A DNA stretch of 64,000 nucleotides from an uncultured Candidatus Binatia bacterium (GCA_964291295.2 OZ219754.1:1632001-1696000), one strand, 5' to 3'; counted from the first letter of the stretch, positions 1 to 64,000 are shown. A program made the numbers and translations. The notes: generated by a model from the letters alone, not told the origin.

Positions 1-910
1 CCTTGCCGGCGATGTCGTAGGCGGTGCCGTGGTCTGCCGAGGTCCTGATGAGCGGCAGGCCCAGGGTGAGATTGACGCCGTCGGTGAAGTGCAGCAGCTT
101 GAACGGCCCGAGCCCCTGATCGTGGTACATGCAGATGACGGCATCGAACTCCCCGGCCGCGGCGCGATAAAACAGGCTGTCCGCGGGAACGGGGCCGGAA
201 ACGTCCACTCCCTGCCGCCGGCAGTCGCGTACCGCGGGCCGGACCACTTGGCGTTCTTCTTGTCCGAACATGCCGTCCTCGCCGCCGTGCGGGTTCAGGG
301 CGGCCACCGCCAACCGCGGACGCGCCAGGCCGAAGCACTGTTGCAGCGAACCATGGGCGACCTCGATGGTGGCGCGGACCCGCTTGCGGGTCAGCGCCGC
401 GGTCACTTCCGCCAGCGGCAGATGCACCGTCGCCAGCACCACCTTGAGGCGCCGCCCGTAGAGCATCATGCGGACCTCCCGCGCGCCGGCAAGGTCCGCC
501 AGCAGCTCGGTGTGTCCGGGCCAGGCGTGGCCGGCGTCGTTCAGTGCCTTCTTGCGGATGGGTGCCGTCGCCAGGGCGTCGGCGGCGCCGGTGCGGACGA
601 GATCCACCGCCCGGAGGATGTAACGGTACGAAGCGTCGCCGCCGGCCCGGGTTGCGCGGCCGGGGCGCCTGGCCCCGGGCCGGAGGTGCGTGACGGATTC
701 CACCCGGACAGGAGCCGTGTCCACGGCCTGCGCGCAAGGTTCGAGGCGGGGCCAGCGGGGCGCGCGGCAGTGTTCAAGCGATGGCGCGTCACCGACGATC
801 ACCACGCGGCAGGCCCGCCGCACCGCGCCATCCCGGGCGGCCTTGACCACCACCTCGGGTCCGATGCCCGATGGATCGCCCATGGTTACGGCCACGACGG
901 GTCTGGACAT
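1..910 (-). CDS. pdxA: 4-hydroxythreonine-4-phosphate dehydrogenase (3' end runs off window)
   Basis: Not in ORF track. Manual minus-strand translation from ATG 910 gives MSRPVVAVTMGDPSGIGPEVVVKA and ends ...IRTSADHGTAYDIAGK, both PdxA signatures; follows surA as in the conserved surA-pdxA order. Confidence 0.93.
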   Translation of the reverse strand, partial: MSRPVVAVTMGDPSGIGPEVVVKAARDGAVRRACRVVIVGDAPSLEHCRAPRWPRLEPCAQAVDTAPVRVESVTHLRPGARRPGRATRAGGDASYRYILRAVDLVRTGAADALATAPIRKKALNDAGHAWPGHTELLADLAGAREVRMMLYGRRLKVVLATVHLPLAEVTAALTRKRVRATIEVAHGSLQQCFGLARPRLAVAALNPHGGEDGMFGQEERQVVRPAVRDCRRQGVDVSGPVPADSLFYRAAAGEFDAVICMYHDQGLGPFKLLHFTDGVNLTLGLPLIRTSADHGTAYDIAGK

Positions 911-939
911 GGCGATGGGTGGCGGGAACCGGCGGCCGG

Positions 940-2226
940 CTACTGCGCGGGTGCGTCGCCTTCGAAAGACTCGTCCAGGGGTACGTCATCGTCATCGCCG
1001 ACGTCGGTGGTGAACAGCGGTATCCCGAACAGCTTGACCCGCTTGCGGTCGCCCACCGCTCCCGACGTGTCGCGCAGGATCTCTTCGTCGTAGATGTAGG
1101 TCAACGGGTTGAGGTAGTGCAGGAAACTCTTGTCTTCCGGGTCTTCGGTGGCCGAGGCCATCAGGCTGCCGACCGTGCCGCGCTCGGCCTGCTGCGCCTC
1201 GAAGGCGTAGCCGTCCAGCTTGACCTCCACGCGGTGCTTCTTGCGCAGGTCGGTCTTCAGCCACTTGGCGAACCTTTCCTGGAGCGTCTTGCCGTAGAGT
1301 TCGTCCCGCACCTTTTCCCAGACCGTGTCGAACGCCAGCCGCTCCCCGCCTTGCCGGTCCTCCGCCCTGATCACGTGGTATCCCAGGCGGGAGCGGACCG
1401 GTTGGCTGAGCGCTCCCTTCTTCAGGGTGGCGGCGACCCGCGCGAGCGAATCGGGCAGGCTCCCGGGTCGGACCCAACCGATATCGCCGCCCTCGCTCGC
1501 TCCCGAGCCCTCGGACTCGGCGCGCGCCAATGCGGCGAAGTCGGCCCCCTCGACCACCTGCCGGCGCAACGCTTCGATGCGCGACCTGACGGACTGTTCC
1601 CGCTCGGAAGCGGCGCCCTCGTCCAGTGCCAGCATGAGGTGGCGGAGACGCACCTGGAGTTCGGTCCGATACAAATCCGGGTTGGCGTCGTAGTAGCGCC
1701 GCGCGTCCTGCCGGGTGACGTGAACCCTTTGCCTGACGTTGCGCTGGATCAGTTCGTCCTGTTCGATGCGGCGGCGCACCTCGTCGCGGTACTGGGCGGA
1801 GGTCTTGCCGTCCCTCCTCAACAGCGCGTCGAACTCCGCGGGGGTCAGATCGTTCCGTTCCCTGACGGAGCGGATGTGCTTGTCGATGTCCGCGTCACGC
1901 ACGCGGATGCCGCCGTTCCGGACTTCGGTCCGGATGAGTTCATGGGTGATGAACTCCTCCACCCACTGCTCGGGCACCTGTCCCGCGGTCAACGCATCGA
2001 TCTGGACGTCCTGGTTCAGCCGGGTTCGGGCGAACTCCCGGAGGTCCGAGAAGGTGTGCGGATCGCCGTTGACCACCACGACGATCTTCTCCACCACACT
2101 TCCGGGAGACGGTCCGGGGAAGCCCGCCAGCAGGGCGGCCAAGGTCAGCAGGGCGGCCAAGGCCGGGACGGCGGCCGCGGACAGGCCGCGCCGCACGCCG
2201 AGAGTGGATATCGCAAACCGCTTCAT
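940..2226 (-). CDS. surA: SurA-like periplasmic chaperone / parvulin peptidyl-prolyl isomerase
   Basis: Signal-like N-terminus, VEKIVVVVNGD SurA_N start, parvulin motifs HLML..DFAALARAESE..GGDIGW..GYHVI; lies between mfd and pdxA. Start chosen at ATG 2226. Confidence 0.85.
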   Translation of the reverse strand: MKRFAISTLGVRRGLSAAAVPALAALLTLAALLAGFPGPSPGSVVEKIVVVVNGDPHTFSDLREFARTRLNQDVQIDALTAGQVPEQWVEEFITHELIRTEVRNGGIRVRDADIDKHIRSVRERNDLTPAEFDALLRRDGKTSAQYRDEVRRRIEQDELIQRNVRQRVHVTRQDARRYYDANPDLYRTELQVRLRHLMLALDEGAASEREQSVRSRIEALRRQVVEGADFAALARAESEGSGASEGGDIGWVRPGSLPDSLARVAATLKKGALSQPVRSRLGYHVIRAEDRQGGERLAFDTVWEKVRDELYGKTLQERFAKWLKTDLRKKHRVEVKLDGYAFEAQQAERGTVGSLMASATEDPEDKSFLHYLNPLTYIYDEEILRDTSGAVGDRKRVKLFGIPLFTTDVGDDDDVPLDESFEGDAPAQ

Positions 2227-2259
2227 GGGACGTTCCTTTGTTGGAACCACAATACCTTC

Positions 2260-5200
2260 CTAGCAGAGCGCGTGCAATAATTCGCAAGCCTCGTCGATCA
2301 GCGCGGGCCAAGCGGTATGGTCCGGGCTGAAGGACAGGTGTCCTTCCGGCGAGAACCGAAAACGCCGGTGATCTTCCTTCGCAAGAGCGAGCAGCCGCTC
2401 CACGTTGAGCGTGGAGGTGGCGTGGAAGGTCAGCGACAGGCGCCCGCCCTGGTAGATGATCCGGGTTCCCAGCGAGCGGATGAGGGCGCGCCGGAGTTCC
2501 ATGACCCTGAAGAGATTCTCCACCACCTCCGGGTGGTTCCCGTATCGGTCACGCAGCTCGTCCCGGATCTCCGTCAGTTGCTCCGGCGTCTCCAGGTTGG
2601 CCAGGCGCTTGTAGAACAGCAGCCGCTGATTGGCGCTGGGAATGTAATCGTCCGGCAGGTAGGCGGGGATGCCCAGGCGGATCTCCGGCTCGACGCGAAC
2701 CCGGTGCGCTTCCCCCTTGAGCTCGCGAAGGGTCTCTTCCATCATCTGGGTGTAGAGTTCGAAGCCTACCGCCGCGATCTGGCCCGATTGCTCGCGCCCC
2801 AGCAGATTGCCGGCGCCGCGGATCTCCAGGTCGTGCAGCGCAAGCTTGAAACCGCTCCCCAGTTCGTCCAGCTCCTGCAGCGCCCGCAGCCGTTTCTCGG
2901 CGTCCTTGGTCACGGTGCCGCTCTCGGGCAGCAGCAGGTAGGCGTAGGCGCGCCGTGACGAGCGCCCCACCCGGCCCCGCAGCTGGTAGAGTTGGGCGAG
3001 ACCGAACCGGTCGGCGCGGTTGATGAGGATGGTGTTGGCGTTGGGATAGTCCAGGCCGGACTCGATGATGGCGGAGCACACCAGGACCTGGGCCTCGTTC
3101 TCCTGGAACCGGGCCATGTTCTTCTTGATCTCGCCGGGGGTCATCTGTCCGTGGGCCACGGTGACCCGGGCCTCGGGCACCAGGTCCATGATCTTCCGGC
3201 CCATGCGCTGGATGTTCTCCACCCGGTTGTGCAGGAAGAATACCTGCCCGTCGCGGTGGAGTTCCCGCAGGATGGCGTCGCGGATCACGCCTTCGTCGTA
3301 ACGCGTGACATAGGTCCGGACGGCCAGCCTGTTGGGCGGCGGCGTCTCGATGACGCTCAGGTCGCGGATGCCCGACAGCGACATGTGCAGGGTTCGCGGA
3401 ATGGGCGTGGCGGTGAGGCTCATGACGTCCACGGTGTGGCGAAGCTTCTTGAGCTTCTCCTTGTGGCCCACGCCGAAGCGGTGCTCCTCGTCCACCACCA
3501 CCAGTCCCAGATCCTTGAAATTCACGTCGCTCTGCAGCAGCCGGTGCGTGCCGATGACGATGTCGATGAGCCCGCCGGCCAGGTCCTTGAGCGACTGTTG
3601 CACGGTCTTGCCGGTGACGAAGCGGCTCAGGCTCTCCACCCGCACCGGATAGGGTTCGAAGCGGGCGCGGAAGGTCTCCAGGTGCTGCTGCGCCAGGATG
3701 GTGGTGGGGGCAAGCACGGCCACCTGCCGGCCGTCCATCACCGCCATGAAAGCCGCGCGCATGGCCACCTCGGTCTTGCCGTAACCCACGTCGCCGCAGA
3801 TGAGCCGATCCATGGGCTTGCTACGGGTCAGGTCCTGGAGGGTCTCGGTGATGGCCTGCTCCTGGTCGGGCGTCTCGTCGTACTCGAATGCGGCCTCGAA
3901 CTCCCGGTACGCCTGATCCGGGGGCGGGAAACCGTGGCCCTGGTGCAACTCCCGCGAGGCATGGACCCGCAGCAGCTCCTTGGCCATGGCCACGATGGAC
4001 TTGCGCGTCCGGTCCTTGAGCTTGAGCCAGGAGGTGCCGCCCAGCCGGTCCAGGACCGGGGCGGCGCCGTCCGCGCCGATGAACTTCTGCACCAGGTTGA
4101 TGCGGTCGATGGGCAGATAGAAGCGGTCGCCTCCCTGGTACTCCAGGTGCAGGAACTCGCCTTCGGTGTCCGCCACCTTGAGGTACTTGAGCCCGCGATA
4201 GATGCCGATGCCCTGGTCCAGGTGCACCACCACATCGTCCTGCCGGAGCTCGCTCAGGCTGGTGATGAAGTGGCCCGGCGCCTCCCGCCTTCGGACCGCG
4301 CGGTCGCGCTTGCGGCGGCCCCACAGCTCTTCGAGGGTAATGAGGATCAGCCCCTCGTCGGGGAGCCGCACTCCCTGTGTCAGGGCGCCCAGCAGGATCG
4401 CGGGGCCGTTGGCGGGGTTGCCCATGACTTCATGGAAGGGTTGCGCCGACAGCGGCAGCTCCACGTCGTAGTAGGCCAACAGTTGTTGCAGCCGTTGCGC
4501 GTCGGCGGGATGGCCGCCCACGAACAGCACCCGCTGGCCGCGCCACCGTTTCAGGTGTTCCACCAGGGGTGCCAGGGAGCGTTCCGACCCCTGCTGCGTG
4601 GTGAGGGCGCTGTGCAGGTCGGCGTTGCCATGGGAGCGCACCGAAAGCGCCGACGAGGATCCCTCCGGGGGCGCGAGGACATCCAGGCTCTCGCCGTGGA
4701 TCTGCCGGAAGGCCGCGGCCTCGCCGCGCCAGCTGTCCGGGTCGAGATACACGGCTCCGGCGTGGGGATGGAACCGCCCCTCCGCCGCGGCCTTGGAAGC
4801 CCGTTGGGTCACGAGCGCGTCGAACTTCTCGAACTCTTCTTCCAGCCGGGTGGGCTGATCGTACCAGAGGATGGCGTTGCGCGGGAGGTGGGCGAGGATC
4901 GACGGCAACGGCCGCTCGTGAAAACAGGGCGCCAGGAATTCCATACCCGCGAAGCGCACGCCTTCGCGCACCGCCTCCAGCAACGCGCGCTTGTCCTTGC
5001 GGGCGAAACCCAGTTCGTCCGCACGCTCCTCGATGCGGATGAGGGTGTCCTGCGGGGTCTGCGGTCCGGAGGCGAACTCCCGGATGGGCAGAAGCCACAG
5101 CTCTCCGGGACGCGCCCGGGTGCGTTGCGTCCGGGCGTCGAACTGGCGTATGGAATCGATGCGGTCGCCGGCGAACTCCATTCGGAAGGGCCGCTCGCAG

Positions 5201-5760
5201 GCCGGCGGAAACAGGTCCACGATGCCGCCGCGCACGCTGAAGTCGCCCCGTTCCTCCACCAGAGGGGCGCGCGCGAAGCCCAGACGGGAGAGTTGCCCCA
5301 GCAACTGGTCCCGCTCCACTTCCTGGCCTTCGACAAAGTGCGCGGCGTGCAGGCTGCCTTGGGGCACCACGCGCTGCAGCACCGCGGCCGGGGTGGTGAC
5401 CAGGATCGGCGCGGACTGCCGGGCGAGCCGGTGGAGGCCCTCCATCCGGGCGGCCATCTGATCGGGGTGAGGCGACAGGCTCTCGAACGGCAGCACGTCC
5501 CAGCCCGGAAACAGCTGGAGCCGCCGTTCGAGGGGAGCGGAGCCGCCCTCTTCACCCAGGAAGAACGAAAGGTCGAGGAAAAGCCGTTCGGCCTCCTTCA
5601 CGGCAGGCGCCAGCAACACCAGCGGGCAGCGGATACGCCGGGCCGCCAGAAAGACGGCATAGGCCTGGGCGCTGCCGTGGAGGCCGGAGATCCGCTTTTC
5701 GCTGCACCACTCGTCGTTCAGCAGTTGCGAGATCTTGTCGTCGAGGGAAGGGGATGTCAC
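2260..5760 (-). CDS. mfd: Transcription-repair coupling factor
   Basis: RGGIVDLFP, CarD-like VVHLDQGIG, GDVGYGKT, DEEHRFG, QLRGRVGRS, C-terminal TRCF domain; GTG start at 5760 has GAGGT upstream. Confidence 0.96.
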   Translation of the reverse strand: MTSPSLDDKISQLLNDEWCSEKRISGLHGSAQAYAVFLAARRIRCPLVLLAPAVKEAERLFLDLSFFLGEEGGSAPLERRLQLFPGWDVLPFESLSPHPDQMAARMEGLHRLARQSAPILVTTPAAVLQRVVPQGSLHAAHFVEGQEVERDQLLGQLSRLGFARAPLVEERGDFSVRGGIVDLFPPACERPFRMEFAGDRIDSIRQFDARTQRTRARPGELWLLPIREFASGPQTPQDTLIRIEERADELGFARKDKRALLEAVREGVRFAGMEFLAPCFHERPLPSILAHLPRNAILWYDQPTRLEEEFEKFDALVTQRASKAAAEGRFHPHAGAVYLDPDSWRGEAAAFRQIHGESLDVLAPPEGSSSALSVRSHGNADLHSALTTQQGSERSLAPLVEHLKRWRGQRVLFVGGHPADAQRLQQLLAYYDVELPLSAQPFHEVMGNPANGPAILLGALTQGVRLPDEGLILITLEELWGRRKRDRAVRRREAPGHFITSLSELRQDDVVVHLDQGIGIYRGLKYLKVADTEGEFLHLEYQGGDRFYLPIDRINLVQKFIGADGAAPVLDRLGGTSWLKLKDRTRKSIVAMAKELLRVHASRELHQGHGFPPPDQAYREFEAAFEYDETPDQEQAITETLQDLTRSKPMDRLICGDVGYGKTEVAMRAAFMAVMDGRQVAVLAPTTILAQQHLETFRARFEPYPVRVESLSRFVTGKTVQQSLKDLAGGLIDIVIGTHRLLQSDVNFKDLGLVVVDEEHRFGVGHKEKLKKLRHTVDVMSLTATPIPRTLHMSLSGIRDLSVIETPPPNRLAVRTYVTRYDEGVIRDAILRELHRDGQVFFLHNRVENIQRMGRKIMDLVPEARVTVAHGQMTPGEIKKNMARFQENEAQVLVCSAIIESGLDYPNANTILINRADRFGLAQLYQLRGRVGRSSRRAYAYLLLPESGTVTKDAEKRLRALQELDELGSGFKLALHDLEIRGAGNLLGREQSGQIAAVGFELYTQMMEETLRELKGEAHRVRVEPEIRLGIPAYLPDDYIPSANQRLLFYKRLANLETPEQLTEIRDELRDRYGNHPEVVENLFRVMELRRALIRSLGTRIIYQGGRLSLTFHATSTLNVERLLALAKEDHRRFRFSPEGHLSFSPDHTAWPALIDEACELLHALC

Positions 5761-5990
5761 CAGGCCGGTTACCTCACGAGGAACGGTGAACCAGTGTAGC
5801 GGAAGGACGGCGGCAGCCGCAACGGAACCCCGGTGGATCCGGTGCATTCGGCGTGTTCGGGGCCGTGCGGGGCGAGCCGGGCGTCCTGCATGACTTCCGG
5901 CTCCTGGATTTCCGGTTCCTGGACTTCCCCGACACGGGTAGGTTACAGTGGCATTCTCCCGACACCCACACGGAAGAGGATCCACCCATC

Positions 5991-7670
5991 ATGGCGAAGA
6001 GGAGCCCGAGAAGCGCAAGGACGGTGCAGGCAGTGCCCGAAAGGGGCTATCCGGACCTCCATGAACATCTCCGCCGCCTGGACGACGCCGGCCTGCTGAT
6101 CCGGGTGGCGCGCCCGGTGGACAAGGACCAGGAGATGCATCCGCTGGTGCGCTGGCAGTTCCGCGGCGGGATCAGGGAGCGGGACCGCAAGGCGTTCCTC
6201 TTCGAGCAGCCGGTGGATGCAAAGGGGAAGCGCTACGACATCCCGGTGGCCGTCGGCGTGCTGGCCGCCAATCGACGGATCTATCGCATCGGCCTGGGGT
6301 GTGACGAGGACACGGACATCAATGCCCTGTGGAGCGAGGCCAGGGCGAATCCGCGGGAGCCGGTGGAGGTTCCGTCGTCGGCCGCGCCGGTGCACGAGGT
6401 GATCCTGTCGGGGGCGCAGCTCAAGGGCCGGGGCAAGGGCATGGACGGCATCCCGGTTCCCATCTCCACACCCGGCTGGGACAACGCGCCGTACGTGAGC
6501 GCGGCCCATTTCATCTCGCGCGACCCCGATCATGGCGGGCACAACATCGGCACCTATCGGGCCATGATCAAGGCCCGCGACCGGCTTGGTTGCAATCCGT
6601 CCATCGAGCTCGGGCAGGGCATCTATCGGCACTGGCTCAAATACCGGGAACGGGGCGAAAAGATGCCGGTGGCGCTGTGTATCGGCGGCGTGCCCGCCAT
6701 CTCCTACGTGGCGGCGCAGAAGCTTGCCTACGACCTCGACGAGTTCTCCGTGGCGGGAGGTCTGGTCAAGGCCCCCATCCGCGTCACCGAGGCCCGCACC
6801 GTGCCGGTGCGGGTGCCGGCGGACGCGGAGATCATCGTCGAGGGCTTCGTCAACACCGAGTGGCTGGAGCCCGAGGCACCCTTCGGCGAGTCCCACGGCC
6901 ACGTGAACCCAAAGGAGTACAATCCGTTCATGGAGGTCACCTGCATCACCCGGCGGCGTGACGCCATCCTCTGCTCCATCATCAGCCAAGTGACGCCGTC
7001 CGAGTCGAGCGTCATCAAGAAGATGGCGTACGAACCCCTCTACCTCGAACATCTGCGGGACGGCATCGGGGTGAAGAGCGTCCTTCGGGTGATGCTCCAC
7101 GAGCCCTTGACCGCCACCCAGAAGCTCACGGTGATACAGATGCGCCAGCCCGGTGCCGCGGAGGTGTGGCGCGCGCTCATGGGCGCGGTTGCGTTCCGTC
7201 CCTCCATGTCGAAGATCGTCATCGCGGTGGACGAGGACATCGATCCCGATAACCTCGACGCCGTGTTCTGGGCCATGGGCTACCGCTCCAGGCCGCACCG
7301 CGACGTCCAGATCATGCACGGCATGGACGTGGGCCACGCCCCCCGGCACGATACGCGCGGCTCCGCCGATGACTCGTGCCTGCTCTGGGACGCCACCCTC
7401 AAGGAGAAGCTGCCGCCCATCTCGCTGCCCACTCGGGAGTACATGGAGCGGGGCCGGAAACTCTGGGAGGAGCTGGGGCTGCCGGAACTGGAGCCCCAGT
7501 CGCCGTGGTTCGGTTACTCCCTGGGGGACTGGAACCCGGAACTGGAGCGGGAGGCGGCCTTGGCCACCCGCGGGGAGTACTGGAAGACCGGCGCGAAGAT
7601 CGCCCGCCAGCGCCGCTCCACGAAGGACCTCCTGCCCAACGAGTCATTCTACGGCGACGATGACGCGTAA
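5991..7670 (+). CDS. UbiD-family (prFMN-dependent) decarboxylase
   Basis: DLHEHLRRLDDAGLL start, NIGTYR, AEIIVEG, EAPFGESHGH, IAVDEDIDP motifs. Confidence 0.88.
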   Translation: MAKRSPRSARTVQAVPERGYPDLHEHLRRLDDAGLLIRVARPVDKDQEMHPLVRWQFRGGIRERDRKAFLFEQPVDAKGKRYDIPVAVGVLAANRRIYRIGLGCDEDTDINALWSEARANPREPVEVPSSAAPVHEVILSGAQLKGRGKGMDGIPVPISTPGWDNAPYVSAAHFISRDPDHGGHNIGTYRAMIKARDRLGCNPSIELGQGIYRHWLKYRERGEKMPVALCIGGVPAISYVAAQKLAYDLDEFSVAGGLVKAPIRVTEARTVPVRVPADAEIIVEGFVNTEWLEPEAPFGESHGHVNPKEYNPFMEVTCITRRRDAILCSIISQVTPSESSVIKKMAYEPLYLEHLRDGIGVKSVLRVMLHEPLTATQKLTVIQMRQPGAAEVWRALMGAVAFRPSMSKIVIAVDEDIDPDNLDAVFWAMGYRSRPHRDVQIMHGMDVGHAPRHDTRGSADDSCLLWDATLKEKLPPISLPTREYMERGRKLWEELGLPELEPQSPWFGYSLGDWNPELEREAALATRGEYWKTGAKIARQRRSTKDLLPNESFYGDDDA

Positions 7671-7769
7671 CAGGCCGGCGCAGCCCCGCCCGGTGCGTTC
7701 CCGCGTGGTCTGGGCGCGGCTTGCACGCGAGGGCCACGTTCGGGACAAGTGCCGAAAGGACCGTTGTCG

Positions 7770-8678
7770 ATGGACTACAAGACGCTCAAGTGGACCGTGC
7801 GCGACAACCCGTCGAGGCCGGGCGAGCCCTGCATCGGGGTCATCGCGCTGAGTCGTCCGGCGCAGCTCAACGCGGTGGATCCGCTGATGCGGCTGGAACT
7901 GGACGCCCTGTGCAACGAGATTGCGCGCAACTCCATCCTCAAGGTGGTGATCCTCACCGGCGAGGGGCGCGGCTTCTGCGCCGGCGGCGACCTCACGTCC
8001 GAGGGCGCCGTGCTGGGGGCGTTCGAGGGTTCCAGCGGCATCGAAGGCCCGTACAAGGAGCTGGCCGAGCATTTCCTGAACGATCTCCGGCACCGGGTGC
8101 TCCAGAGCGCCATGCGCAAGCTTGAGGACCTGCCGCAGCCCACCATCGCCGCGGTGAACGGCCCGGCCGTGGGTGTGGGGCTGGAAATGACCACGCTGTG
8201 CGACATGCGCATTGCCTCGGACCGGGCGCGCTTCGGCGAGGTGGCGGTGCCCGCGGGCTTTGTTCCGGAAAGTGGCGGCTCGCGCAATCTGCCCAAGCTC
8301 GTGGGCATCGGGCGGGCCATGCGCCTGATCCTCACGGGCGACATCATTGATGCGCCGGAGGCTCTGCGTATCGGCCTGGTGGACGAGGTGGTGCCGCACG
8401 ACGAACTGATGGGCGAGGTCTTTGCCCTGGCCGGCAGGATCGCGGCCAACCCGTATCTTTCGGTGCGGCAGGCCAAGCGCCTGGTCAAGATGTACTGGAA
8501 CTGGAACCGGACCGACGAAGGTTACCGCGAGGAGCTGGAGTCGGTGCTCGAGATCACCCGCACCAAGGATTGTCAGGAAGGCATGCGGGCGTTCAGGGAA
8601 AAGCGCCCACCCCGCTACACGTATCCTCATGACGCCGGTTGGCCGTTTCCCGAGAAGGGCGGAGGCGGGAAGGGGTGA
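7770..8678 (+). CDS. Enoyl-CoA hydratase/isomerase (crotonase) family protein
   Basis: FCAGGDL, IAAVNGPAVGVG, CDMRIASDRARFG, EGMRAFREKRPP. Confidence 0.9.
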   Translation: MDYKTLKWTVRDNPSRPGEPCIGVIALSRPAQLNAVDPLMRLELDALCNEIARNSILKVVILTGEGRGFCAGGDLTSEGAVLGAFEGSSGIEGPYKELAEHFLNDLRHRVLQSAMRKLEDLPQPTIAAVNGPAVGVGLEMTTLCDMRIASDRARFGEVAVPAGFVPESGGSRNLPKLVGIGRAMRLILTGDIIDAPEALRIGLVDEVVPHDELMGEVFALAGRIAANPYLSVRQAKRLVKMYWNWNRTDEGYREELESVLEITRTKDCQEGMRAFREKRPPRYTYPHDAGWPFPEKGGGGKG

Positions 8679-10321
8679 GCGACCCGGTGCCGGCCTCCCG
8701 AGGGCAACACTCCGGCGGCAGCGGAGACCCGGGGGCTGTGACGGCAATGGCTGCAGGTTCGATCCCGTGGCCGGGCTACCGGAAGATCCCTGCCAGACTC
8801 AACCTCGCGGACGAAGTGCTTGAGCGGCCGGGGGCGGCGGACCCTGCGGCGATGGTGTGGAACCGCGGCTCCCTGACCCGCCGGGAACTTCGCGGCAAGG
8901 TGCACGCCTTCGCCAGGGGCCTGCGGGAACTGGGAGTGTTGCCGGGAGAACCGCTGGTGGTGCAGATGGCCAACTCGCCGGAGTTCGCCACCGCGTTTCT
9001 GGCGGCCGTCAAGATGGGAGTGCTGCCGGTGATGGTCAACTCGCTCCTGGGCGTGCGGGAAGTCCAGGCCATCCTGGCGCAGACGCAGCCCCGTTTCGCA
9101 GTCACCGAAGGCTCCCGCGCCCAGGCCCTGCGCCAGCTGCGCGGCTCCATGGGGCTGCGGAACCTGGTTTGCGCGGGCGAGGCCCGCGGCGACGAGATTC
9201 CGTTCGACGCCCTTCAGGGGAAGTCGCCGGAAGACGTCCGCACGCGCGACACCTCGGCCCACGAGCCGGCGTTCATGGTATGTACCTCCGGCACCACCGG
9301 CCGCCCCAAGTGCATCGTCCACGCGCACCGGTGGATCGTCGCCCTGGGGGACCTGAACCGCTACCGGCTGCCGCCGGAGCCGGGCGACGTGGTGATGGCC
9401 ACCGGCGAGTGGAGCTTCATCAGCGCGCTGGGCCACAACCTGCTCTTCCCGCTGCGGAACGGGGTCACGTGCGCCGTGCTGTCGGGCCGCGCGACCCCCG
9501 AGAACGTGCTGGAGCACGTCGCGTCTCTGGGCGTCACGCTGCTCCATTCCGTGGCAACGGTCTACCGCCGGATGCTCGCCGCCGAGGGCATGGAGGATCG
9601 CTACGCCATCCACACCCTCAGGGGCGCGCACTCCACCGGCGAGGCGCTGCGCGAGACCATCTGCCGCCAGTGGAAGGCGCGCTTCGGCTGCGAGATGTAC
9701 GAGCACTACGGAGTGTCCGAGTATCAGCTCGTGGTCGGTCACGGCGTCCGGCATCCGGTAAAGCCGGGCTCGGTGGGGGTGCCGGCCCCGGGCGTGGGCA
9801 TCGACATCGTGGACGACGACGGCCGCCCGGTGGGGGCGGGCGTGGTCGGCCGCACGGTGATCTCGGTTCGGGATCCGGGTCTCTTTCTCGAATACCACGC
9901 CGACCCTCGTCGCACCGAGGAGGCCCGCCGGGGTGGCGTTTACGACACCGGCGACTTGGCGTACCGGGACGAGGAAGGCTACTTGTTCATCGCCGGGCGC
10001 AGCGACGACTGCTTCAAGACCCGCGGGCTCTTTCTGGTGCCCGCGGAAGTGGAGAACGCGCTCCAGCGTCATCCCGCGGTGGCCGAGGCCGTGGTGGTGC
10101 CGGAGCCCGATGCGGAGATCGGCAACCGCGTCTTCGGGATGGTGGTGCCGGCGGCGGGCAGCAAACCGTCGGAGGAGCTGTCAGAGACGCTGCGCCGGAG
10201 CCTCCGGCAGGAACTGGCGCACTACAAGGTTCCCTACCGGATCGAGTTCGCCGAAACGATTCCCAAGAGCCCGGTGGGCAAGATACTGCGGAACGAGGTA
10301 TCCGCGCGCAAAAGGATGTGA
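8675..10321 (+). CDS. Acyl/aryl-CoA ligase (benzoate-CoA-ligase-like ANL enzyme)
   Basis: TSGTTGRPK, YGVSE, TGD, GRSDD, PKSPVGKILR; GTGA overlap with upstream stop. Confidence 0.88.
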   Translation: MSDPVPASRGQHSGGSGDPGAVTAMAAGSIPWPGYRKIPARLNLADEVLERPGAADPAAMVWNRGSLTRRELRGKVHAFARGLRELGVLPGEPLVVQMANSPEFATAFLAAVKMGVLPVMVNSLLGVREVQAILAQTQPRFAVTEGSRAQALRQLRGSMGLRNLVCAGEARGDEIPFDALQGKSPEDVRTRDTSAHEPAFMVCTSGTTGRPKCIVHAHRWIVALGDLNRYRLPPEPGDVVMATGEWSFISALGHNLLFPLRNGVTCAVLSGRATPENVLEHVASLGVTLLHSVATVYRRMLAAEGMEDRYAIHTLRGAHSTGEALRETICRQWKARFGCEMYEHYGVSEYQLVVGHGVRHPVKPGSVGVPAPGVGIDIVDDDGRPVGAGVVGRTVISVRDPGLFLEYHADPRRTEEARRGGVYDTGDLAYRDEEGYLFIAGRSDDCFKTRGLFLVPAEVENALQRHPAVAEAVVVPEPDAEIGNRVFGMVVPAAGSKPSEELSETLRRSLRQELAHYKVPYRIEFAETIPKSPVGKILRNEVSARKRM

Positions 10322-10446
10322 CCGCGTGGATGTGATTGCTGTGCAAACGGGCGGAGAGGTGACTGCGACGCAGCCGGGCGCGAACCGGCCGGGACAAGCG
10401 GCGGAGACTCTGTGAAAGGCCGTTCACGGCATGGGAGGTTGACGAT

Positions 10447-10860
10447 ATGGCAGACCTGTCGCACAAGGTGATCCACGAGGCAGCCGGCGAGCTGCTGGCG
10501 GAGTTGGCGAACGAAGCCGGGCGTCCGGTGTCGTGGGCCGTGCTTGACGCCCACCGGGGACTCTTGCACTACACGCGCATGGACGGCGCACCCTACCGCT
10601 CCAGCATTCTCTCCCACAACAAGGCGTACTCCGCGGTGTGGTTCGGCCGGGACTCGGTGGAGATCGAGAAGATGGTGGGTAACCGCGGCATCGCCGCCTA
10701 CGGCGACCCGAACCTGACCTCCATCGGCGGCGGCGTCCTGGTCAAGGACAGGTCAGGTGCCGTGGTGGGCGCCATCGGCGTGAGCGGACGCACCATGGAG
10801 GATGACATCGCGGTGGCGGTGCGGCTGGTGGACAAGATCAGGGCCAAGGCGGGTTTCTGA
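10447..10860 (+). CDS. GlcG/HbpS family heme-binding protein
   Basis: RMDGA..NKAYSA..GGGVLV..GAIGVSG motifs; GGGAGG RBS. Confidence 0.85.
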   Translation: MADLSHKVIHEAAGELLAELANEAGRPVSWAVLDAHRGLLHYTRMDGAPYRSSILSHNKAYSAVWFGRDSVEIEKMVGNRGIAAYGDPNLTSIGGGVLVKDRSGAVVGAIGVSGRTMEDDIAVAVRLVDKIRAKAGF

Positions 10861-10864
10861 GGGG
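10850..10864 (+). repeat. 15-bp direct repeat copy 1 (CGGGTTTCTGAGGGG), possible left att/target duplication
   Basis: Identical to 18970-18984; spans the stop codon of the GlcG-like gene. Confidence 0.6.
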
Positions 10865-10915
10865 AGGCTGGTGCCGTTCAGGAGGAGATGCCTCAATGCC
10901 TCTGGAGCGCAACGA

Positions 10916-13003
10916 CTAACCCAAGCCGAACAGTTCCAGAAGTTCCTTGCGGTTCAGGCGTGTCGAGAGGTCCATTGACACATCATCGACCAGTTGATCG
11001 AACAACGCCTGTTTTCGCCGCAGAATCTGATCGATGCGCTCCTCGATCGTATCCTCGCAGGTGTACTTGATTACATTCACCTTGACCGTTTGGCCCAAGC
11101 GGTGACTCCGGTCCTCGGCCTGCTGTTCCACGGCCGGGTTCCACCACCGGTCCAGATGGAACACATAGGACGCCTCCTGTAAATTCAGACCAAGCCCGCC
11201 CGCCCGCAAAGAAATGATCAGTGCTCTGTGAGTATTTCCGGTCTTGAAGCGGTCGATGAGTTCCGAGCGCCGCTCCGGCGGGGTATCGCCGGTCAGGACA
11301 AGTGGGTTGAAGGCCTTGAGATGATTGGCGGCAGCCCCTACGCCCGCAGTGTCGCTCTTGTACTGGGAAAAGACCAGCGCCTTGTGTCCCTGCTCCACCA
11401 ACGCCTGCAATCTGTCGCTGATATCGTCCAGTTTGCTGGAGGCTCCCGTTCTGGGATCGGCATTGCAGATTTGTTTCAGACGGGTGATCAGTTCCAACAC
11501 ATGCTGGATTCCGACTTCGGTTCCAAGAGACTTCAGATAGACGATCCCCTCGTGTTCTGCCTTGTCGTAGCTTTCCCGCTGCTCGCGGTGCAGGGAGACC
11601 GTCAATCTGCTCTCCAATTTGGGCGGAAGATCCTGAAGAACGTCACCTTTTTTGCGCCGAAGCTGCAATTCACGGTGCCGCTGGCGCAACGCCGGGCCTG
11701 GACTATAGTGTTTGCGCGGGGTTCCCTTTTCGTGATCGACGAACTCCATGATGGAAGCCAATTCGTCCTCATCGTTCTCGATGGGTGTGCCGGTCAATGC
11801 CCAGGAGCGCCGCCTCGGGAGGTTCTTGACAACCGCGCTCGTGTCGTTTCGGTTCTTGATTCTCTGAGCCTCATCAAGCACGACCACTCCCCAAGCATTC
11901 CTGGTGGCCTGGAGTCTCGCCAGATATACTGTATCCTGACGCAGGACATCGTAGCTGACCAACGTGATGTCTTTCCCGGCCCTCCAGTGCCAGCTTCGGT
12001 CATTCCATCCCCCGCGGACGATGATCGCACTGAGTTCAGGCGCCCACCGCGCGAGTTCGCTCCGCCATTGATCGAGCACACTGGCCGGGGCCACTACAAG
12101 CCCGGACTCGATCTCTCCCCGCGCCCTCAGTATCCGTAGAGCGGCGACGGCCTGCACCGTCTTGCCCAGGCCCATGTCGTCTGACAGCAGCAAGCGGTCC
12201 ATTGAGATCAGGGCTTGGATGCCTTCGCGCTGGAACGGCATGAGCTCGGCGGGCCACTCCAGGTGCGCGTCCGGTCGGGTGGAGGCGCTAGGGGTTCGGG
12301 GGGGCGCAAGCACTGCCCACAGCCGTTCGACCAAGTCGAATTCCGCTCGGCCCTGCGCCCCGGCCTTGGACGTAGTAACAGAGGATACGGCGTCTTCACT
12401 CATCTGCGTGCCAGTTCGGGGAGGCAATGAAATCACCGTTCTCAGCCCCTCCATCTCCATCAACGATCGGACCCGCGGGTCGGCAAATGCAATGGTCAGA
12501 GCCTTGGCAGTCCGCACCATCGGCTCAAGCGGATCCTGCCATTGCATGATCCGGCCGAGCGCCTTGTTCGCGGTCGATTGCGGTCCGGGATCCCCGTTCG
12601 CCCAGAGCACCTGACGAACAGCACCGATCGATGGCCCCGGTCCCGAATCACCCTCGCACTCCTCGGATGTCCAAACAACACGACCAAAGGGTACCTTGGG
12701 ACTCAGTGCATGGAAGTGCCGAGAAGGTACCTCTTCCGCAAGACCGAGCAGTAGTGTGGGTGCTGCCACGCACGACTGAACCAAAAAGCCTGCGAGAAAC
12801 GGTGTCACGGATTCGTCAGCAGATCCCCGCAGCGTTCCCCGGACGAAGCTGAAACCCAAAGGCTCCCCCCGTGCCGACGTCTCCAACAGTCCGGCGTGAA
12901 TGCCCCGGCCGTCCTGTACCCGGACAAACCGCAGCCACCCGATCACTCCGCCTCCGGTCATGCCGTAAAAGGGAAGGGGTACGCGAGAGTGCCGTTCATC
13001 CAT
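10916..13003 (-). CDS. SNF2-family (SF2) helicase/ATPase with uncharacterised N-terminal domain
   Basis: DDMGLGKT, DEAQ, LTGTP, GGLGLNL, WWNPAVEQQAEDRSHRLGQ; ~250-aa N-terminal region not recognised. Confidence 0.9.
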   Translation of the reverse strand: MDERHSRVPLPFYGMTGGGVIGWLRFVRVQDGRGIHAGLLETSARGEPLGFSFVRGTLRGSADESVTPFLAGFLVQSCVAAPTLLLGLAEEVPSRHFHALSPKVPFGRVVWTSEECEGDSGPGPSIGAVRQVLWANGDPGPQSTANKALGRIMQWQDPLEPMVRTAKALTIAFADPRVRSLMEMEGLRTVISLPPRTGTQMSEDAVSSVTTSKAGAQGRAEFDLVERLWAVLAPPRTPSASTRPDAHLEWPAELMPFQREGIQALISMDRLLLSDDMGLGKTVQAVAALRILRARGEIESGLVVAPASVLDQWRSELARWAPELSAIIVRGGWNDRSWHWRAGKDITLVSYDVLRQDTVYLARLQATRNAWGVVVLDEAQRIKNRNDTSAVVKNLPRRRSWALTGTPIENDEDELASIMEFVDHEKGTPRKHYSPGPALRQRHRELQLRRKKGDVLQDLPPKLESRLTVSLHREQRESYDKAEHEGIVYLKSLGTEVGIQHVLELITRLKQICNADPRTGASSKLDDISDRLQALVEQGHKALVFSQYKSDTAGVGAAANHLKAFNPLVLTGDTPPERRSELIDRFKTGNTHRALIISLRAGGLGLNLQEASYVFHLDRWWNPAVEQQAEDRSHRLGQTVKVNVIKYTCEDTIEERIDQILRRKQALFDQLVDDVSMDLSTRLNRKELLELFGLG

Positions 13004-13015
13004 ATGGCGAAGGTC

Positions 13016-14299
13016 TTACCCGGATTCGTCCCTGGTCTCGTGTTCCAGGTCAACGTTCTCGTCATACGGTGTTGTAAACTCCACACCCTCGGTGTGAGGC
13101 CGGTAGTTCGGATATAGCCGGCGCAGATCCCATTCGTTGATCGCAGCCCGGACCTTGTAACGCATTCGTCCCTGAAAACCCGCTCCCCCCGCCGAGGCTT
13201 CATAGGCCGGAGGCTCCCACCCGTAAGCTTTGTTGTACAAGCCGCGCAAGGTTTCGACAGTTGCCTTTACGTCTTGATCGTTGGGTGACCTCAAGCTCAA
13301 TGAGTTGTTCACCAGGAGATGCATGCCGCTCTCTGCGCGAGCCCCGAGATCGCTGTGTCTCGCGCTCTGTTCCAGTTTCGGTCGAACGTAATCGCCGTCC
13401 TTCTTTTGTCCGTCAGGGCTGATGATAGCAGCCGCAAAATCCTCGGTAACTGCGCCGACTACGATCAGGCCGGGATAACTCTCTTCCTGCGCCAATCCCA
13501 TCCACCTTGCCAACTCCGCGTACGACCGTCCGCGTTGCAATATCGAATATGATCCGATCAACTCGATCTCGTCCAAAAGTACAACCCAGCCGCGATACCC
13601 GGCGCTCTTGATCAACTCAACGGCGAACCGCAATCGCTGCGGCGGCAGGTCGGCTGCTTTCGGCGCGCGGAACTTGTAATTTTTGGACTCATCGATCTGT
13701 TTGAGTCCATTGCGAATCCTGGAGATCGGTATGGGGTCACCCGCCCAGAAGGATTCGATTTCGCTCATCAACTCCATGTCTCTCGAAAGTTCGTGGACGA
13801 TACGGCTTGCAGGAAACATCATGCTCAGGCGGCCATCTGAGGCGGCGGTGTCAGCCCACCGAGCAAAGGTCATATACTCCTTCGAACTCGGCTCCATGGA
13901 AAGCGCAAGCTCTTCAATGAAGCGTCCGCGTCGGTCAGGTATCCGACCGTTCTCCATGGTCGAGACAAACACTTTCCCCAGATCGTAGAGCGGAGTTTCC
14001 TTGCTGATGGCAACCCTGCTGCAAACGAAGTTCTTGGAAAGGGCGAGATGTTCAAGGTGCGCCAGAAGATGCGACTTGCCCGAGCCAAAATCCCCGGAAA
14101 CAAGCATTCCATGAGAGTGTGTCAACGGCCCATCGGTTCTTGCCGCATCATCCAGCATCTGGACAAATCGTTCTTCAGCCTGCGGTTGATTGCAACCCAG
14201 TTCCCGTACTGCTTGCCGGTTCGGCACACCGTTGCGCAAGGCCTCCACGGCCATCCGGGCTTCCAGTCTTCCGTTCGTGTGAAACGCCATACGATCCAT
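13016..14299 (-). CDS. BrxD/DUF2791-like P-loop ATPase
   Basis: VEALRNGVP N-terminal motif, Walker A GDFGSGKS, Walker B GYRGWVVLLDEIE. Confidence 0.8.
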   Translation of the reverse strand: MDRMAFHTNGRLEARMAVEALRNGVPNRQAVRELGCNQPQAEERFVQMLDDAARTDGPLTHSHGMLVSGDFGSGKSHLLAHLEHLALSKNFVCSRVAISKETPLYDLGKVFVSTMENGRIPDRRGRFIEELALSMEPSSKEYMTFARWADTAASDGRLSMMFPASRIVHELSRDMELMSEIESFWAGDPIPISRIRNGLKQIDESKNYKFRAPKAADLPPQRLRFAVELIKSAGYRGWVVLLDEIELIGSYSILQRGRSYAELARWMGLAQEESYPGLIVVGAVTEDFAAAIISPDGQKKDGDYVRPKLEQSARHSDLGARAESGMHLLVNNSLSLRSPNDQDVKATVETLRGLYNKAYGWEPPAYEASAGGAGFQGRMRYKVRAAINEWDLRRLYPNYRPHTEGVEFTTPYDENVDLEHETRDESG

Positions 14300-14302
14300 C
14301 CT

Positions 14303-15262
14303 CTACAAAAGCCGCACCAGAGCCGCCACCGGATTGGCGACATTCCGATCTCGAACGTCGTCCATCACCCTGGTGCGGAGAGCGGGGTAGATGGCCCAGC
14401 TTCTCCCGGACTGCTCGTCGATGAACGTGGCGTCGGTCAACGTCACCATCAAACACCCTGATAACCGATCCACGTCGTCAATGAATTCTCGCAGCAACTC
14501 GTAGTGATCCATGGTCATGGCCCGCGTGTAATAGCGCTTTCCGTCCATGGGATTACGAGACAGGGTCACGCGGGTATTATCCAAAAGAAGCACCGTACCG
14601 GAATATCCCGCCTGTCGTACCCAATACAAAGCCGATTCGATGAAATATCGTGCAGTCGTACGATTGATGGGTGTATGAATTTGGAACGGCTTGACATTGC
14701 CAATCCGCGTGTTGGTGCCCGATAGCCAGTCAAGCAGCGGCTGGTCAGCATATCTCTCCGGCCCCGCACTCTCCCTTTCGGAAAGGCAGAGATGCGTCAT
14801 AGCCACCCGGAAGGGCTTGGCCATGTTCGCGTTCTTGATGACCTTTTTCTCCAAGGCTGGTCGCAATTCGATGAGTACGGTCTGAGGTTCGATGTCGTTG
14901 GCTTGAGCCACGGCATTGATTATGTTGGCTGCCCCGTCCGGCTCAATGCCATCGACCGGAAAGGCCGTCTCCGAGAGCAGCCGCAAGACCACCCGACGCG
15001 CAAGCAATCGCCAGTCAATCTGCGAAGCCAGTCCGAAAAAGACATCCTGAGGCATGTGCACACGACTGGCGGTGGCATCCAGCGCAACGAACAGGTACGC
15101 TTGTCCTTCGCAAAGGTTCTTCATACCCTCGACAAGAGCAGGCCGTCGGTCCTCTGCGGTAATCGCAAACTTCACCGCAGCACCGCCGTCCTTGATGAAC
15201 GTGGACAAGTACTCGCGATCCATATGGTCGAGCCAGTCGGCTACCGGGATAGCATTGGTCAT
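14303..15262 (-). CDS. BrxD/DUF2791-like paralogue with degenerate Walker motifs
   Basis: GGAAVKF strand with no following GxxGxGKT; GYSGTVLLLDN in place of LLDE; YELLREFID and YPALRTRV resemble the DUF2791 C-terminus. Confidence 0.65.
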   Translation of the reverse strand: MTNAIPVADWLDHMDREYLSTFIKDGGAAVKFAITAEDRRPALVEGMKNLCEGQAYLFVALDATASRVHMPQDVFFGLASQIDWRLLARRVVLRLLSETAFPVDGIEPDGAANIINAVAQANDIEPQTVLIELRPALEKKVIKNANMAKPFRVAMTHLCLSERESAGPERYADQPLLDWLSGTNTRIGNVKPFQIHTPINRTTARYFIESALYWVRQAGYSGTVLLLDNTRVTLSRNPMDGKRYYTRAMTMDHYELLREFIDDVDRLSGCLMVTLTDATFIDEQSGRSWAIYPALRTRVMDDVRDRNVANPVAALVRLL

Positions 15263-16086
15263 TCGCCACCCTTGCTGAATCGAACACCGTAATATTCGGC
15301 GTTATCGCCGTTTGGCCCAATGAAGGAAAAAAGATCGCTCGAACGTTTCCGGGCACCCGTAGAACTCGGGAACGAAACGGCTGCGCCATCCTTGGTGCGG
15401 CGAGGTCCGTGCGACTCGAGAATGTAGAGGTCGCGGGCAAAGTCGCTTCGACCATAGTCGCGAGCGCTCCCAGGAAGGGCCGTCATCAGCTTGTATATCC
15501 TGGCCAGAGGCATAACACGACCGCTGTCCGGCAAGAGGCCTGAGGAGGATTTCTGGTTTGAGGATGATTTCTTTGCAATCTCTGCAAGGTCGGTATAAAC
15601 AGTATACAACGATTCCAGAAATCGTTGCGATGAAAAGCCGCTGGACTTCTTCTGATTCGTCAGGAGGAGCCCGGCGAGGTAGGACGGCCTTACGGTGGAC
15701 ACCTTCTTTCTGTCCACCATGACCACACGTTCAGCCGGGAGTATCCGTACGATTGACGGGTATGAGATCAAGCTCCCTTCCCGTTCATGAATCTTCAGCC
15801 CCTTTGTGCTCGCGGCAGCCTTGAGTTCTTCGGAGTACTGAGGACCGAACAACTCCTGTTCTCCCTCGCCTGAGAACGGCCAGCAGGAACCGATATTGGA
15901 AACCTCTTGCTGAAGCGTAGCGAGAACTTCGTTCAGTCTCCGCAGGCAGCGTCTTCTGCCGGCAATATCACCGGTTCGGGCAGCTTTCGCCAAAGCGCGG
16001 ATCTGAGAAGAAACGCTGCCGGCGGACTTTAGTGCGTTTTCGGCAGCTCTTTCGGTATCACTACAGGCTTGTTCGAAGCTGACCAC
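15259..16086 (-). CDS. Hypothetical protein, first gene of the BrxD-like/SNF2 operon
   Basis: GGGAGG RBS upstream of GTG 16086; stop overlaps next start (ATGA); helical N-terminus; no family recognised. Confidence 0.75.
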   Translation of the reverse strand: MVSFEQACSDTERAAENALKSAGSVSSQIRALAKAARTGDIAGRRRCLRRLNEVLATLQQEVSNIGSCWPFSGEGEQELFGPQYSEELKAAASTKGLKIHEREGSLISYPSIVRILPAERVVMVDRKKVSTVRPSYLAGLLLTNQKKSSGFSSQRFLESLYTVYTDLAEIAKKSSSNQKSSSGLLPDSGRVMPLARIYKLMTALPGSARDYGRSDFARDLYILESHGPRRTKDGAAVSFPSSTGARKRSSDLFSFIGPNGDNAEYYGVRFSKGGE

Positions 16087-16268
16087 TATCCACACCTCCC
16101 ATGTGGGTCCAGATAACCAACACCATTGATACGAGTTTCTGTTTGGCAACGCAAGAGCCGGATTCCCTGACGAGCATCGGCCGTGCCACCGTCAGTTCGA
16201 TCACGGCGGCCGACGAGCATCCCGTCCATCCGGTGCTGTCGTAGCCTGCCGAGCCTCTTCAAACAGCG

Positions 16269-16440
16269 TCATCCCGTCCATCCTGCCGACAGCGCGTCCG
16301 CCGGTTCGAACATGGAGTGCGTCGTCTTTCCCGCCTGTCCAGTGGGTAGCCAACTGCGCAAGATGCGTTTCACCAGTTGGCGCAGGTTGGCACGGACGGT
16401 CTCGCTCCGTGTCCAGTCGTCGTTGCGGTCCTCGACTGTT
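16269..16440 (-). pseudogene. Relic of type I restriction subunit HsdR C-terminus (DUF3387-like)
   Basis: DWTRSETVRANLRQLVKRILR, then GYPLDRRE in a shifted frame, then ADALSAGW; matches the recalled DWT..ENVRA.LR..VKRILRK.GYPPDKQE..LS..W tail. Confidence 0.7.
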
Positions 16441-16627
16441 GTCCGGCACAGGCCCGGGTTGAGCCGGGCCTGCGCCGGCGTAGACGCTGCCCCAGCAACA
16501 CCACGCCATGGTCTGCACGCTCGGCCATCGGTCCATCGGGGATGATGTCCAGGCCGTGCGCGCGGCCCGGCCGAGGCTCGAAAGCCATTCGAGGGTGCCC
16601 CCTCGACCGTAGATTCTGTGACACGGT

Positions 16628-17392
16628 TCATGCAGCCAACTCATCCCGCGCTTCGTCACGGGTCGACCATGGAACCGGGTTCACCGCATAACTCCGCAGG
16701 GCATCCAGGACGTTCTCGGAAATCTTCTGTTCGGAGTCGTTCAGAATCGCGTAGGCGCGAGCCTCGGAGGAACGTTCTTCTCTGGTGTCAATCCAGGAAA
16801 ATACCATCGCCTGTGCGGCGTCGCGGTTTGGCCGGTTGATGGCACGCAGGACACGTTCAGGCCGAGCTTTCGATTTTGGTATGACAAAATCGAAACGATG
16901 ATCGTAGCCGCTCTTGCCGGTGAATTTGACGCTCGGCGTATAGCGGATATCGGAGAAATCAAACCACGCGGTGACATCCTCGTGAAACAGATGCATGATG
17001 GCAGGTGAGGCCAGATGGAAGAGATCGTTGACCGCCAGCATCGCCTGCACGAGATTGTGCTTCCGTAGAGGAAAATTGTCCGGTGATGCCTTGACTTCAA
17101 GCGCCTTTCCATTCGCCTGTACACCGAATCCGTTCAGCGTCGTCCTGAACATGGCTTGGCGCTTCGGGCTGTCAATCCTGCATCCTGATAATTCGAGATC
17201 TTCGAGAACATGCCCGTCATCCGTCAGCACGAAACCGTTGTCGGCGCGTCTGGCATAAATCTGGAGGTAATCGTTGTGCCGGTCCAGGTACGGTGTTGTG
17301 ATCTCGACGCAGTCTCTCACCTCGCGCAGGTTAGTCTTGTCCTTCAGCCAAGCCCAGTAAAGTTCCACCAGTTTCTGTATGTCCTGGATCAT
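16628..17392 (-). CDS. DUF1828/DUF1829 domain protein (C-terminal restriction-endonuclease-like fold)
   Basis: [46 protein letters not shown] motifs. Confidence 0.8.
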
Positions 17393-17838
17393 ATGAACAG
17401 CCCCGGCCTGATAATGGGCGGCTCGGTGATGCGGCAGAACCGCATGAAGTCTTCGAGCGTCAGCCACGGGTCGTCGAGATTCGGGAAACTGACGGCTGGA
17501 GCCGGAAAGGCCCACTTGTCGCCAAACCCTTCTCGGTAAAGATGCAGGTGAAGGGAACCGACTTCTTTGCCGTCCGGGTTGCGATGCGGTGCCCCACCGA
17601 AATCGAGCCGAGCCAGGGTCCCAGTCTCCCGACCGCGATTCGGGTAGGTTCCTTTCTGGAGGTCAATCCTCGCCCGCCGAAGGTCGAGAAAGAACCGCTC
17701 GCGCCCATTCACTGAGACCAAGGGTGCTGTAAGCCGCCCTCCCAGACCCGGATAGTCCCGCTCGGCAGAGCCCGCACGCCGTTTTTCCATTGCCAGAAGC
17801 GCGTCGGCCTCTGCTTGTGCAAGGCTTGCGTCAGTCAT
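17389..17838 (-). CDS. DUF6978-like protein
   Basis: [42 protein letters not shown]; ATGA-coupled to the DUF1828/29 gene. Confidence 0.7.
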
Positions 17839-18045
17839 GGGAAAGCGCGTGGATGGATGAAAATGGCGGAGGCGAAGACCCTCACAGCTTTGGCAGCGGT
17901 GGTCCGCCCGGCTTTGGCCCCCGCCGTCGGGGCCGGGGCCGGTGGAAGGGTTCGGGGTTGGTCCGGTCCGCCTCGTGACGGCGATGCGGTGTGTACGATG
18001 GCGTGTGCGCGATGCGCCGGGTGACGAGGAAGATCCTCGCGGCAC

Positions 18046-18930
18046 TCAGGGATTTGAGGCTGTGGTGGTCGGGTTCTTCTTGGCTCCGAATGCACCGACG
18101 GCAAGGGGATGGGTAAACACGCCGCCTACCTCGGCGTGGTTCGGGCCGTAGAACTTGCCGGAAATGTGCGCGGTACCCCGGTCGGAGAAGGCTCCGTTGC
18201 GTACGGTAATGCCGGGGAAGGTGATCGAACCGGTAAACTCCTCGTTCGTATCCATGTAGACGATGTCGGTGAACTCGACATCGAGCTCTCCGGTGGCGAG
18301 TTCGAATTCGAGAGAGGCGCCGCCCCGCAACGGCCGGAAAGGCTGTCTCGCCCTGGTGCTGCCGAACATCAACCCGGTCCATTCGGCGTTGCCGTCAGGG
18401 TTCTGCCCGGTCTGGTCGCCGAAGGAGACGTTGTATGCCGTTTGCCAGGTGACGGACTGACCCTGGGTGGTGGCGACCAAGGACTCGAATGCGCTGTGTT
18501 TGAGCCATGCGCCATAAGCTGCGTAGTTCCAGGTGACGTCGCCCCGGCTCTGCCGGACGCTGTATCGTGCGAACTGGACTCCGGAGATTTCGGTGGCCTC
18601 GCCGTAGTCGATGTCCGGGTCGATGACATGCTTGGAGAGGTCCTGATGCAACGGTCTGGCCGCATCATCCTCCGCTCCCGCCGCCGCCTCGCATTTGAAA
18701 CCCGCGCAATCGTACTGGCTCACGGATGGCGTGTCGTCTCCTTTCACCGAGACCACGTCGCCAATGATCAGGGTGTCCGCCGTCACTATGATATTGCTCA
18801 GTTGCGCCGCCACTCCAAGGCCTTCGAGGACCGTGCCAACGCGATTGCCGCCGCCGCCATCCTTGCCGCATGCCGCCAGCAGAACCACGAAAGCAAGTGC
18901 GATGCGCCACATGTAAAACCTCCTTGTCAT
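18046..18930 (-). CDS. Surface lipoprotein with TbpB/fHbp-like C-terminal beta-barrel
   Basis: Lipobox LLAA-C followed by Gly-rich linker; C-terminal ISGKFYGPNHAEVGGVF..VGAFGAKK. Confidence 0.8.
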   Translation of the reverse strand: MTRRFYMWRIALAFVVLLAACGKDGGGGNRVGTVLEGLGVAAQLSNIIVTADTLIIGDVVSVKGDDTPSVSQYDCAGFKCEAAAGAEDDAARPLHQDLSKHVIDPDIDYGEATEISGVQFARYSVRQSRGDVTWNYAAYGAWLKHSAFESLVATTQGQSVTWQTAYNVSFGDQTGQNPDGNAEWTGLMFGSTRARQPFRPLRGGASLEFELATGELDVEFTDIVYMDTNEEFTGSITFPGITVRNGAFSDRGTAHISGKFYGPNHAEVGGVFTHPLAVGAFGAKKNPTTTASNP

Positions 18931-18969
18931 GGCTCCGGGTTACGGCTCCGGGTCATTACGGCCGGGAGT

Positions 18970-18984
18970 CGGGTTTCTGAGGGG
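18970..18984 (+). repeat. 15-bp direct repeat copy 2, possible right att/target duplication
   Basis: Identical to 10850-10864. Confidence 0.6.
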
Positions 18985-19343
18985 CCACCGAGGGGGGCCA
19001 CCGGGCCAGCAACCTTGATCGACTAACAGAGAAGCCCCGGGACCGCAAGCCGGCTCCTGGTCTGGTCGGAGGAAAGGTTCGTTGGAAAGGTCTTGAAGAA
19101 CCTTCAGGAAACCGGCAGACCGCTGGACGGAACCGGGGCGGAGGTGTGGAGCGATGCCGCGGGCCGAATGACAGCCTCCACTTCGAGCAGAAGGTGCGCG
19201 GTCCCGACGATGTTCACATGGACATGTCCACAAGGGCTGTGTCCACAAGGGCTGGGACGTCGAGCCTACGGAGCCCGCCCGCGCCGCAAGGAAGGACGGA
19301 GGACCGGACGGAGGGAAGTACGGAAGGGGTGAGTGAAATCAGG

Positions 19344-19378
19344 GAGGGGCCTGCCGCGGCTCCGGCGGCAGGCCCCTC
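19344..19378. terminator. Strong hairpin (putative terminator) downstream of the ABC substrate-binding gene
   Basis: Perfect 14-bp stem GAGGGGCCTGCCGC/GCGGCAGGCCCCTC with 7-nt loop; only a weak U-tract. Confidence 0.55.
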
Positions 19379-19413
19379 TTTGCTGGCGTGAATGCTGGCG
19401 TGAGTATGTCCCG

Positions 19414-20946
19414 CTACTTCACGCCGATGTCCATGCCGTAGATGCGGGAATCGGCCGGAGGTTGATAGTCGATGTTGCTGGCCATGCCCCACAGGAACTC
19501 GTGCCGCCACTGAAAGCAGGCGGGCGCCAGGTCGGTGATCAACTCCATGGCGCGGGTGAGGTATTCGTTGCGTTTCTCCGGATCGAACTCCTGCTGTTCC
19601 GCGTCAAGGGCCGCGTCCAGGTCGGGATGGGAGAAGCCGATGCGCGGCGAGCCGCCCTTTCTGAAGTACTGGTGGAAGGCCGAGCTTGGGTCGAGTACGC
19701 CGCCGCGGCCCATGTAGAAGAACGGCACGCGGCCCTTCTGGACGTTGGCCCAAAGGGTCGGCCACTCCGGCGTCCGCAGCTTGGCCTTGAAGCCAGCGGC
19801 GTTGAGCATCGGGATCATGGCCTCGGTCACCTGCTTGTCGAGGATGTAGCGGTTGACCGGGGTCTGCAGTTCCACCTCGACGCCCCCGTCGGGGTAGCCG
19901 GCCTTGGCCAGCAGCTCGCGCGCCTTCCCAGGGTCATAGGTGTAGCGGGTCTTCAGGTTCGGATTGTATCCCAACTGGCCGGGACCCAGAGGCCCGTCAA
20001 GCCGTTGCGCCTGCCCCTGGAGCAGGGTCTTGATGATCTTGTCCCGGTCGATGGCGTAACACACCGCCTGGCGCACTTCCTTCTTGTCGAAGGGCGGCTT
20101 GGGCTGCATGGCCAGGAACATGAGCACGAGGGACTGGGTTGTCACGATCTTGTGCTTCGGAGAGCTGTCCACCGTCTTCATCAGATGCGGCGGGACGAGC
20201 TGCGCCACCTGCACCTCGTTGTTCATGAGTGCCGCCACCCGTTGCTCGGGCTCGCGCATGACGCGGAAGACGACCTCGTCCGGTGCGTGGGGATTCCTCG
20301 ACATGGCCGGGTGGTCGGGCCGCTTCTTGATGACCATGCGCTGTCCCTGTACCAGTTCCGCCAATTCGTAGGGGCCGCTGCCCATCATGTGCTGCCGGTC
20401 GGCCACCGCGGGGCCGTACTTGTCATAGGCTGCCTTGCTGGTGATGATCAGGCCGTCGCAGAGGAAGTCGAGCAGCGGGGCGGTGGGCTTCTTGGTGGTG
20501 ATCTGCACGGTGAAGTCGTCGATGGCCTTGGCCTCCTTGACCGGGCGGGCCACGGACGCCTTCTGCTTGCTCTGCGGATCGTTCAGGATTCGCCAGAACG
20601 AGTGGACGATGTCGTGGGCCGTCACCGGGCTGCCGTCGTTGAACGTGTAGCGCTGGTCCAGTTCGAACACCCAGGTGTTGGGATCCACAACCTTCCAGCT
20701 CTTGGCCAGTCGCGGCTCCCACTTGCCGTCGCTCCAGTTGTATTTGCACAGGGGGCCGGTCAACTCGGTGTAGATGCCATAGAGCAGCGCGACGCTGTCG
20801 CCGTAAGGGTTGTGCGTCTCCATGGTCTCGGTGACGCCGATGCTGACGCGCGTCTTGTTCTGCGCGAACGAAGCCGTGGCGGCGAGGCACAGGGCCAAGA
20901 CCGCGACGAACAATGCCAGGATGGGGGTCCGCAAAGGATTTCGCAT
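19414..20946 (-). CDS. ABC transporter substrate-binding protein, family 5 (peptide/nickel type), orphan
   Basis: Signal peptide, LAKSWK, FNDGSPVTAHDIVHSF, GSGPY, VRQAVCYAIDR, YDPGKARELLAKAGY. Confidence 0.92.
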   Translation of the reverse strand: MRNPLRTPILALFVAVLALCLAATASFAQNKTRVSIGVTETMETHNPYGDSVALLYGIYTELTGPLCKYNWSDGKWEPRLAKSWKVVDPNTWVFELDQRYTFNDGSPVTAHDIVHSFWRILNDPQSKQKASVARPVKEAKAIDDFTVQITTKKPTAPLLDFLCDGLIITSKAAYDKYGPAVADRQHMMGSGPYELAELVQGQRMVIKKRPDHPAMSRNPHAPDEVVFRVMREPEQRVAALMNNEVQVAQLVPPHLMKTVDSSPKHKIVTTQSLVLMFLAMQPKPPFDKKEVRQAVCYAIDRDKIIKTLLQGQAQRLDGPLGPGQLGYNPNLKTRYTYDPGKARELLAKAGYPDGGVEVELQTPVNRYILDKQVTEAMIPMLNAAGFKAKLRTPEWPTLWANVQKGRVPFFYMGRGGVLDPSSAFHQYFRKGGSPRIGFSHPDLDAALDAEQQEFDPEKRNEYLTRAMELITDLAPACFQWRHEFLWGMASNIDYQPPADSRIYGMDIGVK

Positions 20947-21449
20947 GGCTGTCTCCCTTTCGTTGTGGGTTGCCGACAGGTAACTGACGAAGAGCAATCT
21001 GGCGCTTCTATCAACGCGCCCTGGAGTTGTCAACCATGGAAGCGCACCTGGAAACCGCTCTTCAGGATCATCTCACGTTGTCAAGTGCGAGCCTTCGCCG
21101 CCGTCCTTTCTCCCTGAGCATCACAGACCCGGCCCATCCGGGCGCCGGACCATGGGACGCCTGGCGCGTTCCATCGCCGCCATCCACCGCACCGGCCGGT
21201 TTCCTGGGTGGTTGCGCCCTCTTCGGCGCTGGACGATTGTCGTGCGCGCGCCGTCTCGTGGGCGCCCGCCGGCGGGTGATCGCCGGCGGGGGATGACTGA
21301 GCCGGGACGCGTACCTGGCCGTTTGGGGGGAGGGGGGGCGACCACCGCGGCAAGGCTGCGGTCACCACGGACCCGGCGGCGGCCAGCGTAAGGCCCCGGT
21401 ACCGCCCAGCCCGAACCGCGTCAGGCCGGGCCAGCCTTGGGGCGCCCTG

Positions 21450-22088
21450 TCATTCGGCGTCCGGCTGCCGCTCAGGGGCCTGATCCCTGAATGCCGGCAA
21501 TCCCATGCAGTTCTCGTGGATACGAGCCAGGGTCGGGTATCGGTCCAGTTCCACGCCGAAGCGTCGTGCGTTGAAGACCTGCGGTACAAGGCAGATGTCG
21601 GCCAAGGTCGGCCGGTTGCCGAAGCAGTGGTCGCCGGTGCGGGAATCGTCCTTCAGCATGGCTTCCATGGCGGCAAAGCCCTCGTCGATCCAGTGGCGGG
21701 CCCACGCGGCCCGGGCGTCGTCAGCGACGCCCAGCTCGTTCTCCAGGTACTGGAGGACGCGGAGGTTGTTGATCGGGTGAATATCGCAGGCGACGACCTG
21801 CGCCAGCGCCCGGACCCACGCCCGGTCCACCGGTGCCTCGGGCAGAAGGGGCGGCTCCGGCACCCGTTCGTCCAGGTACTCGATGATGGCCAAGGACTGC
21901 ATCAGCACCGCCCCGTCGTCGGCCAGCGCCGGTACGAGGCCCTGCGGATTGCACGCCAGGAACTCCGGCGCCCGCTGCTCGTTGCGGCGCAGATGAACCG
22001 GCTGCAGATGGTAGTCCAGGCCCTTGAGCGACAGCGCGATGCGCACCCGGTAGGACGCGGAGCTTCTGTAGTAGCCGTAGAGCTTCAT
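21450..22088 (-). CDS. maiA: Maleylacetoacetate isomerase (zeta-class GST)
   Basis: MKLYGYYRSSASYRVRIAL, NPQGLVP, QSLAIIEYL, CDIHPINNLRVL. Confidence 0.93.
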   Translation of the reverse strand: MKLYGYYRSSASYRVRIALSLKGLDYHLQPVHLRRNEQRAPEFLACNPQGLVPALADDGAVLMQSLAIIEYLDERVPEPPLLPEAPVDRAWVRALAQVVACDIHPINNLRVLQYLENELGVADDARAAWARHWIDEGFAAMEAMLKDDSRTGDHCFGNRPTLADICLVPQVFNARRFGVELDRYPTLARIHENCMGLPAFRDQAPERQPDAE

Positions 22089-22151
22089 GAATCCTCCGGA
22101 GTTGGCCGGTCCCGGGGTGATACGGCCCGCAAGCCGCATTGCCGCCCATAA

Positions 22152-25100
22152 TCAGGGAGGCGAAAGGACGATATGCGCCGGTCGATGTCTGCTTTCTCCG
22201 AAGTAGAGAGCGCGGAACCTGTCCATCTGCTTGATCCTGTCGATCAGCCCCTTCTCCTGCTTCGAGTTCGAGACGTTCCTGACAAGAAATTTCGCATCTG
22301 CGTCCGTCGAGCGAAAGATGAGATAGTTCGCAACAGCCGAAAATATGGACACATCGAAGTCCCGAGCTTCCTGTGATGCCAATACCAGGGATATGCCGTA
22401 CTTTCGGCACTCCTTCGCCATTGTCGGGATGAGTTTGAGTCGAGCGGCACGGTGTGCTTCGTCGAAGATCAACGCATGAGTGATACGCTTCTGTATTCCT
22501 CGGCGAAACATGTCCTTGTACAGACCGTAGAACACGAGATAGGCAAAAGCTCGTTGCAGGTTGTCGTTTTGTGTCGTGTGGATGCGAATGATGATCGGTC
22601 GTTCATCCTCCCACAAACTGTTCCGTGATCCATCACCGGTTTCAAAGAAACCGTAGTCATCGAGTTCACCCAAACGGGCAAGCAGGGTGCGCAGACCACG
22701 ATCCGGATTTTCGTCGGCATGCAGTATCTCGACGAAACGCTTGAATTCCGGCTCTGGAGCACTCTCGTTTCCGAAGATCCAACCCGCTTCCTCGAAGCTC
22801 TCCTTGATGGCGTGACGAATGCGGTCCGCCTGGATATCTCCCAAGTCCGGAAAGATGGCGGTGAAGATGTCCCGGACGGCCCCGGCAACGTCCAGATGGG
22901 CCATCCGCCCATTTCGATCAATGACTTGCAGCGGGTTAAAGCCAAGTCCGTCGAAGTCGACAAACCGAACTTCCCCGAGCGATTCATGAAGCCGCTCGTC
23001 GATGTCTTGATGGTAGGAAAAGACGACAGGTCGAACGTCCGCAGCGACCATTTTCTTGCACAGATTGACCAGACATGTGGTCTTTCCCATGCCGGGCAGT
23101 CCGGCAATCAGAAGGTGAGGATTGCCGTCTATGCCAAGCCGCCAGTCAACCCCGGCGTTCGTGAGCATGTCTGTGCCCAGGTGCACATCCGGCACACGAC
23201 CGTCCTTGTTGGATAACAAGGCATCCGATGCCTGCCCAGCATCATTCGCTTGTCGAGCGGCAGGTTCGTTTGCGGGAAACGCATGGCTCCCGGTCGACAT
23301 GCTCTCTTCTCGTTGACTCGCTCGTTCCGAAGGAACTGCTCCGGAGTCGCAATTCGAATCCGGGAGAAGACCGGGTCCAAAGAGATATATCTGCGTGGAA
23401 TAGTGATCTGGCGAGATTCTCAGCGGCTGGTGGCCGGAGTATTCCGGGCAGAACAGCCAGCCGCGATCGCTTCTCGTGGTCGATGCGAAGGTATAGTCTC
23501 TGCCCCGTTCGATCATGCGATCGATTTGGTCCATGAGTTCGCCATGGCGCTGGGCCGGAAGACAATGCCTTCGCGCCTTGTCGGCGTAGAAGCGCAGCAC
23601 ACGCGCCAGCTTGGCGCGGCGAATGGCCCGGAACGTCGAGCAGACGTTTTCGCCGCCATACCAGCCCTCCCATTGCTCCCGGAGCGTCTGTGTCTGTTTG
23701 TCGATCTGTTTGAGGATATCCGAGGACCGAGCCGTACGCAGATGACGTCGGAACTTTACCTCGATAAACTGAAAACAGAGGCCCTTGCGGGGCTCCACGG
23801 TCACGTAGATCAGGTCGGGGCGTGTCGCTCTCCCATCCTTGTCCTTGTCTCCCATCAAGGGCGGAAGCAGATCCCTGACATCGTCAACCGGGATGATGAC
23901 TCCGTCCTCAAGCGAGCCCCAGCAGTCGTCGTCTCCCGAGAGGGCTTGGCAGTTGGCGTGGGACATGGCCAGCGCGATCAATTCCGATGTAGGCCGCCTA
24001 TGGCCGGTGAGACGAATGGCAAGTCGGCCGCTAAGGGCTTTCAGATGTCTCAACAGGAACGCGGCGTTGCCGCTGCCGCGGCTCAATCCCATCTGATCGA
24101 GCATGCCGTCGAGCAGGCTGCAGACTTCCTCCAGATTGGCAGTGGATGTAATCAATTGCAGGCACCCGAGGTCTTCACGCTCCGGCACGCAGTCGATGAC
24201 GTATGCGTCGTAGACCGCACGGTTATCCTGCGGTGAGTCGAAATATTCGATGCCGGCGTTCCGGTCCAAGGTGATGAGCCAATCGCAAAGTTGGTGCAGT
24301 TGCTTGAGGCTCTGGCCCTTCTCGGGAGGTACTTCCGTTCTCAATACCGGCAATCTGCCGGTATTTGCGCCGATGTGGCGGGCTACGCCATCCTGAAGAG
24401 CGTGCTGGAGGCGCGCGAGCCACTCGGTATGTGTCCGTCTGGACGGGTGCCTTTCGCCTTCGGAAACCTTGAGAGGGATGCTACTCCATGCGGGTGAAGG
24501 CAGGCTCGTGTAGTACCGCTTGTAGAAGGACAGCAAGCCGAACGCGTGGGGTGGCCCGGAGGCCTCGTCCTCCTTTTCCACGACGACACGGGACTCGAAC
24601 GTATCGAACGCGATCGCCAAGTGCGCCGCGGTGCTTGGATCCGGCTGCTCCTTGCGCGCCCAACGCAGCCGGGGCATGTTGACGCCTCCGGGAAGGCTCA
24701 AGGACTCCAACATCCACCGATCTTCTTCAGCCAGAACCCCTGCTCCACTTCGGCGCTTCTCCCGCGCTTCCGCAATGAACCGTCCCGCGACGCCACGTTG
24801 CTCGGTGGTCGGATAGAGGTCCAACGAGAATATCGGCGCTGTCGCGGTATATTCCTGGCCACCGTCCTGATCCGCATCATCAACATCCTGTCGATAGCGC
24901 CGCTGAACGGTACCGAGCGATCGGGCGACGGTCTGACCGTCGCCGGCGCGTAGCGCATGGATGTGCAGCAGGCGTGACGTGTCGTGACAATCCAGGTACT
25001 TGACGACTTCGTCCGCCAACACTTGGGCGCTCTGGCTGCCTACGGCCGGTATGCTGTCGGCTACCTCGCCGGCGCCGAGCGCGCGCGCCAGGATCGCCAC

Positions 25101-27137
25101 CGCGGCCTTGGGTTCCTTGTCCGTATCTGGCACCATTCCCACCGAATGGAAGCCGAGCATATCAGCGAAGACGAACGCCCCGCCATTGGGGTTGGGAAGG
25201 AACGTGGGGAACATGGCACCGTTCAGGCTCGAAAACTCGGCGCGAATGTCCTTGGGGGCCTGACCTTGGGCGAAGGCCGTATGGAGAACGAGATTGTCGT
25301 AAGCTGCATGCCACGCCACCCGCAACGGGTGGGCAGGCAGGACGATGAGGCCGATGGTGCGTTCAGACAGCGATTGGACTTCCACGGTGTTGGCAAGCGA
25401 CAACAACGGATCGCCGTCTTGCAGGAGCGCAACCCAGGCCCGCAGATACTCGTGGACGATGCGGAATACTCCGGCCATTTCGTCATAAATCTGGCCGACT
25501 CCACCAATCTCGGCGAAGCGGATGGCAAGTTTGCGGCTGGCCGCCGCCACCGATTCCCATGCTTGGCCGTCATCACTCGGAAACGGCTTGAACTCCGGAG
25601 CGCCGGCGCGCTCTCCGGAGCCGCGCACGGTGACTATCCACCGGCCAATTCGGCCTTCTCTCTTCACCCATTGACTTTCGACCTCGGCAATCAGCGAGGG
25701 CCTGAAGACACGAAAGCTCTTTCGTCGGCCCTGTTCGACGGGCGTTCGCAACAGGATGATGCCTTTGTTGGAATCGGTGGTCACGCCGGAAGACGGAGAT
25801 GAGACAATCGCCGAGACGGCTTCGCGACTTTCGAGTTCGGCAAGCCCTTCGCTGAGTGTCCGAACCTTCGTGCCAACGCCTCCGGTTTCCTGCTTCGGCG
25901 GGTCTCCGAAGCGAATAACAAACTCCTCGCTTTCCTGGCGCTCGAATTCAGCCTTGTCGACAACTTCAACCGTGACTTTAGCCGACAGCCGTGCGTTTTC
26001 ATCCAGAATCTGGAAATCGTCTTCCGTGAAGCGATGTTTCTCCCCACCTTTTCGTGCAGAGTGCGGGACTTGCTCGCTTGCGATCTCTTCACCCTGATCC
26101 GTTTCGACAACAACACGATAGTCCGCTGCGTTCTTTTCGAGACGAGCCGGCTCAATCTTCCACCTGATCTCCAGAATCGAAGAAGGGCCGCTCTTGTCTG
26201 CATCTCCTCTGAGGATGAGTTCGGGAGGATTGTCTGCACCGCCGTCCTCGACCAAGCCGGACCACCGGGCGACGGTACCGTTCCGGTTTCGCCAGGAGGT
26301 TAGTTCGATATGCTGGATCGACTGTGCCGGAGGTTCGGTACGCAGATTACCGATCCACAGGGTTTCTTTCTCGGCCAACGTTTCCAGCGCGGTACGCAGC
26401 GGCTTGGTATCTACTGAATGGAGGAAGCGCTCAAGGTTGTTGATTTCGGTCTCCGAACTCCGATCGAACCGTACTGCGTCGATGCGCGTCGCTGGTGCCA
26501 AGCTCGCGCCGGCAGTCCCCAACAGGCGATCGACCAACATGCGCGAAGTGTCGAGGTCATCCGGAAAACTCGAGCCTTTCGAATGCCGGATGGGCCAAAG
26601 ACCAAGTAAATGCAAGTAAGATCCCGGCCATTTGCTACCCGCGGCGACTTGGCAGAGGAAGTCGAACTCCGCCCATCGCGACAGGGCGTACCTGCCGCGG
26701 CGTCCTCGCGCCTTTTTGATCGCCTGCTCGGCGTATCGACGATCCTCCGAAGAGTGGCTCGTTGTGATCTGACGGAGCGCCAAGCGCCCCGCCTCCTGAA
26801 ACAGCGCTACTTCACCCACTTCCCGGGCAGCGCTGTAGATGCTGTCCATTCCGGCACCGGCATGTGCAGTGTCAATCAGAAGCAGGACGGCATCGCCCTT
26901 CGCCTCGCGTATCTCTACCGCACGATCGGCGGTGACGGTCCGTTCTCCGGCATCTTCCCTGTCTGCCACCATCAGCACTTGCCAACCGGAAGGCGCAAAG
27001 GATCGATCCGCGGCGAGCGCTTTCACTACACCCGGCGTCAAGCAGCGCACAAAGGCCATAGTGCCAGGTAGGGAAGCGCCGAGTACTTTGCCGAGCGCCT
27101 TTGCGAGTACCTTGCCGTGAAGTCCCGTCCAGTGCAT
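22152..27137 (-). CDS. Large defence ATPase, MAD8/DndH-like (PD-(D/E)xK nuclease + HerA/FtsK-type ATPase)
   Basis: RPDLIY...FIEVK nuclease motif; C-terminal NPHLLIAGLPGMGKT, FNPL, FDEAHR, KECRKYGISLVLASQ. Confidence 0.78.
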   Translation of the reverse strand: MHWTGLHGKVLAKALGKVLGASLPGTMAFVRCLTPGVVKALAADRSFAPSGWQVLMVADREDAGERTVTADRAVEIREAKGDAVLLLIDTAHAGAGMDSIYSAAREVGEVALFQEAGRLALRQITTSHSSEDRRYAEQAIKKARGRRGRYALSRWAEFDFLCQVAAGSKWPGSYLHLLGLWPIRHSKGSSFPDDLDTSRMLVDRLLGTAGASLAPATRIDAVRFDRSSETEINNLERFLHSVDTKPLRTALETLAEKETLWIGNLRTEPPAQSIQHIELTSWRNRNGTVARWSGLVEDGGADNPPELILRGDADKSGPSSILEIRWKIEPARLEKNAADYRVVVETDQGEEIASEQVPHSARKGGEKHRFTEDDFQILDENARLSAKVTVEVVDKAEFERQESEEFVIRFGDPPKQETGGVGTKVRTLSEGLAELESREAVSAIVSSPSSGVTTDSNKGIILLRTPVEQGRRKSFRVFRPSLIAEVESQWVKREGRIGRWIVTVRGSGERAGAPEFKPFPSDDGQAWESVAAASRKLAIRFAEIGGVGQIYDEMAGVFRIVHEYLRAWVALLQDGDPLLSLANTVEVQSLSERTIGLIVLPAHPLRVAWHAAYDNLVLHTAFAQGQAPKDIRAEFSSLNGAMFPTFLPNPNGGAFVFADMLGFHSVGMVPDTDKEPKAAVAILARALGAGEVADSIPAVGSQSAQVLADEVVKYLDCHDTSRLLHIHALRAGDGQTVARSLGTVQRRYRQDVDDADQDGGQEYTATAPIFSLDLYPTTEQRGVAGRFIAEAREKRRSGAGVLAEEDRWMLESLSLPGGVNMPRLRWARKEQPDPSTAAHLAIAFDTFESRVVVEKEDEASGPPHAFGLLSFYKRYYTSLPSPAWSSIPLKVSEGERHPSRRTHTEWLARLQHALQDGVARHIGANTGRLPVLRTEVPPEKGQSLKQLHQLCDWLITLDRNAGIEYFDSPQDNRAVYDAYVIDCVPEREDLGCLQLITSTANLEEVCSLLDGMLDQMGLSRGSGNAAFLLRHLKALSGRLAIRLTGHRRPTSELIALAMSHANCQALSGDDDCWGSLEDGVIIPVDDVRDLLPPLMGDKDKDGRATRPDLIYVTVEPRKGLCFQFIEVKFRRHLRTARSSDILKQIDKQTQTLREQWEGWYGGENVCSTFRAIRRAKLARVLRFYADKARRHCLPAQRHGELMDQIDRMIERGRDYTFASTTRSDRGWLFCPEYSGHQPLRISPDHYSTQIYLFGPGLLPDSNCDSGAVPSERASQREESMSTGSHAFPANEPAARQANDAGQASDALLSNKDGRVPDVHLGTDMLTNAGVDWRLGIDGNPHLLIAGLPGMGKTTCLVNLCKKMVAADVRPVVFSYHQDIDERLHESLGEVRFVDFDGLGFNPLQVIDRNGRMAHLDVAGAVRDIFTAIFPDLGDIQADRIRHAIKESFEEAGWIFGNESAPEPEFKRFVEILHADENPDRGLRTLLARLGELDDYGFFETGDGSRNSLWEDERPIIIRIHTTQNDNLQRAFAYLVFYGLYKDMFRRGIQKRITHALIFDEAHRAARLKLIPTMAKECRKYGISLVLASQEARDFDVSIFSAVANYLIFRSTDADAKFLVRNVSNSKQEKGLIDRIKQMDRFRALYFGESRHRPAHIVLSPP

Positions 27138-27138
27138 G

Positions 27139-28956
27139 TCAATCATCCATCCGAGGTTCAAAGCGAGGCCGTAGCCGTTTCATCGCCTCGGCATCGTTGA
27201 CGCCGACCAGAAGTCCCAGGTCTCGCAGACGACGTTCCAGCACCACACGGTTCGAGCGGAGAAGATCATTGGAGATCGTCATGCCCGGAGGCGCGGAATC
27301 GACGTGGAAGCCGTATCGCTCGCGGATTCTGTCCAGGAATTCCTTCAATGAGAGCGGTTTCACATTTGGCTTGTAGCCACTCCGAAGAAGGTGAAGGTGA
27401 ACCAGATAATCCAGAACCGGGTCGGTAAGAACCAGCGATCGAACTTCTCGCTGTCTCCTTCCGCGTCCAGTCGTATGGGCACCACTTGTGGTCTTCCGTT
27501 TGCGCGCCAGACCGTTCGGCCGCTCCACATTCAGCGTCGAGTCGACCATGGAAATGGTATTGCCCCGCGCTTTGGTTCCCAAGAGCGGCGTCAGCGCTGC
27601 GGCGAGGCGCCGGACTGGATGCGGCTCATTCTGCTCGTTGTCCAACACCCTCTCGGCTTCTGGATAGTCATCCTTCAATTCCTCTGCCAGTTCTGCGCCG
27701 TATTTGTACATTTGACGATGAATGTTCCCCGCTTCCGGGTGGCGCTTGTGGAGCAGTTCACCGAGCAGGTTGAGCCATGATGTGGCGTAGGGCCGAATCG
27801 GGCTTGGATCTTTTTTCAATTCCTCCTTTAATTCCCTATTGTACCTCGCCTCGTAATCAAGCAGACGCAGCATCATCAGGATGGCGGGGACCCGTTCAAC
27901 GCGACGCATGAGGTCATCGAAAGACTGTTCGGCCAGGCCCCGCAATCGGCCATCAATGCCGTTCGAACAGTCAACGAACATGCTTGCGGGTCGCTGAAAC
28001 CGTTTTTCGATGACACTACCTGTATCGGCCCATTCAAACAGGATTTCGATGACGCTGGTGAGGATCGTCGTCATTCCTGTCGCGATACACGCCTCAAGCA
28101 TATCGACGAATGCATGACGAGGGATAACCGCCGCATAGGCGCGGACGAAACGGCGCATGTCTTCCGAGAAAGTCGACGCCGCATTTTCCGCGATGGGACG
28201 TTGATTGGAGATTTTGGCGCTGTCCGATCCCCGCATCTTGTCGGGCGCTGCGCCTAACTTCTGCGCCAGCCGGATCATCAACAGCTGATCGATCCCAAGG
28301 TCCACAAAAGACTCTTTGAATTCGTCTCCCGCTAAGTTGCCCTTCAGATTGCTTCGCTGGACGCCGTGACTGAATGCTCTCAGAAGCAGGTTCTTGGTAT
28401 GTTCTCCAGCGATTGGAAACAATGTCGGTTTTCCTTCTTTACTCGGTTCTACATGTAGCCCGTCTTGGTTCGCCAGCATTGCGACAATCATCTCCGGTAC
28501 GGACCGAAGGTGTGTCACACTCTCCGGAAGGTCGACCCAGCTTGCCATATAGTGGGCTGGGGCAACCCGCTGAATCTGCTTGTCTCTACCGAGACTGTGG
28601 TTGATGTTCTCAAGACTGAAACCTAGTAGTAAATCGCCGAGTATTGCTTGTTCAACTCTTCCGTCAAAGCCGTGTAGATCGGGGCTGGCCGCCAATTCTT
28701 CCGCGACTCGCCCGATGGTCGTCGCTTTCCTGCGATCTCTGGGGCTACCGGCCGTTGGACCAAAAGCCTCCAGAAACTGGCCTTTACCGCGTCGATGGCC
28801 GAATCGAAGCATGTAGAACACGGCCGGCAGCACCGCTGCGAGTTCGAACAAGTTGAACGAGATCGGCAGTACCTTGTCATACCGTGCCGACCAGATTTCG
28901 TCCGCCATTCGCGGGGAGAGTACCTTCCGAACTATGGTGCGGGCGCTATCGGCCAT
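27139..28956 (-). CDS. MAD7/DndG-like defence protein
   Basis: Middle gene of tightly spaced trio; C-terminal LKEFLDRIRERYGF...LERRLRDLGLLVGVNDAEAM resembles DndG/MAD7 ends; no catalytic motif seen. Confidence 0.65.
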   Translation of the reverse strand: MADSARTIVRKVLSPRMADEIWSARYDKVLPISFNLFELAAVLPAVFYMLRFGHRRGKGQFLEAFGPTAGSPRDRRKATTIGRVAEELAASPDLHGFDGRVEQAILGDLLLGFSLENINHSLGRDKQIQRVAPAHYMASWVDLPESVTHLRSVPEMIVAMLANQDGLHVEPSKEGKPTLFPIAGEHTKNLLLRAFSHGVQRSNLKGNLAGDEFKESFVDLGIDQLLMIRLAQKLGAAPDKMRGSDSAKISNQRPIAENAASTFSEDMRRFVRAYAAVIPRHAFVDMLEACIATGMTTILTSVIEILFEWADTGSVIEKRFQRPASMFVDCSNGIDGRLRGLAEQSFDDLMRRVERVPAILMMLRLLDYEARYNRELKEELKKDPSPIRPYATSWLNLLGELLHKRHPEAGNIHRQMYKYGAELAEELKDDYPEAERVLDNEQNEPHPVRRLAAALTPLLGTKARGNTISMVDSTLNVERPNGLARKRKTTSGAHTTGRGRRQREVRSLVLTDPVLDYLVHLHLLRSGYKPNVKPLSLKEFLDRIRERYGFHVDSAPPGMTISNDLLRSNRVVLERRLRDLGLLVGVNDAEAMKRLRPRFEPRMDD

Positions 28957-28966
28957 GAGCCACCCC

Positions 28967-31900
28967 CTACGATTCAGACCGCGAGATCACTATACGTTGT
29001 CGAGGACCGGAGCCAGAATCTTCGGTGCGTGCCGAAACCTCGAATGTCGTGGTTTCTGCCCTCGGATTCCAGGCCAGCATCCTACGATGGTCCTCACGAG
29101 TGAGACGTTGTACGAAGATCGAGAGATGCGCAAAGGTGTCATCTGCCGCCGCGTCGCCCAATTGATAGCCGTCATTGAGTTCCAGTAGGAGATCAAACAG
29201 GTCGGCGCCGAGGCGCAGGCGTTCTTCGCTTCCATCGTGGTAACGGTAGATCAGGTACGCTTGGCGATGGAGCCAGTCCAAGCCCTCTACCCTTTTCTTC
29301 TCGGCTTCCAGGCGAAAATTGGTTACGGATTTCTCGACCCAGAAAGCCGTCTCCGTCGGTGTTCTGGGCGTGACGCGCAATGGCACCATGCCGGGTCGCT
29401 CCAAAGCCTTTGGCGGAAGCGCCTCCAGACGGGAAATGCCACGGCAAAGGTCCCGTATCAGAGCCTTCACATTCTCACTCGGTGGGTCGACAGCAAGGTT
29501 ACGAAATTGACGCAGATGCCGCCCGTGGGCCAGACCGAACGCATCGGGATCGCCCGTCAGCCGTTCAATCTCCTCCCGGCCCAACACGAAATAGGCCTGG
29601 CGTCGGAGAAACTCGAGGCTCTTCGTCCCGTCACGCTGCGAAACATCACCGATATCGGCACCTCGCTGCAGATGAAGCAGGTGACGGTCGATCTGCGGCT
29701 GCGCTTCAAGGGCGGGGTCGAAATGTGGCAGTTCGCTCAGCAATTCACCCTGCCGCCCCGTTGACTCGGGCGAGAAGGCGCGGTCCCAGTAGGGATGAGG
29801 CGTCGATGCGTCGGAGCCGTCCGTGGCATCGTGATACTCGCTGCAGTAATGTACTCCAAAGAGGATATAGACCAGCGCGGCTCGCAATTCGCGGACGGTG
29901 ATATGGACCTCGCCTCGCAGATGTACGGCCTGCAACGCCTCGAACAGCCGGCCACGAGCGTGGTCGCGAATGGATTTTTCCGAGAGGTCGCCCGGGCCGA
30001 AGCGTTTGGTGGCGCGGAAGACCTCGCAGCGTTCCCGGGCCGAGCAAGTGCGACAGGGAGTCCAGATTTCCGCAGCGCGTTCGCCGCCGTACAGCTTGTC
30101 CACCAGACGACCAAGAAAGTCGGTGGCGATGACCTTGTCGTCGTCGGCGATATCGCCAACCAGCGAACGATGGTTCAGATCGAAGAACCGGATATGGGAT
30201 CCGGAACTTGGAGCAACGTTCTCGAGAAGGTCGGAAAGGTTCCTTGTCAACGACGACTCGCCTTGGTCTCCTTCGACGGACTCGACCCACTCAAGGAGCC
30301 GGCCATCGTTGATGGCCAGCAGATGGACGATATCCTCGTCCGGCGGGCCGTGCCGGAACGGCGCCAGGAATTCGTTCAGAAGATCGTCCGCAGAACGACC
30401 CTGCCATGACGCCGAGCCGTCGAGATTCATGCGCACGGTCAAGCCGTCGTCCAACTGCCCCTCAATGATGCGCGTCGCCGAAGTCTGGACATCCAGGCGA
30501 AGTCTCTTTGCGAGGCGCTGAAGCAGGGCAGTCTTCCCGTCGCCGGCATTGCCGCAGAGGATCACGAGGTTCGCTTTGCGCTCCTTGATGTCCCCAAATA
30601 GTTCTCGCTCCAGGCGGGTTTCGACATACGTCTCCTCGGCAAAGTCACTGTCCATGCCACGTGTCTCGCTGTTGCCCCACCGCGATCCAGGATAGGACTG
30701 TAGCAACAACTTGAGCCAATCTACCTCCTGTTCCGTTAGCCCCTCCCTCGCATCGGTCGGCTGTGCCGCTTCCTCCGCATCGGCGACGCGGGCCACATCC
30801 CCATGGGTGGTGACTATCGATCGGTTCCCGACATGCCTGGATGGACTCAAGATCGCTAGTGCGTCCGCGACGCTGGCAATGCGCTCATCCGGGTTCGGGC
30901 TCGTGGCCCGATCAAGGAACCCTGCCAGCGATGGATCGTCCTCCCGGTCGATCCCGGTCCAGTTCAATCCGCGTTCCTTGGCCAGAACACCGTCGTATTG
31001 AAACGGTTCCCTATCGAACAGCACGTGAAAGAAACTCGCAGCCAATGCATAAAGGTCGTCGGACGGCTTCGCGGCATCGTGTTCAAGAAACGAAGGCGAG
31101 CAGTACGGTACCGTGCCAGGTGCGTCTGGCGGAACGCCGATCCTGGTCACGCAGTCATAGTCGGTCAGCACGAGATCAGGACCGGAAACGATGATGTTAC
31201 GCGGACTGATGTCGCCGTGCACCAGGCCGTTGTCGTGCAGTACCCGCAGCGCCTCGCATGTTGTCCGCAGCCAGCTTCTGGCCAGAGCCTCGTGGGAGTC
31301 CTCTCCCCGATCTTCGGCAAGAAGCGGCAGCATACCGGAGTACTCCCGCAGCGGCTCGCCCTCGACCCAGGTCATCAAGGCAACGAAGCCGTTATCCCGC
31401 CATTCTGATGCGACCTCCAAGATCATTGACAAAGCTGAGTGACGAAGATGTGAGCGCGCCAGCTTGTAGGCTCCAAGCACCCTCCGCCCGGTTTGCCCAT
31501 CGCGGGCTACCTTGGCGACATAGGTGCCGAGATCATCTTTTGTTTCTCGATCCACTTCCACGACCTTGAAAGTCGTTCCTACTCCACCGGAACCAAGACG
31601 CGAGACGATTCGATAGTCGTTTGCTCCGAAAGAGACGACTTGGTCCTCTGTCCAGAACCTCGCCGGTGGTGGCGGCGGTTCCGGCGGCGGCTCGCCCAAC
31701 TGTTCGGAGAACAGCGCTTCCAGTTTCGACAGGCTGCTTCTCTCCGCGGGATCGTTGCCCATTCCCAAGGTCAGAATTTCCGTAGCCTTGACGCTGATGG
31801 CATCTTCCTGACCCTCGAACAGCACTGCAAGCGAAGCGCATAACGAATAGACGTCGGACCGATGATCTGCCGCTCCGCGGCCCTGGGCGCGAACCTCGGG

Positions 31901-33004
31901 AGATACTGCGGCATCCCAATCTGTCGCGGTGGCAGGGGAAGCCACGGAGACATCCGTCGGAATCCGGGCATGCTCGAAACCAGTCAGGATCGGCGAGTTG
32001 TCGTGTCTGACCAGGATTGTGCACGGCGTCAGGTTCCGGTGAACCATGGGTTCGCCGTCCACGCCCGACTCGTGGAGGTCGATCACCGCTCGAACCGCGC
32101 CTCGCGCGAAATTTGACCGAGCGACGGCATCCCACGCGTCGTCGCGGGCGCGTTCCTGCAGGCCAGGTGCGGCGGGGTCCGCCACCGTGAAGAACTTGAT
32201 CTCACCCGGATATCCCGGCGCGTCCTGAAACGAGTCGACGATACGCGGCGCCCAGCCATGCTGTTGAAGCCGTTGAAGTGCCCTCCACTCGCGTTCCGCT
32301 TTCTGTGCAGCCTTCGTGTCATCCACTGAAAGGTCGTAAAGATGCAGCACTACCGGATCCTGCCGAGATGCATGGGTCGCCTTGTATATTCGATGAAAGT
32401 GTTGGTCCAGGGGTGTCTGGAGAGTCAGACGTGTGTAACCAGCCATTCGCTTCAGGGTACCATCAATGGCGACGGCGCTCGTGGGCTCCAAGGCGCGGGC
32501 CAACCGTTGGACCTGCTGTGCGGATAGCACATGCGTCGCATGGAATCCGACTGCATCGCGCCAAGTCTTGAACGTGTGGAAGGGAACACCGCGAACAGGT
32601 TCCTGGTCCTCAAGGGCTGTGACCTTGGAAGCCGCCTCGGTCACCAGAAACACACCGTCCACCCGTGGCAGACCCTCAACCTGTCTGCGCAGCGTTGTGC
32701 CGACCCTGCGTGCCTTGTGGGTGACGCGTCCCGCTTCCTGCTCAACAAGTTCGGAGTTGCGATGGACCCATGCCGCAGTCCAGTGCTTGACTTCGATGAC
32801 TTGGACCCCGGATGGGCCGATAGCGACAATGTCAATCTCGTCAGACTGCCGACGGTTTTCCGCAGAGAAGGCCAAGTTTGTCAATAATATCCACTCGTCG
32901 CCTCCGGGTTCGGAAATCAGGCGACTTCTGATTTGCTCGAACGCCTTGCGCTCGCTCTCGTTGACAGTCGGCCCGCACGGAACATGGTGCACGTTCATGG
33001 CCAC
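28967..33004 (-). CDS. NERD nuclease + two Ser/Thr kinase-like domains + DndF-like P-loop (MAD6/PglW-like)
   Basis: NERD: SE..EIDIVAIGPSGVQVIEVKHW; kinase 1: HRNLTP/TGF; kinase 2: GSGGVG, VAK, HGDISPRN, DYD; P-loop CGNAGDGKT, AINDGRLL. Confidence 0.85.
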   Translation of the reverse strand: MAMNVHHVPCGPTVNESERKAFEQIRSRLISEPGGDEWILLTNLAFSAENRRQSDEIDIVAIGPSGVQVIEVKHWTAAWVHRNSELVEQEAGRVTHKARRVGTTLRRQVEGLPRVDGVFLVTEAASKVTALEDQEPVRGVPFHTFKTWRDAVGFHATHVLSAQQVQRLARALEPTSAVAIDGTLKRMAGYTRLTLQTPLDQHFHRIYKATHASRQDPVVLHLYDLSVDDTKAAQKAEREWRALQRLQQHGWAPRIVDSFQDAPGYPGEIKFFTVADPAAPGLQERARDDAWDAVARSNFARGAVRAVIDLHESGVDGEPMVHRNLTPCTILVRHDNSPILTGFEHARIPTDVSVASPATATDWDAAVSPEVRAQGRGAADHRSDVYSLCASLAVLFEGQEDAISVKATEILTLGMGNDPAERSSLSKLEALFSEQLGEPPPEPPPPPARFWTEDQVVSFGANDYRIVSRLGSGGVGTTFKVVEVDRETKDDLGTYVAKVARDGQTGRRVLGAYKLARSHLRHSALSMILEVASEWRDNGFVALMTWVEGEPLREYSGMLPLLAEDRGEDSHEALARSWLRTTCEALRVLHDNGLVHGDISPRNIIVSGPDLVLTDYDCVTRIGVPPDAPGTVPYCSPSFLEHDAAKPSDDLYALAASFFHVLFDREPFQYDGVLAKERGLNWTGIDREDDPSLAGFLDRATSPNPDERIASVADALAILSPSRHVGNRSIVTTHGDVARVADAEEAAQPTDAREGLTEQEVDWLKLLLQSYPGSRWGNSETRGMDSDFAEETYVETRLERELFGDIKERKANLVILCGNAGDGKTALLQRLAKRLRLDVQTSATRIIEGQLDDGLTVRMNLDGSASWQGRSADDLLNEFLAPFRHGPPDEDIVHLLAINDGRLLEWVESVEGDQGESSLTRNLSDLLENVAPSSGSHIRFFDLNHRSLVGDIADDDKVIATDFLGRLVDKLYGGERAAEIWTPCRTCSARERCEVFRATKRFGPGDLSEKSIRDHARGRLFEALQAVHLRGEVHITVRELRAALVYILFGVHYCSEYHDATDGSDASTPHPYWDRAFSPESTGRQGELLSELPHFDPALEAQPQIDRHLLHLQRGADIGDVSQRDGTKSLEFLRRQAYFVLGREEIERLTGDPDAFGLAHGRHLRQFRNLAVDPPSENVKALIRDLCRGISRLEALPPKALERPGMVPLRVTPRTPTETAFWVEKSVTNFRLEAEKKRVEGLDWLHRQAYLIYRYHDGSEERLRLGADLFDLLLELNDGYQLGDAAADDTFAHLSIFVQRLTREDHRRMLAWNPRAETTTFEVSARTEDSGSGPRQRIVISRSES

Positions 33005-33164
33005 ATGCTACGCGATTCGGATGGTCAAATCCAGACGGTTGCAGTCACGACGGTGCTATGGAGTGGGGATGCAGCGGGGACCGTCACCCATTTGATTCCA
33101 TTGGTGAATTCGTCCAGCGTCTTGTTCACGGAACCCGGTGTTCATCCTGATCGTACAGCATGAT

Positions 33165-33192
33165 ATTGTAATATTCGATATGAAACTGAAAA
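33165..33192 (-). promoter_or_regulatory. Candidate sigma70 promoter for the kinase/ATPase module
   Basis: Minus strand TTTTCA-16 bp-TACAAT within a very AT-rich patch ~160 bp upstream of the start. Confidence 0.35.
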
Positions 33193-33326
33193 ATTGGCGA
33201 CATGATCTGTCGGAATCGAATAGCCATGCGGATCCTGGCCTCCTGCCAGCCACCGAAGCGAACCGCGCCGTGCCGTTGACAGCCGCTTGCATTTGTCTGA
33301 TAGTCCGCCGGGACATGGCTGAATGT

Positions 33327-33372
33327 CCGGTCGCGGAGACCCGGTCGCGGAGACCCGGTCGCGGAGACCCGG
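33327..33372. repeat. Tandem repeat, 14-bp unit CCGGTCGCGGAGAC x3
   Basis: Three exact copies just upstream of the amidohydrolase RBS. Confidence 0.9.
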
Positions 33373-33399
33373 CCACCGAGGCCCAGGGGAGGAGAGCCA

Positions 33400-34506
33400 A
33401 TGAAGAAGACGGATGTCGTGGATGCGGACTCGCACGTCATGGAGGTTCCCGGGACCTGGGATTATCTGGGCGAGGAGTTCCAGCACAGAAGGCCGGTGGT
33501 GGTGCAGGGCGAGGGGCTGGCCACCAACGCGCTCATTGATGCGTGGTGGCTCATCGACGGTCAGATTCATCCCCGCTTGTGGGGACCGGGCACGACGTTC
33601 AGCGGTACGCCGCTGGAGATGAAGTTCGCGCGGGACAAGATATTCGACATCGGCAGTCAGGGCATGACCGACATCGATGCCCGCATCAAGGATCTGGACG
33701 CCTTCGGCATCGACATCCAGGTGATCTATTCCTCCATCCTGTTCCATCGCCTCACCGAGGATCCCCGATTCGAGGCCGCCTTGATGCGGAGCTACAATAC
33801 CTGGATCTCCCAGCGCTGCGGCGAGCGTCCCGAGCGCATCAAGTGGGCCGCGGTCATTCCCATGCGGGATCGCGAAGCCTGCGTGGCCGAGGTCCATCGC
33901 GCCCGGGAGCTGGGTGCGGTGGGCCTCATGATCGGCGGCACCGCCGGCCAGACCCTGCTGCACCACCCCGACCTGACGCCTTTCTACGAGGCAGCGTGCG
34001 CGGTGGACCTGCCGGTGTGCATCCACACGGGCTGGAGCGTGCCGGGCCTGACGCAGACCTGCGAGGACCCCTACGCGTCGCTGATCCTGAGCTTTACCCT
34101 GCCGGTGTTGATGGGTTTCTTCAGCATCCTGGGCGGCGGCGTGCTCGACCGCCATCCGAAACTCCGGGTGGCTTTTCTGGAGGCGGGTTCCGAGTGGATC
34201 CCTTACATGGTGGGGCGGATGGATCACTACCACCCGGTGGTGGCGATGTTCGGCAACCGTTCCAGGAGACCGCCTGGCGACTACCTCGCTGAAGGGCGGG
34301 TGTACGTGACCTGCGAGGCGGAGGAGGCGCTGCTGCCCCAAGTCATCGATCTCGTGGGCGAAGACCAGATTCTCATCGAGGGCGACATCCCCCATGCCGA
34401 AGCCCGGGAAACCGGCATCGAGGAACTCCGTCAACGCACCGACATCTCCGAGCGGGTCAAGCAGAAGATCCTGCGCGAGAACGGCCTGGCGTTCTACCGG
34501 CTGTGA
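33400..34506 (+). CDS. Amidohydrolase_2 family protein
   Basis: DADSH, CIHTG, GGVLDRHPKLRVAFLEAG, DIPHAE. Confidence 0.9.
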   Translation: MKKTDVVDADSHVMEVPGTWDYLGEEFQHRRPVVVQGEGLATNALIDAWWLIDGQIHPRLWGPGTTFSGTPLEMKFARDKIFDIGSQGMTDIDARIKDLDAFGIDIQVIYSSILFHRLTEDPRFEAALMRSYNTWISQRCGERPERIKWAAVIPMRDREACVAEVHRARELGAVGLMIGGTAGQTLLHHPDLTPFYEAACAVDLPVCIHTGWSVPGLTQTCEDPYASLILSFTLPVLMGFFSILGGGVLDRHPKLRVAFLEAGSEWIPYMVGRMDHYHPVVAMFGNRSRRPPGDYLAEGRVYVTCEAEEALLPQVIDLVGEDQILIEGDIPHAEARETGIEELRQRTDISERVKQKILRENGLAFYRL

Positions 34507-34596
34507 CGCCGCCGGCAACACCACGGAGGTCAAGCAGCCGCCGGGCGCAGCAAAATCGCGGCAATCAAAGTCGCGCCAATGGCGGTTCCCGTGTTC

Positions 34597-35484
34597 TCAG
34601 GCTTCCGCCTTGACGTGCAACTCCATCACGCCGATTTTCTCGATCTCGCCTCTGAGCCGGTCGCCGTCCTGAAGCGTGTGGACCCCGGCGGGCGTGCCGG
34701 TGGTGATGAGGTCGCCGGGCCGCAGGGTGACTACGCTCGAAAGGAACCGGATATGGTCCCGGACCCCGCAGATCATGTCGCTCGTGTGGGCGGTCATGAC
34801 CTGCTCGCCGTTGTGCCAGGCGCTGAGGGAGAGGTTCTGCGGTTCCGGTATCTCGTCCCGGGTGACGATCCATGGACCCAAGGGGCTGAAGGTGTCGAAC
34901 CCTTTGCGGATGTTGCGGGTGTTCTGCTTGCCGCGGCCCCAAGGGTCCCGCTGGCTGATGTCCCAGCAGATGGTGTAGCCGAAGACGTAGTCCAGCGCCT
35001 CCTCTTCGGTGACCTTCCGGGCGGTCTTGCCGATGACCACGCACAGTTCGCATTCGAAGTCCACGTCGTGCGAGACCTTGGGAATGACCACGGTGCCGCC
35101 GGGGCCGATGATGGACGATACCGGCTTCAGGAAGTCCTGGGACATGTGGTCGTCCTTGTCCGGCACCGCCTGGGGTCCGCCGCCCATGCGCGTTTCCATC
35201 TCCTTGCGGTGGTCCATGTAGTTGGAGGCCGCGGCCCAGAGCGAGGTGGGGTTGTCGATGGGGGCCCGCAGAACCACCTCGTCCAGCGGCACCGACGCTC
35301 CGGACCGGATGCATTCGTCGACACAGGACCGGGCGTTCGGATTGTTCGTCAACGCCTCGATGACCTGGATCATCGTGTAGTCGGCCTTCAGGATCCCCGC
35401 CGCCGTCATGGCCGCGCCGATGGGGTGGACCCTGTCGTCCACCACCGCACCGGCCTGCTTCGCGTCGTAGGTACAGACCTTCAT
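34597..35484 (-). CDS. Fumarylacetoacetate hydrolase family protein
   Basis: NYMDH, DFECELCVVIG, KGFDTFSPLGP, GDLITTGTPAGV. Confidence 0.92.
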   Translation of the reverse strand: MKVCTYDAKQAGAVVDDRVHPIGAAMTAAGILKADYTMIQVIEALTNNPNARSCVDECIRSGASVPLDEVVLRAPIDNPTSLWAAASNYMDHRKEMETRMGGGPQAVPDKDDHMSQDFLKPVSSIIGPGGTVVIPKVSHDVDFECELCVVIGKTARKVTEEEALDYVFGYTICWDISQRDPWGRGKQNTRNIRKGFDTFSPLGPWIVTRDEIPEPQNLSLSAWHNGEQVMTAHTSDMICGVRDHIRFLSSVVTLRPGDLITTGTPAGVHTLQDGDRLRGEIEKIGVMELHVKAEA

Positions 35485-35664
35485 GCAATCTCCTTCATCC
35501 TGGTGTGTGCGCGCCGCTTCATGGGCCTGCCCGCAGGGGGCCTGCCCGCAGGGGAGCCGCCTTCGTCGGGCGCCGCGTTCGCGCGTGGGTGCCTTATAGC
35601 ACAATGCCCCGGCGGTGGCACAGGGCGCGTCGGCCCGGCGCGGATATGGCAAGATGAATTCCCG

Positions 35665-35725
35665 CAGTGTGCTCACACGCATACACACGCCCAGTGTGCT
35701 CACACGCCCAGTGTGCGCACACTGT
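35665..35725. repeat. Degenerate tandem repeats of CAGTGTGCTCACACGC
   Basis: Two exact and further partial copies in the divergent FAH/VOC intergenic region. Confidence 0.7.
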
Positions 35726-35792
35726 CCAGAGTCCTCGCAGTGTCCCTACTCACAATGTCCTCAGTACGGCGGACCCGCCGTGGAGACCGAAC

Positions 35793-36605
35793 ATGAGAAC
35801 GCGGATTCGACACATCGCCCTCCATACGGAGAACTGGGACCGCATGGCCCGGTTCTATCAGACGGTCTTCGGCATGAAGAAGATCACCACCGGGATGACC
35901 GACGAGAAGGGAAACTACAATCCCGACCGCGGCCACATCAGCGACGGGGTCGTCGGTTTCGCCATGTTGCAGAAACACCCGGGGAACCCGTCCGGCCTGG
36001 ACCATTTCGGCTTCGAGGTGGAGGAGATACCGCAGGTGCTGGAACGAATGCGCCGCGGCTATCCCGACCTGCTGGTGGCGCGGAGCCTTCCTCATGTGCC
36101 GTTCTCGGTCTCCCGCGGCACCGACCCGTGCGGCACGCAGTTCGATATTTCGCAGAAGGGCGCGGCCAAGGTCCGGGAGGGATACCTTGAGGACGGCTGG
36201 GATCAGGCGCGGCAGGTCAGCCATATCGCCATCCGCTCCCGGCGGCCGGAGCAGGTGGCCGAGTTCTATCACCAAGTGTTCGAACTCGACGCGGGGGCGG
36301 CGCCGTCGGCGGACGGCAGCTTTCGCGTCACCGACGGGAAGGTGCAATTGCTCGTGCGTCCGTGCGACAACGCGCTCTACCGGGGCATGCGCGAGGGGCT
36401 GGACCACATCGGTTTTCGGGTCGAGGATCTGGAGCGGACGCGGCAGGACATCGAGGCCCTGGCCGAGGCGGCGCCCGAAGCCTCTCCCGCCAATCTGGAT
36501 GTGGGCCGGTTCGGCGCCATGACGCGCGCGGACCTTGAGGGCTGCGTCATCGGCCAGTATGCCATGGCCGACCCGGACGGCATCCTGCTCGACCTCACCG
36601 AATAG
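35793..36605 (+). CDS. VOC (glyoxalase/dioxygenase) family protein, two domains
   Basis: IRHIAL..FYQTVFG, GLDHFGFEVE, second copy VSHIAI..GLDHIGFRVEDL..DPDG. Confidence 0.85.
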   Translation: MRTRIRHIALHTENWDRMARFYQTVFGMKKITTGMTDEKGNYNPDRGHISDGVVGFAMLQKHPGNPSGLDHFGFEVEEIPQVLERMRRGYPDLLVARSLPHVPFSVSRGTDPCGTQFDISQKGAAKVREGYLEDGWDQARQVSHIAIRSRRPEQVAEFYHQVFELDAGAAPSADGSFRVTDGKVQLLVRPCDNALYRGMREGLDHIGFRVEDLERTRQDIEALAEAAPEASPANLDVGRFGAMTRADLEGCVIGQYAMADPDGILLDLTE

Positions 36606-36701
36606 CCGACGGGAGTCGGCGGGACCGGGCACCACGAGGTACCGCAGGCGAGGCACCGCCGGGCAACGCCGACCATCCGCTCACCGCTTACGGCCCACCG
36701 C

Positions 36702-38060
36702 CTACGCTCGCGGCGGGGTGGCCGCCCGGGCCACGGCGGCGGCATCCTCCAGGGTGGCCACTTCGCGGCAGGCGCGTATCATCGCCTGCGCCTGCGCCGG
36801 CCCCAGCACCGGATCGGCGAGGGCGTGCACCTTTGCGTCCATGGCCTCGTCGGACAGCGGGCATTCCAGGCTTCCCGAGCAGTGCGTGACGACCTCCCGG
36901 AAGGAACGGCCGTCCTTCAACCGCAGGGTCGCCACCGCGCCGGCCTCACTCAAGTCATCGTCCGCCACGGCCCACACGCGGTCCCGTACGGCCATGACCC
37001 GGGGGTTCCGGACGGTTTCGTCGGTGAACTCGGCGATGCCCGCCCGTCCCAGCACCAGGGCCGCCGCGACGGCGTGATGGACGCTGAACTTGCCCTGCAG
37101 GCCGGTTCGGGGTGACCTGTTCCCGGTCAGCTCCAGCACCAGCGGGTGGACCCGCAGCTCCACGGCCGCGATGTCGTCGCCGGTGAGTGCGTGCGCCTGT
37201 TTCAGCCGGATGCAGGCGTCGAGGCTCGGATGGATCACCACCCCGCAGGGGTAGGGCTTGTAGGTGTTGAGCAGGATCTCGTAGCTGTCGCCGAGGCCGC
37301 CGCAGATGGCGGCGTAGTCCTGCTTCGTGGACAGCACCCGGGCGAAGCCCCGGGGGGCTTCGATGGCGCGTTCGGAGCCGGTCAGCCCCTCGGCGGCCAG
37401 CAGCGCCGCGGCCAGGCCGCTCTGCGCCGCCCGCCCGATGAGGAAGGGCTTCAACATGGTGCCGAACATCTCCCGCAGCCCGGCGGCCTGGGTCGCGGCC
37501 GCGGCCAGCGCCCAGCACATGCGCCGTACGTCCAGGCCCGCCAGGCGGCCGGCGGCGGCGGCGGCGCCGAACACCCCGGCGGTGCCGGTGATGTGCCAGC
37601 CGGCGTCGTAGTGGTCCGGGTAGACGGCGTTGCCGATGCGGCATTCGACCTCGACCCCGAGGATCAGCGCGTGAAGAAAGTCCCGGCCCGAGACCGGCCG
37701 GTGCTCGGCCAGCGCCACCAGGGCCGACGCCACCGGCCCGGCGGGATGGATGATGGTGCGCAGGTGCGTGTCGTCGAAGTCGAACACATGGGAGCTGATG
37801 CCGTTCAGCAGCGACGCGTGCAGCGCGTCCACCCGCTCCCCGCGCCCCAGCACCGAGGACTGCGGCGGCCCCATGAAGGGACCCAGGGCGCGCAGCGTGA
37901 TATCGACGGATTCGTGGCCCGAGCCGCCCACGGCGCATCCCATCCAGTTGAGCAGGGTGCGCGCGGCTTCGCCGCGCACGTCATCGGGAACGGCCTCAAA
38001 GTCCGAAACACAGACCCATTCCGCCAGCCTTCGGGTCACGTCCATATCCGGGGTGCTCAT
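36702..38060 (-). CDS. MmgE/PrpD family protein
   Basis: SHVFDFDDTH, HPAG, GWHITG, KPYPCG, GKFS motifs; start MSTPDMD. Confidence 0.9.
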   Translation of the reverse strand: MSTPDMDVTRRLAEWVCVSDFEAVPDDVRGEAARTLLNWMGCAVGGSGHESVDITLRALGPFMGPPQSSVLGRGERVDALHASLLNGISSHVFDFDDTHLRTIIHPAGPVASALVALAEHRPVSGRDFLHALILGVEVECRIGNAVYPDHYDAGWHITGTAGVFGAAAAAGRLAGLDVRRMCWALAAAATQAAGLREMFGTMLKPFLIGRAAQSGLAAALLAAEGLTGSERAIEAPRGFARVLSTKQDYAAICGGLGDSYEILLNTYKPYPCGVVIHPSLDACIRLKQAHALTGDDIAAVELRVHPLVLELTGNRSPRTGLQGKFSVHHAVAAALVLGRAGIAEFTDETVRNPRVMAVRDRVWAVADDDLSEAGAVATLRLKDGRSFREVVTHCSGSLECPLSDEAMDAKVHALADPVLGPAQAQAMIRACREVATLEDAAAVARAATPPRA

Positions 38061-38240
38061 GCGAGGGGCTCCATCCGCCGGCGGCCCGCGGTCCCGCACG
38101 CGTTCTACGCGCGCCGTCCTTGACAAGGCGCGTCCGGAGCTTGAATGTGCGGACCTTGAATCTGGGTTCCCGATCAAGGTTCCCGCCTTGAATCCGGGCT
38201 GCCGGTTTGTCAATGTAGCTTGAAACGACGGAGGTGAGAA

Positions 38241-39362
38241 ATGAACTGCGTAGATGCCGACGGCCATGTGGAAGAGTGCCTGGACACATTCGACGACAAG
38301 TACCTGGACCCCGGTCACCGCAGCCAGCGGCCCCGGGTGGTGGGTGTGGACGGCATGGCCTACTGGATGATCGACGAGCAGCTCTTCCCCCGCCGGGTGG
38401 GTCGAGGGTGCAACAACCTGGGCACGCCCGTCACCATCAACGGCGAGCCCGCCAGACACTCCGTGGGCAAGGTGGACAGCGTCGCGAGCCAGGAGTTGAC
38501 CAACATCGAGGAGCGGCTGGCGATCATGGACGAGGAGGAGATCGCCGTGCAGGTGGTCTATCCGACGCTCTTTCTCGCCTATCCGCTCACCGACAACGTG
38601 CCCCTGGCCACCGCGTTGTGCGACTCGTACAACCGCTGGCTGGGTGACCGGCTGGGCGGCAACGATCGTATCAAGTGGTCTGCGGTGGTGAATCTCGACG
38701 ACGTGGCCGGCGCCGTGCGTTCCGTGCACGAGGCCGCGAAGCTGGGGGCGGTTTCGGTCATGGTGCTGGGGACCGCGGGAGACCGGCTGCTGGACGACGA
38801 CGAACTGCGGCCCTTCCATGAGGCGGTGGAGGGGGAGAACCTGGCACTGGGGGTTCACGTCGGCTGGTCCTGTCCCTCGGTGAACAACCTCTATTCCCAC
38901 ATCTACCCGTCCGGCGTCATCGCCTTCCACATGCCCGTCCTGATGGCCTGCACATCACTGATCGCCGGCGGCGTCCTCGACCGGCATCCGGACATGCGGG
39001 TGGTGTTCCTCGAGGCCGGGTGCATGTGGGTGCCCTTCATGCTCGACCGGTTGAAGCACCGGTACGAGAACCAGGGAGAGCTGCTGTTGAAGTTCATTCC
39101 CGAATGTGTCCCCCGGCAGGCGCTGCCGGCCATGGACTACGTCCGGAAGGGGAACCTGTTCTTCAGTGCCGAGATCGAGGACTATCTGCTGCCGCAGGTG
39201 ATGGGTGAAGTCGGACAGGGGCAGATCGTCATGGGGACGGACATGCCTCACGGCGACCGGGAACGCTTCGCCGCGCGCCAGCTGCGGGCACGCACCGACA
39301 TCTCCGACGCCGCCAAGGACGCCATCCTGGATGCCAATCCCCGACGGCTCTACGCGCTGTAG
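38241..39362 (+). CDS. Amidohydrolase_2 family protein
   Basis: DADGH, GVHVG, GGVLDRHPDMRVVFLEAG, GTDMPHGD; GGAGGT RBS. Confidence 0.9.
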   Translation: MNCVDADGHVEECLDTFDDKYLDPGHRSQRPRVVGVDGMAYWMIDEQLFPRRVGRGCNNLGTPVTINGEPARHSVGKVDSVASQELTNIEERLAIMDEEEIAVQVVYPTLFLAYPLTDNVPLATALCDSYNRWLGDRLGGNDRIKWSAVVNLDDVAGAVRSVHEAAKLGAVSVMVLGTAGDRLLDDDELRPFHEAVEGENLALGVHVGWSCPSVNNLYSHIYPSGVIAFHMPVLMACTSLIAGGVLDRHPDMRVVFLEAGCMWVPFMLDRLKHRYENQGELLLKFIPECVPRQALPAMDYVRKGNLFFSAEIEDYLLPQVMGEVGQGQIVMGTDMPHGDRERFAARQLRARTDISDAAKDAILDANPRRLYAL

Positions 39363-39595
39363 GGCTGCGGGAGAGGCACCGGGTCGGCCGCAGGAGAGCC
39401 GCCGGGTCATGCGGGCGACTGTCGATCCGTATCATGGGTCGCCGATTTGCCGGCCACGCCGGCATCGAGGTGGTGGCGCTCCCTGTGGCCCTCCGCAAGG
39501 TCGCCATGTCGCGCCGCCGCGGGGTCTCCAGCATGCCCTTGGCCGAGCTTGGTCAGGCCGCCACGGAGTTCGGTCTCTTGACTCCCGCCGCGCCG

Positions 39596-40612
39596 CTACG
39601 CCCACCGCGGCGCCACCTGCCCGGCAAGCAGACTGATGGAGTTGAGCACCTGCTCGTGCGGGATCTGGCCGCCGTAGTTCATGTCCAGGATGAGGCCGGT
39701 CAGGCCCATGCGCTCGCGGAACTCCTCAAGGCGGTCGATCACCGACTCGGGTGAGCCGAAGATCACGCGGGTGCGCAGGAATTCGTCGTAGTTGTTCAGG
39801 AACGCTTCCGCCTTGGCCACGCGGTCGGCGGCGTTCATGGCCTTGGCTTCGGTGATGACCCGGTGAAGGTCGTGAACCACGCTGCTCCTGGGCGTCTCCC
39901 GCGCCAGGGTCTCCGACTCGGCGATGAAGACGGGCACGCGCACGTGGATCTCCGGGGCCTCGGCATGACCCGATGCATGCCATTCCTCGCGATAGATCTG
40001 CAGGCAGTCGTCGTAGTAGTCGCCCATGAACCACAACACCACGTGGAAACCTCGTCTGGCGGTGGCGGCAAAGCCTTCGGGGGTACGCACGGCCATGTAG
40101 ATGGGTGGATGGGGCTGCTGCAGCGGACGCGGCGAAATGCGAATGTCCTGGTACGAGTAGTAGTCGCCCTCGAAGGAGAAGGTGTCCTGGGTGAAGGCGC
40201 GCATGACGATCTCGAACGACTCGGCGAAACGCGCGGTGCTCTCCGCGTAGGGGATGTTGAAGCCCTCGTAGAACTTGGGGATGCTGCTCCGGCCAACGCC
40301 GAAATCGAACCGCCCGTGGCTCATGTGGTCGATGGAGGCCACCTCCTCGGCAATGCGCAGCGGGTTTCCCAAGGGCAGCACCTGCACGGCCGTACCGATG
40401 CGCACGCGCCTGGTCCGCGACGCGATGGCGCCGGCCACCGCCATGGAGGCGGAGAGCACCGATGCCTGGGGTCGGAAGTGGTGCTCGACGATCCAGACCG
40501 AGTCCAGGCCCATGGACTCGGCGGCATCCACTTGGGAGAACAGTTCGTCGAAGGCCAAGGTCTGTCCCTGGCCCTTGCGCACGTGACAATCAACCAGCAA
40601 GCCGAACTTCAT
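39596..40612 (-). CDS. LLM-class (luciferase-like) flavin-dependent oxidoreductase
   Basis: WIVEHHF, IGTAV, PLRIAEEVASIDHMSHGRFDFGVGRS, PRPLQQPHPP. Confidence 0.92.
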   Translation of the reverse strand: MKFGLLVDCHVRKGQGQTLAFDELFSQVDAAESMGLDSVWIVEHHFRPQASVLSASMAVAGAIASRTRRVRIGTAVQVLPLGNPLRIAEEVASIDHMSHGRFDFGVGRSSIPKFYEGFNIPYAESTARFAESFEIVMRAFTQDTFSFEGDYYSYQDIRISPRPLQQPHPPIYMAVRTPEGFAATARRGFHVVLWFMGDYYDDCLQIYREEWHASGHAEAPEIHVRVPVFIAESETLARETPRSSVVHDLHRVITEAKAMNAADRVAKAEAFLNNYDEFLRTRVIFGSPESVIDRLEEFRERMGLTGLILDMNYGGQIPHEQVLNSISLLAGQVAPRWA

Positions 40613-40932
40613 TCACACGCACTCCGTAGCAGGCGCGGGAGCGGCCGCCAGCGGGCAGGCACATTCGCCCGAGCGCAGGGCAGCGGCCTTGGTGGTGGTG
40701 TCGCCAAGGCTGCCCGCGCTTGGTGTTGCCAGCAGTCTGCGCCGCGGAAGAGATCTGTGGTACTGAAGTCCACCAGAGTCCCCACCGGCGCCCAGTCCAT
40801 CCGCGCTCGATCCATTTCCGCCCGGTTCCCTTCCAACAGCGGGGCAGAGCTGCACATTCCCGGCGTTCCGGACAAGAATCCGGACATGTTTCCCCACCCG
40901 CCATCTCCCGGAGCGTCCCGCGGCGCAGATTC

Positions 40933-42009
40933 CTACGCCGCCTGCAGAGCCTTGTAATGGACGTCCTTGGAGACGGGCGCCAGTCCGCTGGCGATGATGG
41001 ACCAGCTGTCCCCGGCATCGTCACTGCCATAGACATCCCCGTTGGTGGTGGCGGCGAAGACCGAGACCGCGCCGCCGGCCGCTTCCAGGCAGAGCGCCTC
41101 GACGCTCGCCTGCAGCCGGTCCGGAAGCCCGTTTCGCAGAATCTCCCAGGTGCGGCCCCCGTCCACGCTGCGCGAGATGCGTGCGTCCGCGGTACGGGTC
41201 GTTTGCCACTGCCCCGGGTTGTATCGGGCGCTGCTGATGAACATCAGGTCGGGCTTCTGCGGGTGCATCACGCAGCCGTCCGGATAGTTGCCGATCTCCG
41301 ACGGGCGGGAGATCCACTCCTCGAAGCTCTCGCCCCCGTCCCGGGAGACGTACAGCCCGCGCCCGGTGACGGCGTACAGCCGCTTGCCGTCCTCCGGATG
41401 AATCACCGTCCTGTGGGCGTCCACGTAGATTCCGTGGAGCTGCCGGAAGGACTCCCCGCGGTCGCTGCTCTTGAACAGGCCACCCACTTCCACGCTGACG
41501 TACAGGGTGTCGGGATCGTGCGGGTCGAAGTTCACGTGCTTGGCATGGGCGATGTGCGGCGGAACCGGGAACGACCAGTCGGCCACGCCGGGCACCGACC
41601 GGAGCGCCGTCAATTCGGTCCAGTGCCCGCCCAGGTCGTCGCTGCAGAACAGGTGTGCCGGCTCGGTGCCGGCATAGACGCGGGTGTGGCCATTGCTCCG
41701 GGAAGAGGCGATGCTGTAGACGTCCCTTTCGGTCAAGCCGTCCTCCCGGGCTTCCCAGGTGGTGCCGCCGTCCGCGCTCACGTGCAACCCGCCATGAAAC
41801 GCGCCGGCAAAGAACAGGCCGCTCTCCGGCTCCTGGTGAATGGCGCTGATGTGCTTGTCCGACAGCATGTGCCGGGCGACGCGCCAGCCGTTGCCGCCGG
41901 AGTCGCGCTCCAGCACGGCAATGCCTCTGCGGGTGCCGACCCAGACTTCGTTGGAGCGGTCAGGAGATGTGTAGATGGTGGTTCCGCCGTGGGACAGTGC
42001 GATGGTCAT
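40933..42009 (-). CDS. BNR/Asp-box beta-propeller protein
   Basis: Repeated SxDGGxTW boxes (SADGGTTW, SDDLGGHW, SRDGGESF, SVDGGRTW, SDDAGDSW); GTEPAHL. Confidence 0.85.
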   Translation of the reverse strand: MTIALSHGGTTIYTSPDRSNEVWVGTRRGIAVLERDSGGNGWRVARHMLSDKHISAIHQEPESGLFFAGAFHGGLHVSADGGTTWEAREDGLTERDVYSIASSRSNGHTRVYAGTEPAHLFCSDDLGGHWTELTALRSVPGVADWSFPVPPHIAHAKHVNFDPHDPDTLYVSVEVGGLFKSSDRGESFRQLHGIYVDAHRTVIHPEDGKRLYAVTGRGLYVSRDGGESFEEWISRPSEIGNYPDGCVMHPQKPDLMFISSARYNPGQWQTTRTADARISRSVDGGRTWEILRNGLPDRLQASVEALCLEAAGGAVSVFAATTNGDVYGSDDAGDSWSIIASGLAPVSKDVHYKALQAA

Positions 42010-42055
42010 GGCGATGCCTCCTTGAAGGGTTCGACTCCGGCTCCGGGTGCGTGGA

Positions 42056-42104
42056 GGAACCTCTTCGACGGTCTGACTTCGATGGAACCTCTTCGAGGGT
42101 CTGA
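42056..42104. repeat. 21-bp direct repeat x2 (GGAACCTCTTCGA(C/G)GGTCTGA), period 28
   Basis: Copies at 42056-42076 and 42084-42104 with one mismatch, upstream of the BNR gene. Confidence 0.75.
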
Positions 42105-42404
42105 GCCGGTTTCGAAAGCCGTTTTCGAAAGAACGGCGGGACAGTCCTTGCACGCAAGGCGGTACACCTTCGCCCGGGTGGTGTCAAGGCTTGGCCGGCA
42201 GGGCCGCGTGAAGAAGGGCTCCTGCGCTTCCGAGCGGGGACACCGAGGTACAGGACGGAACTGGCACGGCGGCGGGTCCCGTACGGGGTTTTCGGCGAGG
42301 GGAGCGAAAGGGCGCCGCGCGGTCCCACCGGGCAGGTGGAACAGGGTATCTGCCAGCAGTACAGCCTGGACTTGGCCCGGGGCCATGGTCAGGGCGCGTC
42401 AGTG

Positions 42405-42662
42405 CGCAATCCGGCGCTACCGGCGGGCCGGCCCTGCCTGCAGCCGCGAGTCCTCGGACCCGGGGCCACGTCTCGCAGTGAGTCGTCGATGAAGACGCTG
42501 ACACTCGTGCCGGCGGAAGCGATGGTGTTGATACGCAATCCGGTGCCGGCGGCGGGCCGGCCCGCGCCCGCAGCCGCGGGTCCTCGGACCCGGGGCCACA
42601 TCTCGCAGTGAGTCGTGGATGAAGGGGCTGACACTCGTGCCGGCGGAAGCGATGGCGCTGAT
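42405..42662 (+). repeat. Diverged 129-bp tandem duplication including the start of the DMT gene
   Basis: 42405-42533 versus 42534-42662; first copy encodes MKTLTLVPAEAMVL, second MKGLTLVPAEAMAL. Confidence 0.88.
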
Positions 42663-43500
42663 GGCGGCCTTCGCGTATGCGTCGGTCTCGGTCTCCTCGC
42701 GGCGGGGGCTGCGCTATTCCACGCCGCTCACCGCCACTTGCGTGGCCATGGGTGTACGGATGACCCTGCTCTGGCTGGCGGTCCTGGGTACGGGCGGCGT
42801 ACCCGCGGTGGCCTGGCCGGCGCTGCTGCTGTTCCTGTGCCTGGGCGTGATGCAGGCGGCCACGAGTTTTCTCACCTTCACCGGCGTTGCCAGGATCGGC
42901 GCCTCCCGCAGCCAGCCGCTGCGCACCACCTATCCGCTGTGGAGTGCGGCGTGGTCGGTGGCGCTCCTGGGCGAAAGCCTGACGCGCGCCGTCGCCACCG
43001 GGACGGTGCTGGTGGTGACCGGCACGCTTCTCATTTCCTGGAGTCCGGACCGCACTTCCAGGAGTTACCGCTGGTGGCATGTCCTTTTCCCGCTGGGCGC
43101 GGCGTTCCTCGCCGGCATCGCGTTCCCGGTGCGGCGCTACGCCCTCGATATCTCGAATCAGCCGCTCTTCTTTGCCGCGGTGCTGGCCACGGTGGCGGCG
43201 TTGTGCCTGGCGGTTTCGATGGCGGCGGGCCGTACCCGGGATCGGATCGATTGGGACCGGCGCGCGCTGCCGGCGTTCGTGGCGGCGGGGGCCTTCGAGA
43301 CCGCGGCATCGCTGCTGTCGCTGGTGGCCGTGAGCATGGGCCGGGTGGTGGAAGTGGCGCCGCTGGTGGCCACCTCCCCCTTGTGGACCCTGGTGCTCAC
43401 GGTGCTGGTGCTGCGCGGCGTGGAACGGATCAGCGCGAAGTCGGTGGCGGGCACTCTGGCCGTGGTGGCCGGGACCCTTGTCATCATCACTGGCCGTTAG
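42619..43500 (+). CDS. DMT/EamA family transporter
   Basis: About ten hydrophobic segments in two repeats; GASRSQPL..LLGE and VAPL..LRGVE. Confidence 0.85.
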   Translation: MKGLTLVPAEAMALMAAFAYASVSVSSRRGLRYSTPLTATCVAMGVRMTLLWLAVLGTGGVPAVAWPALLLFLCLGVMQAATSFLTFTGVARIGASRSQPLRTTYPLWSAAWSVALLGESLTRAVATGTVLVVTGTLLISWSPDRTSRSYRWWHVLFPLGAAFLAGIAFPVRRYALDISNQPLFFAAVLATVAALCLAVSMAAGRTRDRIDWDRRALPAFVAAGAFETAASLLSLVAVSMGRVVEVAPLVATSPLWTLVLTVLVLRGVERISAKSVAGTLAVVAGTLVIITGR

Positions 43501-43599
43501 GGAAGGCCTGAACAACTCCGAATTCGCTGTGGCTGAATCAATACAATCAACAGGTTGCAAGTGGTTGAATGTCGCGCCATCGTGTTGTTCAGACCTTCC
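43501..43599. mobile_element. 99-bp MITE with IS5-type terminal inverted repeats
   Basis: GGAAGGCCTGAACAAC ... GTTGTTCAGACCTTCC (15/16 match); flanks TTAG / TTGG; AT-rich interior, no ORF. Confidence 0.8.
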
Positions 43600-43739
43600 T
43601 TGGCCGCGGTTTCTTCGCCATCCGCCCCGAAAGGACCGCGTTCCTGTCGGCCATGCTTCGGCCGCGCTTCAGTCACGCCTCAGCTACCGAGCTTCCCGGC
43701 GGCACCCCGGGCCTGCGGCATTCCGCTCCGGCCACGTGG

Positions 43740-45842
43740 TTACACCAGTTCGAAGTCGATCTCGCCCTGGAACAGCTTTACGCGCGCGACCCGGACCTTG
43801 ACCGCGTCGCCCATGCGGAAGGTGCGGCCGTGGTTCTGCCCCTTGATGAGATGGGCCATGTCGTAATAGCGGTAGAAATCGTCCTCCAGCGACTTGAGGC
43901 TGACCATCCCCTCCACGAACCAGCGGTCCAGTTCCACGAAAAAGCCGAACGCGGCGAGGTCGGTAATGACGCCGGTGTGGATCTCGCCGGTCTTGTCGAT
44001 CATGAACTGGGCCTTCTTGAGGTCCATCATCTCCCGCTCCGCTTCCATGGCCAGGCGTTCGCGCCGGGAGCTGTGGTCGGCGTCCTCCGGGAGGCTGGCG
44101 GCGAGCTCCTCGCGTGCCTTCGGCGCAAGCCTTGTGCCGCTCATGGCCTGATCGAGGATGCGGTGGACCATGAGGTCGGGGTAGCGGCGTATCGGCGAGG
44201 TGAAGTGCAGGTAGGCTTCCGAGGCGAGTCCGAAATGGCCCGTGTTCTCCGGGTGGTAGACGGCCTGTTTCATGGAGCGCAGCAGCATCCGGTTCAGCAC
44301 GCGCGCTTCCGGCTTGCCGCGGCACGCTTCCAGGACACGCTGGAGCTCCCTTGAGGAGATCTTCCCGGCGCCGCGGTGCAGCCGGTATCCCAGTGTGGAC
44401 AGGAACGGGCCGATGGCGTCGAGGGTATCCTCGTCGGGTCCTTCGTGCACGCGATAGACGCAGGGGAACTTCCGTTCCCGGAGGTAGCCGGCCACGGCCT
44501 CGTTGGCGGCGATCATGAACTCTTCGATCATCCGGTGGGCGAGGGTGCGCTCCGCGCGCCGGATGTCGGTGGGCATGCCGTGGTCGTCCAGCAGGATCTC
44601 CGTTTCCGGCAGTTCGAAGTCGAGGCTTCCCCGCGCCCGCCGCCGCTCCATGAAGAGGTGCGTGAGCTCCTCCATCGCCTGAAGCGGCTCGACCGCCGCC
44701 CTGCAACGGGCCATGACGGACGGGTCTCCGTTCACGAGGATTCGCCCGACCTCGGTGTAAGTGAGCCGGGCGTGGCTGCGGATGATCGACCGGAACAGTT
44801 CCTTCCGCTCCACCTCTCCCTTGCGGTTGATTTCCAGCAGCACGGTCCGGGCGAGCCGGTCCACGCCCGCCTTGAGGCTGCAGATGCCGCTGGACAGGGT
44901 TGGCGGCAGCATGGGCAGGGCCCGGTCCGGGAAGTACACGCTGGTGCCGCGGGCATGGGCCTCGCTGTCCAGGGCGGAGCCGCGAGGCACGTAGTGGGCC
45001 ACGTCGGCGATGGATACGTAGAGCCGCCAGCCCTTCGCCGCGGTCTTCTCGATGCTGATGGCGTCGTCGAAATCGCGCGCGGTTTCGCCGTCCACGGTGA
45101 AGGTCGTGAGGCCCCGCAGGTCCCGGCGCCCGTCCGCGTTCACCGCACCGACATGGTCCGCCTGCCGCCGCGCCTCCTCCGAGAACTCCTCGGGCCAGCC
45201 GTAGCGGAGGATCACCGCCCGGGCCTGGACCTCGGGGTCGTCCGGAGACCCCAGCAACTGGTGGACGCGCGCTTCGGCCGGCGTGTAGCCGCCGCCGTAA
45301 CGGATCATCTCCACCGCCGCCACCTGGCCGGGCGGCAGCGGTCCGTCCGCCGCCAGCGGGATCGCGGCGGCGATGCGCGGGTCCATGGGCACCACCACGG
45401 GGTGCTCCCCGTCGGTCCGTACCACGCCCACGATGCGGCGGTGTCCCCGTTCCAGCACTTCCACCACGTGGCCCTGGCTGCCGCCGCGCCGGTTCTGCTC
45501 CGGGCGCGCCCGCACCCGGTCGCCGTGCATCACCTGCCGCATCTCCCGGCGGCTGAGGTAGAGATCCTCCATTCCCTTCTGGTCCGGTATCACGAAGCCG
45601 AACCCGTTCGGATGTCGCTGCACGACGCCGTCCACGAAGCTGGCGGCCTTGGCGAGGGTGTAATGGTTCTTGTGGAGACCGATCACCTTGCGTTCGTGGA
45701 TCAACTCCTTGAGCGCATCGGTCAGCGTTTCCCGGACCGCTTTGCCGAACCCCTTTCGCAGCTCACGCAGGCTGAAGCGGTGGCCGGGCCTGGACCGCAT
45801 CAACGAAAGGATGCGGGGTTTGAGGGTGGCGAGGTCGTTCAT
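43740..45842 (-). CDS. rnr: Ribonuclease R
   Basis: HPNGFGF cold-shock domain, DGETARDFDDA, IADVAHYV, HFTSPIRRYPDL, C-terminal S1. Confidence 0.95.
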   Translation of the reverse strand: MNDLATLKPRILSLMRSRPGHRFSLRELRKGFGKAVRETLTDALKELIHERKVIGLHKNHYTLAKAASFVDGVVQRHPNGFGFVIPDQKGMEDLYLSRREMRQVMHGDRVRARPEQNRRGGSQGHVVEVLERGHRRIVGVVRTDGEHPVVVPMDPRIAAAIPLAADGPLPPGQVAAVEMIRYGGGYTPAEARVHQLLGSPDDPEVQARAVILRYGWPEEFSEEARRQADHVGAVNADGRRDLRGLTTFTVDGETARDFDDAISIEKTAAKGWRLYVSIADVAHYVPRGSALDSEAHARGTSVYFPDRALPMLPPTLSSGICSLKAGVDRLARTVLLEINRKGEVERKELFRSIIRSHARLTYTEVGRILVNGDPSVMARCRAAVEPLQAMEELTHLFMERRRARGSLDFELPETEILLDDHGMPTDIRRAERTLAHRMIEEFMIAANEAVAGYLRERKFPCVYRVHEGPDEDTLDAIGPFLSTLGYRLHRGAGKISSRELQRVLEACRGKPEARVLNRMLLRSMKQAVYHPENTGHFGLASEAYLHFTSPIRRYPDLMVHRILDQAMSGTRLAPKAREELAASLPEDADHSSRRERLAMEAEREMMDLKKAQFMIDKTGEIHTGVITDLAAFGFFVELDRWFVEGMVSLKSLEDDFYRYYDMAHLIKGQNHGRTFRMGDAVKVRVARVKLFQGEIDFELV

Positions 45843-46112
45843 GGGGAGGGCGTGCGGTCGCCGGGATGCGGATGGGCCTTGATGTCCGCTTCGCCGGTCG
45901 GGGCGCTCCGCGCATCACGGGCGGGTCGAAGGGAATCCGCCAGCGGCACGCTCATGGCATTTTCCGGCGCCACGGCTCGCGCGTTGCCGCACCGCCGACG
46001 AGAACCCGCGATGGACCGGACGTGCCGGCCGCACCCCGGCGGTGCCTGTCCATGGCAAGGGGCGAGAACGTTCTCACGGATGCGATTCAGGAGACAATCC
46101 GAAGCGGCGGGC

Positions 46113-48752
46113 TCAACGAAGCAACTCGCGAAAGCCTCGTCGCAGTCTATCCCAGATATAGGTTCCGTCTCCGTCATCGGAACTCGAAGGCCGCTCTTGA
46201 GCGAGCCTGTCGTACATGTAGCGGGTGAGTTGCTCGACGTCGGGCTTGAAGGAGACATCGGGAATGTTCCCGGCCAGCCGGAACGGCAGGCTGATGCCGT
46301 CCGAATCGAACAGATAGCGGACATTTCGGTACCGTCCGCTCAGATCGCGGGAGAATGCCGGCGACAGGATCAGTGTCGCTCGGAGGTCCACGCCGCCGTC
46401 AAGGCTGGCCCAGCCCCTGCCGACGATGCTGTACTCGTCGGAGATCAACAGAAGATCATCGCTCCGGACGCGCCCGTTTCGGAGGGTGAACGCCCCCTCG
46501 ATGAGATTGAAGGAGGTGCGGTCGCCACGCACCAGCGACAGGTATGCGGGTGCGGCGGTGTCGATCTTGTCGATCCCCTCCACCGCGTCCATGGCGGCCA
46601 GCACGCCGCGCACGGGATTGAACTTGTGCAGGACGCCCTTGTCCAGAAGGACACTGCCGCTTCCACTCAGGTTCCGGACCAGCGTGGACCAGTCCGTGCC
46701 GCCGCCCCGAAAGCGTCCGGAGAGGTTCAAGTGGCCATGGATGGAGTCCGCGGCGCCGTCCTCGAGAAGCGGCAGCAGGCGACGCAGGTCCAGGCGCTCC
46801 GCCGTGGGGCTCAACTCCAGGTCGAAGCCCTGGCCGTTCCGGCGGGTCAGTGTTCCGTGACCCCGGACCGTGCCTCCCAGCGCCTCGATCGCCACCCGGT
46901 CGGCCTTGAGTTTGCCGCCGGTCCAGTTCACGCGCCCCTGCAGGTTGCGGTATGCCACGCCCCTGAGCCGCCCGTTGCTGGACGAGAGGAACCCTTGGAT
47001 CGACAGAACCCCCTCCGTGGTGAAGCCGGCCGATCCTTCGCTCGCGACATTGCTGAAGGAGTCCGCCCGGTAGCGGGCGTCTCCGGTGATGTCCGCCACG
47101 TTGAGCAGGTCGGACTGAACGCTGTAGTGCAGCGTGGGCCGGCTCAGGTTCGCCAGCAGCCCCCGGACGCGGATGTCCGACAGCCCCGACCGCAACTGAA
47201 GCCTTCGGACCACGACATCGGCGCCGCGGAACTCCAGCTCCGCCTGGAGCCCCTGGATCGTCCGGCGTTTGCCGGGAGGGCCGATGACCTGGACGTTGGC
47301 GAGTTGAAGGCTGCCCAACAACGTAGGCGGCTCGTTTCGCGGCGCCGACTTGTGCCGCAGCGTCAGCCCGCCTCTGAGGGTGCCCTCCAGCCGGTAGCCG
47401 GCCGCCGCCGGCACCAGCGCCTCCCATCCCGCCAAGGCCACATCGTCGGCCTTGATGCGCAGTCGCACCACCGGCTCCGGATGGCGGTCGACGGAACCGG
47501 AGAATACCACCCTGCCGTTGTGGAGCCGGGACTCGGACTCGTAGATGACCACCCGGTGGTGGCGCACTCTTGTCTTCATGGCCAGACGGGCTGCTGTCCC
47601 CGGCCCCTTGTCGAGCCATTTGCCGTACTGGATCGTATTGGCATCCGCGGTGACGGACGTATCGATTCGGAGGTCATCGAAGCTTCCTTCGAGCCGGTTG
47701 GACAGGGCCACGGTCTGATGAACCGCCAGGCCCGCCGGCACCACCCGGTCCACCCACGGAATCTGCCGCAACTGGCCGAGAGTGACTGGTCCGAGTTGCA
47801 GGTCGGCCTTGATGCGCCCCTGGTCCCATGTGGCGGTCCGGGAGAAGTCGAGTTCGCCGGTGAGGCGGGCGTTGTTGGCATCGGCGCCGAACAGGGCCGC
47901 GCTGACGTTCAGTTGCGACACCCGGGGGCGTTCGAGGGTGCCGGAGATGCGTGCACTCACCGCCGGACGGACAGACGGGCGGAAGTAGGAAGGAAGGTGG
48001 TTCTCCATCAGCTTCCAGCCATGCGCGACCAGGATCTCGGGCACCGAGGCGGACCGGAGTTCCAGGTCCACGGCGTTGGCCGTCCACTCCGACAGCGGCC
48101 GTGACGTTTCCACGGTGCCGGTCAGCGAGAACGGGCGCTGGCCGTCCGGAGTCAGCGCGCCCGAGAAACCCACCTGAAGACCCGGCCCCCGCGACCATTG
48201 GAGCGCCACCGCGAGGTCATGCAGCCGGAGATCCTCGGGGTTGTCCCCGGAGCGGTCGATGAAATGAAGCTTCCCGCCGCTGGCGCCTACGGTCAGCCCG
48301 GTCCGATGCGCCGCGCGCAAGCCCGCATCAAGGGGATGCGAGGGCGTGAGGAAATTGATGTCACCGTATTCGTTGCGGATGATCTGTATCTCGGGCCGGT
48401 GAAGGACGATGCGGGACACCGTCGGCTTGCCCGTGATCAGGGACCACCACCCGAGTGAGATCATAAGCTGGTCCGCGTGGACCAGCGGCGTCGCCGCAAA
48501 CCGCGGATCGTCGGCCACGCGCAGGTTGGTCACCGTGATGCCGAGGCCCCCCGGGTTTCCGAGAAGACTCAGACTGATGGAATCGAAAGCCACGGTGCGC
48601 CCGATGGCGTTTTCGATCTTCCCGCGAATGGTCTCCTTGCGGCTTTCCAGCAGCGCTTCCAGCCCTGCTGACGCCGCCGCCGCCAGCACTGCGGCGAGGG
48701 ACAGGACAACCAGCAGTCTGGACGCTTTGAATCTGGACGTTTTGCTTCTCAT
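46113..48752 (-). CDS. AsmA family protein
   Basis: N-terminal anchor, IENAIGRTV, beta-rich body, C-terminal NLSGSG..FTLRNGRV..LPFRLAG. Confidence 0.8.
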   Translation of the reverse strand: MRSKTSRFKASRLLVVLSLAAVLAAAASAGLEALLESRKETIRGKIENAIGRTVAFDSISLSLLGNPGGLGITVTNLRVADDPRFAATPLVHADQLMISLGWWSLITGKPTVSRIVLHRPEIQIIRNEYGDINFLTPSHPLDAGLRAAHRTGLTVGASGGKLHFIDRSGDNPEDLRLHDLAVALQWSRGPGLQVGFSGALTPDGQRPFSLTGTVETSRPLSEWTANAVDLELRSASVPEILVAHGWKLMENHLPSYFRPSVRPAVSARISGTLERPRVSQLNVSAALFGADANNARLTGELDFSRTATWDQGRIKADLQLGPVTLGQLRQIPWVDRVVPAGLAVHQTVALSNRLEGSFDDLRIDTSVTADANTIQYGKWLDKGPGTAARLAMKTRVRHHRVVIYESESRLHNGRVVFSGSVDRHPEPVVRLRIKADDVALAGWEALVPAAAGYRLEGTLRGGLTLRHKSAPRNEPPTLLGSLQLANVQVIGPPGKRRTIQGLQAELEFRGADVVVRRLQLRSGLSDIRVRGLLANLSRPTLHYSVQSDLLNVADITGDARYRADSFSNVASEGSAGFTTEGVLSIQGFLSSSNGRLRGVAYRNLQGRVNWTGGKLKADRVAIEALGGTVRGHGTLTRRNGQGFDLELSPTAERLDLRRLLPLLEDGAADSIHGHLNLSGRFRGGGTDWSTLVRNLSGSGSVLLDKGVLHKFNPVRGVLAAMDAVEGIDKIDTAAPAYLSLVRGDRTSFNLIEGAFTLRNGRVRSDDLLLISDEYSIVGRGWASLDGGVDLRATLILSPAFSRDLSGRYRNVRYLFDSDGISLPFRLAGNIPDVSFKPDVEQLTRYMYDRLAQERPSSSDDGDGTYIWDRLRRGFRELLR

Positions 48753-49161
48753 GTTCCGCCGAGTTCACGATCCGGCGTGCCGTCCCGGACGGAACGTTGG
48801 CAACAGCAAGGTTGGCAAATCCGGGAAAGGCCACCATGTGAAACACGCTAATATACAGGACTCCCCATCGGCTTGCCAGCACACATGACGGCATCGCCCG
48901 GGAACCGGCCAGGCATCCGGACCGCCCGGGAAGGTGGGTGCGGAAGAATTGATGGAAAGTGATGGACGTCGATGATCGCCACCCTGTCGGAACAAGGGGA
49001 CCGGAAGCGGCGCGGGTGCAGCCGGCAAGCGCGAGCGTTGGGCCGGGTGCGGCGGTCAGGGCAGGCGGTGGCGGAAGAATGAACGGACCACACGGCCGAA
49101 CCCCCGAAGCGCGTGCACATTCCGGCATTGATGCGGGCCGGGGTTACCTGTCACCTCACAA

Positions 49162-49320
49162 TGGAGTTTGATGCGAAGAAACGAGTGACGCGACGGGGAG
49201 TATTTCTTGAGAAAACGGCTCGATATCCATGACTCCGGCGCCCTCTCCCGCCTCTCCACAGTCCCGTATCCTCCTCGTCAAGCCAATCGTGCTTATTTCG
49301 AGCTCTTGTCCAGACTCTCC
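49162..49320 (+). mobile_element. Possible internally deleted IS5-family relic
   Basis: MEFDAKKRVTRRGVFLEK resembles the IS5 transposase N-terminus (K..TRRE.FL); TTGTCCAGACTCTCC at 49306-49320 matches the MITE right end 12/15. Confidence 0.4.
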
Positions 49321-49975
49321 CTGGTGGCGAAGTCATGCCGGGCGAGCCCATCGCGAAACCCTGATAACCGGAACCGTCGTGCATGGCAGGGTCGTGTCCC
49401 GAGCATCAGGGCATCCGTGAACGAGAAGAGATTGGGGCAGCCTGGTTGCTGCCGGACAAGGCATCGGGAACAAGGCGACCGGGAACAAGGCGTTTTCCCG
49501 CATGTCCCGTGAGCGGATCCGGGATCGGGCCGGCACCACCGGCGCGCCAGGTGTGCCGAGGCAGCGCTTCCGGCGCTGGAACATCGCCTGCGGTCCACGC
49601 GTTTGCGAAGTGCCGAGGCCCCCGCAGACACATCGGCTTGCAGGCCGGGCGGCGAGCCTCGGTGCTTTTCCTGAACCGCTCGCGATGGCGTACGCGGCCC
49701 ACGGCAACTCACGGCCGGCTTCAGGTCGGCAGTGGAAGGCGGATGTCCGGTCGGCCGGGGACCACGCCGGCAGAAGATCCGCATGGGTGATACGGTCAGC
49801 CGCGTTGCCGGAGGTCGGGATGACGGCTATACGATACGGACAACCGGCACATGATCGGCAACGGTGCTGTCCGCAGCGGTATGGGCGACAGGAGTCGGCG
49901 GGCGGCGGAACCTTGGAGGAGTCGATCCAGGGCGGGGCGCACGACGGGCGGGCGGCGTTTCGGGTTGTGAATTCT

Positions 49976-49990
49976 GATTGCATCGCAATC
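49976..49990. promoter_or_regulatory. Palindrome GATTGC-N3-GCAATC, candidate antitoxin (RHH) operator
   Basis: Perfect 6-bp inverted repeat ~50 bp upstream of the antitoxin ATG. Confidence 0.4.
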
Positions 49991-50039
49991 GCGTCGGCCT
50001 GGAATGAAGCCCTTGCGGGAATGGGGGACAGGAAGGACC

Positions 50040-50282
50040 ATGGCGAGTATCACGATCCGCAATCTCGACGAAGACGTGAAGAGCCGCCTGCGGGTGCGCG
50101 CGGCCTGCAACGGACGGTCCATGGAAGAGGAGGTGCGGCTGATTCTGCGCGATGCCGTCGGGTGCGGGAAGCCTCCCCGGAGTCTCGCGAGCGCTATTCG
50201 CGCCCGGACCGCGCCTCTGGGTGGGGTGGATCTGGAGTTGCCCCCGCGCGGTCCCGGACGCGAGCCGCCGCCCTTCGACTGA
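50040..50282 (+). CDS. FitA-like ribbon-helix-helix antitoxin
   Basis: MASITIRNLDEDVKSRLRVRAA.NGRSMEEEVRLIL; GGAAGGA RBS. Confidence 0.9.
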   Translation: MASITIRNLDEDVKSRLRVRAACNGRSMEEEVRLILRDAVGCGKPPRSLASAIRARTAPLGGVDLELPPRGPGREPPPFD

Positions 50283-50292
50283 CGCGGCGGCG

Positions 50293-50727
50293 ATGTTCCT
50301 GGTGGATACGAATGTGGTGTCCGAAATCCTGCGCCCGTCTCCCGTGCCTGTTGTCGAGACCTGGGTTGGGGACCGCCGAACAACGGACCTGTATTCGTAT
50401 CTGTATTTCGCGGCAATCGGCGAGGCGGAGCTTCGTTACGGTGTTGCCATTCTGTCGGCCGGCCGGTGCCAGACCGCGCTTGCGTTCGCCATCGAGACAA
50501 TCCTGCGAGAAGACTTTGTGGATTGGACTCTCCCTTTCGACGGCGAGGCGGCGCGGGACCATGCGGATATCGCGGCCGTGTGCCGTTCCGCCGGCCGTAT
50601 TGTCCCGCCGGCGGAATGCCAGGTCGCGGCCATCGCCCGGTCCCGGAACATGACGGCGGCGACGCGCAATGTCCGGGACTTCGAGGGCATCGACATCGAA
50701 GTCGTCGATCCCTGGACGGCGGCATGA
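50293..50727 (+). CDS. vapC: VapC/FitB PIN-domain toxin
   Basis: LVDTNVVSE, EAELRYGV, LPFD, ATRNVRDF, VVDPW. Confidence 0.88.
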   Translation: MFLVDTNVVSEILRPSPVPVVETWVGDRRTTDLYSYLYFAAIGEAELRYGVAILSAGRCQTALAFAIETILREDFVDWTLPFDGEAARDHADIAAVCRSAGRIVPPAECQVAAIARSRNMTAATRNVRDFEGIDIEVVDPWTAA

Positions 50728-52877
50728 GCGACTCGACCGAAGCCTTCGCGCGCGTCAAGATCGATGCCCTGCTCAAGGACGCGGGCTGGGATCTGACGGA
50801 CGGTTCGAGCGTCCTGTACGAGCACGCGCTGCCCGACGGCACGCAGGCCGATTACGTGCTCTGCGATCGTCACGGTCGGCCCATGGCGGTGCTGGAAGCC
50901 AAGCGGGCGAGCACCGATCCGATCACGGCGCAAGACCAGGGCAGGCACTACGCCGAACAGCTTGGCGTGCCCTTCGTCTTCCTGTCGAACGGCGAGGAGG
51001 TGCGGTTCCTCGACCGCGAGACCGACGCCCACGCGCGCGAGATTGCGGGCTTCTACGCCCGGGACGATCTTGAACGGCGGATCGCTGCGCGCTGGAACCG
51101 ACGCGATCTTTCGGCGGTCGCCATCGATCCGAAGATCGTCGACCGCGACTACCAGATCGAATGCGTCGAGGCGCTGTCGGCCGAGGTCTCGTGCGGGCGG
51201 CGCAAGCTGCTGGTGGAGATGGCGACGGGCACAGGCAAGACGCGCACGGCGGCGGCTTTCGTCAAGCGGCTGTTCGAGGCGGGCATTGTCACCCGAGTGC
51301 TGTTCCTGGTGGACCGGATCGCCTTGGCCCGGCAGGCCGAGGACGCCTTCACCGACCATCTGCGGGACTACCCCTGCCACGTGCTGCGGCCCGGCCGCGG
51401 CTTTGATCGGGCCAAGCGCATCACGATTGCGACCTTGCAGACCATGATCGCCGAGTTCGGCACGCTCTCCCCGGGCTATTTCGATCTGGTCATTACCGAC
51501 GAATGCCACCGCTCGATCTACGGCAAGTGGAGCGGCGTGCTGCGGCACTTCGATTCCATCCAGCTCGGTCTTACGGCGACGCCCTGCACCACCGAAGCCG
51601 ACGCGCTGCCCGATCCCGAGGACGGGCTGTTCGTGCGCGATACGCTGCGCTTCTTCGGGCTTGAGAAACCGACCTTCCGTTACGACCTGCGCCGGGCCAT
51701 CGAGGAAGGCCACCTTGTGCCTTACCGCATCTACAAGGCGATGACGGTGAAGACCGCTGCGGGGGACGGGTTCGAGGTCAAACGTGAAGAACTCGACTGG
51801 AGCGCGATGGACCGGGAGACGCGAGAGGAGTTCGAGGAACTCTTCGCCGCTTCGGACCCGATCACGGTGGACCCGCGGGCACTGGAGCGCAAGTTCACGA
51901 TTCCCGAGCGTAACCGCGTCATGGTGCGCGAGTTCCGGGACGCGCACGAGAAGGGCTTCATGGGCAAGGACGGCGTCAGGCGCTGGCCGGCAGAGGGCAA
52001 GACCTTGGTGTTCGCGGTAACCCGGCGTCACGCCGAGACCTTGGCGGAGATGTTCGACGAGCACTTCGCGGATCTGAAGCCGCATCCGAGCGTGCGCTAC
52101 GCCGACTTCGTGGTGAGCGACGTGGGCGGTGGTCCGGCGCCCGATGCGAGCGCCATCGTCAAGCGCTTCAAAGAGGAGGAGTTTCCCAGGATACTGGTCA
52201 GCGTGAACATGCTGGACACCGGCTTCGACTGTCCGGAGGTCGTCAACCTGGTCATGGCTCGGTTCACGCGAAGCGCGATCCTCTACCGGCAGATGCGTGG
52301 GCGGGGCACGCGCAGAGCGGACCACATCAGCAAGACCGGGTTCACGATGTTTGATTTCGTCGGCGTGACGGACTTCCACGGCGACGACGAAGGCGATATC
52401 CACGGTGGTTGGGTTCTCGAGCCCAGCCACGGTCCTTCGTCCGGTTCTGGCAATCCTCGCATGTTGCTGAACCTGGACGTGGACGATCACATCGACCCGG
52501 AGAGCCGCGATTGGTTGACGCTCGACGAGAATGGCCGCATCGTGCGCACGCCGGAGCACGATGCGCGTGCTGCGGAGGTCGGCATGAAGTTCGAGGCATG
52601 GCGGGGTGAACACAGGGACGACTTCACTGCGGAGCAAGCACGCTGGGCCAGCCTGATCGGCAGCCGGGTGAGGGCCGATGCGATGAATATGGAGAACTTC
52701 GGCGGTTGGAACTTCGACGAACATCCCTTTGCCGCCTTGGGGGGATACGATAAGGCGTGCCGCGTGTTCGGTGGTGAGGAATCGCTGGGCGAACTGATCG
52801 CCGGGATCAACGCCGCAGTGTTCGGACAATGGAAGGCCGGCGGGGCGGCCGAAGGCGCTCGCGCCGGGGAGTGGTGA
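50724..52877 (+). CDS. hsdR: Type I restriction subunit R (short form)
   Basis: ADYVL..LEAK nuclease, MATGTGKT, DECHR, GLTATP, MLDTGFD, QMRGRGTR; ATGA overlap with vapC. Confidence 0.88.
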   Translation: MSDSTEAFARVKIDALLKDAGWDLTDGSSVLYEHALPDGTQADYVLCDRHGRPMAVLEAKRASTDPITAQDQGRHYAEQLGVPFVFLSNGEEVRFLDRETDAHAREIAGFYARDDLERRIAARWNRRDLSAVAIDPKIVDRDYQIECVEALSAEVSCGRRKLLVEMATGTGKTRTAAAFVKRLFEAGIVTRVLFLVDRIALARQAEDAFTDHLRDYPCHVLRPGRGFDRAKRITIATLQTMIAEFGTLSPGYFDLVITDECHRSIYGKWSGVLRHFDSIQLGLTATPCTTEADALPDPEDGLFVRDTLRFFGLEKPTFRYDLRRAIEEGHLVPYRIYKAMTVKTAAGDGFEVKREELDWSAMDRETREEFEELFAASDPITVDPRALERKFTIPERNRVMVREFRDAHEKGFMGKDGVRRWPAEGKTLVFAVTRRHAETLAEMFDEHFADLKPHPSVRYADFVVSDVGGGPAPDASAIVKRFKEEEFPRILVSVNMLDTGFDCPEVVNLVMARFTRSAILYRQMRGRGTRRADHISKTGFTMFDFVGVTDFHGDDEGDIHGGWVLEPSHGPSSGSGNPRMLLNLDVDDHIDPESRDWLTLDENGRIVRTPEHDARAAEVGMKFEAWRGEHRDDFTAEQARWASLIGSRVRADAMNMENFGGWNFDEHPFAALGGYDKACRVFGGEESLGELIAGINAAVFGQWKAGGAAEGARAGEW

Positions 52878-54514
52878 GCACCATGCCCATGACACCCGAA
52901 CTCCGGCGCGGCATCGACCGCATCCGCGACTATCTCTTCGGCGGCGGCTACCCGAACCCGGCCCAGAACGCCGAGCAGCTCAGCTTCCTGATCTACTTCT
53001 ACATGTACGAAGCGGCGGACGCGGCGCGGGTGCGGGCGGCGCAGCGGCCGGGCGCCGCACCCTACGCCAGCGCCTTCGAGGGCGAATGGCGCCTGCGCGA
53101 CTCGCGCAACGCCCGCAAGCCCGGTGCCGCAGCGGTGCCGCGCGAATTGCTGCGGTGGTCGTCCTGGGCTGTGGCGCTGAACGGCGAGCCACTGGTCAAC
53201 TGGGTGCGCGAGGAGGTCTTTCCGTTCCATGCGGAACTCGCCGCGAACGGTATCACCGACTTCATGGACGGCGCCCGTCTGGCCATCGACGAGCCGACCG
53301 TGCTCACTCAGGTGGTCAGCCTGTTGAACGACCTGCGTCTCGACCAGGTGGACGCCGATACCAAGGGCGATTTGTTCGAGCATGTGCTGCGCCAGATCCG
53401 CCAGGCCGGCGAACTCGGCCAGTTCCGCACACCGCGCCATGTCATCCGCGCCCTGGTGCGGCTGGTCGATCCGAGGATCGGCGAGACGATCTACGATCCG
53501 GCGGCGGGCACGGCCGGCTTCTTGGTGGGTGCGTGGGACCACATCCGCTTGGCCAATTCCTCACCCGCCGGGACCGAGGAGGTCGAGGCCGACGGCAAGA
53601 CCGTGCAGCGCGGCCTCGGCGACATGCTGAGCCAAGATGCGGTCAGGCAGTTGGAGGAGGCGACCTTCCATGGCGCCGATGTGGACCCGCAGATGGTCCG
53701 CCTCGCCACCATGAACCTGACGCTGCGCGGGCTGGACCGGGTGCGCATCCTGCGCCGTAATGCGCTCACCCGCTCCCTGGACCGCGCGGCCAAGGGGGAA
53801 CTCGGCCTGCCGCCGAGCGGCTTCGACGTGGTTCTCGCCAATCCGCCGTTCTCCGGGCGGCTGGACCGGGATCGCATGGTGGAGGAGGTCAAGGTCGGGC
53901 GCACGGATAAGACCGAGTTGCTGTTCCTGCAATACATGCTGAACCACCTGAAGGAGAGCGGGCGCTGCGGCGTGGTGGTGCCGGAAGGCGTGTTGTTCAT
54001 TTCGACCGGGGCATACAGGGAACTGCGCCGGCGGCTGGTGGAGAATAACCGCGTGGAGGCGGTGCTGTCGCTGCCGGGGGGCGTGTTCAACCCCTATTCC
54101 GGCGTCAAGACCTCGGTGCTGGTGTTCCGCAAAGGCGGCACGACGGAGCGCGTCATGTTCCTCCATGCCGACAACGACGGCTTCAAGCTCGACGCCAACC
54201 ACGACACACCCATCGACGAGGACGACCTGCCCGGCCTGATCGAGGCCTTCCGGGAGCGGGACGCGCGATGGGCGGCGTGGCGGGACCGCAACCCAGAAGA
54301 GAACTGGACCGAGAACTGGTGGTTTGCCGAGGCCGACGCCATCCGCGCCGCCGACTTCAACCTGAGCGCCAACCGGCATAGGCCGCTGAGCCGTGCGAGG
54401 GTAGAGCACCGCAAACCGCTGGAGATTCTGGAGGAACTGCGAGGGATCGAGACGCAGATACTTGGAGAGATTGATGAATTGACCGAAGCAGTGCGGGGGG
54501 CGACGGGGGAATGA
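52874..54514 (+). CDS. hsdM: Type I N6-adenine methyltransferase subunit M
   Basis: GQFRTPRH, YDPAAGTAGFL, NPPF, VVVPEGVLF; GTGA overlap with hsdR. Confidence 0.92.
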   Translation: MSTMPMTPELRRGIDRIRDYLFGGGYPNPAQNAEQLSFLIYFYMYEAADAARVRAAQRPGAAPYASAFEGEWRLRDSRNARKPGAAAVPRELLRWSSWAVALNGEPLVNWVREEVFPFHAELAANGITDFMDGARLAIDEPTVLTQVVSLLNDLRLDQVDADTKGDLFEHVLRQIRQAGELGQFRTPRHVIRALVRLVDPRIGETIYDPAAGTAGFLVGAWDHIRLANSSPAGTEEVEADGKTVQRGLGDMLSQDAVRQLEEATFHGADVDPQMVRLATMNLTLRGLDRVRILRRNALTRSLDRAAKGELGLPPSGFDVVLANPPFSGRLDRDRMVEEVKVGRTDKTELLFLQYMLNHLKESGRCGVVVPEGVLFISTGAYRELRRRLVENNRVEAVLSLPGGVFNPYSGVKTSVLVFRKGGTTERVMFLHADNDGFKLDANHDTPIDEDDLPGLIEAFRERDARWAAWRDRNPEENWTENWWFAEADAIRAADFNLSANRHRPLSRARVEHRKPLEILEELRGIETQILGEIDELTEAVRGATGE

Positions 54515-55656
54515 GCTTCCCCATAGTACAATTGGGTGAACTCTGCGAGATGGATCGCCACGGACTTGGCCCGAACGACCGTGCTGCGGCAGAGCTTCCC
54601 TTCGTGGGAGTCGAAAACGTTGAATCTCAAATCGGTATTATCAATTTCGGCAATGGTTCGCGTGTCGGGAGTCAAAAAAGCACGACCTTCCGGTTCGACG
54701 AACGCCATATTCTCTACGCAAAGCTCCGACCGTATCTGAACAAGGTCGCAATTCCTGACTTTCCGGGAAGATGCTCGACCGAACTTGTCCCGCTTCGACC
54801 TCGGGAAGGCGTAGACCGTGAGTTCGTTGCGCATCTGCTTCGGCGGAATCAGACCGTCGAATATGTTATGATGTCTGTGACCGGATCCAGAATGCCGCGA
54901 ACCAACATGAAAGCGCTGATGTCGCTGCCGGTCCCCTTCCCACCGCTTTCCGAGCAGCGGCGGATCGTTGGCATCCTGAACCGGGCGGCGCGGACTAAGC
55001 GACTGCGAAAGCAGGCGCAGGAGTTGATGCAGGAATTCATGCCCGCGCTGTTCGTCAAGATGTTCGGCGATCCCGCCACAAATCCGATGGGGTGGCCAGT
55101 TTGCGCACTCCGCGAAATCTGCGTGGCAGATCGTCAAGGAATGGACTCAGATAACCCGGCTGCGTCGCTGCTTCCGTTTGTGGGCGTCGAAAATATCGAA
55201 TCGCGGACAGGTACGATTAACCTCAATAACGATTCGCGGACAGGCAGTCAAAAAAGCACTACTTTTCCGTTCGACAAGCGTCACGTTCTCTACGCGAAAC
55301 TCCGGCCATATCTGAACAAAGTCGCCACTCCCAATTTTGCTGGCAGATGCTCTACCGAGTTGATCCCATTCATCCCCCGAGATGGTGTTGTTCGCGATTT
55401 CGTTGCGCAACTGCTTCGGCGAAAAGAGACCGTTGACTATGCTATGGCATCGGCAACCGGCTCCCGAATGCCTAGAACCGATATGAATGCGTTGCTCTCA
55501 TTGCCGGTGCCGTGTCCTCCGCCTGATGAACAGGCACGATTCGCGACACTTGCGAAGGCGGCACAAGCCACGGTCAGGCGTATGGAGATTGCCGGTCAGA
55601 TTGCTGTAACACTGAATGCGTCCATCATGTCCCGGCTCTTAGGCCAGACGGGGTGA
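54511..55656 (+). CDS. hsdS: Type I specificity subunit S with two similar TRDs
   Basis: PPLSEQRRIVGIL, MFGDP..NPMGWP conserved spacer, PPPDEQARF; ATGA overlap with hsdM. Confidence 0.92.
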   Translation: MSFPIVQLGELCEMDRHGLGPNDRAAAELPFVGVENVESQIGIINFGNGSRVGSQKSTTFRFDERHILYAKLRPYLNKVAIPDFPGRCSTELVPLRPREGVDREFVAHLLRRNQTVEYVMMSVTGSRMPRTNMKALMSLPVPFPPLSEQRRIVGILNRAARTKRLRKQAQELMQEFMPALFVKMFGDPATNPMGWPVCALREICVADRQGMDSDNPAASLLPFVGVENIESRTGTINLNNDSRTGSQKSTTFPFDKRHVLYAKLRPYLNKVATPNFAGRCSTELIPFIPRDGVVRDFVAQLLRRKETVDYAMASATGSRMPRTDMNALLSLPVPCPPPDEQARFATLAKAAQATVRRMEIAGQIAVTLNASIMSRLLGQTG

Positions 55657-55859
55657 CCAACCGCGTGTTTTGGGATAGAAAAAGCGAGTTGATGTCGGAA
55701 CCCCTTGGCCAGGATAGGCAAGGGTGGTTTCAGCATATTACTGGGATCGAGTATCCTCCCCGCAGCCAGCCTCTCGGGATACTTCAAGTGAGCCGGCGTC
55801 GGTTGGCTCCACATCCAGCGCTTGTGGAAGGCCTCTCGCACTTGAGGGACCGCCGATGA
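55653..55859 (+). CDS. Small hypothetical protein (68 aa)
   Basis: GTGA overlap with the hsdS stop and ATGA overlap with the next start; no family recognised. Confidence 0.4.
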   Translation: MTNRVFWDRKSELMSEPLGQDRQGWFQHITGIEYPPRSQPLGILQVSRRRLAPHPALVEGLSHLRDRR

Positions 55860-57544
55860 TCCACCGTGTCACGGTCAAGAACTTCAAACGCTTTCGTGAA
55901 CAGAAATTCGATTTATCGGAATCGGTTGTTTTGGCCGGGCCGAACAATGCCGGAAAGTCGACGCTGCTTCAAGTGATTTCAATGTGGAAGCTCGCCCTCC
56001 ATCGGTGGGTTTCTCAGCGAGAAGGAAGTCGGGCGGTCAGACGTTCGGGAGTCTCAATACCGCGAACCGATATTACAGCCGTGCCACTCCGGGAAATGAA
56101 TCTGCTGTGGGAGGACAGGAAGGTTACTGGTCCACAGGGGATGTCCGGAACACCGCGACTTATCGAGATCGTCGTGGAAGGTATTGAGGACAATGAACCT
56201 TGGACCTGTGGAATCGAACTCCAATACGCAAATCCGGAACTGGTGTATGCCAGACCCAACGGCGCGAAAGACCTTGATCGCGAAGCGATCCAGGACTTTC
56301 CGCCGGCGGCCGCGAAAGCTCTGGGAATTGTTCATGTGCCGCCACTCTCGGGGATCGAGCGCGATGAACCGCGGCACGACCGCGGAATGCAAGATCTGCT
56401 CGTCGGTCAGGGACGACCGGGAGAAATTCTCAGAAATCTGCTGCTGGAAATAGCCGAGAGTGGCCATGCGACAGACTGGGAAGACTTGGCAAAGCAGATC
56501 TGTGACTTGTTCCAGGTGGAGTTGCTGAAGCCTGTCTACTCGCCCGCCCAGCCGTACATCGTGTGCGAATATCGTGAACTGAACCACAAGGGGGAGCACA
56601 GCAGGCCCCTTGACCTCTCCAATGCTGGAAGCGGAACCCTTCAGGTGCTCCTTCTCCTTGCCTTTCTGTATGCGCGGCCCGCCACTGTGATCCTCCTGGA
56701 TGAGCCCGATGCGCACCAGCACGTCATGCTGCAAGGCCAGGTCTACGACCTGATTCGCAAGGTTGCACATGATCGACGAGGCCAAGTGATTATCGCCACT
56801 CACTCGGAGGTTGTGCTTGATGCGACAGAACCGGAACGCGTGCTCGGTTTCTTCGGCGAGACACCTCGTGCATTGACGAGCGAAAGAGAACGTAACCAGG
56901 TTCGCGAGGCACTCAAGCGCGTCACCACCACCGAACTGTTGCTCGGTCGACAGGCTGGAGGAGTACTTTATGTGGAGGGAGAGACGGATGAGAGAATTCT
57001 GGAGAAATGGGCGCGCATTCTCAATCACCAGTCTCATGAATATCTTAAACACCCATTTGTGTACTGGCTCCGTGGAAGAAGTCTTCGCGAGGCAAAAGCG
57101 CATTTCTTTGCCATGAGGGCGGCATTTCCTCAGATCCGCGGGCTTTGCCTGGTTGATGGAGACAATCTCGATGAGCCGGATCAAGAGACAACGAGTGCTG
57201 GATTGAAGGTTCTGCATTGGCGACGCTATGAAATTGAAAATTATCTTCTACATCCGGCGAGTATCGCGCGTTTCGTGGACTTTCCATTGATGCAGCCCAA
57301 AATTGAGGAGTGCTTCTGGCGGCAGGTACCACGGAAAACTGATTTGTTTGGAGACCATGTCGCGCTTGCACGTATAAAGGCAAGTAACGAGTTCTTGATA
57401 CCCTTGCTGAAGAGTGTCGGGAGGGACCTGCATAAACGGGATCTGTATTTGTTGGCTGCCATTATGCAAAAGAGCGAAATCCATCCGGAAGTCGGCGAGA
57501 AACTTGACGCAATCGCAAGTGTGTTGAAGCCAGGTGTGAGATAA
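55856..57544 (+). CDS. OLD-like ABC-ATPase + TOPRIM nuclease
   Basis: KNFKRF, GPNNAGKS, AGSG signature, LLDEPDAH, ATHS; TOPRIM YVEGETD, VDGD, YEIENYL. Confidence 0.82.
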   Translation: MIHRVTVKNFKRFREQKFDLSESVVLAGPNNAGKSTLLQVISMWKLALHRWVSQREGSRAVRRSGVSIPRTDITAVPLREMNLLWEDRKVTGPQGMSGTPRLIEIVVEGIEDNEPWTCGIELQYANPELVYARPNGAKDLDREAIQDFPPAAAKALGIVHVPPLSGIERDEPRHDRGMQDLLVGQGRPGEILRNLLLEIAESGHATDWEDLAKQICDLFQVELLKPVYSPAQPYIVCEYRELNHKGEHSRPLDLSNAGSGTLQVLLLLAFLYARPATVILLDEPDAHQHVMLQGQVYDLIRKVAHDRRGQVIIATHSEVVLDATEPERVLGFFGETPRALTSERERNQVREALKRVTTTELLLGRQAGGVLYVEGETDERILEKWARILNHQSHEYLKHPFVYWLRGRSLREAKAHFFAMRAAFPQIRGLCLVDGDNLDEPDQETTSAGLKVLHWRRYEIENYLLHPASIARFVDFPLMQPKIEECFWRQVPRKTDLFGDHVALARIKASNEFLIPLLKSVGRDLHKRDLYLLAAIMQKSEIHPEVGEKLDAIASVLKPGVR

Positions 57545-57818
57545 CGAAATCATGCACACCGACTCAAATAGCGGCGAAGTTCGTATAGAGGGGTGCCGTT
57601 CGAATGGGGATGAACGGGACATATGAAAGCTCGAGAGCGTGGATACCGATGTGTAGTGCATCGCTGAACGGCAAGAAATCCAGCGTTGACAGGAACCGCG
57701 GTGCGATTACCGGCTTCATGGCCCGCCGCCGGTGAGGAGCGACCAGAGTTGCCGGCAGTTGGCGCTGGTTGATTTGCCGATTCAGATGTGGCGAAAGTTT
57801 CGCTAGTGGAGAAGAGCT

Positions 57819-58874
57819 ATGGTTCATCTGAATAGCTTCAAGGCTGTCAAGTACCGCGGCATCAATGGTCTCGATTTGCCACAGTTGTCCAAGGCCAACT
57901 TGATTACAGGTCTCAATGGTGTTGGAAAGACAGCATTGATCGAGGCAATGTGGCTGTTCACTGAGCGATTCAATCCTCGCCTACTGTGGAACGCCAACGT
58001 GCAGCGTACCCTTAATCCTCCTGCCGATCCCATTTCACGATTGACTGTTGGTTTGTTGGAGCTTTGCGGGTCAGAGAACGGGACATCTCACAAGGTGAGG
58101 TGTATTTTCGAAGGAATCGATAACACTTCGATGAACGGGAGATTCTCGAATGCGATACCAGAAGGCTCAGGGAGACTGCCACCAGTTATCGGGTTCATAA
58201 GAACCTACCTTGATGGCAATCTTGTGAAAGATGGACAGGAGAGCATACATGTGGCGCCGTCGGGAGTGGTGCTGTATCAATCACCGGGCGCATCGGTGGG
58301 GCGTGCCAGTTGTGTCATGGAGGGTACGATAGTGCAACACGAGACACCGGCGGCCGAATACCTTAAATGATACTCAACCCTTGTCAGAGAAGGGCTTAAA
58401 AAAGAGTTGGTGAAGGCTGTCAATTGGGTCTCAAAGGGGATTGAAGATGTCGAGATTTTGACCGATGACAGCGGGGAATCGTATCTGTCCGTAACGATTC
58501 CGGGCAGGAAGCCCCGGCCGCTTCACGATCTTGGAGGTGGGGCTGTCAGGCTGGTTCGACTGCTACTCGGGTTTTTTGCCTCCCGAGATGGAGTCCTTCT
58601 GTCGGACGAGATGGAGAACGGTATTCATTACTCTGCGCAGCGGGAAATCTGGGCTGGAGCACGCCATTGGATGAATCGATGGAACGTGCAGCTTGTGGCA
58701 ACGACCCACAGTGGCGAGTTCATGGATGCGGCCATCGACGCTTTTGCAGACTGCCCATCGGATCTCTCGATCCACAGGATTTATCAAGACAGGGATACAG
58801 GCCGACCGGCGGTCGCGACGTTCACCGGCGAGGCACTTGCAGGGGTTCGGGCACTTGACCTGGAGGTCAGGTAA
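57819..58874 (+). pseudogene. AAA_15/AAA_21 ABC-type ATPase interrupted by one in-frame TGA (58368-58370)
   Basis: ORFs 57819-58370 and 58407-58874 are in the same frame; Walker A GLNGVGKT before the stop; LGGG, SDEMENGIH, ATTHS after it. Confidence 0.82.
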
Positions 58875-59545
58875 TGCCGGGAACAAGTTCAATCATGGAT
58901 CAGAAAAGGAGGCAGAAAAGGAGGCAGAAAATTGAAGCCGATCAACTCCTGTTGGTCGAAGGCAAGGATGAAGTCAGTCTGTTCGATGCGTTGATTCGGT
59001 GCCGCCTCCCCCAAGCACGGGATATTTAGATCATCGACGTCGGGGGAAAAGACAAATTTTCGGAGATCCTGCGGGCGATTCGAACCGAAGCACAAACTCG
59101 CCCGACCCTCAAGCTCATCGGCATAGTCAGAGACGCGGATGATAATCCTGAAGGTGCTTTGCAAAGCGTCCGCGACAGTCTACGCAAAGCCCACCTTGAG
59201 CCGCCATCGTGCCATGGAGAATTCTCGAACGCTTCGCCTCCGGTCGGGGTGTTCATCGTCCCGGATGGCAAGGCGTGTGGTGCCGTGGAGACCCTGTGCC
59301 GCCGCTCTGTGCAAGACTCGCCCACCGCTGAGTGCGTCGAACAGTACCTGAATTGCCTTTCCGAGCATGATGCTCTGAAATCGAGAAGTGGGGACAAGAG
59401 CTTCACGCATGCTTATTTGGCTGCCATGCGTAACCCGGTAGCACGGGTGGGAGAAGGCGCGCATCAGGGCGCATGGAATTTCGACTCCCCGGCTTTTGAG
59501 GGCCTCGTGTGCTTCCTTCGTTCCTTCCCATTATTGGCGCAATAG
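58874..59545 (+). pseudogene. DUF3226-like TOPRIM protein interrupted by one in-frame TAG (59027-59029)
   Basis: TAATG-coupled start; LLVEGKDE...RDI*IIDVGGK...IVRDADD...GAVETLC...WNFDSP in one frame. Confidence 0.8.
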
Positions 59546-59678
59546 GATTGCGCGCAACAGGATTTCGTTTGGAACCGGCGGCCCTGCTTGTTTTTCCCAG
59601 GACTCGTTGACATGGTGCGTAGGCACTAACCCGGGCCGGTGCCCCGATACAGCCCAGCCACCCCCACGCCCCGCTCCC

Positions 59679-60881
59679 CTATTCCACTCGCTCCACGATG
59701 GTGGCGATGCCCTGTCCCACGCCGATGCACATGGTGGCCATGCCGTAGCGGCTTCCGCGGCGTTTCATTTCGTGGATCAGCGTCGTCATGATTCTTGCGC
59801 CGCTGCAACCCAGCGGATGGCCGAGGGCGATGGCGCCGCCGTTGACGTTGACCTTGTCCGGGTCGAGGTCGAGTTCCCGGATGCAGGCCAGCGACTGGGA
59901 CGCGAAGGCTTCGTTGATCTCCACCAGATCGAGTTGATCGGCGGTGAGTCCGGCCCGTTTGAGGGCCTTGCGGCTGGCGGGGATGGGGCCGATGCCCATG
60001 AAGGCGGGGTCGACTCCGGCCACCGCGGCGGCGACGATCCGGACCATGGGTTTCAGCTTGAGCGCCTGCGCCTTTTCGCGGGAGGCCATGAGCAGGGCTG
60101 CGGCGCCGTCGGACAGCGGTGAGGAGTTGCCTGCGGTGACCGTGCCGTCCTTGACAAAGGCCGGCCTCAGGGCCGCGAGCTGCTCCAGGCTGGTGTCCGG
60201 ACGCGGGCCTTCGTCCCGGCGGTGCACCACCGGCTCGCCGCGCCGCCGGGGTGCGGCCACGGGGATGATCTCGTCGTCCAGCCGTCCCGCTTCCTGGGCC
60301 GCCACCGCATTGCGATGACTTCTGAGCCCGAAGGCGTCCTGTTGCGGGCGGCCGACTCGGTACTTCTCCGCCACGTTCTCCGCGGTCTGGCCCAGACTCA
60401 CGAGGGGATACAGTTCGCCCATGCGGGGGTTGGGGAAACGCCATCCAAGCACGCTGTCGTAGACCGTGACCTCGCCGCGGGCAAACGGGACGCTGCCCTT
60501 GGGCATCACCAGGGGCGCGCGGGTCATCACCTCCACGCCGCCGGCCACGAACAGGTCGCCCTCCCCGACGCCCACCGCCCGCCCGGCTTGGTTGACGGCC
60601 TCCAGCCCGGAACCGCACAGGCGGTTCACGGTGGCCCCGGGCACCGACTCCGGAAGGCCGGCCAGCAGGGAGGCGTTGCGGCCCACATTGCGGCAGTCTT
60701 CCCCGGCCTGGTTGGTGCAGCCGAGAAGGACGTCCTCGACGCTCTCCTTGGCGATGCCGCTCCGGGCTATCAGTTCGGCGATGACGTGGGCCGCGAGATC
60801 GTCCGGCCGAATGTCCTTGAGGATTCCTCCGTAACGGCCCATGGGAGTCCGGACGGCATCGATGATCAAGGCTTCGGGCAT
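59679..60881 (-). CDS. Beta-ketoacyl-CoA thiolase (PaaJ/PcaF-like)
   Basis: [40 protein letters not shown]. Confidence 0.92.
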
Positions 60882-60953
60882 GAAGTGCCTTCCTGCGCCC
60901 GAGGGGCGCGTTGCGGACGACAGGGTGCGGTGATCCGGCGGCGGACGGACCGG

Positions 60954-61766
60954 TCAGGCGGATTCGTCGTTTTCCTGCGGGTGTTGATTTCCCTGCGAGC
61001 GTTCTTCCCGCGAGCGTTCGTTTCCCTGCGAATGTTCTTCCTGCGAATGTTCGTAGAAGCCCCGCCCCGTGGCTTCGCCCAACCGCCCGGACGCCACCAG
61101 CTTTTTCAACAGCGGCGCGGGCCGGTAGCGGTCATCCCCGGTCTCTTCCTGGAGCCCCTCGATGACCGCAAGCACCTCGTCCAGGCCGATTTCGTCGGCC
61201 CAGCGAAGCGGACCCTGGGGATAGTTCGTGCCCAGCCTGAGGGCGGTGTCGATCTCCTCGGCGGTGGCGATTCCCTCGTCCAGGCTGCGCGCCGCCTCAT
61301 TGATGATGAGGCTCAGGATACGCGGGAACACCAGGCCGGGCGCGTCCTTTGTCAGTACGCTCTGCTTGTCCAGGCTGCGCACGAAGGACTCGGCGGCCTG
61401 TACCGCGGGGTCGCCGGTATCAAGTCCGCGCGTCAGTTCGATGATGCGGCGCCGCGCCAGCGGGCGGAACGTGGCGAAGCCGACGACCCGTTCCGGCCGC
61501 TGGCTCCAGCAGGCGATGGTGGTGGCGGACCAGCGGACGCACGATGTCAGCACCACCGATGCGTCCGGCACCGCGCGGTCGAGTTCTTCCAGCAGGCGCT
61601 GCTTGTCCTCGCGCCCGCGGGGCAGGGTGTCCACCACCACGTCGGCTTCCGGGTCCACGTCGGCGGCGCGCCCGCAGCGGCTCGCGGCCAACCCGCGATC
61701 CAGAGCCAACCGCAGCCAGTCGTCCGCCAGACGGCTGCTCCCGACCACCGCCACGCTACGGCTCAT
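60954..61766 (-). CDS. 3-hydroxyacyl-CoA dehydrogenase-like protein (degenerate Rossmann; PaaH C-half-like)
   Basis: No GxGxxG; [32 protein letters not shown]; repetitive C-terminal tail. Confidence 0.8.
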
Positions 61767-62616
61767 AATCGTAGAACCCCTTTCCGGTCTTCCGTCCGAG
61801 GTGTCCGGCCAGATACAGCTTCTGTTGCAGGGGGCTCGGCCGGAAGCGGGGGTCTTCGAACAATGCCCGGTAGAGCGTTTCGGTGGCGGTGAAGTTGACG
61901 TCGATGCCGATGAGATCCTGAAGTTCGAAGGGCCCCATGCGGAAGCCGCCGGCTTCGCGCATGACGCGGTCCACGGTCTCCACGTCGGCCCCGCCGTCGC
62001 CCAGCACGCGCAGGGCCTCGTTGTAGAACGGCCGGGCGATGCGGTTGACGATGAATCCGGGGGTATCCTTGGCGCGGACGGGCGTCTTGCCGAATCTCCG
62101 GGTGATTTCCACCGCCCTGGCCATGGTGGCGGCGCTGGTGCGTTCGCCCTGCACCACCTCCACGAGCCCCATCAGCGGCGCCGGATTGAAGAAGTGCATG
62201 CCGAGTACGCGGGAGGCGTCCTTGACCGCGCCGCCAATGGCCGTCACCGACAGCGATGAGGTGTTGGTGGCCAGCAGCGTTTCCGCGGCACACGCGGCGT
62301 CCAGCTTCCGGAACAACTCGCGCTTCACCTCAAGGCTCTCGGTGGCCGCTTCGATGACCAGCGCGGCGTCGGCAAGCTCCTCCAGCGCCCGTGTCCCCTT
62401 GAGGCGCGACAGGATCCTTTTCTCCGTCTCTTCGTCGATGTTCCCCTTCTCCCGGCTGCGTCCGACAAAGCCGCGAATTCTCTCCAGCCCGCGGTCGATG
62501 AATTCCTGGGAGACATCGCACATCACCGCCTCGAACCCGCCCTGGACCGCCACTTGGGCGATGCCGGCGCCCATGGTGCCGGCGCCGATCACCCCGATCT
62601 TGTTGTCGTTGACCAT
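61756..62616 (-). CDS. 3-hydroxyacyl-CoA dehydrogenase (PaaH N-half/Hbd-like)
   Basis: [38 protein letters not shown]. Confidence 0.92.
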
Positions 62617-62658
62617 GATGGATCTTCCCGGAGGGAGCCCGCGGGTCCCGCCGAAACC

Positions 62659-63441
62659 CTACTCCCCCTCGAACACGGGCGCGCGCTTCTCCGTGAATGC
62701 CCGAACCCCCTCGTCGTAGTCGGCGCTCCGGCCGGCGATCTCCTGGATCGAGGCTTCGTATTCGAGCTGCGCCTCAAGCTCGCGGTACATGGACCGGTTG
62801 AGGGTCCTCTTGATCAGGCCGATGCTGCGCGGCCCGCGCGCCAGCCGTTCGGCCAGCGTCCGGGCCTCCGCGGCCAGCTCCGCCGCCGGAACGACCTTGG
62901 TGACCAGCCCGTGGCGGAGCGCGTCCCGGGCCGGCAGGGGTTCCCCCAGCAGGAAGAGCTCGGTAGCCTTGCCGAGCCCGACGAGCCGCGGCATGAAATA
63001 GCTGCCGCCGCAGTCGGGGCCCAGGCCCACCCGTACGAACGCTTCGATGAAGCGTGCGTTCTCCGAGGCAATGCGCAGGTCGCAGGCCAGCGTGAGGTTG
63101 CACCCGGCGCCCGCGGCCACGCCGTTGACGGCGCAGACGACGATCTTGTCGGTCCGCCGGATGGCCAGGATGATGGGGTTGTAACGGGATCTCAGGGACT
63201 CGCCCAGAGACCCCTTCCGCTCCGGGGAGCGGTCCTTCAGATCCTGGCCGGCGCAGAAAGCCCGGTCGCCGGCTCCGGTGAGCACGAAGCAACGGACCGC
63301 CTTGTCCCGGCTGCCGTCCTTGAGGGCGACCAGGAGTTCGCGGTTCATCTGCGCGGTGAAGGCGTTGAGTGCCTCAGGACGGTTCAGGGTGATGGTGGCG
63401 ACGCCGTCCCGCTTCTCGTAGAGGATCGTTTCGTAGCTCAT
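62659..63441 (-). CDS. Enoyl-CoA isomerase, PaaG-like
   Basis: [36 protein letters not shown]. Confidence 0.85.
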
Positions 63442-64000
63442 TTTCCCCTGAACTCGGGCTTGCGCTTGTCGATGAATGCCTGCATGCCCTCCCGCCGGTC
63501 CTCCGATGCGAACAGTGCATGGAAGGATTTGCGTTCGAAGGCGAGCCCCTCGTCCAGGGCCATGTTGGCCGCCTTGAGGATGGCCTCCTTGGCGAGACGG
63601 ACGGCGATGGGCGCCTTGTCGGCGATGGCCTGCGCCATGGCCCTGGCCTCGTCCAGCAGCACCTCCACCGGCACCACCTTGTTGACCAGGCCGCAGCGCT
63701 CCGCTTCGGCGGCGTCCATGAACCGGCCGGTGAGCACCAGCTCCATGGCCTTGTGCTTGCCCACCAGGTGCGTGAGCCGCTGGGTCCCGCCGGAGCCCGG
63801 TATGGTGCCCAGATTGATCTCGGGTTGGCCGAATACGGCCGATTCCGAAGCGATGATGATGTCGCAACTCATGGCCAGTTCGCAGCCGCCTCCCAGCGCG
63901 AAGCCGCTCACGGCGGCGATCATCGGCTTGGACAGGTTGTTGATGCGATCCCTGAAGGCCAGCCGCGCATGCGCCGGGCCGCCGAACGGGGTGGCGTCCA
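63438..64000 (-). CDS. Enoyl-CoA hydratase, PaaF-like (5' end outside window)
   Basis: [36 protein letters not shown]. Confidence 0.88.

Follow-up and report, generated by a model that had tools for sequence, protein, structure and literature searches.

A conserved cassette of a BrxD-like ATPase, a pseudo-ATPase and an SNF2 motor, related to Shango and to the BrxD-helicase pair of BREX and probably an uncatalogued anti-phage system

Organization of the cassette

The analyzed window is a 64,000-nucleotide stretch from an uncultured Candidatus Binatia bacterium (OZ219754.1:1632001-1696000), in which four genes lie together on the minus strand. Gene 1 (15259..16086) encodes a 275-aa protein of an unnamed family, gene 2 (14303..15262) a 319-aa pseudo-ATPase, a degenerate BrxD paralogue, and gene 3 (13016..14299) a 427-aa BrxD-like AAA+ ATPase. 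Gene 4 comprises an N-terminal domain, or head (12254..13003, residues 1-250), modeled as an RNase H-like fold, and an SNF2 motor (10916..12253, residues 251-695). The junctions, read directly, are an ATGA overlap between genes 1 and 2, a 3-bp gap between genes 2 and 3 (TAG-agg-ATG), and 12 bp between the TAA of gene 3 and the ATG of gene 4. GC content was 0.56-0.61 over 11001-17000 versus 0.65-0.71 over 1-10500, and an imperfect direct repeat of 18 nt lies on both sides of the low-GC segment. An earlier reading made from the DNA alone (hereafter the sequence-only reading) had described four co-oriented, closely packed genes more AT-rich than their flanks, in agreement with both the sequence and the GC scan. 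A promoter and terminator scan of 10400-16700 returned one and three sites, respectively, not above shuffled sequences.

The minus-strand open reading frames are 15259-16149, 14303-15262, 13016-14299 and 10916-13003, so that gene 1 begins inside a longer frame. Its start at 16086 is supported by a putative Shine-Dalgarno-like GGGAGG (16095..16100, minus strand) located 8 nt upstream and by homologues whose alignments begin with the first residue of the 275-aa version. The position proposed earlier was thus retained, but the codon is GTG rather than ATG.

Gene 1 matched no family in Pfam, PADLOC or NCBIfam, although it has relatives in 578 clusters (50% identity, E<=1e-3). When 55 family members were compared with Pfam (E<=0.05), only scattered single matches appeared, none of them TerB. 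In the AF2 model of gene 1 (pLDDT 93), an antiparallel helical hairpin at the N-terminus (4-68) is followed by a small beta domain (100-129), helices and a C-terminal part that resembles a winged helix. Foldseek found nothing in the PDB at E<=1e-3 for this model, the sequence profile recovered only designed helical bundles and cytochrome c' from PDB sequences, and all 30 feature hits in the ESM Atlas were unnamed clusters.

A live ATPase beside a conserved pseudo-ATPase

Gene 3 matches PF10923 (BrxC_BrxD) with an E value of 2.2e-18 and carries Walker A (GSGKS, 72-76) and Walker B (LLDE, 241-244). Walker A was kept in 75/75 loci scored and the DE in 71/75. By its motifs, gene 3 is a live ATPase. 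In PADLOC it matched BrxD (1.7e-14) and, over residues 61-105 only, SngB (8.5e-7), and its profile search of PDB sequences gave only P-loop-local matches (TnsC 0.041, BrxC 0.21).

The PF10923 match of gene 2 is confined to residues 141-318 (E 3.6e-10). Gene 2 has GGAAVKF at 26-32, no GxxxxGK[ST] anywhere, and LLLDN in Walker B (LLDN at 226-229), so the motif reading agrees with the claim that gene 2 lacks Walker A and has a degenerate Walker B while both motifs of gene 3 are intact. Gene 2 has 1194 relatives. Walker A occurred in 0/80 related loci and Asn stood at the Walker B Glu position in all 80; gene 2 is a fixed, conserved pseudo-ATPase and not a recently decayed copy, the possibility that the sequence-only reading had held against its own proposal. 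Around Walker B, gene 2 aligns with a full-length BrxD found in distant cassettes; its profile and that of gene 3 are only weakly alike, and only in the Walker B region (hhalign, probability 17%, E 1.5e-3).

A complex of genes 2 and 3 was predicted with a score of 0.84 (runs 0.84, 0.84 and 0.82), whereas the best of three controls scored 0.00. Contacts agreed by at least 76% between runs, and partner pLDDT was at least 83. Among solved complexes 58/80 reached the pass mark, as did 2/110 mismatched pairs, counts that are only approximate here because our own alignments were used. The predicted interface involves the most conserved stretches of gene 2 (25-30 and 296-314) and conserved parts of gene 3 (12-29 and 380-410). 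The model therefore supports a gene 2-gene 3 heterodimer, in line with the hetero-oligomer of active ATPase and pseudo-ATPase proposed earlier, and part of the pass could reflect likeness to solved AAA+ assemblies.

The SNF2 motor and its N-terminal domain

The SNF2 domain of gene 4 starts at residue 258 (PF00176, SNF2-rel_dom, 5.2e-44; Helicase_C, 2.3e-19), with GLGKT at 278 and DEAQ at 377, both kept in 65/65 loci scored. PADLOC matches to ZorD (8e-76), DpdE (6.2e-65) and DrmD (9.2e-45) were limited to residues ~250-690 and to the C-terminal motor of those models. The best NCBIfam matches, the SCO1167/SCO6262 helicase (5.3e-81) and a pilus expression-regulating Snf2 helicase (3.9e-73), likewise covered the motor only and fell far below cut-offs.

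Residues 1-250 matched nothing in Pfam, PADLOC or NCBIfam, as expected from the earlier description of an unrecognized N-terminal domain of ~250 aa. However, the fold can now be recognized. The model of this head (pLDDT 80.7) matched 4xpu_A in Foldseek (E 2.7e-3, prob 1.00), and the predicted structure is an RNase H-like fold whose nearest relatives are endonuclease V (EndoV), PIWI and the C-terminal half of UvrC. Its profile against PDB sequences gave chance matches only (E>1). The catalytic residues of EndoV and PIWI are an acidic/His set. In an alignment of 31 head sequences the invariant columns were G46, L74, P105 and G186, and the near-invariant ones, which include E160 and R164, contained no Asp and no His. 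Strand 1 (W23-L24-R25) has no conserved Asp. The E91 column, as read from the alignment, held Glu or Asp in 31/31 rows, and no other acidic column was equally conserved. Judged from this alignment, the head has no invariant acidic or His residue and lacks the EndoV/PIWI catalytic set, suggesting that it is probably non-catalytic. It is also the fastest-evolving part of the cassette, with a median identity of 36% versus 71% for the motor.

Conservation and distribution

The four genes were colinear in 63/80 related loci from seven phyla, and gene 1 was present in 78/80, in each case immediately upstream of gene 2, gene 3 in 80/80 and the gene 4 motor in 67/80. The conserved synteny that the sequence-only reading had asked to be checked was thus found. 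The SNF2 gene was absent within 8 kb in 13/80 loci, and one more locus (L019) retained only a 59-residue trace. Since ten of these loci belong to a single Vicinamibacterales clade, the motor is dispensable or encoded elsewhere in that clade. None of ten large flanking ORFs scanned in SNF2-less loci was a replacement helicase; they were a penicillin amidase, two radical SAM and three PSD/PSCyt proteins, and four without a family.

In distant relatives both BrxD paralogues are intact, and the helicase is of the BrxHI/SngC type and joined to an SF1 helicase. A BrxD paralogue of these cassettes matched BrxD and SngB over the full length (9.1e-46 and 3.3e-39), and the first 700 residues of one such helicase (L092) matched BrxHI (5.3e-90) and SngC (1.1e-73). 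The gene 1-like proteins of the distant cassettes L092 and L093 had no PADLOC match. Because the helicase differs in these relatives, sequence comparison indicates that gene 1 and the BrxD pair make up the conserved core and that the helicase is swappable. The idea of a stand-alone conserved cassette therefore held, but the SNF2 gene lies outside its core.

A gene 1 relative was found in 11/401 genomes of the source phylum, and none of the 13 genomes listed for the class or order of the source bacterium had one. On a tree of genes 2 and 3, Acidobacteriota occupied at least four places, some within proteobacterial clades. No gene 2 homologue was found in the plasmid and phage collections. Record titles place the family mainly in lineages without cultivated members (Caldilineaceae, Dehalococcoidia, Vicinamibacterales, Binatia, Entotheonella and Paracoccaceae), so catalogues based on isolates may miss it.

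Genomic neighborhood

Two proteins of the PADLOC candidate PDC-M24, PDC-M24B (16628-17515, 6.7e-104) and PDC-M24A (17389-18045, 1.2e-46), adjoin the cassette; this match belongs to the neighbors and not to the cassette genes. A trio of DndH/mad8-like, mad7-like and NERD-kinase/SspF-like genes lies 6 kb from the cassette, and a NERD-kinase protein at a distance of 13 kb shows a weak match to PglW (8.6e-11). Across loci the flanks vary and include transposase, PIN, AspBHI, GmrSD, Type ISP and HNH genes. Immediate neighbors, counted without a baseline, also include housekeeping genes such as DNA polymerase I (upstream in 3/74), citrate synthase and dehydrogenases, and CinA was downstream in 2/75. 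An HNH_2 gene was considered as a fifth component, being upstream in 11/74 loci, but all 11 are Caldilineaceae, and it is therefore not a general part of the cassette. No integrase, relaxase or replication gene was found beside the cassette within the window.

As claimed earlier, pglZ and pglX are missing: neither was found among the window ORFs scanned (871 to 34533). The genome has one PglZ-domain ORF (676 aa), 1.27 Mb from the cassette, and a tblastn search with it, which as a single-sequence query has limited reach, gave no match in either the window or 96 loci. In the whole genome PF10923 matched only genes 2 and 3, both above the cut-off of 22.2, and thus no BrxC/PglY was found. Against the BREX_BrxD model NF033438, gene 3 scored 53.8 bits and gene 2 34.5 bits versus a cut-off of 350, placing both below equivalog level. 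A Ski2/Lhr-like BrxHI beside BrxD occurs only in the distant cassettes, the motor here being SNF2. The view that this conserved cassette stands alone and is not a piece of BREX is supported.

Proposed function

The cassette, a relative of Shango and of the BrxD-helicase pair of BREX, is probably an anti-phage system that catalogues do not yet include. We lean, with moderate confidence, towards a self-contained, horizontally mobile four-gene operon of a wider unnamed family (gene 1 and two ORC/Cdc6-like AAA+ BrxD paralogues, then a branch-specific helicase), whose most likely role would be defense against phages or plasmids. Homology and context suggest this role; the adjacent PDC-M24 genes, the DndH/mad8-mad7-NERD trio, the low GC content, the variable flanks and the patchy spread are consistent with it.

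In such a system, the live gene 3 ATPase and the fixed gene 2 pseudo-ATPase would form the modeled heteromer, which, aided by the helical and winged-helix-like gene 1 protein, may recognize a DNA state typical of invaders and then recruit or switch on the SNF2 translocase. The fast-evolving and probably non-catalytic EndoV/PIWI-like head might hold on to a DNA end, a nick or a lesion, and the motor would meanwhile strip off or stall complexes engaged in replication or transcription. Because the cassette has no modification enzyme, its logic would not be that of restriction-modification; no nuclease or other effector is evident in it.

The cassette might instead be an accessory DNA-repair or replication-restart module, in which the EndoV/UvrC-like head senses nicks or base damage and the SNF2 motor, loaded by the AAA+ pair, removes stalled complexes from the host's own DNA. 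We consider this unlikely. The lack of a nuclease or modification gene would suit it, as would the occasional repair and replication neighbors (DNA polymerase I, CinA), but a module found in so few genomes of the phylum, with cross-phylum tree placements and low GC content, and located beside PDC-M24 and near a Dnd/MADS-like trio, is not what repair would predict. The rapid divergence of the head relative to the motor suits conflict genes better, and by sequence the cassette is most closely related to BrxD/SngB and BrxHI/SngC.

A role in transcription or chromatin-type regulation, or in element maintenance, seems quite improbable; the SNF2 motor would then resemble RapA or the pilus expression-regulating Snf2 helicase in its action and serve a mobile element, not host immunity. 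The NCBIfam matches that point to regulation span only the shared SNF2 core, and the direct repeat around the low-GC segment, which would fit an element, is accompanied by no mobility or replication gene beside the cassette in the window and by no gene 2 homologue in any plasmid or phage record. It is very improbable that the cassette serves, at a distance, as a helper to a Pgl-type BREX encoded elsewhere in the genome, since the distant PglZ-domain ORF and the weak PglW match of the NERD-kinase protein stand against the lack of BrxC/PglY and of PglZ relatives near the cassette, the low BrxD score of gene 3, and the absence of BREX genes from the nearest neighbors in 80/80 loci.

The mobile defense operon that we favor may belong to something larger. 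It is possible, though speculative, that an unnamed superfamily of helicase-loader immune systems exists, in which a BrxD heterodimer (here live plus fixed-dead) and a new adaptor load interchangeable motors (either an SNF2 protein bearing the EndoV/PIWI-like head or a double helicase of BrxHI and SF1) onto foreign DNA, excluding the invader without a modification enzyme or dedicated nuclease. If so, Shango and the BrxD-BrxHI dyad of BREX would be its reduced cousins.

Few parts of type 2 BREX and Shango are as poorly understood as BrxD and SngB. The cassette isolates a BrxD pair and a motor from methylase and PglZ, and one of its BrxD subunits has been switched off by evolution while distant relatives keep both live. 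This natural experiment makes the BrxD loader idea directly testable. In addition, an SNF2 motor with an EndoV/PIWI-like head is a new domain combination among defense-type motors.

Comparison with known systems

PADLOC, Pfam and NCBIfam gave the four genes no system name, which accords with the sequence-only reading. Literature searches on BrxD, DUF2791 with SNF2, and Shango/SngB produced no description of the cassette among the matches listed, and the neighborhood tables S1 of PMC12839542 might list such BrxD contexts.

The gene 4 head shares the RNase H-like fold of endonuclease V and of the PIWI domain of (short) prokaryotic Argonautes. However, it has no sequence-level match to them and no conserved catalytic acids or His, and its fusion partner is an SNF2 motor in place of MID/APAZ. 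The SNF2 motor is shared with Zorya (ZorD), Dpd (DpdE) and DISARM (DrmD), but gene 4 lacks their N-terminal or nuclease parts, and PADLOC found none of the partner genes (ZorABC, DpdA-K, DrmABC/M) among genes 1-3 or the neighbors.

In type 1 BREX, BrxB has been described as a STAND NTPase that is inactive and may act as a sensor of invaders (PMC12839542), and a solved entry, 9zn5, is titled BrxC-BrxB. Both systems thus partner a dead NTPase with a live ATPase of the BrxC/D family. Gene 2, however, derives from BrxD and not from a STAND/DUF1788 protein, and we regard the parallel as an analogy that does not imply homology.

BrxD has been proposed to load or activate BrxHI in type 2 BREX (PMC12839542). 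Like that dyad, the cassette tightly links a BrxD-family ORC/Cdc6-like ATPase to a helicase. Unlike it, the cassette is without PglZ, PglX, PglY and PglW, adds gene 1 and a second BrxD paralogue, and in this branch replaces BrxHI with an SNF2 motor.

Shango, which is anti-phage by plaque assay (PMC10250203), consists of a TerB-like SngA, a DUF2791 ATPase SngB and a DEAD/DEAH helicase SngC. It differs from the cassette in its small protein, since gene 1 is not TerB, in having one ATPase rather than two paralogues (one of them dead here), and in its DEAD/Lhr-type helicase in place of an SNF2 motor with an EndoV/PIWI-like head; SngC was not among the best 25 of 42 PADLOC matches of gene 4. Nevertheless, both are operons that combine a small accessory protein, a BrxD/DUF2791-family ATPase and a large helicase, and the distant cassettes match SngB over its full length and SngC. 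The match of gene 3 to SngB is limited to residues 61-105 and weaker than its match to BrxD.

Organization of the cassette

The cassette comprises four co-oriented ORFs on the minus strand of the window: gene 1 (15259-16086, 275 aa), gene 2 (14303-15262, 319 aa), gene 3 (13016-14299, 427 aa), and gene 4 (10916-13003, 695 aa). The three junctions described in the sequence-only reading, an ATGA overlap and gaps of 3 bp and 12 bp, were all found. The start codon of gene 1 at 16086 is GTG, not ATG; a GGGAGG motif lies 8 nt 5' of it, and gene 1 homologues begin aligning at the residue that it encodes. The cassette was also claimed to be more AT-rich than its flanks, and its GC content is indeed 0.56-0.61, compared with 0.65-0.71 on the low-coordinate side. 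A direct repeat of 18 nt (17/18 identical, at 10847-10864 and 18967-18984) flanks a low-GC segment that holds the cassette, a probable gene remnant, the PDC-M24 genes, and a gene for a TbpB-like lipoprotein. These repeats may be the borders of an island; no integrase was seen.

Gene 1 had no match in Pfam, PADLOC-DB 2.0.0, or NCBIfam. Its predicted structure (pLDDT 93) combines a small beta domain with a long hairpin of helices and with a helix-helix-helix-strand-strand segment that, by eye, resembles a winged helix. Apart from the generic hairpin, nothing was recognised when the model was compared with solved folds.

A dead and a live ATPase

The family PF10923 (BrxC_BrxD) covers only residues 141-318 of gene 2 (E = 3.6e-10), which has LLDN at residues 226-229 and no Walker A. 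Gene 3 matches PF10923 (2.2e-18), PADLOC BrxD (1.7e-14), and SngB (8.5e-7), and carries GSGKS at residue 72 and LLDE at residue 241, which bears out the proposed pairing of a protein without Walker A and one with both motifs intact. The score of gene 3 against the NCBIfam BrxD equivalog (53.8 bits) is far under the cut-off of 350.

A word-indexed search returned 1194 relatives of gene 2 at E ≤ 1e-3; among the 120 listed, lengths run from 250 to 332 aa and identities from 59 to 100%. When one genome per GTDB species was scanned, 243 pattern matches resulted, of which 205 encode a relative of gene 2; the 80 best of these loci were taken for comparison. Were gene 2 a recently decayed copy, its homologues should have intact motifs. 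Within the window's branch, however, GxxxxGK[ST] was found in none of the 80 loci, and the position of the Walker B Glu was Asn in all 80 (69 DN, 10 EN, 1 NN), which argues against recent decay in this branch. The gene 3 Walker A was kept in 75/75 loci scored and DE in 71/75, five loci with partial matches being omitted. To judge from its motifs, gene 2 is a fixed pseudo-ATPase.

The sequence-only reading had placed the active ATPase and the pseudo-ATPase in a hetero-oligomer, and this is supported, in that a predicted complex of gene 3 with gene 2 passed its controls. The complex scored 0.84 (runs 0.84, 0.84, and 0.82), the best of three controls scored 0.00, contact agreement between runs was at least 76%, and partner pLDDT was at least 83. 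In calibration, 58/80 solved complexes and 2/110 mismatched pairs reached the pass mark; these counts are only rough for gene 2-gene 3, for which own alignments were used. In both proteins, the predicted interface falls where conservation is highest. The modelling supports binding between gene 2 and gene 3, and resemblance to solved AAA+ assemblies could add to the score.

SNF2 motor and its head

From residue ~251 onward, gene 4 encodes an SNF2 helicase (SNF2-rel_dom, 5.2e-44), and the GLGKT and DEAQ motifs were kept in 65/65 loci scored. Its matches to ZorD, DpdE, and DrmD in PADLOC were restricted to this motor part. The N-terminal head (residues 1-250) was modelled with a pLDDT of 80.7 and has the order beta-beta-beta-alpha-beta-alpha-beta, with W-L-R in strand 1. 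A Foldseek search with the head placed EndoV at the top (4xpu, E = 2.7e-3, probability 1.00), with PIWI chains of short pAgos and the C-terminal half of UvrC ranking next. No Asp, Glu, or His was invariant in an alignment of 31 head sequences, and the head is, in our reading, probably a module for binding and not a catalytically active nuclease.

Synteny and spread among phyla

Among the best 80 of 205 loci, tblastn detected gene 1 in 78, gene 3 in 80, the motor in 67 (including a 59-residue remnant in L019), and the head in 66. The four genes were colinear, with gene 4 at most 2 kb from gene 3, in 63/80 loci, so four-gene synteny is conserved in other genomes. Median identities to the window were 55% for gene 1, 61% for gene 2, 63% for gene 3, 71% for the motor, and just 36% for the head. 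In locus L054 (8965-13421), gene 3 is seemingly split and the SNF2 gene is shifted by ~3.5 kb; the two 441-aa ORFs between them are possibly insertion sequences.

No SNF2 match within 8 kb was found by tblastn in 13 of these 80 loci. Ten of the 13 form one fully supported Vicinamibacterales clade in the gene 2+3 tree and keep genes 1-3 (L052, L058, L061, L062, L065, L070, L074, L077, L078, L080). This clade may have a natural three-gene form, or its motor may be encoded elsewhere; no helicase was found among ten large flanking ORFs of SNF2-less loci.

According to record titles, the 80 loci, nearly all from MAGs, belong to Pseudomonadota, Chloroflexota, Acidobacteriota, Gemmatimonadota, Thermodesulfobacteriota, Binatota, and Tectimicrobiota. 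A FastTree phylogeny of concatenated genes 2 and 3 was built from 72 loci and the window, with eight loci with partial matches or stops omitted. Phylum labels changed nine times on this tree (minimum 6; shuffle mean 35.7) and are therefore clustered. The starred branches require at least four changes for Acidobacteriota and at least four for Pseudomonadota, and the window's starred set of 10 rows includes seven Pseudomonadota and two Bryobacterales. More than one label change is by itself no proof of transfer; together with 75% identity across phyla, it makes cross-phylum transfer the simplest reading of these sequences. In a sample of 401 genomes from the window's phylum, 11 (its own included) have a gene 1 relative; none of 13 listed genomes of its class or order has one. 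No gene 2 homologue was found in plasmid or phage collections.

Distant cassettes with another helicase

Six of the 11 gene 1 matches in the window's phylum were distant (E about 1e-9). All five distant loci examined (L092-L096) contain ORFs like genes 1, 2, and 3 in unchanged order. In four of them, gene 2 corresponds to a full-length BrxD (PF10923, about 1e-61; PADLOC BrxD 9.1e-46, SngB 3.3e-39), whose Walker A is intact and which has LLLDE; the counterpart of gene 3 is likewise intact. The fourth gene there encodes a protein of ~1950 aa, whose residues 1-700 in L092 match BrxHI (5.3e-90) and SngC (1.1e-73) and whose C-terminus is an AAA_11/AAA_12 SF1 helicase (DpdJ/MkoA-like). In these loci, two intact BrxD paralogues are followed by a fusion of a BrxHI/SngC-like SF2 helicase with an SF1 helicase. 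In L093, Walker A is present with FDN, and an adjacent helicase is absent. Since the distant loci keep the gene order with a different helicase, gene 1 and the two BrxD paralogues are the core, and the helicase is exchangeable. The alignment of the window's gene 2 with the active form spans the Walker B region (E = 8e-8), and gene 2 is about 110 residues shorter, mostly at the C-terminus. The ATP site of the first paralogue was lost in the window's branch.

Genomic neighbourhood

Directly upstream of the cassette in the window lies a pair of minus-strand genes matching one PADLOC candidate system, as PDC-M24B (16628-17515, DUF1828/DUF1829 protein, 6.7e-104) and PDC-M24A (17389-18045, DUF6978 protein, 1.2e-46). 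A short open stretch between stops at ~16270-16420 (minus strand), upstream of gene 1, is probably a gene remnant, whose peptide may resemble the C-terminal end of HsdR from type I restriction systems. Beyond PDC-M24 are genes for a solute-binding protein and a GST, and then three large co-oriented genes (22152-33004, minus strand) encoding a DndH/mad8/HerA-like protein (1669 aa), a mad7-like protein (605 aa), and a NERD, protein kinase, and STAND/SspF/mad6/MkoA-like protein (1345 aa). This trio is a second defence-type block of low GC in the window.

Across related loci, the 149 closest neighbours were mixed, including transposases, PIN, AspBHI, GmrSD, and Type ISP genes as well as polymerase I and metabolic genes. 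The insertion contexts are variable; enrichment of defence genes is not claimed because the neighbour counts had no baseline. An HNH_2 neighbour occurred in 11 loci, all from Caldilineaceae (L026, L029, L034, L036, L040, L044, L045, L046, L048, L055, L059). This endonuclease of ~295 aa is co-oriented and lies about 240-280 bp 5' of gene 1, and some of the 11 loci have a second copy downstream.

Relation to known defence systems

The cassette had been described as lacking pglZ and standing alone, and it does not belong to BREX. A tblastn search found no PglZ relative near any cassette. The only PglZ-domain ORF of the window's genome (676 aa, G000:C1:375501-376025) is 1.27 Mb away, and the only PF10923 matches in the whole genome are genes 2 and 3. 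PADLOC-DB 2.0.0 contains no such four-gene system, in agreement with the view that the architecture has no name (a newer name is possible, this being a 2023 release), and our search of the main text of articles found no account of it. The cassette is a real, conserved, mobile operon, for which we infer a defence role and a loader mechanism.

In the part of PMC12839542 consulted, BrxD is described as an ORC/Cdc6-type AAA+ ATPase closely linked to BrxHI, with helicase loading or activation as its proposed role; the 'BREX-related' systems in that part are centred on DUF499, unlike this cassette. Shango, which consists of a TerB-like protein, an ATPase, and a DEAD/DEAH helicase, gives phage protection according to the part of PMC10250203 consulted. 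The reading that fits the cassette best is that of a branch, not yet catalogued, of the BrxD/SngB-plus-helicase defence modules. Its marks are an SNF2 motor with an EndoV/PIWI-like head and a pair of ATPases, one live and one fixed in the dead state.

Follow-up and report, generated by a model that had tools for sequence, protein, structure and literature searches.

A horizontally acquired three-gene operon, probably a self-contained defence system of the DndFGH and MAD6-MAD7-MAD8 class, in a Candidatus Binatia genome

The closest described relatives of the locus reported here are MADS, known from P. aeruginosa SMC4386 and relatives, and the DndFGH modules. According to the accessible text of the MADS preprint, MADS self-marks by m6A and mad6-8 are needed together with mad2-4. 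The canonical DndFGH modules of E. coli and Salmonella are phosphorothioate (PT)-dependent, as is SspFGH of Streptomyces, and nickase and translocase activity is reported for DndFGH. In Rakesh, Aravind and Krishnan (2024; PMC10853773), all eight dnd genes occur together in only 316 taxa, as against 1798 taxa with DndFGH components. The premise of an initial annotation of this DNA, that such effectors normally need a linked self-marking module, is outdated for DndFGH. Rakesh et al. describe the DndF core as having a canonical Walker A, an Asn replacing the Walker B Asp, an acidic strand-2 motif, a large, optionally Zn-binding lid and a C-terminal domain; the order given for DndH is an SF2-type inactive P-loop with HTH, two beta-sandwiches, a TRD, an inactive methyltransferase with a nested TRD, an REase and HerA/FtsK. 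The NERD-kinase-DndF architecture and the proposal of stand-alone DndFGH are already found in the accessible text of PMC10853773 and PMC12839542. Comparative genomics has raised the question of how a DndFGH-type module can operate without self-damage if neither a phosphorothioate nor a methyl mark is linked to it. The trio of genes that we describe is a further member of this known kind, whose architecture and stand-alone status had already been described computationally (Rakesh et al. 2024).

An intact operon in an otherwise empty site

The window, by which we mean the whole stretch of 64,000 nucleotides that was analysed, carries the genes F, G and H between a maiA-like gene and an amidohydrolase gene, the flanks named in the initial annotation:

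22099..33389, no strand: inserted segment of 11,291 bp, delimited by blastn against the empty site of the same-genus genome G010
33005..33389, minus strand: non-coding region upstream of F that arrived with the cassette and includes a promoter-like site and a stretch of lower GC
28967-33004, minus strand: gene F, an ORF of 1345 aa with its likely start at the ATG at 32998
27139-28956, minus strand: gene G, an ORF of 605 aa
22152-27161, minus strand: gene H, an ORF of 1669 aa with its likely start at the ATG at 27146
21450-22139, minus strand: GST/maiA-like gene, one flank of the trio
33400-34506, plus strand: amidohydrolase (Amidohydro_2) gene, the other flank

The three large genes are intact and tightly spaced, as the initial annotation had it, and translationally coupled: F and G are 10 nt apart, G and H overlap, and the probable ATG of H overlaps the stop of G. 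An AT-rich, promoter-like region had also been described. Its composition stands, with a stretch of 40-50% GC at 33125-33244, but the promoter itself does not stand out, the single hexamer pair upstream of F (33192-33165, minus strand) being a consensus match only and promoter-like sites in the region being no more frequent than chance (3 found, 3.2 expected).

Homology to G010 in blastn stops at window position 22098 and restarts at 33390, leaving 327 bp between the homology ends in G010 versus 11,291 bp here. The GST and amidohydrolase genes adjoin in two same-genus genomes, with a gap of 344 bp in G010 and of 251 bp in G022. The GC content of the cassette (59.0%) is lower than that of the two flanks (64.8% and 67.0%) and of the chromosome (66.2%), and its distribution is patchy: three of the 24 same-genus genomes have it, with identities of 61-71%, and it is absent from all 16 other genomes of the order, while a homologue also lies on a conjugative Rhizobium plasmid, within a defence island. 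The trio is a horizontally acquired operon, inserted in an otherwise empty intergenic site.

Promoter evidence that amounts to a consensus match might raise the suspicion that the trio is silent or decaying, or that misassembly has split a canonical MADS or Dnd locus, but this explanation is largely refuted and we regard it as extremely improbable. The ORFs are intact and the active sites conserved; a second sample differs by 14 SNPs, mostly synonymous (8 of the 14), without any indel in the three ORFs; short-read contigs bridge both the left junction and the junction upstream of gene F; and the same three-gene layout recurs in 80 other genomes.

Domain architecture of F, G and H

F consists of NERD, a pseudokinase, an active-type Ser/Thr kinase, a DndF/SspF-like P-loop and a C-terminal domain. 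Motif conservation was scored on full-length homologues (59 for F and 66 for H), and the catalytic motifs are conserved overall in 56-59 of the former and 61-65 of the latter. The domains placed in F are:

32735..32959, minus strand: NERD PD-(D/E)xK nuclease domain, residues 16-90 (Pfam NERD, 7.7e-10)
31685..32407, minus strand: pseudokinase, about residues 200-440, in which HRN replaces HRD and GFE replaces DFG
30845..31624, minus strand: active-type Ser/Thr kinase, residues 461-720 (Pfam Pkinase, 5.3e-24)
29675..30640, minus strand: DndF/SspF-like P-loop with lid and Cys cluster, residues 789-1110 (PADLOC SspF, 2.2e-16)

The NERD residues D58, E71 and K73 are conserved in 58-59 of the 59 F homologues, N324 of the pseudokinase in 57, and K498, D598, N603 and D615 of the kinase, which matches PDB PknA at 4.5e-9, in 56-57. 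GNAGDGKT, N860/D862 and N899 are present in all 59, and the Cys cluster C984/C987/C993 in 58-59. F fits the published DndF core in that GNAGDGKT, N860-L-D862 and I-N899-D900 show little or no variation, with the Cys cluster and the SspF HMM agreeing and the strands assigned from sequence. PADLOC SspF is the best match of this P-loop core (57 bits), whereas the curated DptF model of NCBIfam (TIGR03238) reaches 2.7e-4 and 19.9 bits against a cut-off of 50, in a match confined to the Walker A region.

Rakesh, Aravind and Krishnan (2024) describe DndF variants that carry NERD and an inactive plus an active S/T/Y kinase at the N-terminus; F has the identical architecture, and its Rhizobium homologue is named 'NERD domain-containing protein kinase family protein' by PGAP. 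The same NERD, pseudokinase and kinase front end is common to PglW (BREX type 2), Mokosh MkoA and PD-T4-6 [PADLOC on the F front end: MkoA 6.7e-34, PD-T4-6 4.3e-27, PglW 7.2e-11], although these proteins differ from F in their C-terminal parts and partner genes, and a scan of the immediate neighbours found no Pfam family belonging to their systems. Its recurrence in these three proteins could suggest that the trio acts mainly by abortive infection, with the kinase phosphorylating host or phage proteins, NERD degrading DNA indiscriminately and the nuclease-motor of H being secondary; the accessible text of PMC10853773 likewise reads such N-terminal domains as suicidal co-effectors. We consider this improbable, since in four loci or more G and H are complete while F is short (606-652 aa) and lacks the NERD-kinase part, and the nuclease and motor motifs of H are as conserved as the motifs of F. 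Given these short-F loci, the NERD-kinase part is an accessory module and the core can do without it.

G matches NCBIfam MADS7 at 2.8e-46 over model positions 8-529 of 529, and the precomputed Pfam assignments give PF26611, whose Atlas name is MAD7, to G and to each of the 120 homologues listed. As its 158.7 bits to MADS7 fall short of the cut-off (410), G is a member of the MAD7 family but no equivalog. PADLOC mad7 recognises G at 9.4e-12 and SspG matches weakly at its C-terminus (4e-3, 14 bits). DndG is characterised as a triple winged-helix protein; no PDB relative of G was found by sequence.

H contains a beta-sandwich, a methyltransferase fold without catalytic motif, a PD-ExK nuclease and a HerA/FtsK ATPase, placed as follows:

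25896..26321, minus strand: beta-sandwich domain, about residues 281-422 (AF2 model of residues 6-600, pLDDT 88.6)
24126..25121, minus strand: class I SAM-methyltransferase fold, about residues 681-1012 (AF2 model of residues 560-1320, pLDDT 78)
23754..23816, minus strand: PD-ExK motif, D1116 ... E1134-V-K1136, conserved in 61-62 of the 66 homologues
22167..23225, minus strand: HerA/FtsK-type ATPase, residues 1313-1665 (PADLOC DndH 2e-18, mad8 3.4e-18, HerA 1.9e-10)

The best Foldseek matches of the N-terminal model are Brr2 SF2-helicase cassettes (8.6e-6), and VIA-align finds GH2 sandwich domains among the matches of the beta-sandwich (Z up to 8.8, rmsd 3.4, 102 aligned). For the methyltransferase part, all 50 VIA-align rows span the fold (Z up to 8.8, rmsd 3.8, 201 aligned) and are mostly SAM-dependent methyltransferases, a few being other chains, GRAS proteins and a fatty-acid-synthase region among them; the Foldseek matches to methyltransferases are weak (E 0.011), and motif IV, [DNS]PP[YFWH], is absent throughout H. 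In the ATPase, which matches the DptH ATPase (PDB 7es4) at 1.5e-7, the Walker A motif GLPGMGKT, DEAH and Q1597 are conserved in 65 of the 66 homologues. Judged from these models, at middling Z of at most 8.8, and from the motifs, H is compatible with the domain order published for DndH as far as it is resolved: a probable beta-sandwich is followed by a probable methyltransferase fold lacking motif IV, by PD-ExK and by HerA/FtsK, which has a Q sensor, with a single sandwich and no TRD resolved. Matches to the PADLOC DndH models are confined to the C-terminal ATPase. The contents announced by the initial annotation, namely two predicted nuclease sites (in F and in H), a kinase pair in F and one P-loop in each of these two proteins, are thus all found.

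We compared the trio with four genuine MADS loci, in all of which an HsdM-like methylase ORF adjoins. In three of the four, a MAD6 ORF of 1379-1407 aa matches the F core (E 9e-27 to 3e-30) and combines a kinase part with a DndF-like core, as in F; in the same three, H residues 604-1228 align with MAD8, whose ORF has 1804-1831 aa (E about 1e-23 to 1e-26). The gene order and overlaps of mad6-mad7-mad8 are the same as in the trio, and MADS6 and MADS7 are the best NCBIfam matches of F and G, the former covering F residues 8-402 at 2.2e-46. Identity between MADS proteins and the trio is only 21-30%, however, and F scores 158.6 bits with the MADS6 equivalog NF047741, below its cut-off of 460. MADS also has mad1-5 (a regulator, an m6A methylase, an OLD-like ATPase-nuclease and an S subunit among them), none of which lies beside the trio, and it self-marks by m6A.

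DndFGH shares the three-gene order of the trio, and both are decoupled from dndABCDE, DndFGH being so in most taxa. The curated DptG (TIGR03236) and DptH (TIGR03237) models give no match to the trio at E 0.01 or better; TIGR03237 is found in none of five cassette genomes but also in none of 14 control genomes, and carries little weight. No SspH match was found in the trio. The likeness to MAD6-8 and DndFGH proposed from the sequence alone is upheld by profile, PDB and direct MADS-locus matches. The suggested HMM comparison gives matches to MADS6, MADS7, SspF, DndH and mad8, but the cut-offs of the curated NCBIfam models MADS6, MADS7 and DptF are not reached. Architecture and direct similarity tie MAD6-8, the effector half of MADS, to the DndFGH class; we found no paper naming both, although the supplementary notes of the MADS paper, outside the search, may already do so. 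We conclude that the trio is probably a complete, self-contained, horizontally acquired defence operon of the DndFGH / MAD6-MAD7-MAD8 class, a 'restriction half' that moves alone.

Modification genes and the distinction of self from invader

As the initial annotation held, no methylase, HsdS or dnd/ssp gene adjoins the trio; the closest modification genes belong to a complete Type I R-M system at 50466-55656, 17.5 kb away. Through G we gathered 80 related loci; going by their titles, these come from about a dozen phyla. In all 80 the three genes are colinear as far as the contig permits, and the identities of F, G and H covary (r 0.93-0.97 over 73 loci). At least 4 kb of upstream flank is available for 62 of the 80 and at least 3 kb of downstream flank for 67, about a fifth being short. 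There is no conserved flanking gene, the largest flanking gene cluster being present in only 5 of the 80 loci, all syntenic relatives, and no PAPS-reductase was found in the flanks. A DNA methylase occurs in at most 9 of the 80 loci, with a prefilter that relied on motif IV, so that at least 71 have the methylase-free arrangement that a survey of homologue neighbourhoods had been proposed to look for. The methylase-free trio is the rule in this widespread gene family and not an exception, which removes the sense in which the module had been called an orphan. F, G and H are also without any hypervariable block, which fits poorly with R-M-type diversifying sequence specificity.

The proposed whole-genome search for modification genes gave a divided result. 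The host genome, 99% complete, holds an unlinked DndA-DndC island (C1:770692-779057) about 880 kb from the cassette, with DndC over the NCBI cut-off (337.9 versus 290.4 bits), and six strong N6_Mtase (HsdM-type) matches, but neither DndD, DndE nor SspD was found in it, and only two PAPS-reductase genes. It thus differs from Dnd R-M (dndABCDE plus FGH), with its linked PT genes and DndD-DndE core, and from SspABCD-SspFGH, sspABCD being absent. Among 50 cassette genomes, DndC is present in 10, strong SspD in 16, either in 23 and neither in 27, and none of these genes is linked to the cassette, all lying more than 100 kb away. Methylases are too common in genomes for their co-occurrence with the cassette to be informative.

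These candidate marks bear on a reading of the trio as a restriction effector that, like a split MADS or Dnd-Dpt, reads a mark made by unlinked host genes, either m6A of a Type I-like methylase or sulfur from DndA-DndC. MADS uses m6A and requires mad6-8, as stated in the accessible preprint text; the modelled methyltransferase-fold domain of H could read a modified site; the six N6_Mtase genes, the window Type I R-M and the DndA-DndC island would be available; and the share of cassette genomes with DndC or SspD is high. We nevertheless hold this reading to be rather unlikely. The cassette moves between phyla as a trio unaccompanied by any conserved partner, more than half of the cassette genomes lack both DndC and SspD, and SspD is equally common in the genus without the cassette (10 of 27 genomes, irrespective of it). 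The window HsdM, HsdS and ATPase score 129, 27 and 59 bits with MADS2, MADS5 and MADS3, far below the cut-offs of 720, 400 and 420, and this R-M system carries its own HsdR. The initial alternative between a modification-independent and a mark-borrowing module is narrowed towards independence but not settled, because the methylase-free trio is the norm and yet the genome has candidate marks.

We propose only tentatively, and at somewhat less than even chances, that the trio acts as an autonomous immune machine and distinguishes invader DNA from self with no epigenetic mark, its motor-driven nuclease being licensed by the nucleotide-sensing P-loop and the pseudokinase-kinase switch of F solely in response to an infection cue or to DNA in transit, and that MADS and Dnd-Dpt arose later, when such a machine joined a marking module of the R-M or PT type. 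In the mechanism that we favour for the operon, F, G and H would work jointly on DNA, presumably as a complex. DNA may be bound by the MAD7/DndG-like G and by the dead-methyltransferase, beta-sandwich and SF2-like parts of H, whose HerA/FtsK motor would translocate it while the PD-ExK site nicks or cuts, by analogy with DndFGH. F may be the sensor and regulator, in which the DndF-type nucleotide-binding P-loop and the pseudokinase-kinase pair gate the complex, with NERD as a second or back-up effector. Self-protection would most likely come from activation by an infection cue or by a state of the invading DNA, with no dedicated co-inherited epigenetic mark.

The family offers a clean natural case for the question of self-damage, with three genes only, about a dozen phyla and all catalytic sites conserved, and the homologue on the plasmid of a cultivable Rhizobium makes it testable at the bench. 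Censuses of defence systems probably miss these proteins, because they are annotated as 'hypothetical' or 'ATP-binding'.

The cassette and its insertion site

The three genes of the cassette, F, G and H, lie head to tail on one strand and form an insertion between a GST/maiA-like gene and an Amidohydro_2 gene:

21450-22139, minus strand: GST/maiA-like gene, left flank
22152-27161, minus strand: gene H, ORF of 1669 aa
27139-28956, minus strand: gene G, ORF of 605 aa
28967-33004, minus strand: gene F, ORF of 1345 aa
33400-34506, plus strand: Amidohydro_2 gene, right flank

F and G are spaced by 10 nt, with a GGGGGTGG stretch preceding the start of G, and the ATG of H at 27146 overlaps the stop of G. 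Because the homologue alignments begin at residue 3 of F and at residues 4-9 of H, the true starts are probably the ATG at 32998 for F and the ATG at 27146 for H. The GC content is 59.0% in the cassette, 64.8% and 67.0% in its flanks, and 66.2% in the chromosome as a whole. Nucleotide homology to the empty site of G010, a genome of the same genus, stops at window position 22098 and restarts at 33390, leaving 327 bp there versus 11,291 bp here. Between the orthologues of the GST and amidohydrolase genes, the distance is 344 bp in G010, 251 bp in G022, 1.6 kb in G014 and 7.5 kb in G003; for G023 the GST orthologue was not found. In relatives the GST gene has its own divergent intergenic region. 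The 7.5-kb insert of G003 occupies the same site and carries metabolic genes (TRAP transporter, aminotransferase, SDR, HTH-cupin), leaving the idea of a defence hotspot at this position unsupported.

The stop of H and the annotated start of the GST gene lie 12 nt apart on the same strand (22139-22152), and a terminator scan found no terminator-like site between them, so that the GST gene may now depend for its transcription on read-through from the cassette. Promoter and terminator scans around the cassette gave matches that were not above chance.

The cassette is present in contigs from a second sample too, where it differs by 14 substitutions (8 synonymous, 6 nonsynonymous) and none of the ORFs has an indel. 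Contigs of run X1, which may be the sample from which the assembly was made, span both the junction of GST with H and the stretch upstream of F. A 14-nt unit stands in three copies immediately before the start of the amidohydrolase gene (window 33305-33389), of which the second sample has one fewer (14 nt absent at 33327); to the left of the GST gene, the same sample shows small deletions of 14 and 7 nt, at 21267 and 21325.

Domains and conservation of F, G and H

Four domains were recognized in F, listed here from the N-terminus:

First domain: NERD nuclease (Pfam, 7.7e-10)
Second domain: kinase-like region (NCBIfam MADS6 match over residues 8-402, 2.2e-46)
Third domain: protein kinase (Pfam, 5.3e-24; PknA in PDB, 4.5e-9)
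Fourth domain: P-loop region (best match PADLOC SspF, 2.2e-16)

The first kinase copy has HRN and GFE in place of the HRD and DFG of active kinases, and the second retains K498, D598, N603 and D615. The DptF model matches the P-loop weakly and in the Walker A region only (19.9 bits, with the cut-off at 50). Four homologue loci (L040, L052, L053 and L071) are natural variants in which a short F of 606-652 aa accompanies a complete G and H, which marks the NERD-kinase part as a putative accessory to a core that functions without it.

No family of the local Pfam copy matches G, and its sequence has no relative in PDB. It matches the whole NCBIfam MADS7 profile (2.8e-46), with 158.7 bits against a cut-off of 410, and its precomputed Pfam family is PF26611, named MAD7 by the Atlas. 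A complex prediction for G with the P-loop and lid of F (residues 750-1110) scored 0.00, which speaks neither for nor against binding.

Matches of H to known families are confined to its C-terminus (PADLOC DndH 2e-18, mad8 3.4e-18, HerA 1.9e-10), and the ATPase domain of DptH (7es4, 1.5e-7) is its only match by sequence in PDB; in the ESM Atlas, residues 1-1310 found unnamed clusters only. We therefore folded two parts of H, using alignments of 60-61 homologues. The model of residues 6-600 (pLDDT 88.6) contains a beta-sandwich at about 281-422 (VIA-align Z up to 8.8, rmsd 3.4, 102 aligned), with GH2 sandwich domains among the rows, and the whole model is similar to the RecA2/helical/Ig cassette of Brr2, an SF2 helicase (Foldseek 8.6e-6). 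In the model of residues 560-1320 (pLDDT 78), a class I SAM-methyltransferase fold occupies about 681-1012 (Z up to 8.8, rmsd 3.8, 201 aligned). All 50 rows of a wide search with this part cover the methyltransferase portion, and most are SAM methyltransferases with a few other chains; Foldseek against pdb returned nothing at E <=0.001 and only weak methyltransferase rows (E 0.011). The motif [DNS]PP[YFWH] is absent throughout H, and the methyltransferase fold is thus most likely catalytically dead. C-terminal to it follow a PD-ExK motif (D1116, E1134, K1136) and an ATPase of the HerA/FtsK type that has Walker A, DEAH and Q1597. The domains that the models and motifs resolve, the TRDs not among them, follow the order published for DndH (Rakesh, Aravind and Krishnan), the Z values of the H folds being middling.

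The residues expected to matter for activity were followed through the full-length homologues of the 80 loci described below, with truncated or split ORFs dropped (59 rows for F, 66 for H).

Conservation of motif residues among full-length homologues
F, NERD residues D58/E71/K73: kept in 58-59 of 59
F, pseudokinase Asn N324: kept in 57 of 59
F, active-kinase residues: kept in 56-57 of 59
F, Walker A: kept in 59 of 59
F, N860/D862 and N899: kept in 59 of 59
F, three Cys residues: kept in 58-59 of 59
H, nuclease residues: kept in 61-62 of 66
H, Walker A, Walker B and Q sensor: kept in 65 of 66

The kept active sites, the indel-free second sample and the bridging contigs rule out a decaying module or an assembly artefact. 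The initial annotation had described three intact large genes with catalytic sites and no adjacent modification genes; the open reading frames, the motif conservation and the flanking genes bear this out, and the cassette stands as described, with its domains. The likeness to MADS and Dnd proteins that it had named is real, with similarity to MADS6, MADS7, mad8, DndH and SspF; the scores for MADS7 and DptF fell below their cut-offs.

Homologous loci and the comparison with MADS

A search with G gave 1266 protein clusters at E <=0.001 (among 7999 candidates scored) and 80 loci in species-representative genomes, all of them MAGs, whose titles name about 12 phyla. F, G and H are colinear in 80/80 loci wherever the contig permits, with identities of 37-73%, and the identities of the three proteins correlate with one another (r 0.93-0.97, 73 loci), indicating that the trio is inherited jointly and moves as a unit. 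Within the genus, G homologues occur in 3 of 24 genomes at an identity of only 61-71%, and none was found in 16 other genomes of the order. The same trio is carried by the Rhizobium phaseoli conjugative plasmid pRphaR630c (G 42% identical), where its neighbours are SIR2, an S8 peptidase together with an FRG protein, a type ISP enzyme and IS elements; in the PGAP annotation the three proteins are a 'NERD domain-containing protein kinase family protein', a 'hypothetical protein' and an 'ATP-binding protein'. F, G and H contain no hypervariable block, identities in 50-residue windows being mostly 0.45-0.8, which would weakly fit a machine that does not diversify its sequence specificity as R-M systems do.

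We examined flanks of about 6 kb upstream and 5 kb downstream, with at least 4 kb available upstream in 62 and at least 3 kb downstream in 67 of the 80 loci. Clustering of 616 flanking ORFs revealed no conserved neighbour, the largest cluster covering 5/80 loci that are syntenic relatives. Among the 1153 flank ORFs of at least 150 aa, 23 have a methylase motif IV, C5 or PP-loop motif, and Pfam assigned four of these to N6_Mtase, two to N6_N4_Mtase, one to C5 methylase and none to PAPS-reductase. An independent tblastn search, for which ten of this genome's own methylases served as queries, matched 6/80 loci. With both counts pooled, at most 9/80 loci bear a methylase, and the methylase-free layout prevails.

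To compare these loci with MADS, for which a preprint describes m6A-based self-marking and a detection model with MAD6-8 as mandatory genes, we drew 400 genomes of one phylum and fetched the surroundings of the four MAD7 genes above the NCBI cut-off. In three of the four, the gene before MAD7 (1379-1407 aa) matches the core of F (E 9e-27 to 3e-30, about 30% identity), and in two of those three also its kinase part; in the same three loci, the gene after MAD7 (1804-1831 aa) matches H 604-1228 (E about 1e-23 to 1e-26). This shared architecture argues that MAD6-7-8 is itself a DndFGH-type trio. An HsdM-like ORF lies within a few kb in 4/4 MADS loci, and in three of them 1.4-3.4 kb upstream of MAD6, which indicates that methylases are detected where they are present; the PADLOC profile PDLC04134 (mad2) is unspecific, with matches to generic SAM methyltransferases in each of the 14 control genomes. 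The cassette family is the methylase-free counterpart of MAD6-7-8. Among the literature matches listed (12 of 16), no paper names MAD6 or MAD8 together with DndH, DndFGH or DptH.

Several loci depart from the common layout. The fourth MADS locus (L129, G188:C140; MAD7 410.6 bits, just above the cut-off) has a short F of 643 aa and G, followed downstream by an HsdM-like methylase of 721 aa, with no H-like match within the 20 kb fetched, a further arrangement of the same parts. In three cassette loci whose titles name Bryobacterales (L036, L043, L046), similarity to H ends at about residue 1270 and the C-terminal ATPase is different or missing; this may reflect a HerA/FtsK module exchange of the kind Rakesh et al. 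describe. Upstream, these three have in common a pair of genes (about 965 and 228 aa) absent from other loci. The G match of L031, L032, L075, L088, L089 and L095 is broken into two or three pieces over about 3.5 kb, which suggests a tandem duplicate of G or a gene inserted between F and H.

Candidate marks and proposed mode of action

By its domain content, the cassette belongs to a kind known from earlier computational work. Rakesh et al. (2024; PMC10853773) report DndFGH components in 1798 taxa and all eight dnd genes in only 316, propose DndFGH as a stand-alone system, and describe DndF variants in which NERD is joined by S/T/Y kinases of both inactive and active type; PMC12839542, from the same group, repeats the stand-alone and variant points. 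The alternative is that the trio relies on an epigenetic mark made at an unlinked locus, for which this genome has candidates. It holds six strong N6_Mtase matches and only two PAPS-reductase genes, one of them in a lower-GC island about 880 kb from the cassette:

C1:770692-779057 on the chromosome contig (8693-17058 of the fetched region L107): DndA/SspA-like cysteine desulfurase; short DndC (337.9 bits against a cut-off of 290.4); DUF262 protein (PADLOC 'Orf5'/HEC-06); C-terminal half of an SNF2 helicase; ParB-like protein; 236-aa ORF; metallo-beta-lactamase-type nuclease

This island may encode a non-canonical system for sulfur modification or defence. DndD, DndE and SspD were not found in this genome, which is 99% complete. 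For the dndBCDE genes that the initial annotation had proposed to look for across the genome, the outcome is divided, DndD and DndE not being found and an unlinked DndA-DndC pair being present in the island. We searched 50 of the 80 cassette genomes for DndC and SspD.

Co-occurrence of DndC and SspD with the cassette
DndC: 10 of 50 genomes
SspD, strong (>190 bits): 16 of 50 genomes (17 at the E cut-off)
Neither DndC nor SspD: 27 of 50 genomes

Every match lies more than 100 kb from the cassette, and a short DndC comparable to that of the island (about 335 bits) occurs in 5 of the 50. Within the genus, SspD is found in 10 of 27 genomes, most of them lacking the cassette, and in one of four cassette carriers. 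With DndC and SspD unlinked and patchy, we see no sign of a required PT partner. Reliance on an unlinked mark appears to us rather improbable, and we lean, with moderate confidence, towards a trio that is stand-alone and mark-independent.

F, G and H would work together on DNA as a single machine, in the manner reported for the DndFGH complex, to which nickase and translocase activity have been ascribed (PMC11662687). The DNA would be held by G together with the inactive DNA-enzyme folds in H, moved by the HerA/FtsK motor of H and cut at the PD-ExK site. F would sense and gate through its nucleotide-binding P-loop and kinase pair, and its NERD domain could serve as a second nuclease.

Two further defence-related regions lie in the window:

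10916-17515, minus strand: lower-GC defence-like island
50466-57544, plus strand: complete Type I R-M (EcoAI-like HsdR, HsdM, HsdS) with a trailing OLD-like ATPase

The Type I R-M was considered as a split MADS module and rejected, as it has its own HsdR and its MADS2, MADS5 and MADS3 scores are far below the cut-offs. Its trailing ATPase has 606 aa and is of the AAA_15/AAA_21, OLD-like type (AriA/GajA/mad3-like), and a short AAA_23 ORF lies beyond it at 57819-58370. The island at 10916-17515 contains an SNF2 helicase (ZorD/DpdE-like, 8e-76), a BrxD-like ATPase divided between the ORFs 13016-14299 and 14303-15262, an unknown ORF of 296 aa and a PDC-M24B DUF1828/DUF1829 protein (7e-104).
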